Positions 1 through 60,574 are shown, counted from the first letter of the stretch. The stretch: DNA of 60,574 nt from Planctomycetota bacterium (GCA_038227875.1 JBBRPR010000053.1:1-60574), one strand, 5' to 3'. Numbers and translations are program-made. Notes: generated by a model from the sequence alone, not told the origin.

Positions 1-211
1 GATACTCTTTCATCCAAACACTAAGGGTTTGTTGGCTGACGCCGAAAAGCTCCGCAACCCGGCATTGCTTTTCGCCCTTCAGCACCGCAGCTACCGCAAG
101 ACGCCGCAATAGGGTCAGTTCCGTCTGAGTCAGATTTCGATTATCTCGTTTATCCATACGCTATTGTGTCTTCTGCCAATGATTTTCAGACAAATTACTG
201 TCGGGGTAATA
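1..211 (-). mobile_element. IS630-family insertion sequence, one end (element runs off the window edge)
   Basis: Minus strand reads TATTACCCCGACAGTAATTTGTCTG, a TA-bounded IS630-like terminus at about 187-211, about 55 nt upstream of a transposase-like ATG at 157. Confidence 0.65.
2..157 (-). CDS. IS630-family transposase, N-terminal HTH (partial; not in the ORF track)
   Basis: Manual translation MDKRDNRNLTQTELTLLRRLAVAAVLKGEKQCRVAELFGVSQQTLSVWMKEY, open to the edge; matches the IS630 N-terminal pattern LRRxAVxAV...xAxxFGVSxxxxxxW. Confidence 0.75.
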   Translation of the reverse strand, partial: MDKRDNRNLTQTELTLLRRLAVAAVLKGEKQCRVAELFGVSQQTLSVWMKEY

Positions 212-573
212 ATGTCGCTTTAGAACACGACTTGGTAGTATGCCTAAGTCCGGTACGCGTCGCGAAAAGCACTGAGACGCCTTTCAGCAGGTGCGATTGC
301 ATTCGCGCCGATTCACGAACGTTCGCCGGTGTTTTCGCAGCCCGTGTATTTTTCCCATGCCAACGGCGCAAGAAGTCTCACGGCGGATCCGGGCCTTGCG
401 TTATCCGGCCCTCGCCGGTGCCGCGATCGATGCCAGTAGTGGCATCGCCACCACGACTGCAACGTCCACCGGCTCCGCTCCAGATGCGGAGACTGAGCTT
501 GCTCCCGATCAAATCGATGTCGGCGATCTGCGGCGACTGATCGCCAGCACAATGAAGACTCCGGTCCCGCCAT

Positions 574-676
574 CGGATCGTAAAGTTCGGCACTGGCGAA
601 GTACGTGCGCCGTCGTTTCACCCACAACAAGCACCTTGCCGCTCGGTAATTTCGTTACAGTATGTCCATAGCGTGC
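574..676 (-). pseudogene. Degenerate Kelch-repeat remnant
   Basis: ARYGHTVTKLPSGKVLVVG in one frame followed by FASAELYDP in another frame: one frameshifted Kelch blade with no intact ORF. Confidence 0.6.
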
Positions 677-802
677 GACGACGGTAAGCGTTCTCGCTAA
701 CCGAATGGATCTAAATGACTTCGCAGTCACTGATGACAGACGATAATACGCTCTCGGGAGTGTTACGCCAATCAACGATGGAAACCGCAGAATTACCCGA
801 AC

Positions 803-1831
803 CTATCGCCGCGTGATCGAGCGCAGCATACCCACGAACGTAATGCCCCAGGCCATCAATGCGACGTAGATGAATATGTTGGGAATCACTTCCAGAAAAT
901 TCAATCCTGAGGCTTTTGCGAAAATGTGCGTGGCGACCGTGAACATCCCGAGCGGAAAGACCAGCGACCAGAATTGCGGATGGTACGTCAGCGGCAGACG
1001 CTGATAAAAATGACGCCAGATGCCGGCAATCACGAGCAGCGGAATCCACCATGCTCCGGCAGCCCAGAAAAAGAGCGTAAAGCCTTTTAAGAAGGGCCGA
1101 AGCTCAAGAAGAAACGGCCACTGATCGGATGTCAGGATCAAACGCGAACCGGCCAGCGTCGTGATTGCCAGCGCGCCCATATTGATCCAATAGCTGGGTG
1201 TCAACGTATCGCGTGTCATGGAAAAAAACATCCAGCGGTAAAAGATTAGGGAAATAAACGCAATGTATAACATCGCGCCAACGAAGTAGGCGCAGAGAGA
1301 AATAAAGAGCACAATCTCTACTCGCCCCAAAGCAGATGAAACCAGCGTGCCGAGCACGCAAATCGCTTCTGTCGAAACCACCACCAATAACCATGCGCCG
1401 TTCAGCGCCGTCTCGATGGGTTGCTTGGGCTCATGCACAGTAATGACGGTGAAGAACAACGACGTGATTGCGATCCACAGCGCCACGCCGAAAAACCACA
1501 GCGCGCATGCCACCGTCATGTATGGTGTGAGCAGCGCGAATTGGCTGCCGAGCACAAAAGTCGCGGCAACTTTGGTCAAGAACGTGACCGCTGTTGGCGG
1601 ATTCACAAGGTCGGCGATGAACTCTCGTCTGAATTTCAAAAATCGTGTCGCGGTCAGTATCCATAGAACGATGTACGCGCCGACATTGAACCACAACAGG
1701 AGTTGCGAAACTAGAAGCATGCCCTGGAAGTGCGCACCGATGGATACAATTCCCGTCGCCATGACCAGGGCGAAGTACCCCGGAAACAACCGTGCCAGCG
1801 CTGGCAAGACGGGAGTGGCGGATTCGTTCAT
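803..1831 (-). CDS. TDT (TehA/SLAC1/C4-dicarboxylate) family anion channel/transporter
   Basis: About 10 hydrophobic segments; [36 protein letters not shown] motifs; ATGA overlap with the upstream gene. Confidence 0.88.
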
Positions 1832-2061
1832 GATTTGGCGTCGATCAATTTGCGCATGTAGAAATGCAGCAGGCCGAAGTTAAGACCGAAAAGCCCGAGG
1901 CTCGCAATTGCGGCCGGCCATACGATAGAATCGTCACCGCCGAGGAATGCTTCCATAGTCGCGGTCAAGAGCCAGAGCTGCATGACGACCACGACCAGCA
2001 CAATGGCGAGAATCGATACGACTATCGTCGAACGCTGTTTTAGAGTGAAGGCGGATTTCAT
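1828..2061 (-). CDS. Small two-TM membrane protein (DUF6755-like)
   Basis: 77 aa, [15 protein letters not shown] motif, start/stop overlaps on both sides. Confidence 0.7.
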
Positions 2062-2603
2062 GCTTCGCCCTCCGCAAACCCGGTGGCGAATACGCGGCCG
2101 TCTTTCACTTCCAGGATCACGCGAGGCAACGGACGGCGCGGTGGACCCGCCAGCGGGCGACCGGTTTGGATATCAAACGATCCGTGATGGCAGGGGCAGA
2201 CAAACTTTCCCAGTTCCGGCTTGGGAATGACCGGACAGGAGAGATGCGTGCACTTCTGACCGAATGCGACGAAGTGGTTCTGATCGATCCGAACCAGCAA
2301 ACAGGGATGTCCCTGCGATGGGTACTCGAAACGTTTTGCAGCACCGATCGTCAATTCATCGACTGGACCCAAATCCAAGAGCTCGGGCCTCGCGTCTGAT
2401 TTGCGAGAAATGCTCAGTACTCCAATCCAGCATTGTCCGGCGACAAACGCTAGGCTCGTCAGTCCCAGCATCTTTGTGAAATCGCGCCGCGAACGGAATT
2501 CGTCGCTTGGCCAGTCAATGGGGAATTGTTCACGCCATGCAGGCTGCGCTTCGTGCGTTCTTCCATCCGGTGTCGCGGCTCGTTCAGAATCGCCGAGGTT
2601 CAT
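2058..2603 (-). CDS. Rieske [2Fe-2S] protein with Tat-like signal anchor
   Basis: CTHLSC and CPCHHG Rieske motifs, GPP motif; SRRDFTK followed by a hydrophobic stretch. Confidence 0.9.
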
Positions 2604-3247
2604 AGTCCTTCTCCGGGTTCCGCAACAGGGGCAGCAAAGACATCGTCCATCGCGTGCGACACCGACGCATCGTCGAGGCCGGACATCACATTCAATCGTT
2701 CGATTTTTGCATTTAACGGAACAAGCATGACGACCTTTGTCGAAATCGTTTGATTGCCAAACTGAAACGTGTTGATTGCTTTTGAATTCGGTCGCAAGCG
2801 TTCCAGATCATTGCGCGTGCCGAACATCAATGCCTGGCTGGGGCAGACTGACGCGCACATCGGCTTCTTCCCAACTGACGTCCGGTCGTAGCACATGTCG
2901 CACTTCATCATCAGATACATGTCGGTCTGCATTTTTGGCACGCCGAAAGGACACGCAAGCACGCAATTATTGCACGCGATGCATCGCGGTTTGCGCGCGG
3001 ATTGTACAACGCCATCGGCGGTGCGCTTGATTGCGTCGGCGGGACAGACTTCAGCGCAGGTCGGCGAATCGCAATGCATGCAAATCACTGGAACCGTCTG
3101 CGGTGATACGCCGGGGTCGATGGTGTCGAGTTGGATCATCGAATGTCCCTTGTGCGAATTGCATTCCGTGCAGGCCTGCACACAGGCGTTGCACCCAATG
3201 CAGCGGCTGGGATCGACAAAAAACTCCATGGTTTCCGGTACGGCCAT
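2600..3247 (-). CDS. 4Fe-4S dicluster electron-transfer subunit (DmsB/FdnH-like)
   Basis: Four Cys groups: [42 protein letters not shown]...CASVCP; start moved to ATG 3247 (GGAGG RBS). Confidence 0.9.
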
Positions 3248-3288
3248 CGTGGTCCTCCCGTTTATAACATGCTGCGAACACCGTGCTC

Positions 3289-5508
3289 TCAATTGACGGG
3301 CGCGTCGGCCTTTTTCAACCGGGCGGCACAGACTTTGTATTCGGGAATCTTTGAAATGGGATCCTGTGCCGAGATCGTCAATTGATTGATGCTCTTGCGA
3401 CCGGCCCAATGATACGGAACAAAGATTGTGTCCGGGCGGATCGACTCCACGACCCGCGCGCGAAGCGTGCAGGTCCCGCGCCGCGATTCGGCCGTCGCCC
3501 AATCACCTTCTTTGATACCCAGCTTCTCGGCTAACTGCGGATGCAATTCGATGAATGGCTCCGGACAATGATCAACCAACGGCGCAATGCGACGGGTCTG
3601 TTCGCCGGAGAGAAAATGACTCACCACGCGGCCCGTCGTCAGGATCAACGGGAAGTCGGCGTCGGTGACCTCCGCTGGCGGCGTATAGTTCGCGACATTG
3701 AAATGCGCCTTGCCATCGGGAAAGTAGAACGGACCCGCTCCTTGTGCCACGGAATTCCATGAGCCTTTTTCGAACAGGCGCGGCGTGCCCGTATGTTCTT
3801 CTGAGGGACATGGCCAGCACACGCCGAATTGGCGTTCGATTTTTTCGTAGGTGATTCCAGAATAATCCGCGACGCCGCCCTTGGATGCCCGGCGCAATTC
3901 GTCGAAGATTTCGCGCGGCGATGTAAACGTGAAGCCCTTATCTCGTTTCAATGCCTGTGCGATATCTTGAATAATCCGCCAATCCTGCCGCGCGTCGCCT
4001 GGCGAATCGACGACTTTATTGATCTTGATGACGCGCCCTTCCGTGGTGGTCACGACGCCCTCGTCTTCCTCTTGCAACGAACCGGGAAGAACAATGTTGG
4101 CGTAATGCGCCGTTTCGCTGAGAAAGAAATCGATGGCAACGTAGAAGTCGAGCTTCTCCAGCATACGGCGGATAAAATTATTGTCCGGCAACGAGACGAG
4201 TGGATTGAAGCAGATCGACAGCAATCCTTTGATCTCGCCCTTGTCGATCTTGCGGAACATTTCGTAACAGTCCACCCCCGGTCCGGGCAGGTCCGCTTCA
4301 TTCATGCCCCAAATTCCGGCGACGTGCGCGCGGTGAGCCGGATTTGAAATATCGCGCCAGCCAGGCAGTTGATCGCACTTCTGTCCGTGCTCGCGGCCGC
4401 CCTGGCCATTGGCCTGACCGGTAATGGTGGCGTAACCGCACCCTTCGCGGCCGATGCGGCCGGAGGCGAGCACGATGTTGATCGCGCCAAGACAATTCTG
4501 AACGCCGTGACTGTGGTGCTCGATGCCCCGGGCGTGCATCAGAAAACTGCTCTTCGCGGTGCCCCACCACTCGGCGGCCTGTTGGATCGCGCGCTCCGAG
4601 ATTCCGGTAATGCGTGCGGTTTTGTCGGGCGTCCAGGCTTGAACGCTCTGCGCCACCGCATCGAATCCGATGGTGTGATTTTGAATAAAATCGTGATCGA
4701 CCCAGCCATTCTTGATCATCAAATGAAGGATGCCGTTGAAAAGCGCGACATCGCGGCCAGGTTTTACGGGAAGAAATAAATCGCAGGTCCGGGCGATTGG
4801 CGTCAGTCGCGGATCAACCACAATAATTTTCGCGCCGCGTTCGCGCGCCTGCCAGACGTAATCGGTGGTGATCGGCGCGCATTCGGCCACGTTCGCGCCA
4901 CTGATCCAGACTACGTCCGCTTTGAGAATATCGCTGTGTGGATTTGCAGCGCGGTCGATGCCGAACGACTTCTTGTTTGCTGCGCCGGCGCTGACCATGC
5001 ACAGTCGCCCGTTGTAATCGATGTACGGCGTCTTTAAACACATGCGTGCGAACTTGCCCATCAGATACGTCTTCTCAGTCGTGAGACTCGCGCCGCTCAA
5101 ACACCCGACGGCTTGAGGTCCGTGCTGCGTCTGAAGGCGATCGATTTCCGAGGCTACGCGCATAATGGCGGCTTCGTAGCCCATCGGTCGAAAACCGCCC
5201 GGCGCACTGGCATCGCGTTCGTATGCGCACGTTAGCCGGTCCGGGTGCGAGCCCTGTAAATACCGCTTGATTCCCTTGGGGCAGAGCTTTCCCTGGTTGA
5301 ATGGAAATTCCATCCATGGCTCGAAGCCGATCACTTCGTTGTTCTTCGCCAGCAGCGTAATGCCGCACTGCTGCCCGCAAAAACAGCAATGCGTGTTCAC
5401 GGACTTATCCGGGACTGCGCCTGCGTCCAATCGCATGCCACTAGGACTAGATAGATGAGGTCCAAACGTGTCGCAGATCGATGCATCGCTTACGGCCAGA
5501 GTAGCCAT
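3289..5508 (-). CDS. Mo-bisPGD oxidoreductase catalytic subunit, NasA/NapA/Fdh-like, no signal peptide
   Basis: [10 protein letters not shown]...KLCPKG N-terminal Fe-S motif; NGRLCM Cys-ligand motif; [11 protein letters not shown]-terminal LTTGR...[10 protein letters not shown]. Confidence 0.88.
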
Positions 5509-5522
5509 GTGTGCTGCCTTCC

Positions 5523-6665
5523 TTATGCGTGATAATTCCGCGCGTCTTCCTCACCCAAAGGCCCTTCACCCAATCCAGGATTGGCGTAAACAGGCATGGG
5601 CCTCGGCAAAGGCTGTGGTAGCCTTTCGCCGCCACTCTTGATTCGGCCTTGCGCCAGAGCCAGCATGACGCGCCGGCAGCGCGGACAAATTTGTTGGAAG
5701 TGTTGAACGCCGGGATTGCCGGTGATCGTGTAGTCGTATCCCAGTTCACGTTCGACTTGAATCAAGTCCGCCACATGCATTTTGGAGGCATATTCATGTC
5801 CGCAGCGGCGACACTTCTCTGCTTCTTCCCTCGCCGCGACATCTTTGTAAAACTCCACGCCGATTTGCGCCGGACGTTGAAAGATATGGAAGAACTTCCC
5901 GAAGGGCATCCACAGCAATGTGACGATGACGGTCACGGCGTGAATGATCGCCAGGAATTCATAGCCATATCCTTTCAGCCAGGTGTAACTCACTACCAGC
6001 AATAATCCGGTGATACTGATCGCGAAAAGAAGGATGAGCGGCAAGAAATCTTCGGAGAACAACTGCGTGGCCACCGCGCCCTCATCGCGCATGCGGCGGC
6101 GCATGGCAATCATCACTCCAGGCACAACCAGCAGCGCAGCCCAAACCAGGCCGTGAAAAATGAAAAACGCCGGCCACGATTCGTGATCGAACGAAATCGT
6201 TTGGAATCCAAAAACATAAACCTGATACCAACCGAGTTTGTCCGGAACCGATTCGAATTCGATCCAGCCGAAAACCAGCGGAAAGGTGATGGCCCCGGCC
6301 AGCACGCAACCCCACATGATCAAGATATGCGCCAGCCAACGTTCTGGCGATCGTTTCCAGATAAAAGTATTGAGCGCAAATTCGCCAATCATCCGCTTGA
6401 CCCAGAGACCCACGTTTCGAATGAAATGCCGGGGCATAAAAAAGACCTGCCATCCGCGCCGCCAGAACATGGCAGTAGGCGGACGCTGGAGCCAGGTCGC
6501 GTACCGGTACACGACGCCAAAAAGCGCGAAAAGCGATCCGAACGTGTAGGCGACCAGTGCTGCGTCGAAGCGCTCCAGCCGCCGCGATCCAATGAAAATC
6601 AAAGCGACCAAAATGCCCGTCGCCACCGCAGCCAAACCCAGAGCTTTCAGCGTCTCTTTGCGCAA
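5523..6665 (-). CDS. NarI-like polytopic membrane protein with C-terminal CxxC...CxxC
   Basis: Multiple TM helices with His in [25 protein letters not shown] and PFGKFFHIF (NarI-type); CRRC...CPRC tail; TTG start. Confidence 0.7.
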
Positions 6666-6923
6666 TGGAATTCTCTCAGTGAATACAAGGCACCGTGAAA
6701 AGCGAGGTTATCGTGTCCGTGAAACGCGTACAGTCAAACAGAAATGCAACTCCAACCAATCCGTGACGCGCAAGCAATTCCGTTGAAATCATGCTCGTCG
6801 CGAGAACCTCATGACTAAAAAAATGTAGTCGCATGTGTGGAACCGGACAGTAAATTTACCCCACTTTCAATGTCGGCCAGCATGCCCCGCATACTTATGC
6901 ATCGGATTTCGCGAACAGGGCAT

Positions 6924-8780
6924 TTAGTAGTTGCTTTGTTGCAGTAATTCCTCAAGTGGACTGAAGCTGGAATGGACCTCGCGCACGAACGCCTCATAAC
7001 GGGCTTTTACCAAATCACGCGATTCCAGTTTGAATTTGCGCATGCGTCGCTGAACATCGCGCAGGACGTCGGCTTTTCTTGCACACACCTCCTCGATCTC
7101 GACGCGGCGTTCGTGGCAGGATTTCTGCACACTCTTGCAATACTCGTCAAATTGCCGCGAGACTTGATCGCAGTACGTTGCTAGGTCATGCGCTTCGATG
7201 GCCCAGCGAGTGATATGGACAAGATGAGCGCCTTTGACGCCCAGAGTCACGGCTTCGGTGAATGTGCGGGGATTCTTGAACAGGCGCCTCGTCAAAAACT
7301 TGAAGTAGTTCCATCCGTACCGTGTCGGAAGCATGCGGGCGAGTGAGCGAAAAAAGATCATCTCTCCATTTTTGATGCGGTGACGACGGACAAGATTTCC
7401 GGCGATGCGATCCAGCAGACCGTCACAGCGCTCGAAATAAGATTTGAGATTGGTGCCATAAAGGTCGCGGAGCAGTCGCTTGTAGGATGCAATGATTTCG
7501 GCCTCGGGACGCTTTGGCTCGAAATTCATTTTGAATCCATGCGTGTTGTTGCCGGACGACCTGCTGCGCATCCGGCCTTCACGCGTCAATCGCTTTTCGA
7601 GTTCCGTCTCCGGCAAGGCGGTCAACAATCCGGCCATGGCGATGGGAATTTTCGCCTGTTGAATGAACTCAATCATGATCCGGTCGACGTTTTCGGGTTC
7701 ATTCTCAAGGCCAACGATCAAGCCAGCACTGACCTCGATACCAGAACGTTGGATCTTCTCTACCTGCGCGAGCAACTTCGCGGCGGTTTGATGATTTTTG
7801 CGGTCCGTATTCAGACTTTTATTGGATGCCAGCAACGATTTCTCGTCGGGTGTTTCGATGCCCACAAAGACCATGTCGAAGCCGGCCTGACCCATCATCG
7901 AGAGTAGTTCGTCATCGTCGGCGAGTGTGATGGTCGCCTCGGTGAAAAAGGTGAACGGATATCCCGACCTGCGTTGCCAGGCCACGAGCGTCGGCAGCAC
8001 TTCGTTCTTCACTGCATTTTTGTTGCCAATAAAGTTATCGTCCACAATGAAGACGGAACCCCGATATCCGATGTTTCGGATTGCATCGAGTTCCGCCAGA
8101 AGCCGTGCTGCGGGTTTTGTGCGCGGCTTGCGGCCGAATTGTGTCCAGATATCGCAGAAGTCGCATGCGACCGGACAACCCCGACTGAACTGGACCGCCA
8201 TCGACGCATACTGATCGTGCTCGATCAGGTCGAAGCGAGGCATGGGCATATCCGCCAGGGTTGGGCGATCTCCGACTATCAACGCGCAGTCGCCGTTGAA
8301 GAATTCGCGGATGCGCTCCGCCTTTTCAACATCCGCAACATGCCCATAGGCTTTTTTTGTCTTTCCCGTTTGAAAATCGACGATGAACTGCGAGAGCCCC
8401 AGTTCGGCTTCTCCGATGTAGTAGTGGTTGGCGCCTGGAACCTCCGAGAAGCCCGTGTTAATCAGCGGTCCGCCAACAATGATCGGTTTGCCCAGCGAAT
8501 TGCAGCGCGCGATCAGATCCTGCATCGCTTCCTTCTGAACAATCATCGCCGACGCCATGACCAGGTCGGCATTAGCCAGATCGTTGTCGTGGAACGGCCG
8601 GACATTCTCGTCGTAAAGCTTCACTTGAAAGTTCGGTGGCAGCATTCCAGCGATCGAAATCAGTCCATAGGGTGGCATATTTGAGCGCTTTTTGATCATC
8701 TTCAGCGCTTCCCGAAAACTCCAATATGAAGGCGTGCGGTATTCCGGGTAGACCATGGCAACGTTGAATGATCCAATCAC
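6924..8780 (-). CDS. B12-binding radical SAM protein (DUF4070 / HpnP-like family)
   Basis: N-terminal B12-binding region (PPYGLISIAG, SAMIVQ), SRGCPVACDFC, VDDNFIG, GIETP; GTG start with GGAG RBS. Confidence 0.85.
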   Translation of the reverse strand: MIGSFNVAMVYPEYRTPSYWSFREALKMIKKRSNMPPYGLISIAGMLPPNFQVKLYDENVRPFHDNDLANADLVMASAMIVQKEAMQDLIARCNSLGKPIIVGGPLINTGFSEVPGANHYYIGEAELGLSQFIVDFQTGKTKKAYGHVADVEKAERIREFFNGDCALIVGDRPTLADMPMPRFDLIEHDQYASMAVQFSRGCPVACDFCDIWTQFGRKPRTKPAARLLAELDAIRNIGYRGSVFIVDDNFIGNKNAVKNEVLPTLVAWQRRSGYPFTFFTEATITLADDDELLSMMGQAGFDMVFVGIETPDEKSLLASNKSLNTDRKNHQTAAKLLAQVEKIQRSGIEVSAGLIVGLENEPENVDRIMIEFIQQAKIPIAMAGLLTALPETELEKRLTREGRMRSRSSGNNTHGFKMNFEPKRPEAEIIASYKRLLRDLYGTNLKSYFERCDGLLDRIAGNLVRRHRIKNGEMIFFRSLARMLPTRYGWNYFKFLTRRLFKNPRTFTEAVTLGVKGAHLVHITRWAIEAHDLATYCDQVSRQFDEYCKSVQKSCHERRVEIEEVCARKADVLRDVQRRMRKFKLESRDLVKARYEAFVREVHSSFSPLEELLQQSNY

Positions 8781-8925
8781 AAAGGAGTCTCCTGGTAAAT
8801 TTTAGCGGGATCAACCCATGCCCAGACCGACTCAGCACGAGGGTGAGCCGCAGCGCAGAATTTATTGCTGGCCGATCCGAGCTGACAGTGCGCAAGAGCC
8901 ACGTCGTGACTTGCGTTCAAACGCC

Positions 8926-8941
8926 AGATAATATATTGTCT
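8926..8941. promoter_or_regulatory. Near-perfect 16-bp palindrome, candidate operator upstream of the radical SAM gene
   Basis: AGATAATATATTGTCT in an AT-rich intergenic patch. Confidence 0.3.
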
Positions 8942-8988
8942 ATATCGCTATCGTCAACTATTGTTTTAGGATATGTCGGTCACGTGTT

Positions 8989-9810
8989 TCAATCCTTCGG
9001 GAGTTGCTTTTCGCCAGGCTCTTGGCCAAAAGAGAAGGAAACTCTATTTTCCAGGCCCTCGCCGACGTCAATATCGGCCTTTTGTACTCCGAGTCGTTCG
9101 TGCCAGGCCGTGATTTGATAGTGCCCTGCGATGAGTCCCTTCAGTGCAACGGTGCCGTCTAATTTACTCACACAAAAAAACGGATGGTCAAACACGCCAC
9201 ACCAGGACTGCATCCAGATGTGTAAATCGCATTGAATCCGGAAGGGGGATTCGCTTTCGGAAAATTTCTTGAGCGTCGTGAGATTCCGACTCGGCTGAGC
9301 CAGATTAAAAGCGTCGTTCTTAGAGCACAAACAGTGAATATTATGTGCTCCATCGTCGAGATTTCGAATGACGAGATCCTGACCCGTCATGATGCCGAAG
9401 ACAGGGGGGCAATGCGATATCCGATCTGATCGAGCGCGACGGTTTCCTTGGGTGGGCTAAACGTGAAATTCTCGACTCCTTTGGAAAACGTAGACCAGCA
9501 CATTGGCAAGTTTGCCTTCTGCGCTGATAACATACCGTTCGTCCAGGAGTTGTTTGTCTTTGTAATATGCGCTGGCATCTTTGTGCGCAGAGAGGTCAAT
9601 AACCTTCTGTTCACGAGGCTTGCCCATGAAAAGAACCGTGCCGGTTACCAAGTACGTTGCTTGGGCGACGGGGAACGGCTTCTTGTCCGTGCACGTGAGC
9701 TTTAAGTCGGCTTCGATGCCAAAGGAACTAAATGAGACAAGAATGCCAATGCTAATCAGCGCCAATTTTTGCAACGGAATGAGAAGTTCGACTTTTCTAA
9801 TCAGCGACAT
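8989..9810 (-). pseudogene. Secreted cupredoxin-like/carboxypeptidase-regulatory-like domain protein with two frameshifts
   Basis: Signal peptide + VTGTVLF...LANVLVYV (frame A), then KGVE...VALDQIG (frame B), then GQDLVIRN..HNIH..CDLHIWM..HPFF..AWHERLG (frame C); breaks near 9485 and 9405. Confidence 0.72.
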
Positions 9811-9952
9811 GATGGGGTGACTATTGCTGTTTCGGTATCCCAAATGGCGATTGCAATATCGATGTCCGCAACGCGACATAGTTCACTCCTGCCAAGAGAC
9901 TCCGCCACGACGGTACAGCTGACAAGATTAAGGAAATTCTGGCATATTGACG

Positions 9953-10429
9953 CTATCTGCTGTCCCGCATGGGCGAGGTTGAGGCGGATGTACCGGCCGA
10001 GCCGAACGGAAACGGGCAGAGCGGCTTACTGCGAGTAGGTTCGTCCAGCAGGTCTTGAACGGTCGTATTTCGGAAGGCTTTTTCAACCGACGCAATCGCA
10101 TCGTCGAGGCGCCGGTGCAGCGCGCATAGATTGGCGCCATGTCCGGCAAGTTTGAGAGGACAGGTAACGATGCGTTTAATGGGATCAACCGACTGTACGA
10201 CATCGTAAATGGTGATAGCCGAAGGCGGCTTCGCCAAGGAAAATCCACCACCCGGACCGCGTTGTGCTGATACGAGGCCAGCCTTGCCGAGGTCCTGCAT
10301 CACCTTGGAGAGGTACTTGGATGGAACTTGGGTAGCGTGAGCCATTTTTTCCGCGACGTGGCCTGTATTATTGTGTTGAGACATAAACACAATCGCTCGC
10401 AGGGCGTATTCCGCTGTCTTGGAAATCAT
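9953..10429 (-). CDS. Rrf2-family transcriptional regulator (NsrR/IscR superfamily)
   Basis: MISKTAEYALRA, YLSKVMQDL, RGPGGGFSL wing, CPL...LCALH cluster-ligand region. Confidence 0.92.
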   Translation of the reverse strand: MISKTAEYALRAIVFMSQHNNTGHVAEKMAHATQVPSKYLSKVMQDLGKAGLVSAQRGPGGGFSLAKPPSAITIYDVVQSVDPIKRIVTCPLKLAGHGANLCALHRRLDDAIASVEKAFRNTTVQDLLDEPTRSKPLCPFPFGSAGTSASTSPMRDSR

Positions 10430-10516
10430 GTCAACACCCTCTTTACTTAAACAATATCAAAGCGCTATGTTACTCATTTCCGAAGTGCTGTCAAAATAGT
10501 TTCATATCTGAATATA

Positions 10517-11041
10517 TTAGAGACTGGCCGTCTTCCGTCGATCCTTGCATCGTCCTTGGATAGATAGCAGCGCGTTGGGAATCAAGTCTTCCAGAATTGA
10601 AAGCTGTTCCAGCACAGCCCTGGCATTGCCTGCAAGAGCAAGCAGAAGTCGTCCGCCTCTGACAAAGCCACCACATCTGCTGAGATAGCTATTGCGGGAA
10701 TATTTCATGCTTTCCATGCGAAGCAGTTCGCCTACTCCAGGGATGCAGTAATCGGACAATCCCTCAAGTGTTTGGGGTGTGATATCGCCTGGCCCCAGAC
10801 CAGTTCCTCCGCAGGCAAGAATGACTTCTGTTTCCATGAGGAGCGATTCAAGAGTTTGAACTAACCGCGGAGCCTCATTCGTTATCGCGATCACATTAGG
10901 CACGCTATAACCGCGGTCCAGCAACCACTCTGCTGCCGCTGGACCGGTCGGGTCCACGTAGTCGGGGTTCCGCACGCGATCGCTGACTACAATCACGCAA
11001 GCCCTGGACGGACTTTCAGCCGACTTTTGATCTTGGATCAT
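10517..11041 (-). CDS. MogA/MoaB-family molybdenum cofactor biosynthesis protein
   Basis: VVSDR, GGTGLGPGDITP, SR motif; ATG 11041 overlaps the ric stop (ATGA). Confidence 0.82.
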   Translation of the reverse strand: MIQDQKSAESPSRACVIVVSDRVRNPDYVDPTGPAAAEWLLDRGYSVPNVIAITNEAPRLVQTLESLLMETEVILACGGTGLGPGDITPQTLEGLSDYCIPGVGELLRMESMKYSRNSYLSRCGGFVRGGRLLLALAGNARAVLEQLSILEDLIPNALLSIQGRCKDRRKTASL

Positions 11042-11772
11042 CGGCCATCCCCGTTTGTGTCTTTTCTCAATTTTTCCTCGAGAGTTCGTGCTCGCGGAAA
11101 GAGAATGTTGTTCTCTTTGTGGACGTGTTGATGCATGTCCGACTCTATATGCTCCAAGCCCTCCAGCATAGCCAGATAGGACCCGCATGCGTCTTTGGGC
11201 GGCTTATAGTCGTTCGTCAGCTTTCTAAATGCACCCATGGCCTCCCCAGCCGCGTCATGCTCGGCTTCCATCACTCTGATCGGGTTGCTGATCGAGCCGC
11301 AATGAAACCCGGGGGCCACAGATGCCGATTCAAGTTGCCTGCACATGGGAAACAGGATCTGTTCCTCCTTCGTCATGTGTTGTTCGAGCTCGGCGCGAAA
11401 ATGATGGAAGACCACTTCCACCTTTTTGAGTTCCGGGTGCTCTGCCCCATGAACTTTCGCGACTTTGGCTAGCAATGCCGAAACGCGCGGAAGTTCGACC
11501 TTCAGGAAAGCGTGATGCGTCATTTCGATGTGATTGGCTAGCGCAGTCAGCGATGCATGAATCCAATCGTGTTGGCTTGTTTGTTGAGCGCCTTCGCAGG
11601 TTTCCAACTCTCGCACCACGTCGCGCGGATTGAGTCCCTTCTCAGCGCATACCGTGTTCAATGGCCGCTTGCCGCCGCAACAATAGTCGATTCCCAATCG
11701 CTCAAACACGCGAGATCTCGCCGGTATTTCCGCGACAAGCTGGCCAACGGTCTCGAATTCAAGTGCTCTCAT
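11038..11772 (-). CDS. ric: Iron-sulfur cluster repair di-iron protein (Ric/YtfE/ScdA)
   Basis: GIDYCCGG, HIEMTHH, HMTKEEQILFP, MEAEHD, HVHKENNILF; ATG 11772 with GGAG RBS. Confidence 0.95.
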   Translation of the reverse strand: MRALEFETVGQLVAEIPARSRVFERLGIDYCCGGKRPLNTVCAEKGLNPRDVVRELETCEGAQQTSQHDWIHASLTALANHIEMTHHAFLKVELPRVSALLAKVAKVHGAEHPELKKVEVVFHHFRAELEQHMTKEEQILFPMCRQLESASVAPGFHCGSISNPIRVMEAEHDAAGEAMGAFRKLTNDYKPPKDACGSYLAMLEGLEHIESDMHQHVHKENNILFPRARTLEEKLRKDTNGDGR

Positions 11773-11856
11773 CGGATTATCTCCAAACGTTTTTAGGACC
11801 ACCTTGAACACAGAATACACGCGCTAGATCGAATAATCAATAGCTTTCTATATACA

Positions 11857-11875
11857 TATCCCGTAATGTCGGATA
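11857..11875. promoter_or_regulatory. Inverted repeat TATCC-N9-GGATA between divergent ric and PNPOx-like genes
   Basis: TATCCCGTAATGTCGGATA in an AT-rich divergent promoter region; regulator unknown. Confidence 0.3.
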
Positions 11876-11935
11876 ATCTTTGTTTTGGAGGCTGATGATT
11901 AACAATCGCCGCGCCGGAATTCCAAGGAGCATCCC

Positions 11936-12373
11936 ATGGTCGAAATGTCCGAATCTGAAATTCACGACCTACTTGATCGGGCGCCGATCGGGCGCTTGGC
12001 CATGGCCGACCCACAAGGCAAGCCTTACGTCATTCCGATGCCATTCTGCTGGTTGGCTGGAACCCTCTATTTGCGCCTTCCCATGAAAGGCCGCAAAGCG
12101 TCGATTCTGGAAAAAAACAATCAGGTCTGTTTTGAGGCGGACACGTTTACAACTGATCTAAGCGACTATGCCTCCGTGATTATTGAAGGCACGCTCGCGC
12201 CAGTGGAAGACGCGCGGGAAAAAGGTTCGGTGAAGGCCGCCAACGATGCAAAATACAATCGATTGCGCAACGGGAACCGCCCTGGACACGGGCGAAGCAT
12301 TCCGATCGAAGAGCTTCCCTTGCAACGCATTCAAGTAATGCAGGTTAGTGGCCGCAAGAAGACAGTGCCATAA
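11936..12373 (+). CDS. Pyridoxamine 5'-phosphate oxidase-like (NimA-like) split-barrel flavin-binding protein
   Basis: GRLAM..PYVIPM..GRK..N.QVCFE..YASVIIEG..SGRK; AAGGAG RBS. Confidence 0.85.
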   Translation: MVEMSESEIHDLLDRAPIGRLAMADPQGKPYVIPMPFCWLAGTLYLRLPMKGRKASILEKNNQVCFEADTFTTDLSDYASVIIEGTLAPVEDAREKGSVKAANDAKYNRLRNGNRPGHGRSIPIEELPLQRIQVMQVSGRKKTVP

Positions 12374-12417
12374 TAATTGGGAAGAGATATCCGGCCGAAG
12401 CTTGAATCCCCCAAAGT

Positions 12418-13203
12418 TTAGATACTTACCGCGCACGATTTCCTGTTCTGCTGGCCAAGCAAACTTACGGTGTCGGCGTCAAGCACGGCATCCGCTTCGA
12501 AGAAAACTGTATTCTCTTCACGAAAAAGATGGTCTCGAATTTTTCTGCACAGCTGGCCGGCAATGCTAACCAATGTGGACGGTCCTGCGGTCTCCACATT
12601 TTGAATAGCTTGGTTCATGGCCTCGATTTCCGTTCTCAGGTTGCGGTGTTCGTACTCCAAAACGACAGTTGGCCGTCCCCAATTCACGAACGGGAGCAAG
12701 CGCGGAAAGAGGATTTCGTCTTCCAGATTCATATGTTCCACAAAAGTGGTGGCGAGATACGCGTGAGCAAGTCGAATCGTCTTGATTTCATTCTGCCAAC
12801 CTGCCGGCGACGAGGCCGTTAGGTTTTGCAATGCGGACTCCAGTTGAGAGAGAGTGCGCCGTGTGCGAGCGTGCTCCTCCCGCAATGCGGCCGTTGCGGT
12901 ATGAGAGTGCGCCGGTGCTGCGGATTTCAACGCTGCTGCGATTTCTGTTTGAATGGCGGGCCTGCCCTCTTGTACGACTGAAACGAGTTCCGGAACCTTG
13001 GCGCACAAATGCTTCTCTATGCCGGCCTTCAGGGTCTGCGTCGACATGGGGCAGCCCGCACAGTGCCCTGTGAGGCGAACCGTAGCAATGCCCTGATCGA
13101 TTCCAATGAGTTCGACGTCGCCGCCATCGGATTTCAAATAGGGGCGAATTTCGTCGAGCGCATGACGGGTACGCGCGAGAAGGGCATGATTTTCCAGTTC
13201 CAT
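12418..13203 (-). CDS. NifU/Nfu C-terminal domain fused to a hemerythrin (HHE) domain
   Basis: IRPYLKSDGGDVEL...GHCAGCPMS...TLKAGIE, then EEH, HMNLEDEILFP, YEH, HLFREENTVF. Confidence 0.85.
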   Translation of the reverse strand: MELENHALLARTRHALDEIRPYLKSDGGDVELIGIDQGIATVRLTGHCAGCPMSTQTLKAGIEKHLCAKVPELVSVVQEGRPAIQTEIAAALKSAAPAHSHTATAALREEHARTRRTLSQLESALQNLTASSPAGWQNEIKTIRLAHAYLATTFVEHMNLEDEILFPRLLPFVNWGRPTVVLEYEHRNLRTEIEAMNQAIQNVETAGPSTLVSIAGQLCRKIRDHLFREENTVFFEADAVLDADTVSLLGQQNRKSCAVSI

Positions 13204-13206
13204 GAC

Positions 13207-14268
13207 TTATCCTCCAATGCGATTCATTGCGCCCGGCGCTGAGCCGGATCCAAGCGTGTAAAATTCAGGTTTTTCATAGGCTGCATGACGAAACGCAGCG
13301 ATCAGCCGCTGTCGCAATTTGGATCCTTGGTCCGAGCGAAGGATCGAACGTACATCAACCTCACCGCCTTGAAGGAGGCACGATCTCAATTTCCCATCAG
13401 CCGTAAGCCGGAGCCGATTGCACCGCGCGCAGAATGCGCTGCTCATTGCGTCGACGAAGCCAATCATTCCGGTCGATCCCGGAATTTTCCACAACCGAGC
13501 TGGATCGCTCGATCGCCCATTTGTGTAAGCAGGAAGTAGCCCTCCAAATCGTTTTTCTATTCGCGAACGGACTTCCGTGCCTGCGGTATGCGTTCCAGGG
13601 TTGGAAATGGCCGCGCAATCGCGAACCTCACCTACAGGCATCACCTCAATAAAACGTACCTGCACCCGGTGCGTGTTCGTCAACGAGGCAAACGCCTCAA
13701 TTTCGTCGTCGTTGACTCCTTTCAAAACGACCATGTTCAATTTCACCGGATGCAGGTTCTGAGATTCAGCCGCGGCAATTCCGTCGAGAACGTCCGTGAG
13801 TTCACCGCGCCGGGCGATGCGCTTGAATTTCTCCGGGTCGAGTGTGTCGAGTGAGATATTCACGCGCTGCAGGCCTGCCGTTTTCAATTTTTCGATGTGT
13901 TCCGCAAGCAATGTTCCATTCGTCGTCATCGACAAATCCGTGATGCCTTGAACATTCGCGATCATCGCGATCAAGTCAGAAAGACCCTTCCGAATAAGCG
14001 GCTCCCCTCCGGTAATCCGAATCTTATGCACGCCACAGGAAGCGGCGGCCTCGACAACGCTGATGATCTCTTCAAACCGCAAGATCTCCTCGCGCGGCAG
14101 CCACGCAACACCTTCTTCTGGCATGCAGTAGACGCAGCGGAGATTGCATAAGTCGGTTACAGAAATTCGGAGATACGTAAAGGCCCGATCGTAAGTATCT
14201 ACGATGGTTGGTATCGCGGCACCTTTGAGCAGGCTGACAAGCGAGGTCGCTTCTGTGTTCGCAATCAT
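13207..14268 (-). CDS. moaA: GTP 3',8-cyclase MoaA
   Basis: YLRISVTDLCNLRCVYC, ITGGEP, FCARCNRLRLTADGKLRSCL, C-terminal MNRIGG; alternative GTG start at 14283. Confidence 0.95.
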   Translation of the reverse strand: MIANTEATSLVSLLKGAAIPTIVDTYDRAFTYLRISVTDLCNLRCVYCMPEEGVAWLPREEILRFEEIISVVEAAASCGVHKIRITGGEPLIRKGLSDLIAMIANVQGITDLSMTTNGTLLAEHIEKLKTAGLQRVNISLDTLDPEKFKRIARRGELTDVLDGIAAAESQNLHPVKLNMVVLKGVNDDEIEAFASLTNTHRVQVRFIEVMPVGEVRDCAAISNPGTHTAGTEVRSRIEKRFGGLLPAYTNGRSSDPARLWKIPGSTGMIGFVDAMSSAFCARCNRLRLTADGKLRSCLLQGGEVDVRSILRSDQGSKLRQRLIAAFRHAAYEKPEFYTLGSGSAPGAMNRIGG

Positions 14269-14279
14269 GGCCGCTCCGC

Positions 14280-15233
14280 TCACGGGACAACGCTCAAACT
14301 GGCCTGAAACATCTCTTCACACTGGCGGCAGATCGGTTCACTTGACGTCCAGTCTGGAAATTTAGCATGGATCGAAAGAATCACGTCGTTTGGAATCAAT
14401 GTATTGTCCCGCACCCAATCTGTCGTCGGGCATTGGCAAAGCGGGCACATGGCCGTGAACGAGCGGATGTCCGCCATTTGCGCGGGGACTGCCACCTCCA
14501 CGCCGGCGAGTGCGCAGAGCGCTTCCGGTGCGCCTGCCGCCATCATCAAACTCATGCCAGTGGGCTTCGCCGGAACTTGCACGGCCCATAATCGGAAGAA
14601 TAGGGTCTGGGTCAGTTTGGACACACCGAAGTGCCGTAGAAAATTAAGTTCATGCCCTTCCCGGCGCTGGAGCGGCTGCTCGTTTTCCCGATTTAGCCGC
14701 CCATCAATGCAAATGTCCCACAAGCAACGGAAGCGATCGCGAACCATATCGCGTTGCTGTGCGTTGTGCTGGGTGTCTCCAGTGGATCGAACGTATCCAA
14801 ATTCGGGGCTTAGCATGTCGCTGGCGTGTGACATTTCGTGGAGCGCAATACGGCGAAACGCCCTCGGATCGATCAGCGTTTCCGCTCGCACGCGAAACAC
14901 CAATGACCAGCCGTCCACAACGTGATGGAAAAGCTCCGCATCCTCGTCCTTGCGCCGCTCCGAATAGACCAATACCAGGCGCGCCAGCCGTATTTTGAGG
15001 TCCGGAAAGTAGTCGGCCGCACTTTCGATATGCTCGTTCAACCGAAGGCGGCTGAAGACGTCGCGATGGAGTTTCTGAAATTCCATCTCTCGCAGCTCGC
15101 TGTCCGATATTTTGTAAATTTCATCGGCCAGCCGATGGTAGCGCGCCAATTCTGCGCGAGGATCTGGCGCGTTTTTCAAAAGCGCAAGGAACACGCTCTC
15201 CTCGGTCAGCCGTGGGTCAACCAGTGTATGCAT
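14280..15233 (-). CDS. Hypothetical protein with HExxH motif and C-terminal Cys cluster
   Basis: LHEMSHASDML motif; CPLCQCP...CRQC tail; lies inside the nxr operon. Confidence 0.7.
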   Translation of the reverse strand: MHTLVDPRLTEESVFLALLKNAPDPRAELARYHRLADEIYKISDSELREMEFQKLHRDVFSRLRLNEHIESAADYFPDLKIRLARLVLVYSERRKDEDAELFHHVVDGWSLVFRVRAETLIDPRAFRRIALHEMSHASDMLSPEFGYVRSTGDTQHNAQQRDMVRDRFRCLWDICIDGRLNRENEQPLQRREGHELNFLRHFGVSKLTQTLFFRLWAVQVPAKPTGMSLMMAAGAPEALCALAGVEVAVPAQMADIRSFTAMCPLCQCPTTDWVRDNTLIPNDVILSIHAKFPDWTSSEPICRQCEEMFQASLSVVP

Positions 15234-15245
15234 CGTCGCGATCCC

Positions 15246-16055
15246 TCAGTCGGCAGACTGTTCTTCCGGGCTGGACTCAGGGATCTGTCCCGGAAGTCCT
15301 TCGGCCTTGCCGCATGAAATACAGTTGCTGGGGTCGTCGGCAGGCGGTATTTCGCGCAGCGGTAAAAATGCCGGACCAACGGAAATGGACCAACGACCGC
15401 ACTCTTTCAAGATGAATTCTTCGAGAGCCCGGGCGGCGCTTCCGTATGGACCGTCGGGGTCGGCAGCCGTCAATTGTCTGGCAAACGCAGCCGCCCAGCG
15501 GCCCAGGTGATGGTGCATGAAGTTCTTCTGCGCGTCGCGCGTTACTTCAAGATGCTCGGCTGCTGCCCGATCAGCCTCGGACAGCAGATGGGCTTCCTTG
15601 GCGCACAAGATCCGCATGAATTCGCATTCTGTTGAGATGTGGTCGAGGCGTTCCTGGCCATCGCCGGAACACAGCCCAAAGGCTGAATAGAATGCGGTGA
15701 TGTCGCTCAGTTCACTTGAGAATTGAAAGATCTCCGAGCTGCCGTATTCACATTCGTATGCTGTAACCCGACCGCGCGGACTGGCGCCGAATGTTCGCAG
15801 ATACGCATCTTCCAATTCCACCAGTGCTTTTCTGCGGAAGTGGGCCATGACAATTTCAATTTCTTCACTCAGCCGCGGCGACTGGCGTGCGGAGACTTCG
15901 GCCGCGGCATCGCGAACGCTTGCGCACGCGGCGTGGTCTTGCACGAATTCCACGAGCGAAATGTCCGGATACTTCAGGATCGCCGCTAACATTCCATAAA
16001 GTCGGGAACGCGCCGCAGCCAATTCCACGTCGGAAGATAATGTTGACGTTTTCAT
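15246..16055 (-). CDS. TorD/DmsD/NarJ-type molybdoenzyme maturation chaperone
   Basis: YECEY, DITAFYSAFG, ERLDHISTECEFM, FMHHHLGRW motifs; AAGGAG RBS. Confidence 0.88.
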   Translation of the reverse strand: MKTSTLSSDVELAAARSRLYGMLAAILKYPDISLVEFVQDHAACASVRDAAAEVSARQSPRLSEEIEIVMAHFRRKALVELEDAYLRTFGASPRGRVTAYECEYGSSEIFQFSSELSDITAFYSAFGLCSGDGQERLDHISTECEFMRILCAKEAHLLSEADRAAAEHLEVTRDAQKNFMHHHLGRWAAAFARQLTAADPDGPYGSAARALEEFILKECGRWSISVGPAFLPLREIPPADDPSNCISCGKAEGLPGQIPESSPEEQSAD

Positions 16056-16070
16056 CTGGCATGCTCCTTA

Positions 16071-17342
16071 CTAAATTGAATTGGCATGGACTGCAGGGCG
16101 TATGTAAACGGGCTCTTCCACTTTCGTCCGGAATATCTCCTGGCCTTCTTTGCCGTAGGCAATTGCGGTGTCGTCGTACATTTCGAAATGCTTGCCGTTC
16201 ACCTCTCGCTCGAACACTTTGGGTCCCGGTTCGATCTTGTATTTAAAGATGATCTGGTTTGATTTGCGAAAGAGTTGCAGCACGGCCAGTAGCTCCCTGT
16301 CGGGCGTTCTGTATCGCTCGATGGCGCGGTCGACTCCCGGGCCGAACATCTGCGTGAGGTACGCGCGCGGCACCCAGCGCGGTGGAATATAGTATCCGTT
16401 GGGCTGCGTTCCGAATTGCGGGTAAAGCGGCAGCGCGACTTTCGCGACATGGATAAGATAGTAGAGCGGATTGTAGCGATCCTCCGCCACGTCACCGTCG
16501 GCATTTAGCTTGAGCAGGCCCTGCATTCGAACCTGTCCGATGCAGGCCGCCATGCATCGCGTTTCCAGCGGAATACCCGGATGCTCCTGGTCCGTGCCTT
16601 CCACGCGTGGATAGCAGCCAATGCACTTTTCAGAGACACGTGTCGTTGGGCGGTACATGATCTTTTTGTACGGACACGCTTCCATGCATTTGCGGTAGCC
16701 TCGGCATTCTTCCTGATCGATCAGCACAATCCCATCTTCGGGGCGCTTATAGATTGCCTTGCGTGGACACGCGGCCAGGCACGCGGGATAACTGCAGTGA
16801 TTGCACAGTCTCGCCAGGTAGAAAAACCAGGTCTTGTGCACCGGCAGCGTTTCACCCGTTTTGTCCCACGCCATCGGCTTGCCCGTTTCCTTCTGAGGCG
16901 GAGTATCCTCGCCCTTGTTGGGATGGCGCCATTCCTCTTCTGTCGGCAGATAGCCGAGGACTCGGCTGGGAGCCGCCATCTTGGGTGTCGGCTCGAAGAT
17001 CGTTTTGCCGTCGTACTGCCCGTATGGTTTTTTCGAACGCTCGGCATCGTCCGGTTTTCCCGTCCACGTGTTTTCTCCCGGGTTGTTTTGCTCCAGTAAA
17101 GTGAGCGATTTTAAATCCCAATTCTGTGGATATCCGCCGTACGGCTTCGTCTCCACGTTCGTCCACCACATATGCTCCTGGCCCTTTGAGAACGTCCAGG
17201 TGGACTTGCACGCCATTGTGCAGGTCTGACAACCGATGCAACGATTGGTATTGATCACGAATGCGAATTGCCATTCGGGGTACGCTGATTCGTAGGGGTA
17301 GTCCATCTCCCGCCCCAACTGCCAATTGAAAACCTTTGACAT
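16071..17342 (-). CDS. nxrB: Nitrite oxidoreductase/nitrate reductase beta subunit, Nitrospira/anammox type
   Basis: NWQLGR..YPY, NRCIGCQTCTMACKSTWTFSKGQE, VETKPYGGYP, RLCNHCSYPACLAACPRKAIYKR, EKCIGCYPR, PQFGTQPNGYYIPPRWVPR. Confidence 0.9.
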   Translation of the reverse strand: MSKVFNWQLGREMDYPYESAYPEWQFAFVINTNRCIGCQTCTMACKSTWTFSKGQEHMWWTNVETKPYGGYPQNWDLKSLTLLEQNNPGENTWTGKPDDAERSKKPYGQYDGKTIFEPTPKMAAPSRVLGYLPTEEEWRHPNKGEDTPPQKETGKPMAWDKTGETLPVHKTWFFYLARLCNHCSYPACLAACPRKAIYKRPEDGIVLIDQEECRGYRKCMEACPYKKIMYRPTTRVSEKCIGCYPRVEGTDQEHPGIPLETRCMAACIGQVRMQGLLKLNADGDVAEDRYNPLYYLIHVAKVALPLYPQFGTQPNGYYIPPRWVPRAYLTQMFGPGVDRAIERYRTPDRELLAVLQLFRKSNQIIFKYKIEPGPKVFEREVNGKHFEMYDDTAIAYGKEGQEIFRTKVEEPVYIRPAVHANSI

Positions 17343-17343
17343 G

Positions 17344-17610
17344 TTATCGACCCTCGCGTCGGCCGTAGATGAACACTGCTTCCGCTATCAGACTCCGCAC
17401 TTTGCTTTCGCCAACCTGCTGCATTGAGTGGAACGCCGGTGGGTACGACGGATTTCGAAACAGATCCAGGATCTGATCGCTGGTGAATCCCAAGCGGGCG
17501 TATTCCTCCGCAAAACAGGCGATCATGTCCACCACGTTGTCTTCGGTGGCCGGCAATTCCACGCCCATCAGTTCCATCGGGTCTTCTGCATCCGGATCTT
17601 CGTAAGGCAT
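17344..17610 (-). CDS. Small acidic hypothetical protein between nxrA and nxrB
   Basis: 88 aa, DPMELMGV...FAEEYARLG...LFRNPSY; GGAG RBS; fills the nxrA-nxrB gap. Confidence 0.72.
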   Translation of the reverse strand: MPYEDPDAEDPMELMGVELPATEDNVVDMIACFAEEYARLGFTSDQILDLFRNPSYPPAFHSMQQVGESKVRSLIAEAVFIYGRREGR

Positions 17611-17634
17611 ATGGCCCTTCTCCTAAAGCGTAGT

Positions 17635-20600
17635 TCACACGTCGCCGAGAAACCCGCCGGCCAAGTATCGCTTCATCAAATCGCTTTCACTGCCAGGCGT
17701 GTTGCCTTGCGCTCCCGGCAGCCACAAGCCCACTCCGCCCATACCGCCGTCTTCGGCCTTGGTAATCTTGACCAAAGTTTCTTTCGGGACTGTATTCACG
17801 GCATGGTTGTCGGCTTCGCCGCCGAACAAGAAGGACATGTGTACTTTCTTCTTATGAAAGAGAGTGTCTGTCTGGTGCATTGGCATGTGCCAATTGCGGG
17901 TCAGCGATTGCTGCGAGCCAAAGCGGAAGTTTGCAAGGTATCCGTCGGCCGTGAGCGCCATTCCGTCCGGGCGCGTCTGCTGCGCCTTAACACTTTTTTC
18001 AGTCGCGATGTACGTCCCGTGCTTCATCATCACCACGTTGTACGAGTACGCGGGATTGATCTTCACGCGCAGCATGCAGCGCGCGACTTTGTAGAACGGA
18101 TCGTCCGGCGTCGCGCCGACATACGGCCGGTCGGCGGGATTGGCGTCGACGTAGACATAGTCACCTTCATGCAGGCCCAGGTCGCGGGCCGCATCCGGAT
18201 TGACATGGATCTGATGCTCGCCGACGCTGGGCGCGCGCTTATCGGATCGGAATGGATCGCCGAAGCTTGAATCCCAAATCTGGTGCCAGTCCACATTCGA
18301 CCAGGTCGAGTGCACTCTATGTCGGCTCTTGGGCGTGATCAGGTAGAATTTGTATCCGCGCTCCCAGAGGAAATTTTTGGTGTTTAGCGTCTCTTCCCAC
18401 GAGCGCTTAACGTTTCGAATGGTCCGCGCATCCCAGTGCTCGGCGTCCAGCGGCACGCCGAAGTCGTCGGGCCGCACGTATGGATTAGTGCTGACGATCA
18501 CGTTGGGCAAGTAGGGCGTCGCTTCCGGGCCTTCGCGGTGGACGATGAAATTCTCTCCGCATTGAATCGCAGTGGGATCGTCTGAGTACAGATGCAATCG
18601 TCCGGTATCGGTAAAGAAGGGCTGGCTTTCTTCAATCTGCTCCCAGAAAGGAATTCGCGGATACGTACGGAAGAGCATCAACGCCGATCCCTTGACCCCG
18701 TACTTCCCCTCCATGATATCCTTGACTTTGTAGCCGCGTGTCGTGGTGCTGCTGTCGAGTAGGCGCTGGAGGTAAACTTCGCGTTTCCCTTCCAGGATGA
18801 ACTTCCAGTAGGCGCTACAGCGCGGATCGCCGATCTCTTCTCCAATTGCCTTGCCGATGCCGGCCAGAATATCGGCGTCGTCTTTACTGTCGTAAAGCGG
18901 TTTGATGCCGCCTTTCCAAATCTGAAGGAACGGATTGGAACACGAGGCCGTGACTTCCAGGTCCTGAAGCTCGACCCATGAATTTGCCGGAAGGCCGATG
19001 TCCGCGTATTCGACGCTGGCGGTCATCTGGATGTCGATTGAGACGATCATTTCAACCTTCGGATTGACATTCTTCAACATCTGATAGGCGTGCTTGGCGT
19101 TGTTCACCAGGTTCACATTTGTGAAGATCATCGATTTCGTCGGCGTTGGCATGTGGCTGTCACCGGTGAAGCACTTTCTTCCGTACTTCGGAGTTTCGAC
19201 AATCAGAGCCTGATCACTGTGATTCCAGTAAGCGGGTTCCTCGTCCTTCGTGTGCGCGTGAGCGTGAATGTCCTTGCCATCGGCGTTCGGATCCAGATTG
19301 ACACGGAACGGATCTTCGGCAATCCAACCCTTAAACCCAGGACCCGTCCAAGGTGAACCCTGAAAGAGAGCAGCTTTGTAATTTCCAGACCATGCGTGGC
19401 AACCGGCACCCTTGCGTCCAATATTGCCCATCAAAATCAGCGGCAAGTAGGCGGCACGATTAGCTTCAGTTGCATGGAACCAGTGGTTGATCCCTTCTCC
19501 CTGGTGAATCGAAGCCGGTTTGACCGTGCCGAGATCCTTTGCCAGGCGCTGTATCAAATCAGCCGGCGAATGTGTAATTTCCGCGACCGTCTGCAGGTCG
19601 TAGTCCTTCAGGTGGTTCTCGATGTACATCGTCCAGAGCGCTTTGACTTCGACGTCTTTGCCGTCGACGGTTCGAACAGTCCATGTTCCTTCCAGCGCCG
19701 AATCGATTCCGCGTTTGGCGAAGAATGTCCCGACTTCATCGCGGGTGACAGGCTGCGCTGAATTCGTTTTCTTATCCCAGACGACGAAGTCGCCCAGTTT
19801 GGCGTGGTCGTCCTTGGTCAAGCCCTGCACTTTGAAACTGTAGCCCTCGGGCGACAGCGACGACTTGTAGTCTTTGATGATATCCGCGGCGCGCAGCCGT
19901 TTCAGATTGTCCGTGCGCACGAGCAGCGGGAAGTCGGTAAATGCTTTTAAGAAATTCTCATCGTACCACTTGTTGTCGATCATGAGTTTCGTAATGCCCA
20001 GCCACAGTGCAGCATCTGTCGATGGCCGGATTGGAATCCAATAGTCGGATTTCGTGGCCGGCGGACTGTACTCCGGCGAGATGGTCACCAGCGTCGCGCC
20101 GCGCTCCATGCATTCGATGAACCAGTGGCTGTCGGTGAGCTTGTTTTCGACGAGATTCTTGCCGTTTTGAATGATCAGTTTAGAAAAACGGAGATCGTTG
20201 AAATCACAGTCCGAGGCCTGCAAGCCGTGGACCCATGGATGTCCCGGAGCCTGATCCCCATGCCACGTGTAGTTCGACCAGCAGCGTCCGGCCAGCGACT
20301 GCTCGTCTTCGATGCCGCGCACCTTGGCATCGACATACGCAAGTGTATTGGCCACTCGGTACATGCCATACTTTCCAATCACTCCCAGAAGGCCCATACC
20401 ACCGCGAAATTTGCAACATCGCGTGCCGGCCCCTTTCATCGACTCAACCATCTCGGGCTGATAGCCCTGGTCGAGCAACCGCTTCTTGCCCTCGTCGCCT
20501 GAATACGTCTTTGCAACCGAGACCAGTCCACTTGCAATATATTTGAACGCCTGATCCCAGGAGATGCGCACGAACTCGTCAGTGCCGCGGGAGTCGAACT

Positions 20601-21138
20601 TGTAACGGGTCCGAAGTTCCGGCGTTAAGTAGGGGAAGCCATCGTCGGCCCACCGCTTCCAGCCTTTACGGCAAATGGGAAACTTCAAGCGATGGGGACC
20701 ATAGACAATGCGATGAAAGGTGTAGCCTTTCGCGCACTGCCGGGGATTCCAAGCCGCCGTGGCCTTATTGCCGTAAATGTCCGCGGTTTTTTCAATGTTG
20801 TATTCATTGCCCATCCGCACAATCACGCCGTTCCGCACCAGCGCTTTGAAACGGCAGGCGTGCGTATCGTTGGGCGAACAGACAAAAGCGAAGCTGGAGT
20901 CGTACGCATATTGGTCGCGATAGATTTTTTCCCATCCGCGATTGGGGTAGAATTTCAGCGGATTGTCAACATCGTCACGGGCCTTTAACATCCGCATTCC
21001 GCCCAGTTCAGCGAGAAGCGCGCCACCCAGGCCAAGGCCTAACCATTTCAAAAAGGATCGCCGCGACGGATTCTCGCCCGATCCGGGCTTTGAAGCAGGA
21101 GTGTTCGGTGCATCGGGATTGATTGAATTCTCAGACAT
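17635..21138 (-). CDS. nxrA: Periplasmic type II DMSO-reductase-family alpha subunit, NXR/pNAR-like
   Basis: Tat signal SRRSFLK; NPL..YP.R.WE..YRDQY; FS0 motif CSPNDTHAC...NPRQCAKG; Mo-Asp loop NYTWHGDQ; FRGGMGLLG; ADNHAVNTVPKETLV. Confidence 0.88.
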   Translation of the reverse strand: MSENSINPDAPNTPASKPGSGENPSRRSFLKWLGLGLGGALLAELGGMRMLKARDDVDNPLKFYPNRGWEKIYRDQYAYDSSFAFVCSPNDTHACRFKALVRNGVIVRMGNEYNIEKTADIYGNKATAAWNPRQCAKGYTFHRIVYGPHRLKFPICRKGWKRWADDGFPYLTPELRTRYKFDSRGTDEFVRISWDQAFKYIASGLVSVAKTYSGDEGKKRLLDQGYQPEMVESMKGAGTRCCKFRGGMGLLGVIGKYGMYRVANTLAYVDAKVRGIEDEQSLAGRCWSNYTWHGDQAPGHPWVHGLQASDCDFNDLRFSKLIIQNGKNLVENKLTDSHWFIECMERGATLVTISPEYSPPATKSDYWIPIRPSTDAALWLGITKLMIDNKWYDENFLKAFTDFPLLVRTDNLKRLRAADIIKDYKSSLSPEGYSFKVQGLTKDDHAKLGDFVVWDKKTNSAQPVTRDEVGTFFAKRGIDSALEGTWTVRTVDGKDVEVKALWTMYIENHLKDYDLQTVAEITHSPADLIQRLAKDLGTVKPASIHQGEGINHWFHATEANRAAYLPLILMGNIGRKGAGCHAWSGNYKAALFQGSPWTGPGFKGWIAEDPFRVNLDPNADGKDIHAHAHTKDEEPAYWNHSDQALIVETPKYGRKCFTGDSHMPTPTKSMIFTNVNLVNNAKHAYQMLKNVNPKVEMIVSIDIQMTASVEYADIGLPANSWVELQDLEVTASCSNPFLQIWKGGIKPLYDSKDDADILAGIGKAIGEEIGDPRCSAYWKFILEGKREVYLQRLLDSSTTTRGYKVKDIMEGKYGVKGSALMLFRTYPRIPFWEQIEESQPFFTDTGRLHLYSDDPTAIQCGENFIVHREGPEATPYLPNVIVSTNPYVRPDDFGVPLDAEHWDARTIRNVKRSWEETLNTKNFLWERGYKFYLITPKSRHRVHSTWSNVDWHQIWDSSFGDPFRSDKRAPSVGEHQIHVNPDAARDLGLHEGDYVYVDANPADRPYVGATPDDPFYKVARCMLRVKINPAYSYNVVMMKHGTYIATEKSVKAQQTRPDGMALTADGYLANFRFGSQQSLTRNWHMPMHQTDTLFHKKKVHMSFLFGGEADNHAVNTVPKETLVKITKAEDGGMGGVGLWLPGAQGNTPGSESDLMKRYLAGGFLGDV

Positions 21139-21165
21139 CGCGGCACCTCCAAGCTGTCACGTTGC

Positions 21166-22836
21166 TTACTTCTCAATCTGCAAGCACTGCCAGATTGTCA
21201 CGTTTTTCTGCCCGTTGCGGTCGCCGGCGCTTCCATCCCAGACAGCGAACGCGATAAAGATCTTGTCGCCAGCCTTAAGCGTTAGTGCATGATCTCCGCT
21301 TTGCTGCAATGGCCGTCGGAACACAACCGAATAATTGCCTTTGTCCCATACCCCCTTGGCGTCGACGCCTTGATCCGAAATAGGCCGCGGGTCGAGCGTC
21401 CCCAGCCCGTGAGACGTCAAGCTTTCGACGGGGCAGCCACTAAACTGCGAGACCGGATTGCCGGCGCCGATTCCAGTCAGGAAGGTCTTGTCCGATTTCT
21501 GAGCTTCCTTTTTCGTGGCGTCGCGTAATCCGCCGAAATCGACGCCCATCGATTCGCTGGCAGACTTGTCTTTTTCCAGAACAGGAAACGTCGTGACATA
21601 CATGTCCGGATGAGCCGTGTGGACATCGCGCCGTCCGGCCACGTCGGCCTGGCGGTCGGCCTTCCAGTGCCAGATTCGAATGTCCGACGAACCTTTGGCT
21701 CCCATCGCGAATGACGGCGGGGTTTCGCCACTGGCCACTTCAACCGCAGCGCCGTCACGAAATCCCTGCGAGATCAGTTGTTCATCGTTATGTGTCCCAT
21801 CGCTCCACGACAGCCGGACATAGAGATCCTTTTCATCGTGAACGGTTCTCACCTCAATCGTTTCAGGCCGCTCTTCGCGCCACCACAGTGGCATCAGCGC
21901 CAGTGAAGTCGCGGGTACCGCCAACCAGGCTTCGGACGATGGATCATTCAGGTTTTGCAGTGTGCTCGGTCTGGATGTCAACGTCTTGAACTTCTGCACA
22001 TTACGCTCGTCAACCGCGGGATCGGAGAGGCTCTGGACGTAGTGCACGAGATTCCAGATCATGGTTGTATCCAAGGTCGTCATGTGTGACGGCATCGGCG
22101 ATCCCGGCATTCCCGCAGCGATTCGCGAAAATATCTGCTTTCCGTCGCGTCCGCCTTTGAACACGCCACGGGTCAAATCACGCGGTTTGGTGGGATAGCC
22201 GTCGGAGTCAAATTGAGGTTGCTGCGGCGTTCCCTTCGCATCCGCGCCATGACAGGCGGCGCATGCGGTCTCGTACGCTTTTCTTCCCAACAGCACACTT
22301 TCGGGAGTCGCAGGCGGCTCAACGCCGAATGGAATCGGCTTTGGGATGCGCTTGTCTGGCCGGCTGAGCGAGTTTACATAATGTGAAACGGCCCAGCGGT
22401 CTTGCTCGGGAAGTATCTCCCACGAAGGCATTCCCGACCCGGGCATTCCTCTCGAAATAGTATGAAAGATGTCGTCTACCTGCACCACCCCTTCTAGATT
22501 GGAAACGAGACGGAAGGAACGTTTCGTCAGATCGCGCGGCTTAGGGTTCAGCAGGTAGGCCGCTTCACCCTTTCCCGCACCATCAAGGCCATGACAGGTA
22601 GCGCATTGCGCCTGAAAGGTCGACTTTCCACGAGCTACGAGTGCCGGACTGACTTCCGGACCATTTTTTGAGGGTTCGGCCAATGGGGTGGAATCGCCCG
22701 TGATCAGTGTTGGAGGCTCGCCTTCCTTGCTTGAGGCTGGCCGAATTTTGGACGAATACCTCGCTCCAATCCAAACGGCGGCGATAAGTAGCCCAATGAC
22801 TAAAATCCAAAGTCTGCCCGAAGAAGCGTTGCCCAT
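21166..22836 (-). CDS. Membrane-anchored di-heme c cytochrome fused to an EbdC/NxrC-like heme-b DOMON domain (putative gamma subunit)
   Basis: N-terminal TM; CATCH and CAACH; then DGAAVE..PPSFAMG..IWHWKAD..AFAVWDGSAGDRNGQK; alternative start at 22866. Confidence 0.8.
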   Translation of the reverse strand: MGNASSGRLWILVIGLLIAAVWIGARYSSKIRPASSKEGEPPTLITGDSTPLAEPSKNGPEVSPALVARGKSTFQAQCATCHGLDGAGKGEAAYLLNPKPRDLTKRSFRLVSNLEGVVQVDDIFHTISRGMPGSGMPSWEILPEQDRWAVSHYVNSLSRPDKRIPKPIPFGVEPPATPESVLLGRKAYETACAACHGADAKGTPQQPQFDSDGYPTKPRDLTRGVFKGGRDGKQIFSRIAAGMPGSPMPSHMTTLDTTMIWNLVHYVQSLSDPAVDERNVQKFKTLTSRPSTLQNLNDPSSEAWLAVPATSLALMPLWWREERPETIEVRTVHDEKDLYVRLSWSDGTHNDEQLISQGFRDGAAVEVASGETPPSFAMGAKGSSDIRIWHWKADRQADVAGRRDVHTAHPDMYVTTFPVLEKDKSASESMGVDFGGLRDATKKEAQKSDKTFLTGIGAGNPVSQFSGCPVESLTSHGLGTLDPRPISDQGVDAKGVWDKGNYSVVFRRPLQQSGDHALTLKAGDKIFIAFAVWDGSAGDRNGQKNVTIWQCLQIEK

Positions 22837-22997
22837 GGTCGGATCCTCATACTCCCATATCAACATCCTGCGTAGACACGCTAATACTATATCTGGATAT
22901 TGTTATCTGCAATTTATTTCTACCACTTTTAAATGTTTTTATTTGGAGGCTAAAACACTATGCAATTTGACCTGTTCGCAAGAAACTTTATATTTTT

Positions 22998-23495
22998 ATG
23001 ATAATATCGCAACGTCGTCTATTTATTGATCTAAACGTGCGCCAGGTGGATCTCCAGGATTTAAGTGAAGCCGTCTGGAGGGACGTAACACCTTCTGCTC
23101 CCACGCGGCCCGTTGCCTTTTCATGCCAAATCGAAGAGTCCGCACGTTATTGCACTGCGGACGCGCATTGGATGCGACTGGTGCTTTTCAATCTCTTTAG
23201 AAATGCCATCGAAGCCATGCATGCAACGACAGCGCCAAGACTGCAGTTCACGGTCGAAAGGCGCATGTCTGCAATTCAACTGTCCGTAATTGATAACGGC
23301 TGCGGTTTGAGTCCGTCGATGCAAGCACGGCTGTTCGAGCCGTTCTTTTCCACCAAGGGCGAGCGCGGCACGGGGCTGGGATTAAGCATTTGCAGGAAGA
23401 TCGTGGAGTTGCATTCCGGGCAACTCACGTTTGATAGCGAATCCGGCAACGGCGCACGAGTTGAAATTCGACTGCCGTGCGATCTCCGAAATTGA
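22998..23495 (+). pseudogene. 5'-truncated sensor histidine kinase (HATPase_c only)
   Basis: N box NLFRNAIEA, G1 DNGCG, F box LFEPFFSTK, G2 GTGLGLSI; no HisKA or sensor region, upstream is AT-rich non-coding DNA. Confidence 0.75.
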
Positions 23496-23536
23496 TTCTC
23501 CGACCTACGATCGGATTTTGACTGGAGACTGTCGCG

Positions 23537-25186
23537 CTATTGCTTGGGTGCCGTCGGAGGCTTGTCTTCCGGCAGTGGAAGGGCAGGCGGCAGTGGAAGG
23601 GAATTATTCTTGAGGGACGCCGGCGAGGGATTTTCCTGAACCGGCTGGGATTCGCCCCCTTCTGTCGTGTGCGTCTCAACTTTCTTTTCAGGACCCGTCG
23701 GGAAGCGCGCGTATTTCCGGGGCCCCATGAATTCCACTTTGGTATTGTCCACCATGAACAGCAAAATGTTAGCCACGGGATTTTCTTCGATCGCTGACGG
23801 TTCGCCCTGGTCGCTGATATAGTAGGCAATGAAACCGGGGCCGGGATATTTGATGGTGCCCGACTGAGGCTCCCAGAGTGTAATCTCGCCTGTTGTCTTG
23901 ATGTCCGGCTCACCGAGTATCTCGTGGACGTCACTGACTTGTCGAATGGCGCGGAGCCGTTGCGTGACCAGCCGCAAATCGTCGGAAGCCTTGGGGCCCT
24001 TGGCCTGGAGACGCAGGATCGCGGCCTTTTCGTCGCTGGTTGGTCCATTGCCGCGGCTGAGCGTGGCGATGAGGATGGCGCCCATCAGCAACACAATAAA
24101 AACAAGCACTCCCACGGCGATCATCAATACTTTCGGCGGGGGAAGTTTTGAGTTGGAGGCAGCTTCCGGCTGAATCGCCTGAGACGAGCTCGACATGCGC
24201 TGCGCGATTAGTGCAGCAGAGCTGGCCGCATTCATGGCTGGATTACGGCTGCTGGAATCGCTGGTGCTGCTGGGACTGCCCGGAATCTGCAACTGGCTGC
24301 TGAGACCCGGCCGGAACTTTCCGCCTGCAGCCGAAAGAATGCCCGATTTGCTATTGCCGGCACCCGCGCCTGCCCCCGCGCCAATCGCGTTCATGCGCGG
24401 AGAACTCATTCCAGAATTTCCCGTCCCTCCCGCGCCTTGCTTTTCCGCGCCAATGTTGATGCGAGACGAGTTTCCGGAATTAAAGTTGGAGGGCACCGCC
24501 ACTGCATTGAGGGACTGGGAACTGTTGGCGCTGTTCTGACGTCCCGAGCCTCCGGGTTTCAACACCGCGGTCATGAGCGATGAACTTTTCGCCGAAGGAA
24601 TGGCGGGACCCGCGGCGGGCTTGGGTTCAACAGGCTTCGGTACGGCCGCTTTGGCTTCGGCGGGCTTTTCAGCGGCCTTGGAATCCGGCGGCTTGATGGA
24701 ATCCTTAGGTTTGGCAGCCGGCAACGCTGCAGCGCTTTTGCCGTGCGCGCCATTTCCATTTCCATTTCCATTGCCGTTTTTTACAGCGGGCAAACTGTCT
24801 TTGCTTTTGCCCGCAGAGACCGCCTTCACCGGCGTGAGATTGGCGGCGCTCTTCAGTACTTCGGGAATCGGCGGTGCCTTGGGCTTCGGAACAGGATCCG
24901 GTTTATCGTCTTCGTCATAGAGCAGCGTGATGGCACCAACGCCGATCAGGTCGCCCTTTTTCAGCGCCCAACGAGCGACTTTCTTTCCATTTACCGTGAT
25001 GCCGTGGGGCGTATCGAGGTCTTCGACGAAAATGTTGGGGCCGGTCTTGCTGATTTTTGCGTGTTCGTCAGCAACCTTCTGGCCTTCGAGGCGGATGTTG
25101 CTGGAAGAGGCCCGACCAATGATCGTGGTGTCGATGAGCGGATACTCCTGCTCGATCGCCCCGCCCTTAACGACCAACTTCCGCAT
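23537..25186 (-). CDS. FHA-domain membrane protein with low-complexity linker
   Basis: IIGR..H..EDLDTPHGITVNG..LKKGDLI FHA-like domain; Pro/Ala/Ser/Gly linker; one TM; C-terminal extracytoplasmic domain. Confidence 0.8.
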   Translation of the reverse strand: MRKLVVKGGAIEQEYPLIDTTIIGRASSSNIRLEGQKVADEHAKISKTGPNIFVEDLDTPHGITVNGKKVARWALKKGDLIGVGAITLLYDEDDKPDPVPKPKAPPIPEVLKSAANLTPVKAVSAGKSKDSLPAVKNGNGNGNGNGAHGKSAAALPAAKPKDSIKPPDSKAAEKPAEAKAAVPKPVEPKPAAGPAIPSAKSSSLMTAVLKPGGSGRQNSANSSQSLNAVAVPSNFNSGNSSRINIGAEKQGAGGTGNSGMSSPRMNAIGAGAGAGAGNSKSGILSAAGGKFRPGLSSQLQIPGSPSSTSDSSSRNPAMNAASSAALIAQRMSSSSQAIQPEAASNSKLPPPKVLMIAVGVLVFIVLLMGAILIATLSRGNGPTSDEKAAILRLQAKGPKASDDLRLVTQRLRAIRQVSDVHEILGEPDIKTTGEITLWEPQSGTIKYPGPGFIAYYISDQGEPSAIEENPVANILLFMVDNTKVEFMGPRKYARFPTGPEKKVETHTTEGGESQPVQENPSPASLKNNSLPLPPALPLPEDKPPTAPKQ

Positions 25187-25448
25187 GTCCAACTCCCTGA
25201 AGCATTTCGTACTTCCAACTCGATGATACTCGGTCTCACACCGTCCGCAATCGGGGTGATCTTTATCTTACAACTTCTTTGACGCACGTGAGCACCGAAA
25301 ATGAGCTCGAATTGCGATTTTGTCGCTAAGATTTTTCATGATCAGGCCGTCTCGGCCGATTGTCAATGGCGCGAAACGCCGGAGCTATCCGGCGTTTCAG
25401 GGAAATTTTTGGCATAGGCGTCGGGCGCACGATCACGACCTTGGAACG

Positions 25449-26030
25449 TTAGTAATCCATGTCGTTCTGAGAGATATCATCGCCCATTCGTTCTTGCATG
25501 CCACCGCCCGTTCCACCGGAATACGCCTTCAATTTGTCATCCCAGATCTGTCCCAGGCCAATTTCGTCCTTGCCGTTCATCCCGTAGCTCCAGATCAGCA
25601 TCTGCGTCGGAGCGACCTTGCGGTACATGAGCGGATGACCCCACGGATCGACGAAGATGTTGCCCGTCGCCTGGTCGAAGTCCTCACGGTTGAACGTGCC
25701 ATCTTCCATGCCCATCCCGCGATAGACGATGCTCTTGTCGAGCACAACTCCGGTAGGAACATACGGTGAAGGCCATGTGTCGGGGTACAGCGGCGCGCCC
25801 GCAGGATATTCGCGGTACACAGCACGATAAGCATCCATCACTGTGTGAATTCGTTTGATCAGCGACTTCGTTCGCGACATGCGCGCGCGGTCGCGGACTT
25901 TCGTCGCGACCGTGGCGATCAGGGTGAACAGAAAGACGATGATCGCGATGACCACCAGCACTTCCAGCAGAGTAAAGCCGGATGAGTGGCGCGAGCGCCG
26001 TTTCAGCAAGGACCGAGGCAAGAAGCCCAC
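25449..26030 (-). CDS. Type II secretion/type IV pseudopilin, GspG-like
   Basis: G|FTLLEVLVVIAII prepilin motif; VDPWGHPL and IWSYGMNG...DDI GspG-type motifs. Confidence 0.88.
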   Translation of the reverse strand: MGFLPRSLLKRRSRHSSGFTLLEVLVVIAIIVFLFTLIATVATKVRDRARMSRTKSLIKRIHTVMDAYRAVYREYPAGAPLYPDTWPSPYVPTGVVLDKSIVYRGMGMEDGTFNREDFDQATGNIFVDPWGHPLMYRKVAPTQMLIWSYGMNGKDEIGLGQIWDDKLKAYSGGTGGGMQERMGDDISQNDMDY

Positions 26031-26033
26031 GTG

Positions 26034-26699
26034 TTACCTCCAGCTCGTCAGGTTGTCGTCCGTCGGTACCGGCGGCTGTTCCATGTTGTCGACTTCCACT
26101 TTGTCGTACTTGGGCAAGCCCTGGTTGACATAGTCGGCCGTGGCGTTGACCCAATTGCGGTGATCGACGCCGTAAGACCAGACATAGTTACGCTGAGTCA
26201 ACTTGTCCGAAAGCAGGTTACCCGCCCCGTCGAGCGACTGCGTGACCACAAAGCGCACGATCAGCGGCTTGGTGAAATAATCCATGAAGCTGCCGACCGA
26301 GTTTAAATTTGTAGCTCCTACAACGAGATACTTGTTGTTTACAAGCACTTTGGTGAGCGCACTGTTGTCTTCCGAGCCGTCGGCCAATGTGCCTTGAGGC
26401 GTCGCGCAATGGGTCTGGTAGAATCCAGGATTGTACGTGCCCGAACCGTTGTCGTAGACCGCACCATTTCCCGTGGGTCCGATCGGGAAAATACCGCCGC
26501 AGTCCATGGAGTAATTATCCAGCGCCATGCGGATGTTCTTGATGTTCGCAAGAGTCGCCGTTTCGCGCGATTTTCTCCGCGCATACGCCAGCAGCGGCAC
26601 CAGCAACGCCATGAGAATCGCGATGATCGCGATCACCACCAGCAGTTCGATCAATGTGAATCCAGGCCGACTTCCCCGGAGCGAACCCCGCTGTAACAT
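26034..26699 (-). CDS. Type II secretion/type IV pseudopilin, GspG-like
   Basis: [21 protein letters not shown]...DDNLTSW; ATG 26699 with AAGGAG RBS. Confidence 0.88.
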
Positions 26700-26835
26700 G
26701 CGAACTCCTTTCGTACACCCCATCCACCCACAACTATGCTTGTTCGCCACGATCGGCTCGTACTTTTAGTCAGTTTACGTCGTTCTGCCCAGCCTGAACA
26801 CCCTGTAAATTTCAGGCCTCCAAACATTTTCCAGA

Positions 26836-29800
26836 TCATTCCGATCCGAAATCCGTGCCCAGCCACGAACCTTCCGGATCGACGCCGTCAATGGCGCGGT
26901 TGCCGTGCAGAATGAATTCGCCCGTGTAGGGTCCGTGAACCTTGCTGTTCCCGGCCGGCGGACCTACCACGCGGGAGTAAACGCGCGAATATTTGTGCAC
27001 CGCCGCCGTGTTGCGGAACTTGGAGTCGGTCAGTTCCACCGCCACGGTGACGCGGAACGTGTTCGAGCGGAATTTGATCGGCAGCGTCACGCAGTTGGTA
27101 ATGTGCTCGCTCTTGTCGGCCTGCCTCCAATGAGCCTTATCACTGGGATGATCAAACACGCCCCAACCGAACGGCCCAGCAACGTAATCGGGCTTGTGGT
27201 ATTCAACGATGCTTAACCCCGAGCTCTTATTGTATGGATAAAGTGGCCAGAAACCCTTTGCGGTCTCGGTGGGTACTTGTGATGCTCCATTTGCATTCGG
27301 AATTTCAGCCGCTCGTGTCATCGTGATGTGACCGTCGCCATCGAAGTCGATCGGACCAATCTGACCGTTGCTCAGACTGACCAGGATATCGTTGGCTGCA
27401 CGTTCACTGATATACTGTTGTTCAATGCGTAAACCCGAGGCGTCGCAACCGCGCCATTCGTCGATGCGGCGCTTCCACTCAAAGTCCGGATCCGGATTAC
27501 CCGTATTATCCGCGAAGTGCCCCGCCGGACGCGCAGGATAGAGCAGCGCCTCGGGAGGGGAACCGCCCACGACCTTGCCCAGCGGATCATGGAACACGCC
27601 CAGATTGCCACTGATCGGCCAGAAGCCGTCGATGGCCACGATGGCTTCAGAGGCGTTGCGTCCCCCCATGCCGACGACCAGCGTATCAGTGCCAAAATTG
27701 TAACCATAGTAGCCCTGCAGAGCATCGGCCAAGGCTGGCTGTCCCTTGCCCGCCGCGATCTGTGACCCGTCAAAGAACTGCCCCTTATTGCGCGGATCGG
27801 CGTAATTGCCGTGGCAGACTTCCCATGCGTCCACGCCAAGTATACGGTCGCGAATGCCCCATTTAATGCGCTGCTGGCGATTGGTCGTAACAACACCGTC
27901 TTCCACGGGAACATCGCGGGCATCCCACGCCTGGGCCGGATGGATCACCGTCATCGGAGACCGGTAAACAAGGTGGCCGAGCATGGCCACGAAGTCGGCC
28001 CAATTCTTGAACGGATGATTGCGGCCCGGAGCAGCGCTCATCTGCGCAGAGGGAACCAGAATTGGAGGATAGGCCGCTGAATAATTGGGCAGGCCGGGAC
28101 TTGCCGGCGGTAATTCAAACATCGGCTTCGCCGCAGCCGTAATATAGCGGAATTCGCCGCCGAGCTGATCCTCGAGCGTATTTTCAGGGAAGTCTCGAAT
28201 ATTGTCCTGCCACACCAGATCCAACGCATTTTTGCTATTATAGAAACCACCCCAATATTGGTAAGTCTGTGGGTATTTGCCGCGGGCCTCCACGAGATTC
28301 GCAGCACCGTATGGAATTCCACACCGGTAGTCGTTGTTTCTCTGCCCCGGGCCATACCCAAACGCGGTGGGCGTATTGCGGGCGTATGTGTGCGCGGTCC
28401 GAATCCAGAAACGATTAAAGTACGCGTAATAATCGGGAACCTGTTCTTCGATTCCATCCTGATCTTGATAGGTATGGTAGGCGCCCCAACTGATGCTGCC
28501 TTGTGACTTGGGCGCATCGTTCAGGACATTCAATCCAGCAAATGCCCCGCTGAACCCAGCCACTGCAGTTTCCAACCAACCCTTCGGGCGAAAATCGGCA
28601 GGATAGACATTGAGGTCCATCGGCACAGCCATCTCAGTAAAGTGAACGCTGGCGTTAGGCCACCACGGATTGACCTGATAGTCCATGATCTCATCGGCGA
28701 TGATCTCCTGGTACTTGCGGCCAATGCGCGTGATGCGCCAAGCATCGTCTTTGCTGATCCCAGGAACGAACGGCGCCTTCAAGATCGGAAAGTCGCCCTT
28801 GGGAACTGAAACGTTGGGCTGAACGAAGGGCATGCGAAGATTCGCCACGTCATCCACCAGTTTCAAATACGGTGCGGGCGGCATGGAGTAGGTGTCTTTA
28901 GCCGCATAGAGGCTGAAGTCCTGGACATCCTTGTCCTTACCTTGCGCCAATAGGCCAATGCCATCGGGTTTTGGAGGCGTCGCGGCGGGATCCGCGGGTG
29001 AAAAATCAGGAGGTCCGCCTTCAACCGGGAAGTACCGGCGGAACTGATCGCTCCAGTAATAGCTCGGAAATGTACCCGGGTATTGCAACATGTAGTCCGG
29101 ATTAGGAACGCCGTAGAGAGGATGCGGCTTCGCCACCGGATTTTTACGACAAAGGCTGCCATCGTTTTCGTCGAGGAAACTGAAATTGCGACCATCGGGA
29201 TAGCTGTAGTCAATGCCGGAGGTCTTGTCGATTGCCGTCACTGTATTGCTGTATTGCCCGGACGGATACGTCGGAGCATACGGGTGAGTCGAATCTCCGT
29301 AGAGGAGATCGATGGTGCATTTACGTTGCGCAAACCAATCCGTCCAATCGGACACATGGACTTTCCGGCACATCATGACTGAGTTTACATTCGGATCCGA
29401 CGCGTTCATGATATTCGGCGAAAGGCTCAGGTCGTAATGGCAATCGACAAAGACGTCTTCCGCGGGTTCGCCAGTACCCGATTTATACGGAAACAAGTCG
29501 AAGTCATCCTTATCGGCAGGGTCAGGGTTTAACTTCCCGGGCCTCGCAGCACTTTGCCGAATCTTAAAATATTGCGCGGGTTCAGGCGTGCGAAAATCCA
29601 TGCGGTTGAGAACCATGCCGACATTGTTTCTATATCCAGCATTCGGCTGATAATAATTCATCGGATAGGCGGCCGGCGGATTCACCTGTTGCGGATACCA
29701 CGTCGCCTGTTTCTTGTACACCCAGTCGGCCATATCCAGGGGTTCGTAGTGTTTGTGAATTGAAAAATTAAATGGGGCCGGTCCCATGACGCAATAGTAG

Positions 29801-32469
29801 GGGGACTTGGGGGGCGTCGTAATCGTATTTCTTGGCGCCTTGGGTGCGGGTTGCCCGGCCGCGGGCAGACTCATCTGCGCGATGTTTGTAGGAGTGGTAA
29901 CGGTCGGAATCGGAAGCGTGTCGTCGACCTTAAATTCTTCGAAGTAACCGTTGTAGTCCACGCTGCCAAAACGATAGGGCATTTGATTGGGCTTGAATGC
30001 AGGTCCGGGTCCCACGCCCAAATTGATCGGCGTGGTAACAAGCAAGCTGCCGGCGGTCAACACAGCGGGAGGCAAGCCGTCGGTCACCAATCCCGATGAC
30101 GTAATCGGCATATACGGCGCGTCAGGATAGAAGTTCGGAAAATGCGCACTTAGTTTCATTGGATCGCCCGTCGGCGTATAGCGCGCGAAGGTTTCCATCT
30201 TGTCGTACGCGCCGTCGAAGTAGCGCGACTTCCAATGCAGATGCGGCGCAACCACGGTGCGATTGAGCATCGACGGGAATTTTTCGGGCGTCAGCAGTCC
30301 GTAAACCACTTCGTACGGCGCGACATTGATGTTGACCGCGTCGTACATGCGGTTATCGGGATTGCCGGAACCCGGAGGGCCCCAGTTTTCCTGAAGGCCA
30401 AAGGCGCGGATCATGTTGCGCTGGTTGCCATAGGCAAAGTGGGGACTGCCCATGCCCATGTCGTCAGCCCATTTATTTAACGGATGCGTGAACGTGGCAG
30501 CAGGTTTAGCCGGGGGCATATTGCGCGGGCTGGTCAGCAGTCCACACGAGACTTCGTAGGGATCAAGCGTACCGTTGCCGTTGTAGAAGCCGGGCATCCA
30601 GACGTGACAGGTCGGCGGCATCCACTGCGTGCCGATACCCATGCTGTCGTAACTGCTGCCCAGGAACGCCCACTGGTCCGTTTGAACTTCATCCGGCCAG
30701 CGGCCGAGCTTGTTGGTGTAGCCCGGAGAACCGCCGAAATACCAGTTCGCCTGTAGATCGGTCCAGAACTTTCCGCCCTGCACCGCGGCAATGGGGTGAT
30801 GCTGAAACGAATGCGGCACTGGATGCCCGTACATGCCCGCACCGTTGTAGACCACGCGGGGTTTGGGCAAGGCGTCGTCAAAGGTGGTAAGCTTCGGGTC
30901 GTTGGAGGTGGTAACACCCACGCCTCCACGCGACTGATTGATGAGGTCGAAGCCCATGCCCTGAAAGAGACAGTCGGCATTCATGCCATAGGTCGGTCCG
31001 TTGGGACCAATCACAATGTCGCTGCCGTTCCACGCCGGAGTGCGCCAACCGCGGCCAGTCGGCCACCAGGCGGTATCGGTAAACGTGCCCGATCCCGAGC
31101 GCGTCAGCCAGGTCGAACTGCCACCGTCGTAACGCATGCTCGGGCCGGCCATCGCTACATAACAGGGATAGCGGGGTGCTTCGAAATTGTACCGATAGTA
31201 GGTAATCAAGTTGGCGTTGTAGAAAATCAGGGGCTCAACGGAATTGATTTTCGTCAGTCGTCCGTAGCAGGAAGACGAGGGCGCGATCGGCGCTTTTGGA
31301 TTGGCCAGCGGCCAGCCGGCAGGCGTCGCGTACGTGCGGCCATTGGGTTCGGCAATGCCGCGAAAATTGTACACACCATTGTCAGTAAAGATCGAACCGC
31401 ACGGTTCATTCGCCACGTGCCGATACTTATCGTAAAGTGAATCCGAAACATACGTCGGTCCGGGGTCGGTAGCTGCCGCAAAACGTTTGCCGGTGCCATC
31501 GTAGGAGCAATACTCGGCATGCTGCGTGGCGTACTCGGGACGCCGTCCGAGAATGTAATCAAGTGTGCGGCGGTCGGGTGACGCAAGCGGATCGGTACTC
31601 ACTGTGCCGTTGAAATAATTCCAGTCGTGGAAACCCCAGCGCTCGCGGTTGGTGCCTGGGTCGAAGACGTCGTTGACATTGATCGCGCCATCGCGCGGTG
31701 AAATGCTGATCTGGACCACGCCGTAGCTTAGGCCGGTCTGAACCTTGAAGCGCTTGGTGCGCGCCAACGGTTGCAAGGCCCACGTGTCGAGCATGATTCG
31801 CTCGTCGGCCGGGCGACGCTGATTGTAATAGGTCTTCGACGGTTTGTACCCGCCGGCCGCGGCACTCGGATCGAATTTGAACGAATAGGCATAGCCGAGA
31901 TTGTTGTTAAACGGCTCTTCGTTCCAAATCATCGTCTGCCAGCTATCGAGATAGTTCTTGACGATGCGGCGGTTGAAGGCAGTGCCCATTAACTGGCCGG
32001 CTGGAAGCGGCGTAGGCTGCACGCCGCTGGGCGTCGGCATGGCGGCGTCCTGGTCGGCGTTGACCGGCAGATCGTAATTGGTGTTGTAACCCCAGCGCGA
32101 AGTGTGCCCGACTCCGTCCTGTGCCATATTCCAGGCCACAGAGGATGTCGACCAGACGTTGCGATCATCGGCCAGGATGCGCAGGCCCATCTGAAATCCG
32201 GTTTCCGCCAGTCCGTCAGCGGCGAGCAAATCGCGACCGTTGCTGGCGCCAAGCAAATCAGCGCGGCTTTGTTCGGTGTACGACAAACCCAGAACTGTCA
32301 GCACCGACAGTGCGCCGACCACCAGCACAAGAATAAAGCCACGCGAGGGAGTCGTCGCGCGCCGCAGCATCCGGCGCAATCTTCCTCCGATCGTCACAGG
32401 CGTGACAGGTCCAGCAGCAGGTGCTGCCGCCCCTTTCTCCGCTCCCGCTTCGCGTCTGGATTCTCTCAT
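26836..32469 (-). CDS. Giant GspK/PilX-like minor pseudopilin (1877 aa)
   Basis: RG|FILVLVVGALSVL N-terminus lacking E5; GspK-like motifs AINVN, VNINVAPYEV, HPFKNWADF, FRSNTFRVTV separated by very large inserts. Confidence 0.75.
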   Translation of the reverse strand: MRESRREAGAEKGAAAPAAGPVTPVTIGGRLRRMLRRATTPSRGFILVLVVGALSVLTVLGLSYTEQSRADLLGASNGRDLLAADGLAETGFQMGLRILADDRNVWSTSSVAWNMAQDGVGHTSRWGYNTNYDLPVNADQDAAMPTPSGVQPTPLPAGQLMGTAFNRRIVKNYLDSWQTMIWNEEPFNNNLGYAYSFKFDPSAAAGGYKPSKTYYNQRRPADERIMLDTWALQPLARTKRFKVQTGLSYGVVQISISPRDGAINVNDVFDPGTNRERWGFHDWNYFNGTVSTDPLASPDRRTLDYILGRRPEYATQHAEYCSYDGTGKRFAAATDPGPTYVSDSLYDKYRHVANEPCGSIFTDNGVYNFRGIAEPNGRTYATPAGWPLANPKAPIAPSSSCYGRLTKINSVEPLIFYNANLITYYRYNFEAPRYPCYVAMAGPSMRYDGGSSTWLTRSGSGTFTDTAWWPTGRGWRTPAWNGSDIVIGPNGPTYGMNADCLFQGMGFDLINQSRGGVGVTTSNDPKLTTFDDALPKPRVVYNGAGMYGHPVPHSFQHHPIAAVQGGKFWTDLQANWYFGGSPGYTNKLGRWPDEVQTDQWAFLGSSYDSMGIGTQWMPPTCHVWMPGFYNGNGTLDPYEVSCGLLTSPRNMPPAKPAATFTHPLNKWADDMGMGSPHFAYGNQRNMIRAFGLQENWGPPGSGNPDNRMYDAVNINVAPYEVVYGLLTPEKFPSMLNRTVVAPHLHWKSRYFDGAYDKMETFARYTPTGDPMKLSAHFPNFYPDAPYMPITSSGLVTDGLPPAVLTAGSLLVTTPINLGVGPGPAFKPNQMPYRFGSVDYNGYFEEFKVDDTLPIPTVTTPTNIAQMSLPAAGQPAPKAPRNTITTPPKSPYYCVMGPAPFNFSIHKHYEPLDMADWVYKKQATWYPQQVNPPAAYPMNYYQPNAGYRNNVGMVLNRMDFRTPEPAQYFKIRQSAARPGKLNPDPADKDDFDLFPYKSGTGEPAEDVFVDCHYDLSLSPNIMNASDPNVNSVMMCRKVHVSDWTDWFAQRKCTIDLLYGDSTHPYAPTYPSGQYSNTVTAIDKTSGIDYSYPDGRNFSFLDENDGSLCRKNPVAKPHPLYGVPNPDYMLQYPGTFPSYYWSDQFRRYFPVEGGPPDFSPADPAATPPKPDGIGLLAQGKDKDVQDFSLYAAKDTYSMPPAPYLKLVDDVANLRMPFVQPNVSVPKGDFPILKAPFVPGISKDDAWRITRIGRKYQEIIADEIMDYQVNPWWPNASVHFTEMAVPMDLNVYPADFRPKGWLETAVAGFSGAFAGLNVLNDAPKSQGSISWGAYHTYQDQDGIEEQVPDYYAYFNRFWIRTAHTYARNTPTAFGYGPGQRNNDYRCGIPYGAANLVEARGKYPQTYQYWGGFYNSKNALDLVWQDNIRDFPENTLEDQLGGEFRYITAAAKPMFELPPASPGLPNYSAAYPPILVPSAQMSAAPGRNHPFKNWADFVAMLGHLVYRSPMTVIHPAQAWDARDVPVEDGVVTTNRQQRIKWGIRDRILGVDAWEVCHGNYADPRNKGQFFDGSQIAAGKGQPALADALQGYYGYNFGTDTLVVGMGGRNASEAIVAIDGFWPISGNLGVFHDPLGKVVGGSPPEALLYPARPAGHFADNTGNPDPDFEWKRRIDEWRGCDASGLRIEQQYISERAANDILVSLSNGQIGPIDFDGDGHITMTRAAEIPNANGASQVPTETAKGFWPLYPYNKSSGLSIVEYHKPDYVAGPFGWGVFDHPSDKAHWRQADKSEHITNCVTLPIKFRSNTFRVTVAVELTDSKFRNTAAVHKYSRVYSRVVGPPAGNSKVHGPYTGEFILHGNRAIDGVDPEGSWLGTDFGSE

Positions 32470-32543
32470 GGATGCGTCCTTTGTTTCTCGCCCGGTTCCG
32501 CCAACTTCAGAGTTCCACTTTCAACTGTCCCAACTCAACTCAC

Positions 32544-33788
32544 TTACTGCGGGTTCGTCTGGCAGTACACGCGCAGCGCAAAATCGTAGCGGCTGGTGCC
32601 GAACGGGTTGCGCAGGCTGTATTCCACGTCGAAGCAGCGCGGCACCACGTTACCGTTGGCGGAGGTGTTGGAACCGTCCACCGTCGAACCGTTCTGCTGA
32701 GTACTGTTGAGCTGTGCATCGGTCATCTCTTCCAACTGATTCGATCCGGGATTGATATAGTACGGCGTGATCTTGATCGCGCGAATCATGCTGCCAGTGG
32801 TTTCGTCGGAACGCAGCAAGCCGGCATTGGCCAGATCGAACCCGCCGATCGAATGGCGCAGCATCGACAACTGGGTCGTTTCCGGCTGATAAGGCGTCGT
32901 CACGCCAGCCTTGCTCACGGAGCCGGCCACGGCCTGCTTCTGAGCGAACTTGAAACTGACCAGTACGATATTGGGATTGTCGAGCGCCAGCGTGTACGGG
33001 CTGTTGTAGACGCGATTCTCCGCGTAAAACCAGCAAGCGATCGTGGGCTGATTGGCAGCGCTGTTGATCAAGGATTTGGCATTGAGCTTATTGGGGCGAT
33101 CGATGTCCACGTCCATGCGGTAATCTGCACGCGGCCAACCCCAGGACCCGGCGCGAATGTCGTTGGCCTCCATCACGGTCGTGGTTCCACCGGACATGGA
33201 CTTACCTGTGTTGGCAAAGTCACGGCGGCCAAAAAAGGCGGGCATCCAGTACGTACGCAGGCCGTAGTTACCGTTGGAAGCACCTGCCGCGAAATTGTAA
33301 TACGCGTAGCCCCACTGCGACATGTTGTCGTACGACGGCCACCCCTTGTAGAGCCCGCTGCGATTCGAGCCATCCGGTTGTTGCATCGTCGAGCGGAATT
33401 GGGCGCCCGAAAAAAGCACGTCGTAATTCTGATCGTTGGTCATCCACGTGGACTTGGGCAGTTCGCCCCAAGTCGTGGTTTCCAGATACCAGGGATCAAG
33501 CGTCGCGTTGGTGGCGTTGGGGTTGCCAGGAAATTTCACGGTCTGGGGCACAATTGAATTGCCGGGAACTGGCACGCAATAACCCAGCGTGTTGCGCATG
33601 TCGCGATTGATCAGCTTCGCCGTTTCGAAGACCAGCGCCAGGCCTTGAGATTCCTGATAGACGCGCAATGAACTGGTATAAATGAACGCGATGACGGTCA
33701 TCAACAAAAGGCTGATCGCAGAGACCACGAGAATTTCAATCAGCGTGTATCCCCGGCGTTGTAGGACGGGATTACCATAACTCTGCAC
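32544..33788 (-). CDS. GspJ/PilW-like minor pseudopilin
   Basis: RG|YTLIEILVVSAI; INRDMRN; GTG 33788 with AAGGAG RBS. Confidence 0.8.
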   Translation of the reverse strand: MQSYGNPVLQRRGYTLIEILVVSAISLLLMTVIAFIYTSSLRVYQESQGLALVFETAKLINRDMRNTLGYCVPVPGNSIVPQTVKFPGNPNATNATLDPWYLETTTWGELPKSTWMTNDQNYDVLFSGAQFRSTMQQPDGSNRSGLYKGWPSYDNMSQWGYAYYNFAAGASNGNYGLRTYWMPAFFGRRDFANTGKSMSGGTTTVMEANDIRAGSWGWPRADYRMDVDIDRPNKLNAKSLINSAANQPTIACWFYAENRVYNSPYTLALDNPNIVLVSFKFAQKQAVAGSVSKAGVTTPYQPETTQLSMLRHSIGGFDLANAGLLRSDETTGSMIRAIKITPYYINPGSNQLEEMTDAQLNSTQQNGSTVDGSNTSANGNVVPRCFDVEYSLRNPFGTSRYDFALRVYCQTNPQ

Positions 33789-33862
33789 GGGAGACGCTCC
33801 TTGATCTGTCAGCGCGAAATCCAAACACAAACGCAGCACCGCCGCAGCGATTCAGATTGTTT

Positions 33863-34528
33863 CTAGTACTTCAAACCCACGCCAGAAAATGTGTAGTTGA
33901 ATACGTACGGCCGGCCGTTGTGGCGGATCGTCAATTCAATGTCGGTGAGACCCTTGGGCGGCGCACCGATCGCAGGAGGAAAGATGGGCCCGCCGTCTTT
34001 TCGCTGCGTCCAATCCATCAGCTTTCCACCCTTGTTGGTCAAGTCGGTGACGTTCGCAGGAATCCACTGGGGGTTATAGGAATAAATCGCGCCCGCATTG
34101 CCCGAGCCATCGCGGATGGCCGTGATCTCCCACGTGTACCCCTGGTACACGGGTTTCTGGTAGGTCGGCAGATCGGCCTTGTTGCCTCCACCGACATGAA
34201 TGCTGCCGCTGCCGAGATTCTTATCGAGATAGAAATCGCCGCTCGCTCCGACCTTCAGATCGCTGCTCTGCAGTCGATTGGGCGTTCCGGCGCTGGTGTC
34301 ATTTAGCCTGAAGCGCACCCAGTCGGCCCACATCGTCGCCACTTCTTGCGAGATCAACAGTTCCTGCGCCATCACGCGCGCCTTCATTCCGACGCTGAAC
34401 GTCGCGATGATGCCCAGCAATCCCATCAGCACCACGAACATGGCCACGATGGTTTCAAAGAGCGTGAAAGCCCGGGGGCGAGAGCGGAGTCGAAGGCTTC
34501 GGGATCGGACCGTGTGCATCGCGGCCAT
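33863..34528 (-). CDS. GspI/PilV-like minor pseudopilin
   Basis: RA|FTLFETIVAMFVV prepilin-like N-terminus; ATG 34528 with AAGGA RBS. Confidence 0.78.
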   Translation of the reverse strand: MAAMHTVRSRSLRLRSRPRAFTLFETIVAMFVVLMGLLGIIATFSVGMKARVMAQELLISQEVATMWADWVRFRLNDTSAGTPNRLQSSDLKVGASGDFYLDKNLGSGSIHVGGGNKADLPTYQKPVYQGYTWEITAIRDGSGNAGAIYSYNPQWIPANVTDLTNKGGKLMDWTQRKDGGPIFPPAIGAPPKGLTDIELTIRHNGRPYVFNYTFSGVGLKY

Positions 34529-34624
34529 GGGTATGTCCTTGTGTATCGTCCTGCGGTGCGTACCAGCCGTCTTGGTGCCGCGCACGATTACGCGACACCT
34601 CCTCAAGGCTTCAGACGTTAGTGA

Positions 34625-36364
<1,740 letters not shown>

Positions 36365-36625
36365 ATACCCTCCCTAAATTTTTCGCGAGTGGTAACACGA
36401 GGCCGTTCCACTCGGGCACTAGTGGTGCGTTGATTGTACAAACAGACATGAAAATGCGGCTTCATTTTCGCTAAAATTTCCGAGCTCTGGTACCTTTGGC
36501 GCTGCTAATAATACAAAGGCTTCTAATAACTCAGCTTATGAACATGTGCACCTTGAGATGACTAATCTAATCGCTGTAAATTAAACCGTTGTCCGCATTT
36601 AACATTTTTCTCCTACTTCAAAAGT

Positions 36626-38167
36626 ATGGATCAGACCGCTATTATCCCAAGTATCTCACACCCTTCCGGCCCAGAGGAGAACGCAGTGCAGGAGTCTCCC
36701 GTAGAAGCATCCAGCGAAAAATTGCACATTGGTGCAGAAACTCGGTCGGCCGAACCCCACCTCATTACCAGTAAGCCCAATTGGCCGTTGGAAGAGACCC
36801 AGCCACAACTCACTGGCTTGGTCGGATTGGCGGTCCTGACCCTCGCGGCCGTGTTCACGGCGGTAGTTAAGGGCGCGCCCTATTTTGATTCTCTCTTCGC
36901 GAAAATGCCGCTGAGCCAGGTCGCTGCGTGGGATTCTCTCGTTGTTGCCGTCTGGGGTTGGCGCTTTGCCATTCTCTCCAGTTTTGTGATTTTCGCGATG
37001 ATCGCCGTAGAAGTGTTCTATGTAAAATCGTACCGCCGCCATTTCAACTTCAACGCCCCCAAACCGCTGACACAAGAGGCCTGGTCGCGCATCGGCCAGC
37101 GCGGACTGGCGCTGCTCTGCTGCCTGGTGCCCATCACTTTTCTCTACGTGTTTCTCGGTGAGTACAGTTTTTATGAAATCAACTACCGAGCCAAATGGTA
37201 CTACGCGCATTTTCACACCTTCTATCTGATCATGGTGCCGACGCTTCTGACGCTGTGCTGGCCGTACTTCTGGCTGCTGGAACGCTACGGCAAGGAAGAC
37301 GACGGACTCAACGATGAACTGCTGACAGCGGCGCGCTGGATTCACACGCCGCTGGCGCAGATCCGCTCCGGCGATCCGGAACAAAAACGCGTGAACGCCC
37401 ATGTCGCGAACTTTGCGCGCACGCTGGTCGTCAAATTTTTCTTTGTCCCCGTAATGGTTTCGTTCTGTGCCGGTAACTGGGGAGGTTGGGAATTCCGCGC
37501 GCATCAATTCCTGGTCAATCTGGCCACGATGAAGTGGGATGGGAGCGTGGATGTGGCGTTGAATTTTCACAGCTTCGCCTTCGCCGTGTATGGCTACATT
37601 CTGCTCGTCGATGTGAGCTTGGGGCTGCTGGGCTATCTGGCCTCGAGCCGCCTGCTCGACACACAGGTCGTCACCGCCGAACCTACACTCTTTGGCTGGT
37701 TGGTGGCGTTGCTGTGCTACCCGCCAATTCAACGCGGCGTGACCGGGATCTACCTGGAGTACTCCGGCTACGATATCTGGCCGGAAACGATCTTCCGGAA
37801 CCATCCGACTCTGGCGATCCTGGCCACGTGTTGTTCACTGCTGCTGATGGGGATTTACGCCTGGGCGACGGTGGCCTTCGGGCTGCGTTTTTCGAATCTG
37901 ACCAACCGTGGTGTCCTCTGCCACGGCCCCTACTCCGTGGTGCGTCATCCCGCGTACATCTGCAAAAACACCGCGTGGTGGATAGAGGCCATGCCGTCGA
38001 TGTTCAGTCATCCCGGCATGATCCCGATCACGATGATGCGCCTGTTCGCCACCAATACGCTCTACGGTCTGCGCGCGTTCACCGAAGAACGCCACATGAT
38101 CCGCGAACCGCACTACCAGGAATACTGCAAGAAGGTCCCCTGGCGTTTCATCCCCGGCGTCTGGTAG
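36626..38167 (+). CDS. Polytopic membrane protein with C-terminal ICMT/PEMT-like methyltransferase domain
   Basis: Many TM helices; FGLRFSNLTNRG..GPYSVVRHPAY..RAFTEERHM..YQEYCKKVPWRFIPG. Confidence 0.82.
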   Translation: MDQTAIIPSISHPSGPEENAVQESPVEASSEKLHIGAETRSAEPHLITSKPNWPLEETQPQLTGLVGLAVLTLAAVFTAVVKGAPYFDSLFAKMPLSQVAAWDSLVVAVWGWRFAILSSFVIFAMIAVEVFYVKSYRRHFNFNAPKPLTQEAWSRIGQRGLALLCCLVPITFLYVFLGEYSFYEINYRAKWYYAHFHTFYLIMVPTLLTLCWPYFWLLERYGKEDDGLNDELLTAARWIHTPLAQIRSGDPEQKRVNAHVANFARTLVVKFFFVPVMVSFCAGNWGGWEFRAHQFLVNLATMKWDGSVDVALNFHSFAFAVYGYILLVDVSLGLLGYLASSRLLDTQVVTAEPTLFGWLVALLCYPPIQRGVTGIYLEYSGYDIWPETIFRNHPTLAILATCCSLLLMGIYAWATVAFGLRFSNLTNRGVLCHGPYSVVRHPAYICKNTAWWIEAMPSMFSHPGMIPITMMRLFATNTLYGLRAFTEERHMIREPHYQEYCKKVPWRFIPGVW

Positions 38168-38205
38168 CGCCGCTTAGTGGCGAGTCCGATTTGCCCCGAT
38201 CGAAT

Positions 38206-38238
38206 AAAAAACTCGCCGCTAAACGCGGCGAGTTTTTT
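38206..38238. terminator. Bidirectional intrinsic terminator
   Basis: AAAAAACTCGCCGC-TAAAC-GCGGCGAGTTTTTT between convergent genes. Confidence 0.88.
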
Positions 38239-38278
38239 GATGGCTTAGGCAAGTCTGCCTACTCCGCGCAAGGCGCGG

Positions 38279-38863
38279 CTACTTCTTCTGCAAGTACATC
38301 GTGACGCCGGCCTTCGTCGGCTTCATTGCTTCCTTGCCCTTCGACCAGTTGGCGGGACAGACTTCGCCGTGCTGTTCGAAATGCTGGAGCGCGTCGAGCA
38401 GGCGCAGCGCTTCGTCGACGTTGCGGCCCAGCGGCAGGTCGTTGACCACCTGGTGGCGGACGATGCCCTGCTTGTCGATCAGGAATAGCGCGCGGTAAGC
38501 GACGCCGGCGTCGGCCAGGATGCCGTAGGCCGAGGCGATCTTGCCCTGCAGGTCGGAGAGCAGCGCGTACTTCACGCCTTCAATGCCGCCCTGGTTCTTG
38601 GGCGTGTTGAGCCACGCCGAATGCGTGAACTTGCTGTCGATGCTGCAGCCGATCACCTGCGTGTCGCGCTTGTTGAAATCCGCGAGCTTCTCCTGGAACG
38701 CATGCAATTCCGTCGGGCAGACAAAGGTGAAATCCAGCGGGTAGAAGAACAGAACCACGTAATTCTTGTTCTTGTAATCGGACAGACTAACCTGCGCAAA
38801 ATCGCCGTTCACAACTGCATCGGTCTTGAAATCCGGCGCCGGCTTGCCAACTAGAACACTCAT
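38279..38863 (-). CDS. ahpC: Typical 2-Cys peroxiredoxin (AhpC/TSA)
   Basis: FFYPLDFTFVCPTE and GEVCPANW. Confidence 0.95.
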   Translation of the reverse strand: MSVLVGKPAPDFKTDAVVNGDFAQVSLSDYKNKNYVVLFFYPLDFTFVCPTELHAFQEKLADFNKRDTQVIGCSIDSKFTHSAWLNTPKNQGGIEGVKYALLSDLQGKIASAYGILADAGVAYRALFLIDKQGIVRHQVVNDLPLGRNVDEALRLLDALQHFEQHGEVCPANWSKGKEAMKPTKAGVTMYLQKK

Positions 38864-38951
38864 TGGAACCCCCTTAAAGGTAAACGGAACGGAAAACGTT
38901 ACCGAAAAAATACAGGCGGGCTATTGGGAGTCAAGCCTTTTGAAGCGGGAT

Positions 38952-39911
38952 TTATTTCAGGCCGACCCCGTAACGCTTGCGCAGAGACATTGTTAGCGCC
39001 TTGATGTTGTTCTCATTCTTCTTGTAGAGGGCGAGGTTCTCCGAATCGGCCGGGCGCGTCGCTTCGCCCATGCCCCCGTTGGTCCCTTCGTAGGGGCGCA
39101 GTGGATGCGCGTTCATCAGCTTGAAATTCTCCCCCTGAAGTTTGCACAGTTCTGTGATGTCCGGATCGTCGACGTTGCCCAGTTTCACGTCGGCCTGGAG
39201 CTTCTCCGTCAGCTTGGCGCCGTCCCAGTTCACCGCATCGGGATCGGTGTACGCCCACGCCCCGAACGTCATGTACGCTTCGAACGCGCGCTTATTTGAA
39301 GGATTGCTGGTCAGCCGCGCGTCGTTGGCGGCGATCTTGGCATCCGGTTTCTGAACCGGCGCGACCGGAACTGCCGGTGCGACGGGAGTGACACTCGTGG
39401 CCGGCGTTCCCGGTAGCGGTGCCGCCGGTGTCGCGGGATTAGTACTGGTCGTCGACGTGTTGGTGATCGGCGCAGTCGTGGACGCGGGCGGCTTGTCGCC
39501 GCGCGTGGCCATTTCTTCTTCTGACTTGTTGGCATGGACCAGCAGCAGGTAAACAGAGATCGCGACGACCGCGCCAATCACGATCCACGCCAGCAGCAGC
39601 AGCTTGGAGGTGTCGTGAACATCCAGCGCCGAGCCGGTGTTCTGAGTCGGAGCTTTCTTGCGCGGGCGCTTGAATTTCTCGCCGGAATAATGCGTCTCCG
39701 GCGTTTCCTGCAAGGCCAACCCATCGTCTTCCGGCGTGTCCACCTGGGGGGCCGGAGCTTCCGGACCGCCGCGCGAATTCACCGGCGCGGGCGCAAATTC
39801 GTCTTCCGGCTCTGGCGCGGATTCCGAAGCTGCATCAGACGCGGGCGACGCGGCCGGCTGCGCGGATTTCGCCAGCGGCTTGCGGAGCACGGGTTTCTTC
39901 TTGATGGCCAA
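38952..39911 (-). CDS. Hypothetical single-pass membrane protein
   Basis: Disordered N-terminus, one TM (LLLLAWIVIGAVVAISVYLLLV), Thr/Pro linker, globular C-terminus. Confidence 0.72.
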   Translation of the reverse strand: MAIKKKPVLRKPLAKSAQPAASPASDAASESAPEPEDEFAPAPVNSRGGPEAPAPQVDTPEDDGLALQETPETHYSGEKFKRPRKKAPTQNTGSALDVHDTSKLLLLAWIVIGAVVAISVYLLLVHANKSEEEMATRGDKPPASTTAPITNTSTTSTNPATPAAPLPGTPATSVTPVAPAVPVAPVQKPDAKIAANDARLTSNPSNKRAFEAYMTFGAWAYTDPDAVNWDGAKLTEKLQADVKLGNVDDPDITELCKLQGENFKLMNAHPLRPYEGTNGGMGEATRPADSENLALYKKNENNIKALTMSLRKRYGVGLK

Positions 39912-39954
39912 GTGCGCAGAACCTCTCTCGTTGATCTGTGCCAGACTTTCGCCG

Positions 39955-41142
39955 CTATTCTTCCTTTACGCCGTCAACCTTCTTCGGCTTCTCTTCCTTC
40001 GGCGCGTCCGGCTTCTTGGTGTTATCGGCTTTGGCCACTTCCGGCGGTTTGACCGCCTTGACCGGCGCCGCCGGCGCGCCCAGCAGCGGCTTGGCCGCCT
40101 TGATCAATTCCGCCGCGCAATACCCCGGCGTGCGCTGCTGCCACGCCAGCACCGGACGGGAGCCGTCCTTGGGAAGCACAAACAACGCGGCACCTTCCTG
40201 CTTCGCCGCGTCGGTGTAGATGGCCGGCCAACTGTCCGCCGGTTCGTTCCACGGAATCACGATGAAGTTGAAGCCGTTCTTCAATTCACTCAGGACTTGA
40301 GGATCTTCGAGGATCAGCGTCTCCAGGAATCCTGGCACGTCCTTGAGGTCCTTGTCGAACTTCGCCTGAAGCTTGGTCTCTTCCGGCGTCAGCGTCTTGG
40401 GATTCACCGGCGCGAAATAGGCCAGCAGGATGATCGGCTTGCCGTCCGCGACCGTGTCCTTGAGGCTCTTGTGCGACCACGGAAGCAGCGAAGACGTCCC
40501 CGGCCGCACGCCCGGGAAAATCGCGGGCAGTTCGGCCAGACCGGAACCCGGTGTGATCGGCTTCAGTTGCGGCAACGCCTTCTGTCCCACTTCTGGAGGC
40601 TTGGCGCCGGGCGGCGGCTTCTGCGTCTTTTTATCGCCCGGCGGCTTTTCCTTGCCGCCTTTATCCGGCGGACCCGGCGGAGGCGGTGGCTCTTCCTTTT
40701 TCACGTCCGGCGGCTTGTCGCTCGGCGCGCTGCGGTGGTTGCCGGTGATGGCTACGCCTTCCGGCAAATCCGTGGCGATGTAAAGAAAATCGCGGATCAT
40801 GTAAACGTTCGCGTTGAGCTTCTTGGCCAGCAATTCGGCCGACGCGAGCACCGTCAATCCCTCGGATTTATAATCCGTCAGCGTGCGCCCGCTCGCCAGC
40901 CGGGAGTCGATACCAATCTTGATCTTGTCCCACCGGTTGTAGTCGCGGACAATATTGGCGACCGGCCAACTACCGGTACACGTCTCCGACCAGTTGCCTC
41001 CCACCGCATCTTTAAACTTGGCCGGAATATCACCCTCCAGCGCCAACGCCGAAGCCAGCGGAGCGGCCAGCCCGCACGCGCCCGAGAGCAGCAACGCTTT
41101 CCATTTAAAAGGCAACACCGATCGGATTGATTTCATAGTCAC
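39955..41142 (-). CDS. Hypothetical secreted protein (Pro/Lys linker, possible thioredoxin-like C-terminal domain without CxxC)
   Basis: Signal peptide ending ASALA; Pro/Lys-rich middle; KPIILLAYF...LEDPQV...FNFIVI. Confidence 0.68.
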   Translation of the reverse strand: MTMKSIRSVLPFKWKALLLSGACGLAAPLASALALEGDIPAKFKDAVGGNWSETCTGSWPVANIVRDYNRWDKIKIGIDSRLASGRTLTDYKSEGLTVLASAELLAKKLNANVYMIRDFLYIATDLPEGVAITGNHRSAPSDKPPDVKKEEPPPPPGPPDKGGKEKPPGDKKTQKPPPGAKPPEVGQKALPQLKPITPGSGLAELPAIFPGVRPGTSSLLPWSHKSLKDTVADGKPIILLAYFAPVNPKTLTPEETKLQAKFDKDLKDVPGFLETLILEDPQVLSELKNGFNFIVIPWNEPADSWPAIYTDAAKQEGAALFVLPKDGSRPVLAWQQRTPGYCAAELIKAAKPLLGAPAAPVKAVKPPEVAKADNTKKPDAPKEEKPKKVDGVKEE

Positions 41143-41398
41143 CCCTTACCAGTACTCGCATGAGGACGTCACAAAACTTAGACGAGATCGGGCGCGCGAT
41201 GTTGTGAAGTATAATGAGATTTTAAAACGCGTAACCATTTTTCGCCTTCGCCCGCTAAAGCGCGAGGGGCCAGGGGTGAGGGGCCAGGGGTCAGAATTGG
41301 GTGCGCGCACGGAAGCATTGAATCTCAGAGGCTTTGGAAGGTGTAACGAGGGGAATAGCGCGGTCACGTATCACGAAATAAATGGTGGTTTCTATCCA

Positions 41399-41564
41399 TG
41401 TTGCAAATTTGCAACACGGTCTGGACTACGTCGCGATGTAACATTCGGGCGAATGCACGGGGTGCAAGTACCACAACTTTTCATAGGCGAATGTTACAAA
41501 ATGTTACAGAATGTTACCGATTTCGAGGTGTTCGGTGTTTTCCGGTACAACACTAGTGTTGTAC
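41399..41564. promoter_or_regulatory. Cluster of perfect palindromes and phased decamer repeats
   Basis: TGTTGCAAATTTGCAACA (41399-41416); ATGTTAC core x3 at 10-bp period (41491-41520); GTACAACACTAGTGTTGTAC (41545-41564). Confidence 0.5.
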
Positions 41565-41772
41565 TTTAATGCTCAATTTGTCTACCGAAGCCGACGTGAG
41601 AAGTTGAGCATTCACGAAGCGTGGTCATTCGAGTGGATTCACCACCGGGCGACTCACAACGGCCCATCACGCTATGCGGTTGTCATAGAGCGAGAATACG
41701 ACATCTCTTAATAATAGACCGTGGAATTGGAGAAGTCAATTTATTTAATACATAAATTTTAAAATTCGGTAT

Positions 41773-42798
41773 TCAACGAAGCCAGAGCATGCACAACGCC
41801 AGTCGGATCCACGTGCGCGCGCCGGGATCGGCGATTTCGAGGCGGAAACCGTCCTCTTTGTGCAGGACGCCCGTCGCCACGCAATTGCTTTCATCGTCGC
41901 CGGGCGCAGGCGGCGCTCCACGGTAAAATGTGTACGTATATTGTGTCGCGTCCATGTCCTCGCAGACCACCCGCGCCGACCAGCGTTGGCCCGACGGATC
42001 GGTCCATTGCATCTCTGCATTGCTGCCGACGAAGGAGCGCTTCTTTTTGATCGGTTCAACAAATTCCTCCGATAGACCTTCGCCGCGGGGCCGGACGTCG
42101 ACCTCATCCTTTCCCATGACTTGTGCCTGCATATACCAATCCGCATTCGCCTCGCCTGGAGTTCCGGAGATGAGTGCGAAGGTCTGGCGGATGAATCCCC
42201 ACGTAACCGCAAATCCACCCGCGGAGGCTCCATCCGCACCCGTGAAGGTGTACGTTTTAGTGAAAAACGTTTGTTCGGTATTCATCGACCACGCGTCGCC
42301 CTTGGCGAACGCCGCTGCTTTGGCGAGCGCTTGGGGATTCTCCAGATCGATGCCCGCTGAAACGCCGTAGCGCTGCGTGCATTCGTCGATCGTGCCTTGC
42401 GCGTCCTTGAACAATTTGTATTTCGTCGGGAATTCGACCGTCTCGCCGTTCTTGAGTTCCAGCGAGACCGAGTATGTGCCGCCTCCCTCACCCAGCACGA
42501 ATTTGTTGAGGTCCGACCGCTCATATTCGTTCATCCGTTGCACGATCCAGAACGACCTGCGCCAGATTTTAATGCGGTCTTCGCACAGTTCGACATTGGA
42601 CGCGCCAAACTGATTCCACAGCAACGACAGACCCATGACGCCAAGAAATATCGGGAATTCGCAATCGCTCGCCCGATTCGTGGCAAACGAGACACTAAAA
42701 AAATGGAGACTCATTACCAGCAGCCCGGCACCGCCGAGAAAAAACGCTATCGGTAACACCATTGATGGTCGCGGCTTTGAAAGGGTTGTTTCAGGCAT
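41773..42798 (-). CDS. Hypothetical membrane protein (two N-terminal TM helices, soluble beta-rich domains)
   Basis: 341-aa ORF with plausible composition; no recognisable motif. Confidence 0.65.
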   Translation of the reverse strand: MPETTLSKPRPSMVLPIAFFLGGAGLLVMSLHFFSVSFATNRASDCEFPIFLGVMGLSLLWNQFGASNVELCEDRIKIWRRSFWIVQRMNEYERSDLNKFVLGEGGGTYSVSLELKNGETVEFPTKYKLFKDAQGTIDECTQRYGVSAGIDLENPQALAKAAAFAKGDAWSMNTEQTFFTKTYTFTGADGASAGGFAVTWGFIRQTFALISGTPGEANADWYMQAQVMGKDEVDVRPRGEGLSEEFVEPIKKKRSFVGSNAEMQWTDPSGQRWSARVVCEDMDATQYTYTFYRGAPPAPGDDESNCVATGVLHKEDGFRLEIADPGARTWIRLALCMLWLR

Positions 42799-43210
42799 GA
42801 TAAATAGAGTTCCGTTCTAAAAAAGATACTCGTCCCGCGGCGACTCTGCCGATTCCTGTTCGCTCTTGCTGACCGAGCCTTCCACCGATAGCGCCGCGGA
42901 ATGCACCATGCGGCGGCGGGTTGTAGAATCGAGAAGACTACCGATTTTCACTTTCCGCCGCGAGTCCTTCGCGTCCGCGGCGAGTGTCGCGACGGCGCTG
43001 CGTTCGGTGTAGTAAACGTCATTCGCTGTGGAGGTGATTTTCCAGAGCGACGCGATTCCACTGACCGAGACCACCTCCGCGATCCCGATCGTGTCGTAGT
43101 CGAGTCCTGTTGGGATTTCGGATCGGGTTTCATATTCCGGGTCTCGAACTTTTAGTTCATAGGGTGCCGATGGCGCTCTTTCAGAGCTTCGGCGATACGG
43201 GCGTATTTTT

Positions 43211-43541
43211 CCAGGGGCGTTGCCCCTGGCTGTCACAGCCGACCGCTGCGGGGTAGGAGCATTGCCGCCATTGTAACATTCAAACTCGGGTCCCGAAGGG
43301 ACAATGGAGCTTAGCCGGGGGCCGGCCCGAAGTGTCGCGCCCCCGGACTGATTCCCATAGGTACTCGCACCCTGAAGGGGTGCTGGAATGACGTCAGATT
43401 AACTGAGTGTTCCCGCGCCTTTTTTCAGGTGACCGTTCATTCCGGCGCCCTGTCAGGGCGCTGAGCGCCTAATTGAAATTCATTCCGGGGGCTCGACCTT
43501 TCAGGCCGGCCCCCGGCTAAGCTCCGTTGTCCCTCTGGGAC
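43211..43541. repeat. REP/REPIN- or MITE-like nested palindromic element
   Basis: 58-bp arms at 43290-43347 and 43484-43541 are near-perfect inverted repeats; inner 25-bp arms at 43367-43391 and 43437-43461; extra hairpin CCAGGGGCGTTGCCCCTGG at 43211-43229. Confidence 0.8.
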
Positions 43542-43713
43542 AAGAGACGGAATGCCAACCTCGACTCCAACCGGGCCGCTCGTCAGCGAAGATCGAAGCC
43601 ACGGTAGGAACATGATTGAATACGCGTCTGAAAAAGAGTTTCATGACGTCGTGAAATTGATGCGCCTGACAATTCGGAAAAAGCGGAGTTCTCGGATCAC
43701 TGCATAACACGAC

Positions 43714-43743
43714 GCGAAACCGCCCCTTTCGGGGCGGCTTCGC
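43714..43743 (-). terminator. Strong hairpin, probable terminator of the small Zn-finger gene
   Basis: Minus strand GCGAAGCCGCCCC-GAAA-GGGGCGGTTTCGC, about 38 nt after the stop; weak U tract. Confidence 0.55.
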
Positions 43744-43780
43744 TCAATCTAAATTCGCATGGTTTTCCTGCGGAACAACG

Positions 43781-44032
43781 TTACGCCTGCGCTGCGTCGC
43801 TCGCGGTGGTTTCCGGCGGAGCTTCGGGGGCGGCGGGTGCGTTCTTCGGAGCCTTCGGGGCCTTGGCGGCCTTTGGAGCCTTGGGTTCCTTCGGCACCTT
43901 TACCTTCGGCTGCTTGCAGTACGTGCAGTAATACTTGTTGATCCCGTGCACGCACACGGTAATGTTCGAGCGCTTACCCAGGGCCTTTTGGATCAAGGCT
44001 TCGCGTAGCTCTTCCAATGTTTTGTTAGCGAT
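43781..44032 (-). CDS. Small C-x-H-x6-C-x2-C zinc-finger protein with Lys/Ala/Pro tail, probable AUC start
   Basis: CVHGINKYYCTYCK then PKAPKAAKAPK; perfect AAGGAGG 7 nt before an in-frame ATC (44032); the track's TTG start (44017) is 22 nt from the SD. Confidence 0.7.
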   Translation of the reverse strand: MANKTLEELREALIQKALGKRSNITVCVHGINKYYCTYCKQPKVKVPKEPKAPKAAKAPKAPKNAPAAPEAPPETTASDAAQA

Positions 44033-44248
44033 GGTGAGACCTCCTTAAATGGACCCCGCGCTGTGCGGTTCGCGCAACTGCGCTGACCGTACAAATCTAA
44101 ACCCGATCGAGGCATAAGCCAACACTTTCCCATTTCCCGTTCATTTTGATGAATATTCCCACTTCTGCGACACCCTCCCGTTTTCGCGTTGCGCGGCGCC
44201 TCCACATCGTCTATCGAGAGTCGTTCATTTACTTTGCGAGGACCAGAC

Positions 44249-44815
44249 ATGGCTTACCGGCTCACCAAAATTTACACGCGCACCGGCGACGACGGCTCGA
44301 CGGGCCTCGGCGGCGGGCAGCGCGTACCGAAGGATTCCGCGCGCATCGAAGCGTACGGCACGGTCGATGAACTCAACAGTTTCATCGGCGTCGCGATCGC
44401 GGTGGGGATCGATCCGGAACTGAGCGCGATGTTCTCGGTCATTCAGAACGATCTGTTTCACGTCGGCAGCAACCTTTGTGTGCTCGACGAAGACCAGAAG
44501 AAATTCAAGATGCTGACCATCGAAGCGCGGCACATCAAGCAGCTGGAGAAATACATCGACAAGCTGCAGTTGTCGTTGAAGCCGCTGGAGAACTTCATCC
44601 TGCCCGGCGGCAGCATCGGGTCGGCGGAACTGCATGTCTGCCGCTGCGTCTGCCGGCGCGCGGAGCGTGAAATTCTGCGGCTCAAACGGACGGAGCGGAT
44701 CAACGATTTCGTATTGAAGTACATCAACCGGCTCAGCGATCTGCTCTTCGTCATGGCGCGCTACGAGAACCTGAAGAAGAACGTGAAAGAACCGCTCTGG
44801 AACCAGGCGAAGTAG
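44249..44815 (+). CDS. pduO: PduO-type ATP:cob(I)alamin adenosyltransferase
   Basis: KIYTRTGDDGST, YGTVDELNS, FILPGG, RRAER, YINRLSDLLFVMAR. Confidence 0.93.
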   Translation: MAYRLTKIYTRTGDDGSTGLGGGQRVPKDSARIEAYGTVDELNSFIGVAIAVGIDPELSAMFSVIQNDLFHVGSNLCVLDEDQKKFKMLTIEARHIKQLEKYIDKLQLSLKPLENFILPGGSIGSAELHVCRCVCRRAEREILRLKRTERINDFVLKYINRLSDLLFVMARYENLKKNVKEPLWNQAK

Positions 44816-44897
44816 CCGCAGCGCACTGGTGCGAAAAATTCCGCAAGAAAGTTGGCCCCAAACCATTCCATTCCGGGACACTCAGGTAGAAGATGAC

Positions 44898-44923
44898 ACC
44901 CTGTAACGAATTCGTTACAGGGT
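44898..44923. promoter_or_regulatory. Perfect 26-bp palindrome immediately upstream of the ECF sigma gene
   Basis: ACCCTGTAACGAATTCGTTACAGGGT equals its own reverse complement. Confidence 0.55.
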
Positions 44924-44945
44924 TCAATTTCGAAACCTCGCGTGG

Positions 44946-45527
44946 ATGAGCGGAATGGGACTGACCACATCGGCACACCAGATCCTGCGCGGTACTGACG
45001 CGATTCCCGAGGCGTTCTGGGAGTTGGCCGACCGTTACCGCGACGCGTTGGTGGAGCAGGCGTTGCGCATCGTCCATTCGCGCGCGGATGCCGAAGACGT
45101 CGTGCAGGAAACGTTCCGCGAGGCGTTTGCGCAGGGCGGCGCGCTGCCGGGCGTGCGTTCGCTGGGCGCGTGGCTGAAGACGGTCAACCGCGCCAATGCG
45201 CTCAACAGGCTGCGGACGAAAAAGCAGGACGCGCAGCTGTCCAGGAAAGGTGCGAAACTCGGACGGCCCCGCGCCACGACCGGCGGCTTCACCGCGCTGG
45301 AATTGCGCGACCAACTGGCGCAGGCGATGCGCGCGCTTCCGGCCGAACAGCAGGCGGCGGTGAAGCTGCATTTTTACGAACACCTCCCGACCGACGAAAT
45401 TTCGAAGCGGCTGAAATTGTCCGTGCGTTCCGTGCGCCGCCTGCTCTTCGATGCCTCGATGCGGCTGCACGCGACGCTGAAACCGACGCACCCCACTCCT
45501 CCCTGCGACGGGGAGGCGCCGCGATGA
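44946..45527 (+). CDS. ECF RNA polymerase sigma factor
   Basis: Region 2 DAEDVVQETF..WLKTVNRANALN; region 4 LPAEQQAAVKL..EISKRL..SVRSVRRLL. Confidence 0.9.
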   Translation: MSGMGLTTSAHQILRGTDAIPEAFWELADRYRDALVEQALRIVHSRADAEDVVQETFREAFAQGGALPGVRSLGAWLKTVNRANALNRLRTKKQDAQLSRKGAKLGRPRATTGGFTALELRDQLAQAMRALPAEQQAAVKLHFYEHLPTDEISKRLKLSVRSVRRLLFDASMRLHATLKPTHPTPPCDGEAPR

Positions 45528-46804
45528 AAATTCCCTCCTGCAAAAAAGTGGCGGAGCTGAGCTGCGATTTCGTCGACGGCGCGCTGCCGGCCAAAAAGCA
45601 GTTCCGCGTGGACGCGCACCTGCAGACGTGCGCGGCGTGCCGAGCGGCCGTGGAGCGCGTGCGCGAAGTCCGCGCCATGTTTCAATTGAGCGAAGTACAG
45701 CCACCGGTGCTGCGCGTGCCGAAGCTCGTCAGAGCCACGGTCGCTGCGGAAAAAGTGCCGCCAATTCCGCAGCGTGAGCGGCGCGAGAGCCGTCTGCCGT
45801 GGCTGGCGTCGCTGGCGTTCCATGCGCTGGTCGTGGCGCTCGCGGCACTCGTCTCATTCAGCTTCGACAACAGCAATTCGGGAAACGCGATGGGCCTGAG
45901 CTTCGGCGAAGGCCAGTGCGCCCTCGAGAACGGCAACGTCAATCCAGGCGCTGGCGGCCTGCAGGCGCGGTTTCCGGCGGGACGACACGCGGTCAACGAT
46001 TCGCTCAACTCGGCAGCCGTGGAGCGCTCCGTCCGCGCGGCCCTGGCATATCTGGCGCGCGAACAGCAGCACGACGGCGGGTGGGACGCGAAAACCGGCT
46101 GCCGCGTTCAGGACACGGCGCTGGCGGTGCTCGCCTGCAACCGCGCCGGCGCGCACTACCATTCCGCCTTCCAATCCGCCGACCTGCAGCGCGGCATCGC
46201 GTGGCTGATCCTGCATTGTCACGACACGCGCGACCCCAGCGATCCGGCAATCGTAGCCTTGGCGCTGAGCGACGCGCTGCGCACGCACGATTCCGTTGAA
46301 CTGCGCACAGCGGCGCAGGAATGCGTCGCGAAGCTCGGCGCTGCCGACACGCGCGACCCCACCGTCCGCGGCTGGACGGTGCTGGCGCTGAAAAGCGCCG
46401 AGGACGCGGGGCTCACCGTGCCGCGCGTGAACTTCGCGCAGATGGCGGCGACCTCCCAGCTCAACGCGGCGGCCCTGTTGCTCCAGCGCCGCGTGCTCGA
46501 GGATGGCGCAGCGGCCCCCGCGCTAGCATTGCACGCGCCGGATTGGGGATCGACGGTCGAAGAGAAGTCACCCGATTTTCAGAGTCTCGATGGCTGGTAC
46601 TTCGGAAGTTTGAGTCTGCGCAAGTCCGATGGCATCAACTGGAAGAGCTGGAATTCGACGCTCGCCCGCACCTTGATCCCGCACCAGCGGCAGGACAATT
46701 TTCTCGGCGGCACGTGGGACGCCGGCCCGGGCTGGGATGCGAATAGCATTCACTGCGCGGCGGTCGGCGCGTTGTGTCTCGGGACGCTGGTGGATGCGAA
46801 GTAG
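45524..46804 (+). CDS. Zinc-binding anti-sigma factor (zf-HC2) with TM and prenyltransferase/squalene-cyclase-like alpha barrel
   Basis: HLQTCAAC; TM WLASLAFHALVV; ALAYLAREQQHDGGW and LIPHQRQD..GGTWD QW-like repeats; ATGA overlap with sigma. Confidence 0.8.
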   Translation: MKIPSCKKVAELSCDFVDGALPAKKQFRVDAHLQTCAACRAAVERVREVRAMFQLSEVQPPVLRVPKLVRATVAAEKVPPIPQRERRESRLPWLASLAFHALVVALAALVSFSFDNSNSGNAMGLSFGEGQCALENGNVNPGAGGLQARFPAGRHAVNDSLNSAAVERSVRAALAYLAREQQHDGGWDAKTGCRVQDTALAVLACNRAGAHYHSAFQSADLQRGIAWLILHCHDTRDPSDPAIVALALSDALRTHDSVELRTAAQECVAKLGAADTRDPTVRGWTVLALKSAEDAGLTVPRVNFAQMAATSQLNAAALLLQRRVLEDGAAAPALALHAPDWGSTVEEKSPDFQSLDGWYFGSLSLRKSDGINWKSWNSTLARTLIPHQRQDNFLGGTWDAGPGWDANSIHCAAVGALCLGTLVDAK

Positions 46805-46822
46805 AGCTTGCGTTTCAGAACT

Positions 46823-48382
46823 TCATTTCGAAATCGCGTAGAGGTGCGTGTTCGTAGCGACGTAGAGCACGCCGTTGGCGACCACGGCGGTGGCGTGGAC
46901 CGGCGTGCGCAGGGGGATCGTCGCCAGCACTTTCTTTTCGCGGCCGGCGGCGAGGATGAAAAACTCCCCGCCGTCGCGGGTGCCAATGAAGATTTTCCCA
47001 TCGGCCAGCAGCGGCGAACTGCAGACGTTGCCTTTCATGTGGTGCGTCCAGACGGTCTGGCCGGTTTCGGCATCGAGACAATTGAGCGTGCCGAACTGGT
47101 CGGCGATGTAGACCAGTCCGTCCGCAACCGCCGCGGTGCCGTTGGTCCGCGCGACGGATTTGTTCTCCCAGACTTTTCCTGAATCGCCGACGTCGCCGCG
47201 TTTGGTGGTGTCGATGCAGCTGAAGCAGCCATTGCTTCCCGCGTGCGTCCAGTCCTGGCCGAGCCCGACGAAAATGCGATTCTTGTAGAAGACCGGCGTG
47301 CCGACGATCTCACTGGGGCCGACGCCGCTGGTGTACGGAATCGGTTTGCCGTCCTTCGTGCGGTACTCCGGCGGATTGCAGTCGTACCACCAGATCTTCT
47401 GCAGCGTCTTCTGATTGTGCCCGGGCAGCAGCGCGGGCGTGGCCTCAAAACCGTAGCAGAAGCCATCGCCGGCGGCGTAGACCAGTTGCTCCTTGCCGTT
47501 CACGCGCGCGAAAGTCGGCGACGAATATTGCCCGTGGTTAAGCACGGTGGAAATGCGTTCGTCGTCAGTGGCGACCAGCGCGCCGGTTTTCTTATCGAGC
47601 ACGATCAGCGCCGGAGAAAGTTCCGAGTGCGCTTTCTTCCCCTCGGCGTCGGCGGCGTTGCAGGTCGCAATGTAGAGCAGATCGCCGTGCACCAGCACGC
47701 AGGAATTACACGAGATGTGCGGCCGCACGCGCAGTTCCGTCAGCATGTCGTAGCGCCAGACGATGTCGGCGCTCTCCGCCAGGTCGTTGCTCACCGGCGT
47801 GAAATTCGATTCGCCGCCCTGGTATTCGGCTTCGTCTTTCACCGGGCCGTCGTTGCCGTTGCGCTGTCCGTCGACGTCCAGGCAGAGCACTTCGCCGCGA
47901 TTGCTGACGATAAACGCGCGGTTGCCGTCGAACGTGGCCGAGGACGCGACGCCGATATTCAAGTCGTCGCTGCCCATCAGGTCCTTGCGCCACGGCACGA
48001 TCAGCCGCCAGAGCCGTTTGCCGGTGGCGGCGTCGAAGCAGAAGATCAGTCCGTTGTAGCGATGTTTCGCGTCCCCGGCGCGGAGCGCGTCGCAATCGCT
48101 GGAACCGATGATGACTTTGCCGTTGGCAACGACCGGCGAACTAAAGGTCATCGTGCCGAGTTTCGCAACCCAGCGCACATTCTGCGTCGTCGCCGGATCG
48201 ATCTCGTCGCTGCCGGCGAGTTTCTTGCCGAGGTCGAACGTTTCCGGCAATCCGTGCTCGGTGGAAACCATGTTGTGCTCGTCGCTGCCGCCGAACTGCG
48301 GCCAATCGCCGGCGAACGCCGGAGCGGCCAGCGCGAGTGCGGCGAGAAGAAGGAGCGTGCGGCGGAGCATGGTTTTTCTCAC
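46823..48382 (-). CDS. Secreted PQQ-type (BamB-like) beta-propeller protein
   Basis: Signal peptide, DWPQFGG, repeated SSP..DG..CLDA.TG..W blades. Confidence 0.85.
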   Translation of the reverse strand: MRKTMLRRTLLLLAALALAAPAFAGDWPQFGGSDEHNMVSTEHGLPETFDLGKKLAGSDEIDPATTQNVRWVAKLGTMTFSSPVVANGKVIIGSSDCDALRAGDAKHRYNGLIFCFDAATGKRLWRLIVPWRKDLMGSDDLNIGVASSATFDGNRAFIVSNRGEVLCLDVDGQRNGNDGPVKDEAEYQGGESNFTPVSNDLAESADIVWRYDMLTELRVRPHISCNSCVLVHGDLLYIATCNAADAEGKKAHSELSPALIVLDKKTGALVATDDERISTVLNHGQYSSPTFARVNGKEQLVYAAGDGFCYGFEATPALLPGHNQKTLQKIWWYDCNPPEYRTKDGKPIPYTSGVGPSEIVGTPVFYKNRIFVGLGQDWTHAGSNGCFSCIDTTKRGDVGDSGKVWENKSVARTNGTAAVADGLVYIADQFGTLNCLDAETGQTVWTHHMKGNVCSSPLLADGKIFIGTRDGGEFFILAAGREKKVLATIPLRTPVHATAVVANGVLYVATNTHLYAISK

Positions 48383-48858
48383 GACTGCGTTTTCGATCCG
48401 ACGGCCTTCTCCCAGAATTCGATCGAGCCGAAGAGGGGGATGTTCGACGCCAGCGCGACGTTCTTCGCTTCATTTTTGAAGGCCGTCGCCGCGTCGGTGC
48501 CTTTCAATAGCGCGAGGCAGCGGACGATGCGGGTGATGCGCAGCAGGTTGTGATCGTAGGGCATCGCCCACGACGGCGCTTTCGAGGTCGCGTAGGCGCC
48601 GAGCTTGTAAAATTTGCGGAAGCGCTCGATGGACTGATCCAGGCGAGCCTGCAATTCCGGATCCTGGAATGCTTGGATGTCGGCGGCGCTCAGCACCGGC
48701 GCGTCGGGGTTGAAGCGGCTGCGTTCATCGGTTGGGAAAAGCCACTGGATGAAGTCGTGGATCGCTTCGAGGTCGTCGTCGCTCCACCTAACGACATCCT
48801 TCCAGATATAGCCGGAGAGATTGGGCTCATCGCGGTAGAACTTGATGATCTCGCTCAT
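48379..48858 (-). CDS. Opioid growth factor receptor (OGFr) conserved-domain protein
   Basis: LEAIHDFIQWLFP..S.FNPDAP..DHNLLRITRIVRCL motifs; ATG 48858 with GGAGG RBS. Confidence 0.82.
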   Translation of the reverse strand: MSEIIKFYRDEPNLSGYIWKDVVRWSDDDLEAIHDFIQWLFPTDERSRFNPDAPVLSAADIQAFQDPELQARLDQSIERFRKFYKLGAYATSKAPSWAMPYDHNLLRITRIVRCLALLKGTDAATAFKNEAKNVALASNIPLFGSIEFWEKAVGSKTQS

Positions 48859-48945
48859 AATGTAGCGCCCTCCAGAGACCTCAAGTTTACTCCCGCCCCG
48901 GGACCCGTACACTCGGGAAACATTTCAAATACGTGCCGTCCGGAA

Positions 48946-48984
48946 TTGACAAAGCGCAATCTTAGTGTAGTATAAACACCAAGA
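48946..48984 (+). promoter_or_regulatory. Sigma70 promoter overlapped by an NrtR-type operator
   Basis: -35 TTGACA at 48946-48951, -10-like TAGTAT at 48968-48973; inverted repeat TCTTAGTGT-N7-ACACCAAGA (GT-N7-AC core) at 48960-48984, upstream of NAD salvage genes. Confidence 0.75.
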
Positions 48985-49002
48985 AGCAACGGAGGTTCAA
49001 CC

Positions 49003-50454
49003 ATGAGTCCTTCCCTGGCGCTACTGACCGACCTTTACCAGCTCACCATGGCCTACGGCTACTGGAAGCTGGGATCCGCAAAGCGCGAGTCGGTTTTTCA
49101 CCTGTTCTTCCGCAACAACCCCTTTAAAGGCGGCTTCACCGTCGCGTGCGGATTGCAACCGGCGATCGACTATCTCAAGGCGCTCCGTTTTGAGGCCGAC
49201 GATCTCGCGTACCTCGCGACGCTGACGGGCAACGATGGCAAGCCGCTGTTCGAGGCGGGATTTCTCGAATACCTCGGGGCGCTCCAGTTCTCCTGCGACA
49301 TCGATGCGATTCCCGAAGGCACGGTGGTCTTTCCCCACGAGCCGCTGCTGCGCATCAAAGGACCGATGCTGCAGTGCCAGATTCTCGAGACGCCGCTGCT
49401 GAACATCCTGAATTTCCAGACGCTGATCGCGACCAAGGCCGCCCGTGTCTGTATGGCGGCGAAGGGCGAACCGGTGATCGAATTTGGCCTGCGCCGCGCG
49501 CAGGGCATCGATGGCGCGATGGCCGCCAGCCGCGCGGCCTACGCCGGCGGGTGCACAGCGACGTCGAATGTGCTCGCCGGAAAAACGTACGGCATCCCCG
49601 TGAAGGGCACGCACGCGCACAGTTGGGTGATGTCTTTCGACGACGAGCTGGAATCGTTCCGCGCGTACGCCAGCGTGATGCCGAACAACTGCGTTTTTCT
49701 GGTCGACACCTACGACACGCTGAAGGGCGTCCAGCACGCTTGCGTGGTCGGCAAGGAACTGCGCCGCGCGGGCCACGAGATGGTGGGCATTCGTCTGGAC
49801 TCCGGCGACTTGAGTTACTTGAGCATCGAGGCGCGCAAGATTCTCGACGCGAATGGATTCCCCAAGGCAGCGATCGTGGCCTCCAACGACCTCGACGAAG
49901 GCATCATCGGCAGCCTGAAAGAACAGGGCGCGCAGATCGACACGTGGGGCGTCGGCACGAAGCTGGTCACGGGTTACGATCAGCCGGCGCTGGGCGGAGT
50001 GTACAAGCTCGCGGCCGTGCGCGAAGCGGACGGGAAGTGGCTCTATAAGGTGAAGCTCTCCGAGCAGGCGATCAAGACGTCGACGCCGGGACTGCTCCAG
50101 GTCCGGCGCTTCACGGTCGAGAATCAGTTTGGCGAGGACATGGTTTACAATCTCGAGCAGCCGCCGGACGCCACGCCGGTGATCGTCGATCCACTCGACC
50201 CGACGCGCCGGCGGTCGGTACCCGCCAGCGCGACGCACGAAGACCTGCTGGTGCCGGTCTTTCGCGGTGGAAAATGCATCTACGGGCCGGTGCCGATGGA
50301 CCAGATTCGCACGCGAAGCCGCGAACAGCTCGCGCGCTTCCACGCGGGGATCAAACGCTTCGTCAATCCGCATCAGTACCCCGTGGGACTGGAGAAAAAG
50401 CTTCACGAGCTGAAGACCGAACTGATCCTCAAGGCACGGAGGGCGCCACTGTGA
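49003..50454 (+). CDS. pncB: Nicotinate phosphoribosyltransferase
   Basis: [52 protein letters not shown]. Confidence 0.95.
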
Positions 50455-51362
50455 TTCAGGATGCGATGCTGTTCTCGACGCGTTCATACGCGTACCTCCG
50501 CGATGCCATGGCCGCCGGACACGGCAACGAACGGGGCGAGGTCGAGGTTCAGATTTTCCCCGACGGCGAGCGCTACCAGCGCATCGTCAGCGCCGTCGAA
50601 GATCGCCACGTCGCGCTGATTGGCGGAACGATCTCCGATGCCGACACGCTGGAGTTGTACGACCTCGCCAGCGGCCTGGTGCAGTGCGGCGCGCGCAGTT
50701 TGACGCTGGTGATTCCGTACTTCGGATACTCGACCATGGAGCGGCCGGTGAAGGGCGGCGACGTGGTCACGGCCAAGGCGCGCACGCGGCTGCTCTCCTC
50801 GATCCCGAGCGCCATCGAAGGCAATCGCGTGATGCTCGTCGACCTGCATTCCGAGGGCATTCCCTACTACTTTGAAGGCGGGATTCATCCCGTTCATGTT
50901 TACGCCAAGCCGGTGATCGTCGCGGCCGCGCGCCGGTTGCGCGGCAACGACTTTGTGCTCGCGTGCACCGATGCCGGGCGCGCCAAGTGGGTCGAATCGC
51001 TGGCCAACGCGCTGAACGTTTCCGCGTCGTTCGTCTTCAAGCGCCGCCTGGATGGCGTGAAGACCGAAGTGACGACCGTCAGCGCGCAGGTTTCCGGGCG
51101 GCACGTGATCATTTACGACGACATGATCCGCACTGGCAGTTCGCTGATGAACGCCGCGAAAGCGTACCGCGCGGCTGGAGCGATCAGCGTCGCCGCGATT
51201 ACCACTCATGGAATTTTCCCCGGCTCGGCGCTCGAAAAACTGCGCGAGAGCAAGCTTTTTGAAACCATCGTCTGCACCAACACCCACCCGCGCGCGATGG
51301 AATTGAAAAGCGACTTTCTGCAGGTCGAATCGGTCGCTCATCTCTTCTTCGATGCGGAGTAA
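50451..51362 (+). CDS. prs: Ribose-phosphate pyrophosphokinase family protein
   Basis: [38 protein letters not shown] overlap with the pncB stop. Confidence 0.88.
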
Positions 51363-51403
51363 GTTTCGAAGCCAGTTAAGTCCCTCAAGTCTGGAGGTGC
51401 CCT

Positions 51404-53374
51404 ATGAAGCTGATCAAGATCGCCGCCGCCGCCGTGAATCAAACCCCGCTCGATTGGGCGGGCAACACCGAGAATATTCTCAGCGCCATCGCGCAGGCCC
51501 GCGCGCAGCACGCCAGCATTCTGGTGCTGCCGGAGATGTCGATCTGCGGTTACGGATGCGAAGACGCGTTCCACTCCCCCGGCCTGCACCGCACGGCCTG
51601 GGCGATGCTGCAGGAAATTCTGCCACACACCAAAGGCATGATCGTTTCGCTGGGGCTGCCGCTGTTTTTTCAGAACGCGGTCTTTAACACCGCCTGCCTG
51701 GTCGCGGACGGGAAAATTCTCGGCTTCGTCGCCAAGCGGTACCTTGCCGGGGACGGGATCCACTACGAGCCGCGCTGGTTCAAGCCGTGGCCGGACGGGC
51801 TGTGCACGGAAATCACGATCGACGGTGCGACCTATCCGCTGGGAGATTACTACTTCGACTGCGGCGGCGTGCGCATCGGCTTTGAGATCTGCGAAGACGC
51901 GTGGGTTGCCAAGCGGCCCGGCGGCAGCCTCTCGCTGGAAGGCGTCGACATCATCCTGAATCCCAGCGCCAGCCACTTCGCGTTCGGGAAAATCGAGACG
52001 CGCAAGCGCTTCGTACTGGAAGGCTCGCGCGCCTTCGGCGTCACTTACGTCTACAGCAATCTGCTCGGCAACGAGTCCGGCCGCGCGATTTACGACGGCG
52101 GCGCAATCATTGCCAGCGGCGGGAAGTTGCTGGCGCTCGGGCCGCGATTGTCGCTCGCGCGCGTCGTGGTCACGACGGCGGTCGTCGACATCCAAACCAC
52201 ACGCATGAACCAGGCGCGCACGGCCAGCTTCATGCCGGCGCTCGATGGCTCGGCAAAACACGCCGTCCGAGCGGCGTTCTCCTTCCCGGAAATTCCGTAC
52301 GAAACAACCGCGGTCCAGATGGAAGCGTGGGAGTCTTCGCCGCGGATCAAGGAAGAGGAATTCACACGCGCCGAGACCCTGGCGCTCTTCGATTACATGC
52401 GCAAGAGCCGCACCGCGGGCTTCGTGGTCTCGCTGAGCGGTGGAGCGGACTCGACGGCGGTGGTCTGCCTTGTCGCACTGATGTACGAGCGCGCGCTGAA
52501 GGAACTCGGCCGCGAGGAGCTCAACGCGCGCTTGAAGTACCTCAAGAAACCAGCGCTGGATGTACGATCGCTGCTCACCTGCGTCTACCAGGCGACGGAG
52601 AACAGCTCGACGACCACGCGCAACGCCGCGGCGAAAGTCGCCGAGGCGATTGGAGCGGAGTTTCTCGAATTGAACGTCGGCGCGATCGCCAACGACTATG
52701 TGACGCTGGCCTCGAAGGCGCTGGGCCGGAAGCTCGACTGGAGCACCGACGACATCGCGCTGCAGAATATCCAGGCCCGCGTGCGCGCGCCGAGCGTCTG
52801 GCTGCTGGCCAATGTGAAAAACGCGCTGCTGCTGGCAACCAGCGACCGTTCGGAGGCGGCCGCCGGCTACGCGACGATGGATGGCGACACGTGCGGCGGG
52901 CTGGCGCCGATCGCGGGCATCGACAAGTTTTTCCTGCGGCAGTGGCTGCGCTGGCTGGAGACGCAAGGCCCGCTGGGATTGAAGCCGATTCCGGCACTCG
53001 ACGTGGTCAACGTACAGGCGCCGTCGCCGGAGCTGCGTCCGCTGGCGATGAAGCAGACGGCCGAGGACGACCTGATGCCCTACGATCTGCTCGACGCCAT
53101 CGAGCGGGCCGTGATCCGCGACCGGAAGATGCCCGTCGAGACCTTGCAGCTGATGCGCGTGATTTTCCCGGCATACACCGTCAAGCAGCTCGGCACGTGG
53201 ATCGAACGCTTCTATACGCTGTGGTGCCGCAACCAGTGGAAGCGCGAGCGCTACGCGCCATCCTTCCACCTCGACGACGAGAATCTCGATCCGAAGACGT
53301 GGTGCCGTTTCCCGATTCTCTCCGGTGGATTCGAGCGCGAGCTGGCGGAGCTGCGGAAGGTGGTTGGTGCTTGA
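51404..53374 (+). CDS. nadE: Glutamine-dependent NAD+ synthetase
   Basis: Nitrilase domain (LPEM, K, EICEDAW) plus synthetase domain (SLSGGADS, QNIQARVR, GYATMDGD, PSPEL). Confidence 0.95.
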   Translation: MKLIKIAAAAVNQTPLDWAGNTENILSAIAQARAQHASILVLPEMSICGYGCEDAFHSPGLHRTAWAMLQEILPHTKGMIVSLGLPLFFQNAVFNTACLVADGKILGFVAKRYLAGDGIHYEPRWFKPWPDGLCTEITIDGATYPLGDYYFDCGGVRIGFEICEDAWVAKRPGGSLSLEGVDIILNPSASHFAFGKIETRKRFVLEGSRAFGVTYVYSNLLGNESGRAIYDGGAIIASGGKLLALGPRLSLARVVVTTAVVDIQTTRMNQARTASFMPALDGSAKHAVRAAFSFPEIPYETTAVQMEAWESSPRIKEEEFTRAETLALFDYMRKSRTAGFVVSLSGGADSTAVVCLVALMYERALKELGREELNARLKYLKKPALDVRSLLTCVYQATENSSTTTRNAAAKVAEAIGAEFLELNVGAIANDYVTLASKALGRKLDWSTDDIALQNIQARVRAPSVWLLANVKNALLLATSDRSEAAAGYATMDGDTCGGLAPIAGIDKFFLRQWLRWLETQGPLGLKPIPALDVVNVQAPSPELRPLAMKQTAEDDLMPYDLLDAIERAVIRDRKMPVETLQLMRVIFPAYTVKQLGTWIERFYTLWCRNQWKRERYAPSFHLDDENLDPKTWCRFPILSGGFERELAELRKVVGA

Positions 53375-54987
53375 ACGAAGACGCGGCGCCGACACCCCGC
53401 AATACCCGATGGGTTTCGTGGCTGGGCATTCTGCCCGTGCCCGCGGCGCTGCTGATCGTGATCGGTGTATTGTCATCGGCGAAGGGTCCCTTCTGGCTCG
53501 ATACCAATCTGGATCCGGATTACGCCTATCTGCTCAACGGCCTGAATATCACGGAAGGCCAGTTGCCCGGGCACGTCGATCATCCAGGAACCCCGGTGCA
53601 GATTCTGGACGGCTGGGTGATCAACGCCGTCGCGCATGCGACGGGACACGGTGAATTTCAATCGCGCCGCGAGGACATGCTGACGCGGCCTGAGTTTTAC
53701 CTGAATTGGTGTGCCCGGCTGTATGAGTTGATTTTTCTGCTCGCGGCGCTGGGCATTGGCGCGCTGGTCTTCCACTTCACACGCAATGTCCTGTGGGCGG
53801 CCGCCGCACAGAGTCCCGCGCTGCTGGCGGTGCAGGCGCCGCTGTCGCTGACGTGCGTGAAGCCGGAGCCGCTGCTGTTGTCGTTGGGCCTGTGCATGGG
53901 TCTCATTACGCTCTTGCACGGCTATGGCTCGTTTCGCAGCAAAGATGGGCGCGTGGCGCTGCTCTTTGGGCTGACCGTAGGGCTGGGCATCTCCACCAAG
54001 GTGACGTTCCTGCCGCTGGTGATTCTGCCGTTGATCGTGTTGAACGGAATCTGGCCGCGCCTGCTTTATTTGCTGACCGCGGGTTTGAGTTTGTTTGTCG
54101 CGACACTGCCCATTCATCTCATGCTCGACACGATGAAGGATTGGTTCACCGGTCTGGCGACGCACACGGGTGGGTACGGCAACGGCCCGCGGGGCTTCAT
54201 CGATCCGCTGGAGTACGTGCTCGCACTTGGCCGCGTGGCGGTCATGGAAATCCCTTTCACACTGATCGTTGTCGCGAGCTTCGTCGTGCTGCTGCTGACG
54301 CGAAAGGCTGACCTTACCGATTCCAGCCGCGCCCTCCGCCGTTGTTTGTGGGGCGTCACGCTGACGGAGCTCGCGCAGATTCTTCTCGTGGCCAAGCATC
54401 CCTGGCATGGCGAGCATTATCTCGTCCCGAGTCTCGCGTTGATGGGCGTCAATCTTGTACTGATCGCGCCGTTGATTGGGTCGAACGTTCGCGACCGAGC
54501 GAGAAAAGTCGCCGTCGGCCTTGTAGTCTGCGCAACGCTGTTTCAAGTTTGGAGTTTCCACGCGCTGTGTGGCGAGTTGCTGGAACATCGGCGCGATTCG
54601 GAGAGTGTCGATTCGTTTCTGAACCAATTCCCCGACGCCACCGTCGCGGCGTACTACCCGGCCTCGTCGCAGGTTTATGCGCTGCAGTTTGGAAACCGGT
54701 TCGCTGTCGCGAACTATTCCGACTCGCTGATGAAGCTCTATCCCCACGTGATCCTTTATCACCAGTGGTTCCGCATGTTCGTCAATTATCGCGGCGGGAT
54801 TCCGGACGCACAGATGGCCGCGCTGGCCGGCGCGAGCAAACTGCTGATTCGCGGCGCTGAACTGGGCAAGGACCTGCCGAGCGGCCCGGAAGGTTCGCCA
54901 TTTTTTCCACCGGGCGCGCGGCTGGAGTTGCTCTTCTCGACACACACCGAGTGCGTGTACCGCGTCACCGCGTGGCCGGAGAAGTGA
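53371..54987 (+). CDS. GT-C fold (ArnT/PMT-like) membrane glycosyltransferase
   Basis: DPDYAYLLN..DHPG first loop, KPEP, STKVTF, about 11 TM; TTG start overlapping the nadE stop. Confidence 0.7.
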   Translation: MNEDAAPTPRNTRWVSWLGILPVPAALLIVIGVLSSAKGPFWLDTNLDPDYAYLLNGLNITEGQLPGHVDHPGTPVQILDGWVINAVAHATGHGEFQSRREDMLTRPEFYLNWCARLYELIFLLAALGIGALVFHFTRNVLWAAAAQSPALLAVQAPLSLTCVKPEPLLLSLGLCMGLITLLHGYGSFRSKDGRVALLFGLTVGLGISTKVTFLPLVILPLIVLNGIWPRLLYLLTAGLSLFVATLPIHLMLDTMKDWFTGLATHTGGYGNGPRGFIDPLEYVLALGRVAVMEIPFTLIVVASFVVLLLTRKADLTDSSRALRRCLWGVTLTELAQILLVAKHPWHGEHYLVPSLALMGVNLVLIAPLIGSNVRDRARKVAVGLVVCATLFQVWSFHALCGELLEHRRDSESVDSFLNQFPDATVAAYYPASSQVYALQFGNRFAVANYSDSLMKLYPHVILYHQWFRMFVNYRGGIPDAQMAALAGASKLLIRGAELGKDLPSGPEGSPFFPPGARLELLFSTHTECVYRVTAWPEK

Positions 54988-55088
54988 CGCGGTATTGGAC
55001 TGGAGTGCAGTGGCGCACATCGCTAAGCTGATCGTCAGCATTTTATGAGCGCTCCGACTTTCGCGAATTTCCCGGGGAGGTTTGGTTC

Positions 55089-55916
55089 ATGGCGACGTTG
55101 CTGAAAAATCCCGTTAAGAGCATCCTGGCCGAAGGCGGCCGCGCGTTTGGAACGATGATCACGTCGGTGACGTGGCCGGGGATCATGGAGCTGCTCGCCG
55201 CCAGCGGCTGGCAGTTCGTGGTCATCGACACCGAGCACAGTCTCTACACGCACGAGACGATTGAGAATCTGCTCCGTGCGGCGCGGCAGAGCGGGATCGT
55301 GCCGCTGGTGCGGCCGGCCGACGCGGACTACCACCTGATTTCGCGCATGCTGGACCTGGGTGCGTATGGCGTGATGGTTCCACGCGTGGATACGGTGGCC
55401 GAGGCCATGCAGGTCGGCAATGCGACGCGCTATCCGCCGGTCGGCGTGCGCGGCGCGGGCGGCAATGTCCTTGGGATTTGCGGGCTGCCGCTGCCGGAGT
55501 ACATCCAGCACGCCAACAGCATCATGCTCACGGCGATCATGATGGAAAGCCAGGAGGCTATCGACCGGCTCGACGAACTGGCCGCCGTGCCCCACACCGA
55601 TGTGCTGGTGATCGGGCCGACGGATCTGTCGATCAACCTCGGCATTCCGGGGCAGACCGAGCACCCAAAGTTCATCGCTGCGGCGGAGAAGGTCGTGGCA
55701 GCTGCCGAGAAAAATAAGAAGACGGCGGGGATTCATGTCGGTTCCGTGAAAGATTGCGAGCGGTTTGCGAAGTACGGCTTCCGGTATCTGATGTGCAGTG
55801 CGGATGGTGCGATGTTGCGGTCGGCGAGCAATGAACTGGCGTGCGCGATGAAGGAACTGTGCGCGGCGGGAGCGGTGAAGACCAAGCCTACTGCAGGTGG
55901 TGCGACGCCGTATTAA
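55089..55916 (+). CDS. HpcH/HpaI aldolase family protein
   Basis: VIDTEH, LDLGAYGVMVP, RYPPVGVRG, MMES, IGPTDLS. Confidence 0.92.
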   Translation: MATLLKNPVKSILAEGGRAFGTMITSVTWPGIMELLAASGWQFVVIDTEHSLYTHETIENLLRAARQSGIVPLVRPADADYHLISRMLDLGAYGVMVPRVDTVAEAMQVGNATRYPPVGVRGAGGNVLGICGLPLPEYIQHANSIMLTAIMMESQEAIDRLDELAAVPHTDVLVIGPTDLSINLGIPGQTEHPKFIAAAEKVVAAAEKNKKTAGIHVGSVKDCERFAKYGFRYLMCSADGAMLRSASNELACAMKELCAAGAVKTKPTAGGATPY

Positions 55917-55930
55917 TTGGATCTGGCTGC

Positions 55931-57271
55931 TTAAGGTTTGGGCGCGGCGGTTTTCATGATCCTCCAGAGTACCAGTCCCATGATCAGGGCCATGGTCGCA
56001 CGCACGAGCAGCATCGACCAGGCGGCGCCGAGCGCGCCGTAGCGGGTGACCATCCAGATGCCGACGCCGATCGAGAGCGCCAGCGTTAAGCCATTGAGAA
56101 TCACCAGCGTGCCGGGGCGCTTGAGCGGGAAAAAGACGTAGCTCAACGGCGTCGCGATGAAGCTCAGGCCGTACGCCAAGCACATCCAGCGCAGCGGCAC
56201 GATCGAGGCGTCGTAGGTGTGCCCCCACATCAGCGGGACAATGAGACTGGCGGCCAGCGCCAGTCCGCCGCAGACGATTACGGACAGCGGCACGGTGAAT
56301 TTCAGCGCTTTGCGGATGTAGCCGGCGCATTCGGCGTGCGATTGCAGAGCCGACGCGCGCGGCAGCATCACGGTCGTTAATCCGGCGGTGAGCAACGGGA
56401 GCAGGCTGCCCAGGCGGCGGGCTCCGGCGAAGATCGCGGTCTCTTCGGAACCGCGCAGGTTCTTGAGCAGGAAGATTTCGACGTAGATGGCGACCATGCC
56501 CAGAAACGTCGCGGCGGCGGCGTAGGGGATGAAGCCGTGCAGTTCGTCGCTGACGCTCGGCGGCGCGGCCAGGCCGAAGCCTTTCGCGTCGGCGAAGACT
56601 TCGCGTTCGACCAGCACGCTGATCAGCGCGGCGACGATCACGCCGGCGGCCATCATCCAGAGAATCAATTCGGAGATGCGCGGCGAGGGGGTCTCCATCC
56701 CGCGGAGCACGGCCATGATGGCCAGCGCGCGCAGCACGTTGTCGCCCACGTTCTGAGCGAAGTATGAACCCATGCGGCGGCGGCATTGGGCGACGTCGAG
56801 GCCCCAGCTGACGGTGGTCATCCCCAGCAGCCCTCCGATGCAGGCGTAGACGAGGTACGGGCGCGAGGGCGTGTCGAGGATGTGGGCGAGGATCGATTTC
56901 GAGAGCAGCGCGCAGAGTCCGCAGACCACCAGGGCCGCCAGCCAGCGGAAGACCAGCGCGCGGCGGAAGACGGCGTGGGCTTCGGCGCGCATCCCTTTGG
57001 CAACGAAGTACGAGCCGACCCGGACGGTCGCCATCGCCATGCCGCAGTCGGCGATGGAAAGAAGGACGGAGCGCAGGCCCAGAGCGGTGTTGAAGATGCC
57101 ATTTTCGGATTTCTGGAGGTCACGGAAGAGGAGGCTGTCGGCGGCCAGCGCGATCAGCACGCCGATGGCCTGGGCGGCCAGCACGTAGATACCGTCTCGT
57201 GCGGCCGAGCTGCCGCGCAGCCGCTCGAAGAGCGTCGGCTGCGCGTCGGGAGTCGATTCTGTGTTGTTCAT
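55931..57271 (-). CDS. Wzx/MOP-family oligosaccharide flippase
   Basis: About 12 TM; ADCGM in TM2; TVMLP; YGALGAAWS. Confidence 0.78.
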   Translation of the reverse strand: MNNTESTPDAQPTLFERLRGSSAARDGIYVLAAQAIGVLIALAADSLLFRDLQKSENGIFNTALGLRSVLLSIADCGMAMATVRVGSYFVAKGMRAEAHAVFRRALVFRWLAALVVCGLCALLSKSILAHILDTPSRPYLVYACIGGLLGMTTVSWGLDVAQCRRRMGSYFAQNVGDNVLRALAIMAVLRGMETPSPRISELILWMMAAGVIVAALISVLVEREVFADAKGFGLAAPPSVSDELHGFIPYAAAATFLGMVAIYVEIFLLKNLRGSEETAIFAGARRLGSLLPLLTAGLTTVMLPRASALQSHAECAGYIRKALKFTVPLSVIVCGGLALAASLIVPLMWGHTYDASIVPLRWMCLAYGLSFIATPLSYVFFPLKRPGTLVILNGLTLALSIGVGIWMVTRYGALGAAWSMLLVRATMALIMGLVLWRIMKTAAPKP

Positions 57272-57352
57272 TACGCGTGTCGCCTTGCGGCGAGGGGGTG
57301 AGAGTAGAGCGGGCTTGCCATTTCTATATTGGTCTCTTTGCCTGCGGTTGGG

Positions 57353-59596
57353 TTATTTGCCGTCGTCTTCTTTCAGGGCTTCTTTCGCGTCGGGTGATGG
57401 CGTCTTTTTGGTGCCGGCTTTGGCGGGCTTCGGCGCTGAGATGGTGAAGCTGTCGATGACTTCACGGACCGCTTTTTCGTGGGTCTTCCAGACGTTCAGG
57501 GCGGAGCCGGCCTGGACGGCGATCATGGTGTTGCCCTGGAAGTAGATGTGCTGGATGGCGTGGATGGGCTGGCCTTCCTGCTCGCCTTCGAATTCCAGTT
57601 CGAAGCCCTTGGTGCCCGAGGTTGTGATCATCTCGGACTTGATCTTCTTGTAATTCTGCATCGCCATCTTCGCCGGCATTTCCAGGAACGGGGCCATCTG
57701 TTCGATGGGCATGCTCATCGGCAGCGGCTGGCAGACGACCGCGACGTTGGCCGCGCCGTCGCCGCTGCTGAGGACCACCGAGGCCAGCGGGACGGAGGGC
57801 TTGGCGTCGAGTTTCCAGTTTTTGGCGCTGGGGGGCGACTTGATGGAGATGCCGAGTTCCTCGTTGACGTAGGTCTTTCCATCGTCGGCGGTTTTGCCTT
57901 CGGGGCGTTCCTGCGTCATCATGTCTTTGAGCATCGACTGCACGGCAGGGTTCTTGAGCATCGACTTCATGTCGAGTCCCGTGGCGTCGTCTTTGCCGCC
58001 GCCGGCGTTGTTGGCGATTTTGTCGATCAGGTTCGCGACGTCGGCGTCCTTGCCTTTGTCGCCGTTCTTACCGCCATTCTTCGGGGCGTCGTCGGATTCG
58101 GTCAGCTTCTTGACCATGTTGTTGAGGTCGTCGAGATTGGTCTTGTCGCCGGTGAGCTGCTTGAGCAGCGCTTCGGCATTTTTCTCATCGAGGGTCTTGC
58201 CGCCGGCGCCGGGCTGGTCGATGCCGAGCTTGGCGAAATCGATGTTCTTGTTTTCCGGGGCGATGGACTTCGCGCCGGCCAGATCGGTCTGCAGGGCTTT
58301 CAGATCCTTGCCTTCGATCTTTCCGCGCACGACGTTGACGCGGTGGGGGTTGGGCGTGTCTATGACCCAGTCAGCGCCCATCTTCGCCACGGCGGCTTTG
58401 AATTCCTGCGCGTCCTTGATCGTGTCCCACTCGGTGATCCAGGCCAGCACGCGCTGACCGTCCTTGGTGTAGACGCCGAAGCGGTCCCCACCCCAGCCTG
58501 CCGCCGCCTGCGAGGCCAGCGGTTCGTCCTTCAGCGCTTCGCGCAGGAGAATGCGGATGCTCTGCTCGCCCAGCTGGCCTTCCTTGACCTTGGTGTATCC
58601 GGGCATCGACTGCGCCAGGTCCGGCCAGACGATTTCGATCGGGTCGTCGCGGTTGGTGTGCCATTTTTCGGGATGGAGGATCTGTTCGGTAGAGCGCGGC
58701 GGGTCCTTGCGGAACGCGTAGTCGAGGAGCTTCTGGCCGCCGGTCTTCTTGACGCTGACGCAGAACATGAAGCCCTGCAGGTAGCTGAAGAGCATGTTGT
58801 CGCGGAACCAGGCCGGCGCTGCGGTCATTTCCTTCGCGCCGGGCATGTCCGGGGACATCTCGATCATCTGCTTGGGGTCTTTCATCAACTGTCCCATGAC
58901 CGCTTCCAGCCCGGGCAGCGTTTCGATGTTCATCTTCAGGAAGTAATCGTACATGGTCAGCGTCGCGTCGCCTTCGACCACGGCCAGATGCGCGGCCGAT
59001 TCGTCGGCCATCGGATCGCCGCTGGTGTACTTGGTCAGATCGAAATTCGAATCCTGGATGGCGTGCGTCAATTCGTGGACGAGGACGGTCTCCTCCATGC
59101 GGTTGGCCATCTCTTCGCCATAGAGCTTGCGCGCTTCCTTGCCGAGGATGCCGCCTTCACGCTCGACGACCACGAGGTACTTGCGGCGCGGATCGTAGTA
59201 GCCGCCGACCTGGCTGGTGAGCAGCTCGGGGTAGTACTTGCTCAGGACCATCGTTTCGGGAATGAAGCCGAAGGCCTTGAGGCTGGCTTCCATCGGGTTG
59301 ATCTTCTCGCCGGGCAGTTCCTCTTCGAACGCCTGGACCATCTTCTTCTTCAGCGTCGCTTCGACCACCGACCCGCAGGGAATTTCGGCGTTGAGCGGCA
59401 GGCCGCGGTATTTCTGAGCCATGCGCATCAGCGTCTTCATTTGATCCTGCAAGTTGGCCGGCAGCGGGTTGACGTCCTTGGGCAGGCCCTGTTCGGGCTG
59501 AGCTTCTCCGGCGTGGGCCGTGAAGGGCAGCAGCGCCAGGAGCGCCGACCAGAGCAGGCGGGTGAAATAAGCGAGGGAAAAGCGTGATTTAAACAT
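57353..59596 (-). CDS. Secreted zincin-like protein (HExxH + EGDA) with C-terminal PsbP-like domain
   Basis: Signal peptide ending AHA; GYYDP, VLVHELTHAIQD, VVEGDA, PPRSTEQILHP, AAGWGGD; start moved to ATG 59596. Confidence 0.75.
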   Translation of the reverse strand: MFKSRFSLAYFTRLLWSALLALLPFTAHAGEAQPEQGLPKDVNPLPANLQDQMKTLMRMAQKYRGLPLNAEIPCGSVVEATLKKKMVQAFEEELPGEKINPMEASLKAFGFIPETMVLSKYYPELLTSQVGGYYDPRRKYLVVVEREGGILGKEARKLYGEEMANRMEETVLVHELTHAIQDSNFDLTKYTSGDPMADESAAHLAVVEGDATLTMYDYFLKMNIETLPGLEAVMGQLMKDPKQMIEMSPDMPGAKEMTAAPAWFRDNMLFSYLQGFMFCVSVKKTGGQKLLDYAFRKDPPRSTEQILHPEKWHTNRDDPIEIVWPDLAQSMPGYTKVKEGQLGEQSIRILLREALKDEPLASQAAAGWGGDRFGVYTKDGQRVLAWITEWDTIKDAQEFKAAVAKMGADWVIDTPNPHRVNVVRGKIEGKDLKALQTDLAGAKSIAPENKNIDFAKLGIDQPGAGGKTLDEKNAEALLKQLTGDKTNLDDLNNMVKKLTESDDAPKNGGKNGDKGKDADVANLIDKIANNAGGGKDDATGLDMKSMLKNPAVQSMLKDMMTQERPEGKTADDGKTYVNEELGISIKSPPSAKNWKLDAKPSVPLASVVLSSGDGAANVAVVCQPLPMSMPIEQMAPFLEMPAKMAMQNYKKIKSEMITTSGTKGFELEFEGEQEGQPIHAIQHIYFQGNTMIAVQAGSALNVWKTHEKAVREVIDSFTISAPKPAKAGTKKTPSPDAKEALKEDDGK

Positions 59597-59763
59597 GGGG
59601 GGAGTCTCCGGAATACGCCGAGATCGGAAGTGCCTGTCCCTGCCGTCCACCGCCAGCGAAATATACCTCTTGGGAGGTGGAACGCGAAGAGATTCTCGCC
59701 TCGCGGACCGGGGTGCACGCGGAGTGGTAACCACTGAGCGGTGGCGGGCGTCACCCGGTTGGG

Positions 59764-60574
59764 ATGCGACAAAATGCGACAGAATGTTACAGGCATTGGG
59801 GGCGGGGCTTTGATTTCGCGCAAAGGCGCTGGTGTAGGGATTTTTTGTCTCGCGCACAGACGCAAAGACGCAAAGACGCAAAGAATGACGAGGTTGGGAT
59901 GTGGTTCCTTTTTTCAGGGTAACGGCGTTTGAACGGAGTCATTGATCATTGGGTATTGGTCATTGGTCATTGGTCATTTTTCATTTACTAGGGGCGGATG
60001 GCGGGGCGTGCGTGGAATGCGGGGCGGACCGCGGCTGACTTCGGTTCGCGGGGAACGAGAGATTGGTGATTGGGTCGTTGCGATTGCAATTCGGATCATC
60101 GGGAGTCTCTTGGAATTTGGACGTTGGAGTGTGCCACTGGTGGCTTGTCCACCCGTGCCGCGCGCGCGGAACCAGGAGGATGGTTCTTGAGAGGTTGAGT
60201 GCGCGCGGGGCGCGTGCGGTTGCTGTTCATGCTGTTGCGGCTATTGACGGGCGGCCTTTCAGGCCGGGGGCGCTACGCGCGATCGGTGGCGAATCGGACG
60301 GGCGAGCTTTGTTTGCGAGGTCGGCACTGGTGGCTTTACGGCCAGCCACCAGTGGCACACAACTGCGGGCCAAATTGCAAACGCGGCGCGTCTCTCGCCC
60401 GTTCGACATGCTCAGGGCAGGCCCATTCGACAGGCTCAGGGCAGGCGTGTGGAAAGTGTCCTTATATATAAAGCAACTCTCGACACTGAAAATCAAGGGA
60501 AATCTGGTGGATGAGCTAATTTGAGCAGGAATGAGAGCGAATGATAGCAAATGAGCGCGAATGAGCAGGAATGA
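59764..60574. repeat. Non-coding tract of short tandem and REP-like repeats
   Basis: Decamers ATGCGACAAA/ATGCGACAGA/ATGTTACAGG at 59764-59793; (GACGCAAA)3 at 59859-59882; about 6 TCATTGG-like units at 59939-59978; inverted REP pair at 60131-60158 and 60324-60358; 24-bp tandem x2 at 60397-60444; ATGAG-type decamers from 60511 to the edge. Confidence 0.8.

What the first reader, a model, noticed from the sequence alone, without database searches (positions are those of the whole stretch)
12418..22836. Complete periplasmic Nitrospira/anammox-type NXR-like operon in a high-GC, apparently non-anammox PVC genome
Seen: Tat-alpha subunit with CSPNDTHAC and NYTWHGDQ, beta subunit with NWQLGR/ETKPYGG, a gamma-like fusion, a chaperone, and its own moaA and Fe-S carrier, all in one tightly spaced operon. 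Known: these motifs mark the periplasmic NXR lineage of Nitrospira, Nitrospina and anammox bacteria rather than cytoplasmic NarGH. The loop after the Mo-Asp (QAPGHPWVHGLQASDCDFND) differs from the Nitrospira and anammox sequences as I recall them. Inference: this is a sister clade whose direction (nitrite oxidation or periplasmic nitrate reduction) is unresolved; the host may be an unrecognised nitrite oxidiser or a pNAR-type respirer.
Basis: partly seen in the sequence, partly recalled or inferred. Interest (0 to 1): 0.85.

Follow-up and report, generated by a model that had tools for sequence, protein, structure and literature searches.

The report
Periplasmic NXR-type nitrate/nitrite enzyme operon
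A large, non-anammox planctomycete genome carries a complete operon for the exported nitrite/nitrate molybdenum enzyme known from nitrite oxidisers and anammox bacteria. The same gene cassette is already widespread in uncultured bacteria, and here it most likely serves nitrate respiration rather than marking a new nitrifier.

Summary
An eight-gene minus-strand operon (12418-22866, gaps -4 to 27 nt) encodes:
- a Tat-exported NxrA
- NxrB
- a membrane-anchored dihaem-c/haem-b gamma subunit
- a NarJ/TorD-type chaperone
- MoaA
- a NifU-hemerythrin fusion

NxrA scores 1733 bits against Kuenenia NXR-A (PDB 7B04) and 61-63% identity to Brocadiaceae-like NxrA. It keeps the Cys/Asn/Asp FS0 motif and the Mo-Asp.

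The clade is not new. At least 810 species genomes hold a close relative. In two trees the protein groups with its own planctomycete family, inside a multi-phylum clade next to anammox NxrA. The "odd" loop is that clade's standard sequence.

The host (9.3 Mb, 88% complete) lacks full-length HzsA, RuBisCO, CODH/ACS, NarG and NapA. It has NrfAH, three aa3 oxidases, cytochrome bd and a cytochrome b.

My best reading is a cytochrome-c-fed periplasmic nitrate reductase (about 0.55). Nitrite oxidation is not excluded. Published work already reports such genes in Planctomycetota, and this scan met the cassette before on other DNA. Verdict: new member of a known kind.

The parts
21166..22866 (-). nxrC-type gamma subunit, 'alternative NxrC' form: N-terminal membrane helix or signal anchor, two c-type haem sites (CATCH, CAACH) and a haem-b EB_dh domain
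   Evidence: Pfam Cytochrom_C (2 stretches) and EB_dh. PDB 6h5l_B (Kuenenia dihaem cytochrome) 133 bits over residues 74-283, and 7b04_C (NXR-C) 81.5 bits over residues 336-565. The haem-b ligands Met and Lys of KsNXR-C (Met155, Lys305; PMC8387239) align with Met in FAMGAKG and Lys in DRNGQKN. The cytochrome c and haem-b parts lie in one ORF in 67 of 68 assessable related loci, with 12 of 80 not assessable.
17635..21138 (-). nxrA, Tat-exported Mo-bisPGD catalytic subunit
   Evidence: RRSFLK signal. 7b04_B 1733 bits. TIGR01580 narG 138 bits against cut-off 1084, and TIGR03479 362 bits against cut-off 985. FS0 motif C-S-P-N-D-T-H-A-C and Mo ligand in WHGDQ. Tree placement.
17344..17610 (-). Conserved small cytoplasmic protein (88 aa, acidic N-terminal tail plus four short helices). 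Its stop lies 1 nt before the nxrB start. Function unknown; probably an assembly factor.
   Evidence: ORF found. tblastn hits in 98 of 126 held loci, some of which are the same region fetched twice. HMM hits in 83 of 95 loci. The ATG start is aligned in the relatives. No Pfam family at E<=5. Model pLDDT 87.7.
16071..17342 (-). nxrB, four-cluster Fe-S subunit with no signal peptide (Tat hitch-hiker by analogy)
   Evidence: 7b04_A 592 bits, full length. Fer4_11. 76% mean column identity over 30 relatives.
15246..16055 (-). NarJ/TorD-family assembly chaperone
   Evidence: PF02613 at 1.1e-17. TIGR03482 81.6 bits, below its cut-off. Conserved after nxrB in the related loci.
14280..15233 (-). Zincin-like (HExxH) domain plus C-terminal four-Cys ribbon. 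Conserved accessory protein of this NXR clade.
   Evidence: No Pfam or NCBIfam family. Follows the chaperone in 51 of 55 loci with enough sequence. Invariant residues include D139, R167, W172, C263, C266, C302 and C305. Model pLDDT 90.6. Best fold matches are weak, Z 5.3 to M1 aminopeptidase, YbeY and Wss1. A homologue lies between the chaperone and nxrA in Brocadiaceae-like genomes.
13207..14283 (-). moaA, GTP 3',8-cyclase (first step of molybdenum cofactor synthesis)
   Evidence: TIGR02666 369 bits against cut-off 284. Overlaps the preceding gene by 4 nt. A MoaA homologue (31-53% identity) lies within the flanks held in 18 of the 80 related loci, downstream of the cassette in 13 (my count).
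12418..13203 (-). NifU-like Fe-S scaffold or carrier domain fused to a hemerythrin domain
   Evidence: PF01106 and PF01814. At this position, directly after the cassette, only in this locus among those compared. Weak hits elsewhere in 4 loci.
9953..11820 (-). Neighbouring unit, not part of the operon: RIC/YtfE-type di-iron Fe-S repair protein, MoaB-like protein, Rrf2-family (NsrR-like) regulator
   Evidence: TIGR03652 250 bits against cut-off 205. Rrf2 TIGR00738 113 bits, with NsrR as best equivalog at 63 bits, below its cut-off. Rrf2 or RIC homologues also flank the cassette in several related loci.

Best explanation
The operon encodes a complete periplasmic nitrite:nitrate oxidoreductase of the Nitrospira/Nitrospina/anammox type, together with its cytoplasmic maturation set.

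Assembly (inferred by analogy with KsNXR and N. gracilis NXR):
- NxrA receives Mo-bisPGD and its FS0 cluster in the cytoplasm, helped by the NarJ-like chaperone.
- The zincin-like/zinc-ribbon protein, the 88-aa protein, MoaA and the NifU-hemerythrin protein probably also take part.
- NxrA binds NxrB and both are exported by Tat.
- In the periplasm the pair docks on the Sec-exported, membrane-anchored gamma subunit.

The gamma subunit links the Fe-S chain through a Met/Lys-ligated haem b and two c-type haems to the cytochrome c level of the respiratory chain.

In this host the enzyme most likely runs mainly as a respiratory nitrate reductase. The host is a non-anammox planctomycete with no carbon-fixation pathway found. 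The proposed route is: quinol, then Rieske/cytochrome b complex, then cytochrome c, then gamma subunit, then NxrB, then NxrA, then nitrate. The nitrite formed in the periplasm goes to NrfAH, which reduces it to ammonium.

Shown here: the gene content, the cofactor-ligand motifs, the clade membership and the host gene inventory. Inferred: the electron route and the direction of the reaction.
For: Enzyme identity:
- 7B04 chains A, B and C are the best solved matches for the beta, alpha and gamma haem-b parts.
- The FS0 Cys/Asn/Asp motif, the Mo-Asp and the haem-b Met/Lys ligands are conserved (residue roles from PMC8387239, Main section read).
- Both trees place it with anammox NxrA and away from NarG/NarZ and ClrA (FastTree, 149 rows; IQ-TREE quick, 61 rows).

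Direction:
- No NarG or NapA over the cut-offs was found in the 88%-complete genome, so this is the only candidate dissimilatory nitrate reductase.
- NrfA (387 bits) and an adjacent NrfH (161 bits against cut-off 134) are present.
- No RuBisCO or CdhC was found.
- A cytochrome b of the b6/bc type is present.
- An Fe-S repair protein (RIC) and an NsrR-like regulator lie next to the operon, and Rrf2 or RIC homologues recur beside the cassette elsewhere.
- Purified KsNXR reduces nitrate at 1.5 umol/min/mg and oxidises nitrite at 61 nmol/min/mg, both with artificial partners (PMC8387239).
- PMC10732223 places the Nar-like enzyme of the cultured nitrate-reducing planctomycete Thermogutta terrifontis in this clade. 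PMC5673643 describes that organism as having NrfAH and a bc complex next to the enzyme (passages read in both papers).
- Many cassette holders carry names of anaerobic lineages such as Desulfobacterales, Syntrophobacteraceae and Omnitrophota (record titles only).
Against: - Direction is not encoded in any feature I could test.
- The four nearest NXR-bearing relatives in the same family (G004, G006, G012, G014) showed no NrfA. None had NirK. G012 alone gave weak Cytochrom_D1 matches just over the Pfam cut-off (best 36 bits, covering up to about 218 of 368 profile positions, in ORFs of 832 and 853 aa); I do not read these as NirS.
- In the phylum sample NrfA is no commoner with the enzyme: 14 of 48 non-anammox NXR-positive genomes against 84 of 331 NXR-negative genomes (related genomes are not independent).
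- The host has three aa3-type cytochrome c oxidases and cytochrome bd, so it could pass electrons from nitrite to oxygen.
- The cytochrome-c-bearing 'alternative NxrC' was proposed in Nitrospina as the exit for electrons from nitrite (PMC3578206, passages).
- The searches for ATP-citrate lyase and HAO-type cytochromes had silent controls, so they say nothing.
- The genome is incomplete.
Confidence: 0.55

Rival explanations
1. The enzyme works in vivo as a nitrite oxidase. Nitrite is oxidised in the periplasm, and electrons leave through the haem b and the two c haems of the gamma subunit to an aa3-type cytochrome c oxidase. This would give the heterotrophic host supplementary energy or nitrite detoxification (facultative or mixotrophic nitrite oxidation).
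For: The clade contains the anammox enzymes. By the literature it also contains every known periplasmic nitrite-oxidiser enzyme (PMC8387239, PMC10732223). Three aa3 oxidases with CoxB are present. The high-potential Met/Lys haem-b ligation is kept. Close family relatives with the operon show no convincing NrfA, NirK or NirS; G012 alone gave weak Cytochrom_D1 matches of 36 bits or less. The authors of PMC10732223 favoured this reading for their 19 Planctomycetota genomes.
Against: No RuBisCO or CODH/ACS was found. No other enzyme was found that could supply NrfAH with nitrite from nitrate. The same cassette sits in genomes named after strict anaerobes. The only run holding the whole stretch is labelled sediment metagenome and may be the source of this DNA. 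No cultured non-autotroph is known to me to gain energy this way (recalled).
Confidence: 0.25
2. The enzyme is used in both directions, depending on oxygen and on the redox state of the cytochrome c pool: nitrate reduction in anoxia and nitrite oxidation at low oxygen.
For: KsNXR is bidirectional in vitro (PMC8387239). The gamma subunit couples at the cytochrome c level, from which either route is open. The host has both oxidases and NrfAH. A hemerythrin domain in the operon and an NsrR-like regulator nearby would suit redox or NO sensing.
Against: No direct evidence. It is hard to tell apart from the two one-way readings by sequence.
Confidence: 0.13
3. The enzyme acts on another oxyanion or substrate, such as chlorate, perchlorate, selenate or an organic compound, as other type II DMSO-reductase-family enzymes do.
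For: The wider family is versatile. NCBIfam's best model is the generic type II alpha subunit.
Against: That model scores 362 bits against a cut-off of 985. PcrA, EbdA and ClrA are far more distant (213 and 152 bits; 25% identity to ClrA). The Asn/Asp active-site and FS0 residues of KsNXR are identical. No chlorite dismutase gene was seen in the window.
Confidence: 0.04

Closest known systems
Kuenenia stuttgartiensis NXR-ABC (PDB 7B04; Chicano et al. 2021, PMC8387239)
   Same: Best solved match for the alpha, beta and haem-b parts. Tat export. FS0 with a Cys in place of His plus an Asp ligand, Asn next to it, Mo-Asp, and Met/Lys haem b. A NarJ-like chaperone and a homologue of the zincin-like/zinc-ribbon protein lie in the gene cluster of Brocadiaceae-like genomes.
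   Different: - Only 61-63% identity to Brocadiaceae-like NxrA.
- Gene order is C-A-small ORF-B-chaperone-zincin here, against C-B-chaperone-zincin-A there.
- Here the gamma subunit is fused to a dihaem cytochrome c and carries a membrane helix. KsNXR-C is soluble (PMC8387239).
- The host shows no full-length HzsA, so the enzyme is not part of an anammox system.
- The 88-aa ORF was not found beside the anammox genes.
- Presence of the tubule subunit NXR-T was not tested.
Nitrospina gracilis NXR with 'alternative NxrC' proteins (Luecker et al. 2013, PMC3578206)
   Same: Periplasmic Tat NxrA with hitch-hiking NxrB. Gamma-type proteins that combine one to three haem-c sites with the haem-b domain. 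A conserved companion set that includes a TorD-like chaperone and a putative zinc-finger protein (passages read).
   Different: Nitrospina is an aerobic chemolithoautotroph with nxrABC order and several NxrC forms. Here the fused form is the only gamma gene in the operon, and no carbon-fixation pathway was found. No Nitrospina or Nitrospira sequence could be fetched for a direct comparison.
NXR-type genes of non-anammox Planctomycetota genomes from a subsea tunnel (Dalcin Martins et al. 2023, PMC10732223)
   Same: Same phylum and the same enzyme clade, defined there by more than 1000 bits to Kuenenia NxrA. Usually annotated only as molybdopterin oxidoreductase. Hosts have oxygen reductases. 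Direction left open.
   Different: I could not compare sequences with that study. The present host belongs to a family in which 4 of 16 other sampled genomes carry the same type at 75-77% identity.
Nitrate reductase of Thermogutta terrifontis (Elcheninov et al. 2017, PMC5673643)
   Same: A cultured planctomycete that respires nitrate, with NrfAH for nitrite. Its NarG-like enzyme is a 'deep lineage', has a bc complex encoded beside it, and is placed in the NXR clade by PMC10732223.
   Different: That paper describes the enzyme as cytoplasmic NarGHI and found no NarC.
Thermus thermophilus NarCGHJI
   Same: A c-type cytochrome gene directly precedes the alpha subunit gene (annotated plasmid record), so a c-type cytochrome may feed a Nar-type enzyme there too (that role of NarC is recalled).
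   Different: The Thermus alpha subunit is a canonical cytoplasmic NarG, 26% identical, with His-type FS0, and serves as outgroup in the trees.

Membership tests
Periplasmic NXR clade (anammox/Nitrospira/Nitrospina-type NxrABC) | Twin-arginine signal on the alpha subunit and none on the beta subunit | tested here: met
   SRRSFLK near the N-terminus of NxrA. NxrB starts directly at the conserved MSKVFNWQLGR.
Periplasmic NXR clade (anammox/Nitrospira/Nitrospina-type NxrABC) | FS0 motif with Cys in place of the NarG/Ebd His, plus an Asp ligand and the substrate-facing Asn (C-x2-N-D-x3-C); Mo-ligand Asp | tested here: met
   CSPNDTHAC and WHGDQ are aligned with the Brocadiaceae-like sequences. NarG, NarZ and ClrA show H-x3-C-x3-C. 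Residue roles are from PMC8387239.
Periplasmic NXR clade (anammox/Nitrospira/Nitrospina-type NxrABC) | Branches with characterised NXR and not with NarG, Clr, Pcr, Ser or Ebd | tested here: met
   A clade of 55 rows (SH-aLRT 100) holds this protein and the anammox NxrA. ClrA, a true TIGR03479 member (P0203) and NarG/NarZ lie outside it. PDB scores are 1733 against 213, 152 and 111 bits. Named Nitrospira, Nitrospina, SerA and EbdA sequences were not in the trees.
Periplasmic NXR clade (anammox/Nitrospira/Nitrospina-type NxrABC) | Gamma subunit with an EbdC-like haem-b domain ligated by Met and Lys | tested here: met
   Met and Lys align with Met155 and Lys305 of 7b04_C.
Periplasmic NXR clade (anammox/Nitrospira/Nitrospina-type NxrABC) | Catalyses nitrite oxidation in vivo | not testable with these tools
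   No RNA run was listed. No biochemical data exist.
Cytoplasmic respiratory nitrate reductase NarGHI | NarG equivalog score, His-type FS0, NarI membrane subunit | tested here: not met
   TIGR01580 scores 138 bits against cut-off 1084. FS0 is of the Asp type. No NarI gene lies in the operon.
Type II DMSO-reductase enzymes of the Ebd/Ser/Clr/Pcr/Ddh group (TIGR03479-03482) | Scores over the curated cut-offs of the alpha, beta, gamma and chaperone models | tested here: not met
   Alpha 362 against 985, beta 253 against 481, gamma 110 against 170, chaperone 82 against 152 bits.
Anammox bacteria (host) | Hydrazine synthase, HAO/HDH-type octahaem enzymes, Wood-Ljungdahl pathway | tested here: not met
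   HZS_alpha gives only 47 bits over profile positions 22-97 in the host, against 86-102 bits over positions 1-98 in four anammox-like genomes. No CdhC was found. The HAO search had a silent control and is inconclusive. The genome is 9.3 Mb and 88% complete.
Chemolithoautotrophic nitrite oxidisers (host) | A carbon-fixation pathway (Calvin cycle or reductive TCA cycle) | tested here: inconclusive
   No RuBisCO large subunit was found and the control rang. The ATP-citrate lyase marker PF16114 was not found, but nothing rang in the controls. The genome is incomplete.

The most novel reading that the evidence does not exclude
The six-gene core is dihaem-c/haem-b gamma, NxrA, the 88-aa protein, NxrB, the chaperone and the zincin-like/zinc-ribbon protein. 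It may be a horizontally spread, cytochrome-c-coupled reversible module that lets ordinary heterotrophs, this planctomycete included, oxidise nitrite with oxygen as well as respire nitrate. If so, a large hidden guild of facultative nitrite oxidisers exists outside the known nitrifiers. The two unnamed accessory proteins would then be maturation factors specific to this enzyme clade.
Probability: 0.2. Interest if true: 0.75.

Novelty: new member of a known kind. Interest (0 to 1): 0.33.

Why it matters
Genome surveys routinely count this enzyme type either as a nitrifier marker (nxr) or as nar. Here a close relative was found in at least 810 species genomes from more than ten phyla, almost all uncultured, and nobody has shown which way it runs in them. 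The call changes nitrogen budgets: nitrate production against nitrate loss or retention as ammonium.

This locus does not settle that question. It does add three things:
- a clean, complete example in a large planctomycete genome, with the rest of the respiratory inventory at hand
- evidence that the enzyme is inherited within one planctomycete family
- two conserved, unnamed accessory genes that deserve a test as NXR assembly factors

Tried and rejected
- **Named Nitrospira, Nitrospina, Kuenenia, SerA, EbdA and PcrA sequences.** None could be fetched with the tools, so they are missing from the trees. I used anammox-like genomes recognised by full-length HzsA matches and plasmid-borne ClrA, NarZ and Thermus NarG instead. 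Cluster look-up of ten representatives gave no Nitrospira label. P0127 is SAR202/Chloroflexota and P0129 is Gaiellaceae.\n- **complex prediction of the 88-aa protein with NxrB.** No answer: scores 0.00 and 0.01 against a mark of 0.32. This is not evidence either way.\n- **Fold of the 317-aa protein.** Foldseek against PDB found nothing at E<=0.001. VIA-align's best matches were Z 5.3, to zincin-type folds.\n- **Fold of the 88-aa protein.** Best Z 7.2, to an FF domain, which I take as a generic small helical bundle.\n- **Protein Atlas for the 317-aa protein.** Only unnamed clusters. SprT-like at 0.80 is a weak lead.\n- **Expression.** No RNA holder was listed. Read laying was not used.\n- **ATP-citrate lyase (PF16114) and multihaem HAO (PF13447).** No match, but nothing rang in the controls.\n- **FNR or NsrR box upstream of the operon.** I saw only a TTG-N9-CAA that does not fit the FNR spacing (by eye) and dropped it.\n- **Foreign origin of the contig.** Rejected. 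The tetranucleotide correlation of the contig with the genome is 0.988, against a 5th percentile of 0.984 for large contigs. The operon alone scores 0.914, just under the 5th percentile (0.918) of random 10-kb pieces. NxrA groups with the host's own family.\n- **An early estimate of about 72% identity to Kuenenia NxrA**, written in my first notes, was wrong. The measured value is 61-63%.\n- **Literature on the 88-aa ORF.** I ran no search aimed at it, so I do not claim it is unreported.

Full report
**What is there.**
The minus strand between 12418 and 22866 carries eight ORFs. The gaps between them are 27, 24, 1, 15, 12, -4 and 3 nt. In order of transcription they are:
- A 566-aa protein with an N-terminal hydrophobic helix, two CxxCH sites and an EB_dh haem-b domain.
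- A 1167-aa molybdopterin subunit with a twin-arginine signal.
- An 88-aa ORF.
- A 423-aa four-cluster Fe-S subunit.
- A NarJ/TorD-family chaperone (PF02613).
- A 317-aa protein with no Pfam or NCBIfam family.
- MoaA (TIGR02666, 369 bits against a cut-off of 284).
- A NifU-like domain fused to a hemerythrin domain.

Its end coordinate, 22836, is the second in-frame ATG of the first gene.

**What the enzyme is.**
- The three chains of the Kuenenia NXR structure are by far the best solved matches. Alpha scores 1733 bits to 7b04_B, against 213 for the type II enzyme 4ydd_A, 152 for EbdA and at most 111 for NarG.
- Beta scores 592 bits to 7b04_A.
- The haem-b half of the first gene scores about 82-85 bits to 7b04_C. 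Its N-terminal half scores 133 bits to a Kuenenia dihaem cytochrome, 6h5l_B.
- NCBIfam's NarG and type II DMSO-reductase models all score far below their cut-offs.
- Chicano et al. (PMC8387239; abstract and Main section read) single out several residues in KsNXR. These are the Mo-ligand Asp275, Asn70, the unusual FS0 cluster with Cys67 in place of His and Asp71 as ligand, and haem b ligated by Met155 and Lys305. All of them align with identical residues here.
- The loop after the Mo-Asp differs from Brocadiaceae-like NxrA at 5 of 23 positions. It is identical in many relatives from Omnitrophota, Methylomirabilota and Acidobacteriota. It is therefore the standard form of a larger clade and not a peculiarity of this gene.

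**How common it is.**
- A word-based protein search gave 2377 hits among 8000 scored candidates. The best were 91, 79, 77, 76 and 75% identical, followed by a long run at 70-73%. Names on those include Omnitrophica, KSB1, Rokubacteria, Verrucomicrobia and Hydrogenedentota.
The 80 kept are 65-77% identical and come from more than ten phyla.
- At 50% clustering the whole group collapses to essentially one full-length representative (62% identity). The next full-length ones are at 45% and 43%.
- In a sample of 401 Planctomycetota genomes, 92 had a match at E<=1e-100. By my count of the rows, 70 of these have a match at 52% identity or more. Of those 70, 22 belong to two families that I take to be anammox bacteria.
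- I take them as anammox because tested members carry full-length HzsA-type matches of 86-102 bits.

**Where it branches.**
- A FastTree of 149 rows and a quick IQ-TREE of 61 rows (LG+G4, SH-aLRT only) agree.
- NarZ and Thermus NarG were used as outgroup. ClrA and a true TIGR03479 member lie outside the NXR-type clade.
- Within that clade, a '40% clade' lies apart from the rest. It holds a haloarchaeal plasmid gene, SAR202 and Gaiellaceae sequences by name and several planctomycete copies. The small-genome anammox family also lies apart: in the FastTree it is basal to the remaining NXR rows, while the IQ-TREE leaves the order of the three unresolved.
- A 96-97% supported node joins two groups. 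One holds the Brocadiaceae-like anammox NxrA together with some non-anammox Planctomycetota. The other is a multi-phylum clade (support 100).
- The window's protein lies in the multi-phylum clade, in a fully supported group with the four NXR-bearing genomes of its own family (75-77% identity). The sister group is another planctomycete family.
- So the gene agrees with the host's taxonomy. This argues against a binning error and for inheritance within the family.
- The operon's composition is slightly atypical. Its tetranucleotide correlation with the genome is 0.914, against a 5th percentile of 0.918 for random 10-kb pieces.
- Limits: no named Nitrospira, Nitrospina, SerA, EbdA or PcrA sequence could be fetched. 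The quick tree used no mixture model, and long branches meet near the root.

**The cassette.**
Among the 80 related loci:
- The cytochrome-c part and the haem-b part lie in one ORF in 67 of 68 assessable cases.
- The 317-aa protein follows the chaperone in 51 of 55 loci with enough sequence.
- The 88-aa ORF is found between nxrA and nxrB. tblastn hits it in 98 of 126 held loci, with some regions held twice. An HMM hits it in 83 of 95 loci. The start codon is aligned, and the stop often touches the nxrB start.
- MoaA homologues lie within the flanks held in 18 of the 80 loci, downstream of the cassette in 13 (my count). The NifU-hemerythrin gene directly after the cassette was seen only here.

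Gene order differs in Brocadiaceae-like genomes: C-B-chaperone-(317-aa homologue)-A, without the 88-aa ORF.

Luecker et al. 2013 (PMC3578206, passages read) described 'alternative NxrC' proteins that combine haem-c sites with the haem-b domain. They also described a conserved companion set with a TorD-like chaperone and 'one putative zinc finger' protein. The fusion and the 317-aa family are therefore known at the genomic level. In Kuenenia the two slots between nxrB and nxrA are listed as 'unknown' and 'hypothetical' proteins (PMC6423088, table rows read).

**The two unnamed proteins.**
- The 317-aa family has a conserved H-E-x-x-H-x-x-D-M stretch in which the first His is not invariant. It also has a D-R-Y-R-x-L-W motif and a C-terminal CxxC...CxxC ribbon.
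- Its model is confident (pLDDT 90.6, pTM 0.80). Foldseek found nothing at E<=0.001. VIA-align's best rows are zincin-type folds at Z 5.3 (M1 aminopeptidase catalytic domain, YbeY, Wss1), which is weak.
- I read it as a zincin-like domain, possibly not catalytic, that acts in enzyme assembly. This is inference.
- The 88-aa protein models as a disordered acidic tail plus four short helices (pLDDT 87.7). It has only generic fold matches.

**The host.**
- The assembly is 9.34 Mb in 176 contigs, 88% complete, about 4% contaminated and 59.6% GC.
- Two same-family genomes are titled Planctomycetota.

Found:
- NrfA with an adjacent NrfH.
- Three aa3-type cytochrome c oxidases with their subunit II genes.
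- Cytochrome bd.
- A b6/bc-type cytochrome b.

Not found:
- NarG or NapA over the cut-offs.
- RuBisCO.
- CdhC.
- NirK or NirS.
- HzsA, beyond one weak partial match.

The searches for ATP-citrate lyase and HAO-type cytochromes had silent controls.

About 600 nt beyond the operon's last gene, after one small plus-strand gene, lie a RIC/YtfE-type Fe-S repair protein, a MoaB-like protein and an Rrf2 regulator whose best equivalog is NsrR. About 7 kb away is a second cluster, with a NasC-like Mo enzyme, a four-cluster Fe-S protein, a Rieske protein and a SLAC1/TehA-type channel.

**Direction.**
For nitrate reduction:
- This is the only candidate dissimilatory nitrate reductase in a genome that has NrfAH.
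- No carbon-fixation pathway was found.
- NO-stress genes lie alongside.
- KsNXR reduces nitrate well in vitro (PMC8387239).
- Thermogutta terrifontis is a cultured precedent (PMC5673643 and PMC10732223, passages read).
- The cassette is spread into lineages named after anaerobes.

Against:
- The four nearest relatives with the operon show no convincing NrfA, NirK or NirS. G012 alone gave weak Cytochrom_D1 matches, 36 bits at best.
- NrfA is not enriched among NXR-positive Planctomycetota: 14 of 48 against 84 of 331.
- The host has cytochrome c oxidases.
- Luecker et al. proposed that the cytochrome-c-bearing gamma subunit carries electrons away from nitrite.

I put nitrate reduction at about 0.55, nitrite oxidation at 0.25, conditional use of both at 0.13 and another substrate at 0.04.

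**What is known already.**
- Speth et al. 2016 (PMC4821891, passages) met a Nitrospira/anammox-type nxr cluster in a non-autotrophic Armatimonadetes genome.
- Mosley et al. 2022 (PMC9562985, passages) found homologues in many phyla.
- D'Angelo et al. 2023 (PMC10203281, passages) discuss transfers between Planctomycetota, Nitrospirota and Nitrospinota.
- Dalcin Martins et al. 2023 (PMC10732223, passages) report 19 Planctomycetota genomes with such genes and leave the direction open.
- Earlier notes of this scan describe the same kind of cassette, and the HExxH/zinc-ribbon accessory gene, on other DNA.

The finding is therefore a new member of a known kind. What remains open is the physiological direction of a very widespread enzyme and the role of its two unnamed accessory proteins.

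Noticed in passing
window 803-6665 (minus strand): A second molybdoenzyme cluster lies about 7 kb from the NXR operon. It holds a SLAC1/TehA-type anion channel, a Rieske protein, a four-cluster Fe-S protein, a NasC-like catalytic subunit (NF047855, 789 bits against cut-off 1100; no obvious Tat signal) and a 380-aa membrane protein. It may be an unusual assimilatory-type nitrate reductase with its own electron supply.
   Followed up: partly
window 17344-17610 (minus strand): An 88-aa ORF between nxrA and nxrB is conserved across the multi-phylum NXR clade and often translationally coupled to nxrB. It has no Pfam family. It was not found beside Brocadiaceae-like, small-genome anammox or '40% clade' genes.
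   Followed up: yes
G342:C9:264377-267841 and G342:C9:277982-278296: In a small-genome anammox-like genome, a distant (42%) NXR-like alpha gene of the '40% clade' lies about 10 kb from the HzsA-type gene. Its closer (56%) NxrA is on another contig.
   Followed up: no
window 22998-23495 (plus strand): A 165-aa ORF that holds only the HATPase_c end of a histidine kinase starts 132 nt from the operon, in the divergent direction. It may be a truncated or mis-started sensor kinase gene.
   Followed up: no
window 25449-32469 (minus strand): Two small proteins with the N-terminal methylation (pseudopilin) motif lie next to an 1877-aa protein with no family. This resembles the pseudopilin cassettes noted earlier in this genome.
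   Followed up: no
window 1-44000 versus 44001-60574: GC content steps from about 0.51-0.60 in most of the first 44 kb (one 2-kb bin at 34-36 kb reaches 0.63) to about 0.60-0.65 in the last 16 kb. The NXR operon lies in the lower-GC part.
   Followed up: no
L135 (Natronococcus occultus plasmid 2), 3001-6512: A full-length NXR-like alpha gene (36% identity, matched in two pieces) has no entry in the plasmid's gene table. The Fe-S and TorD genes after it are listed. It may be marked as a pseudogene in the original record.
   Followed up: no
loci L005, L022, L047, L070, L072, L083 (upstream of the gamma gene): Rrf2-family regulator genes lie a few hundred bases upstream of the cassette in several unrelated lineages. 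This hints at a shared NO- or Fe-S-sensing control.
   Followed up: no
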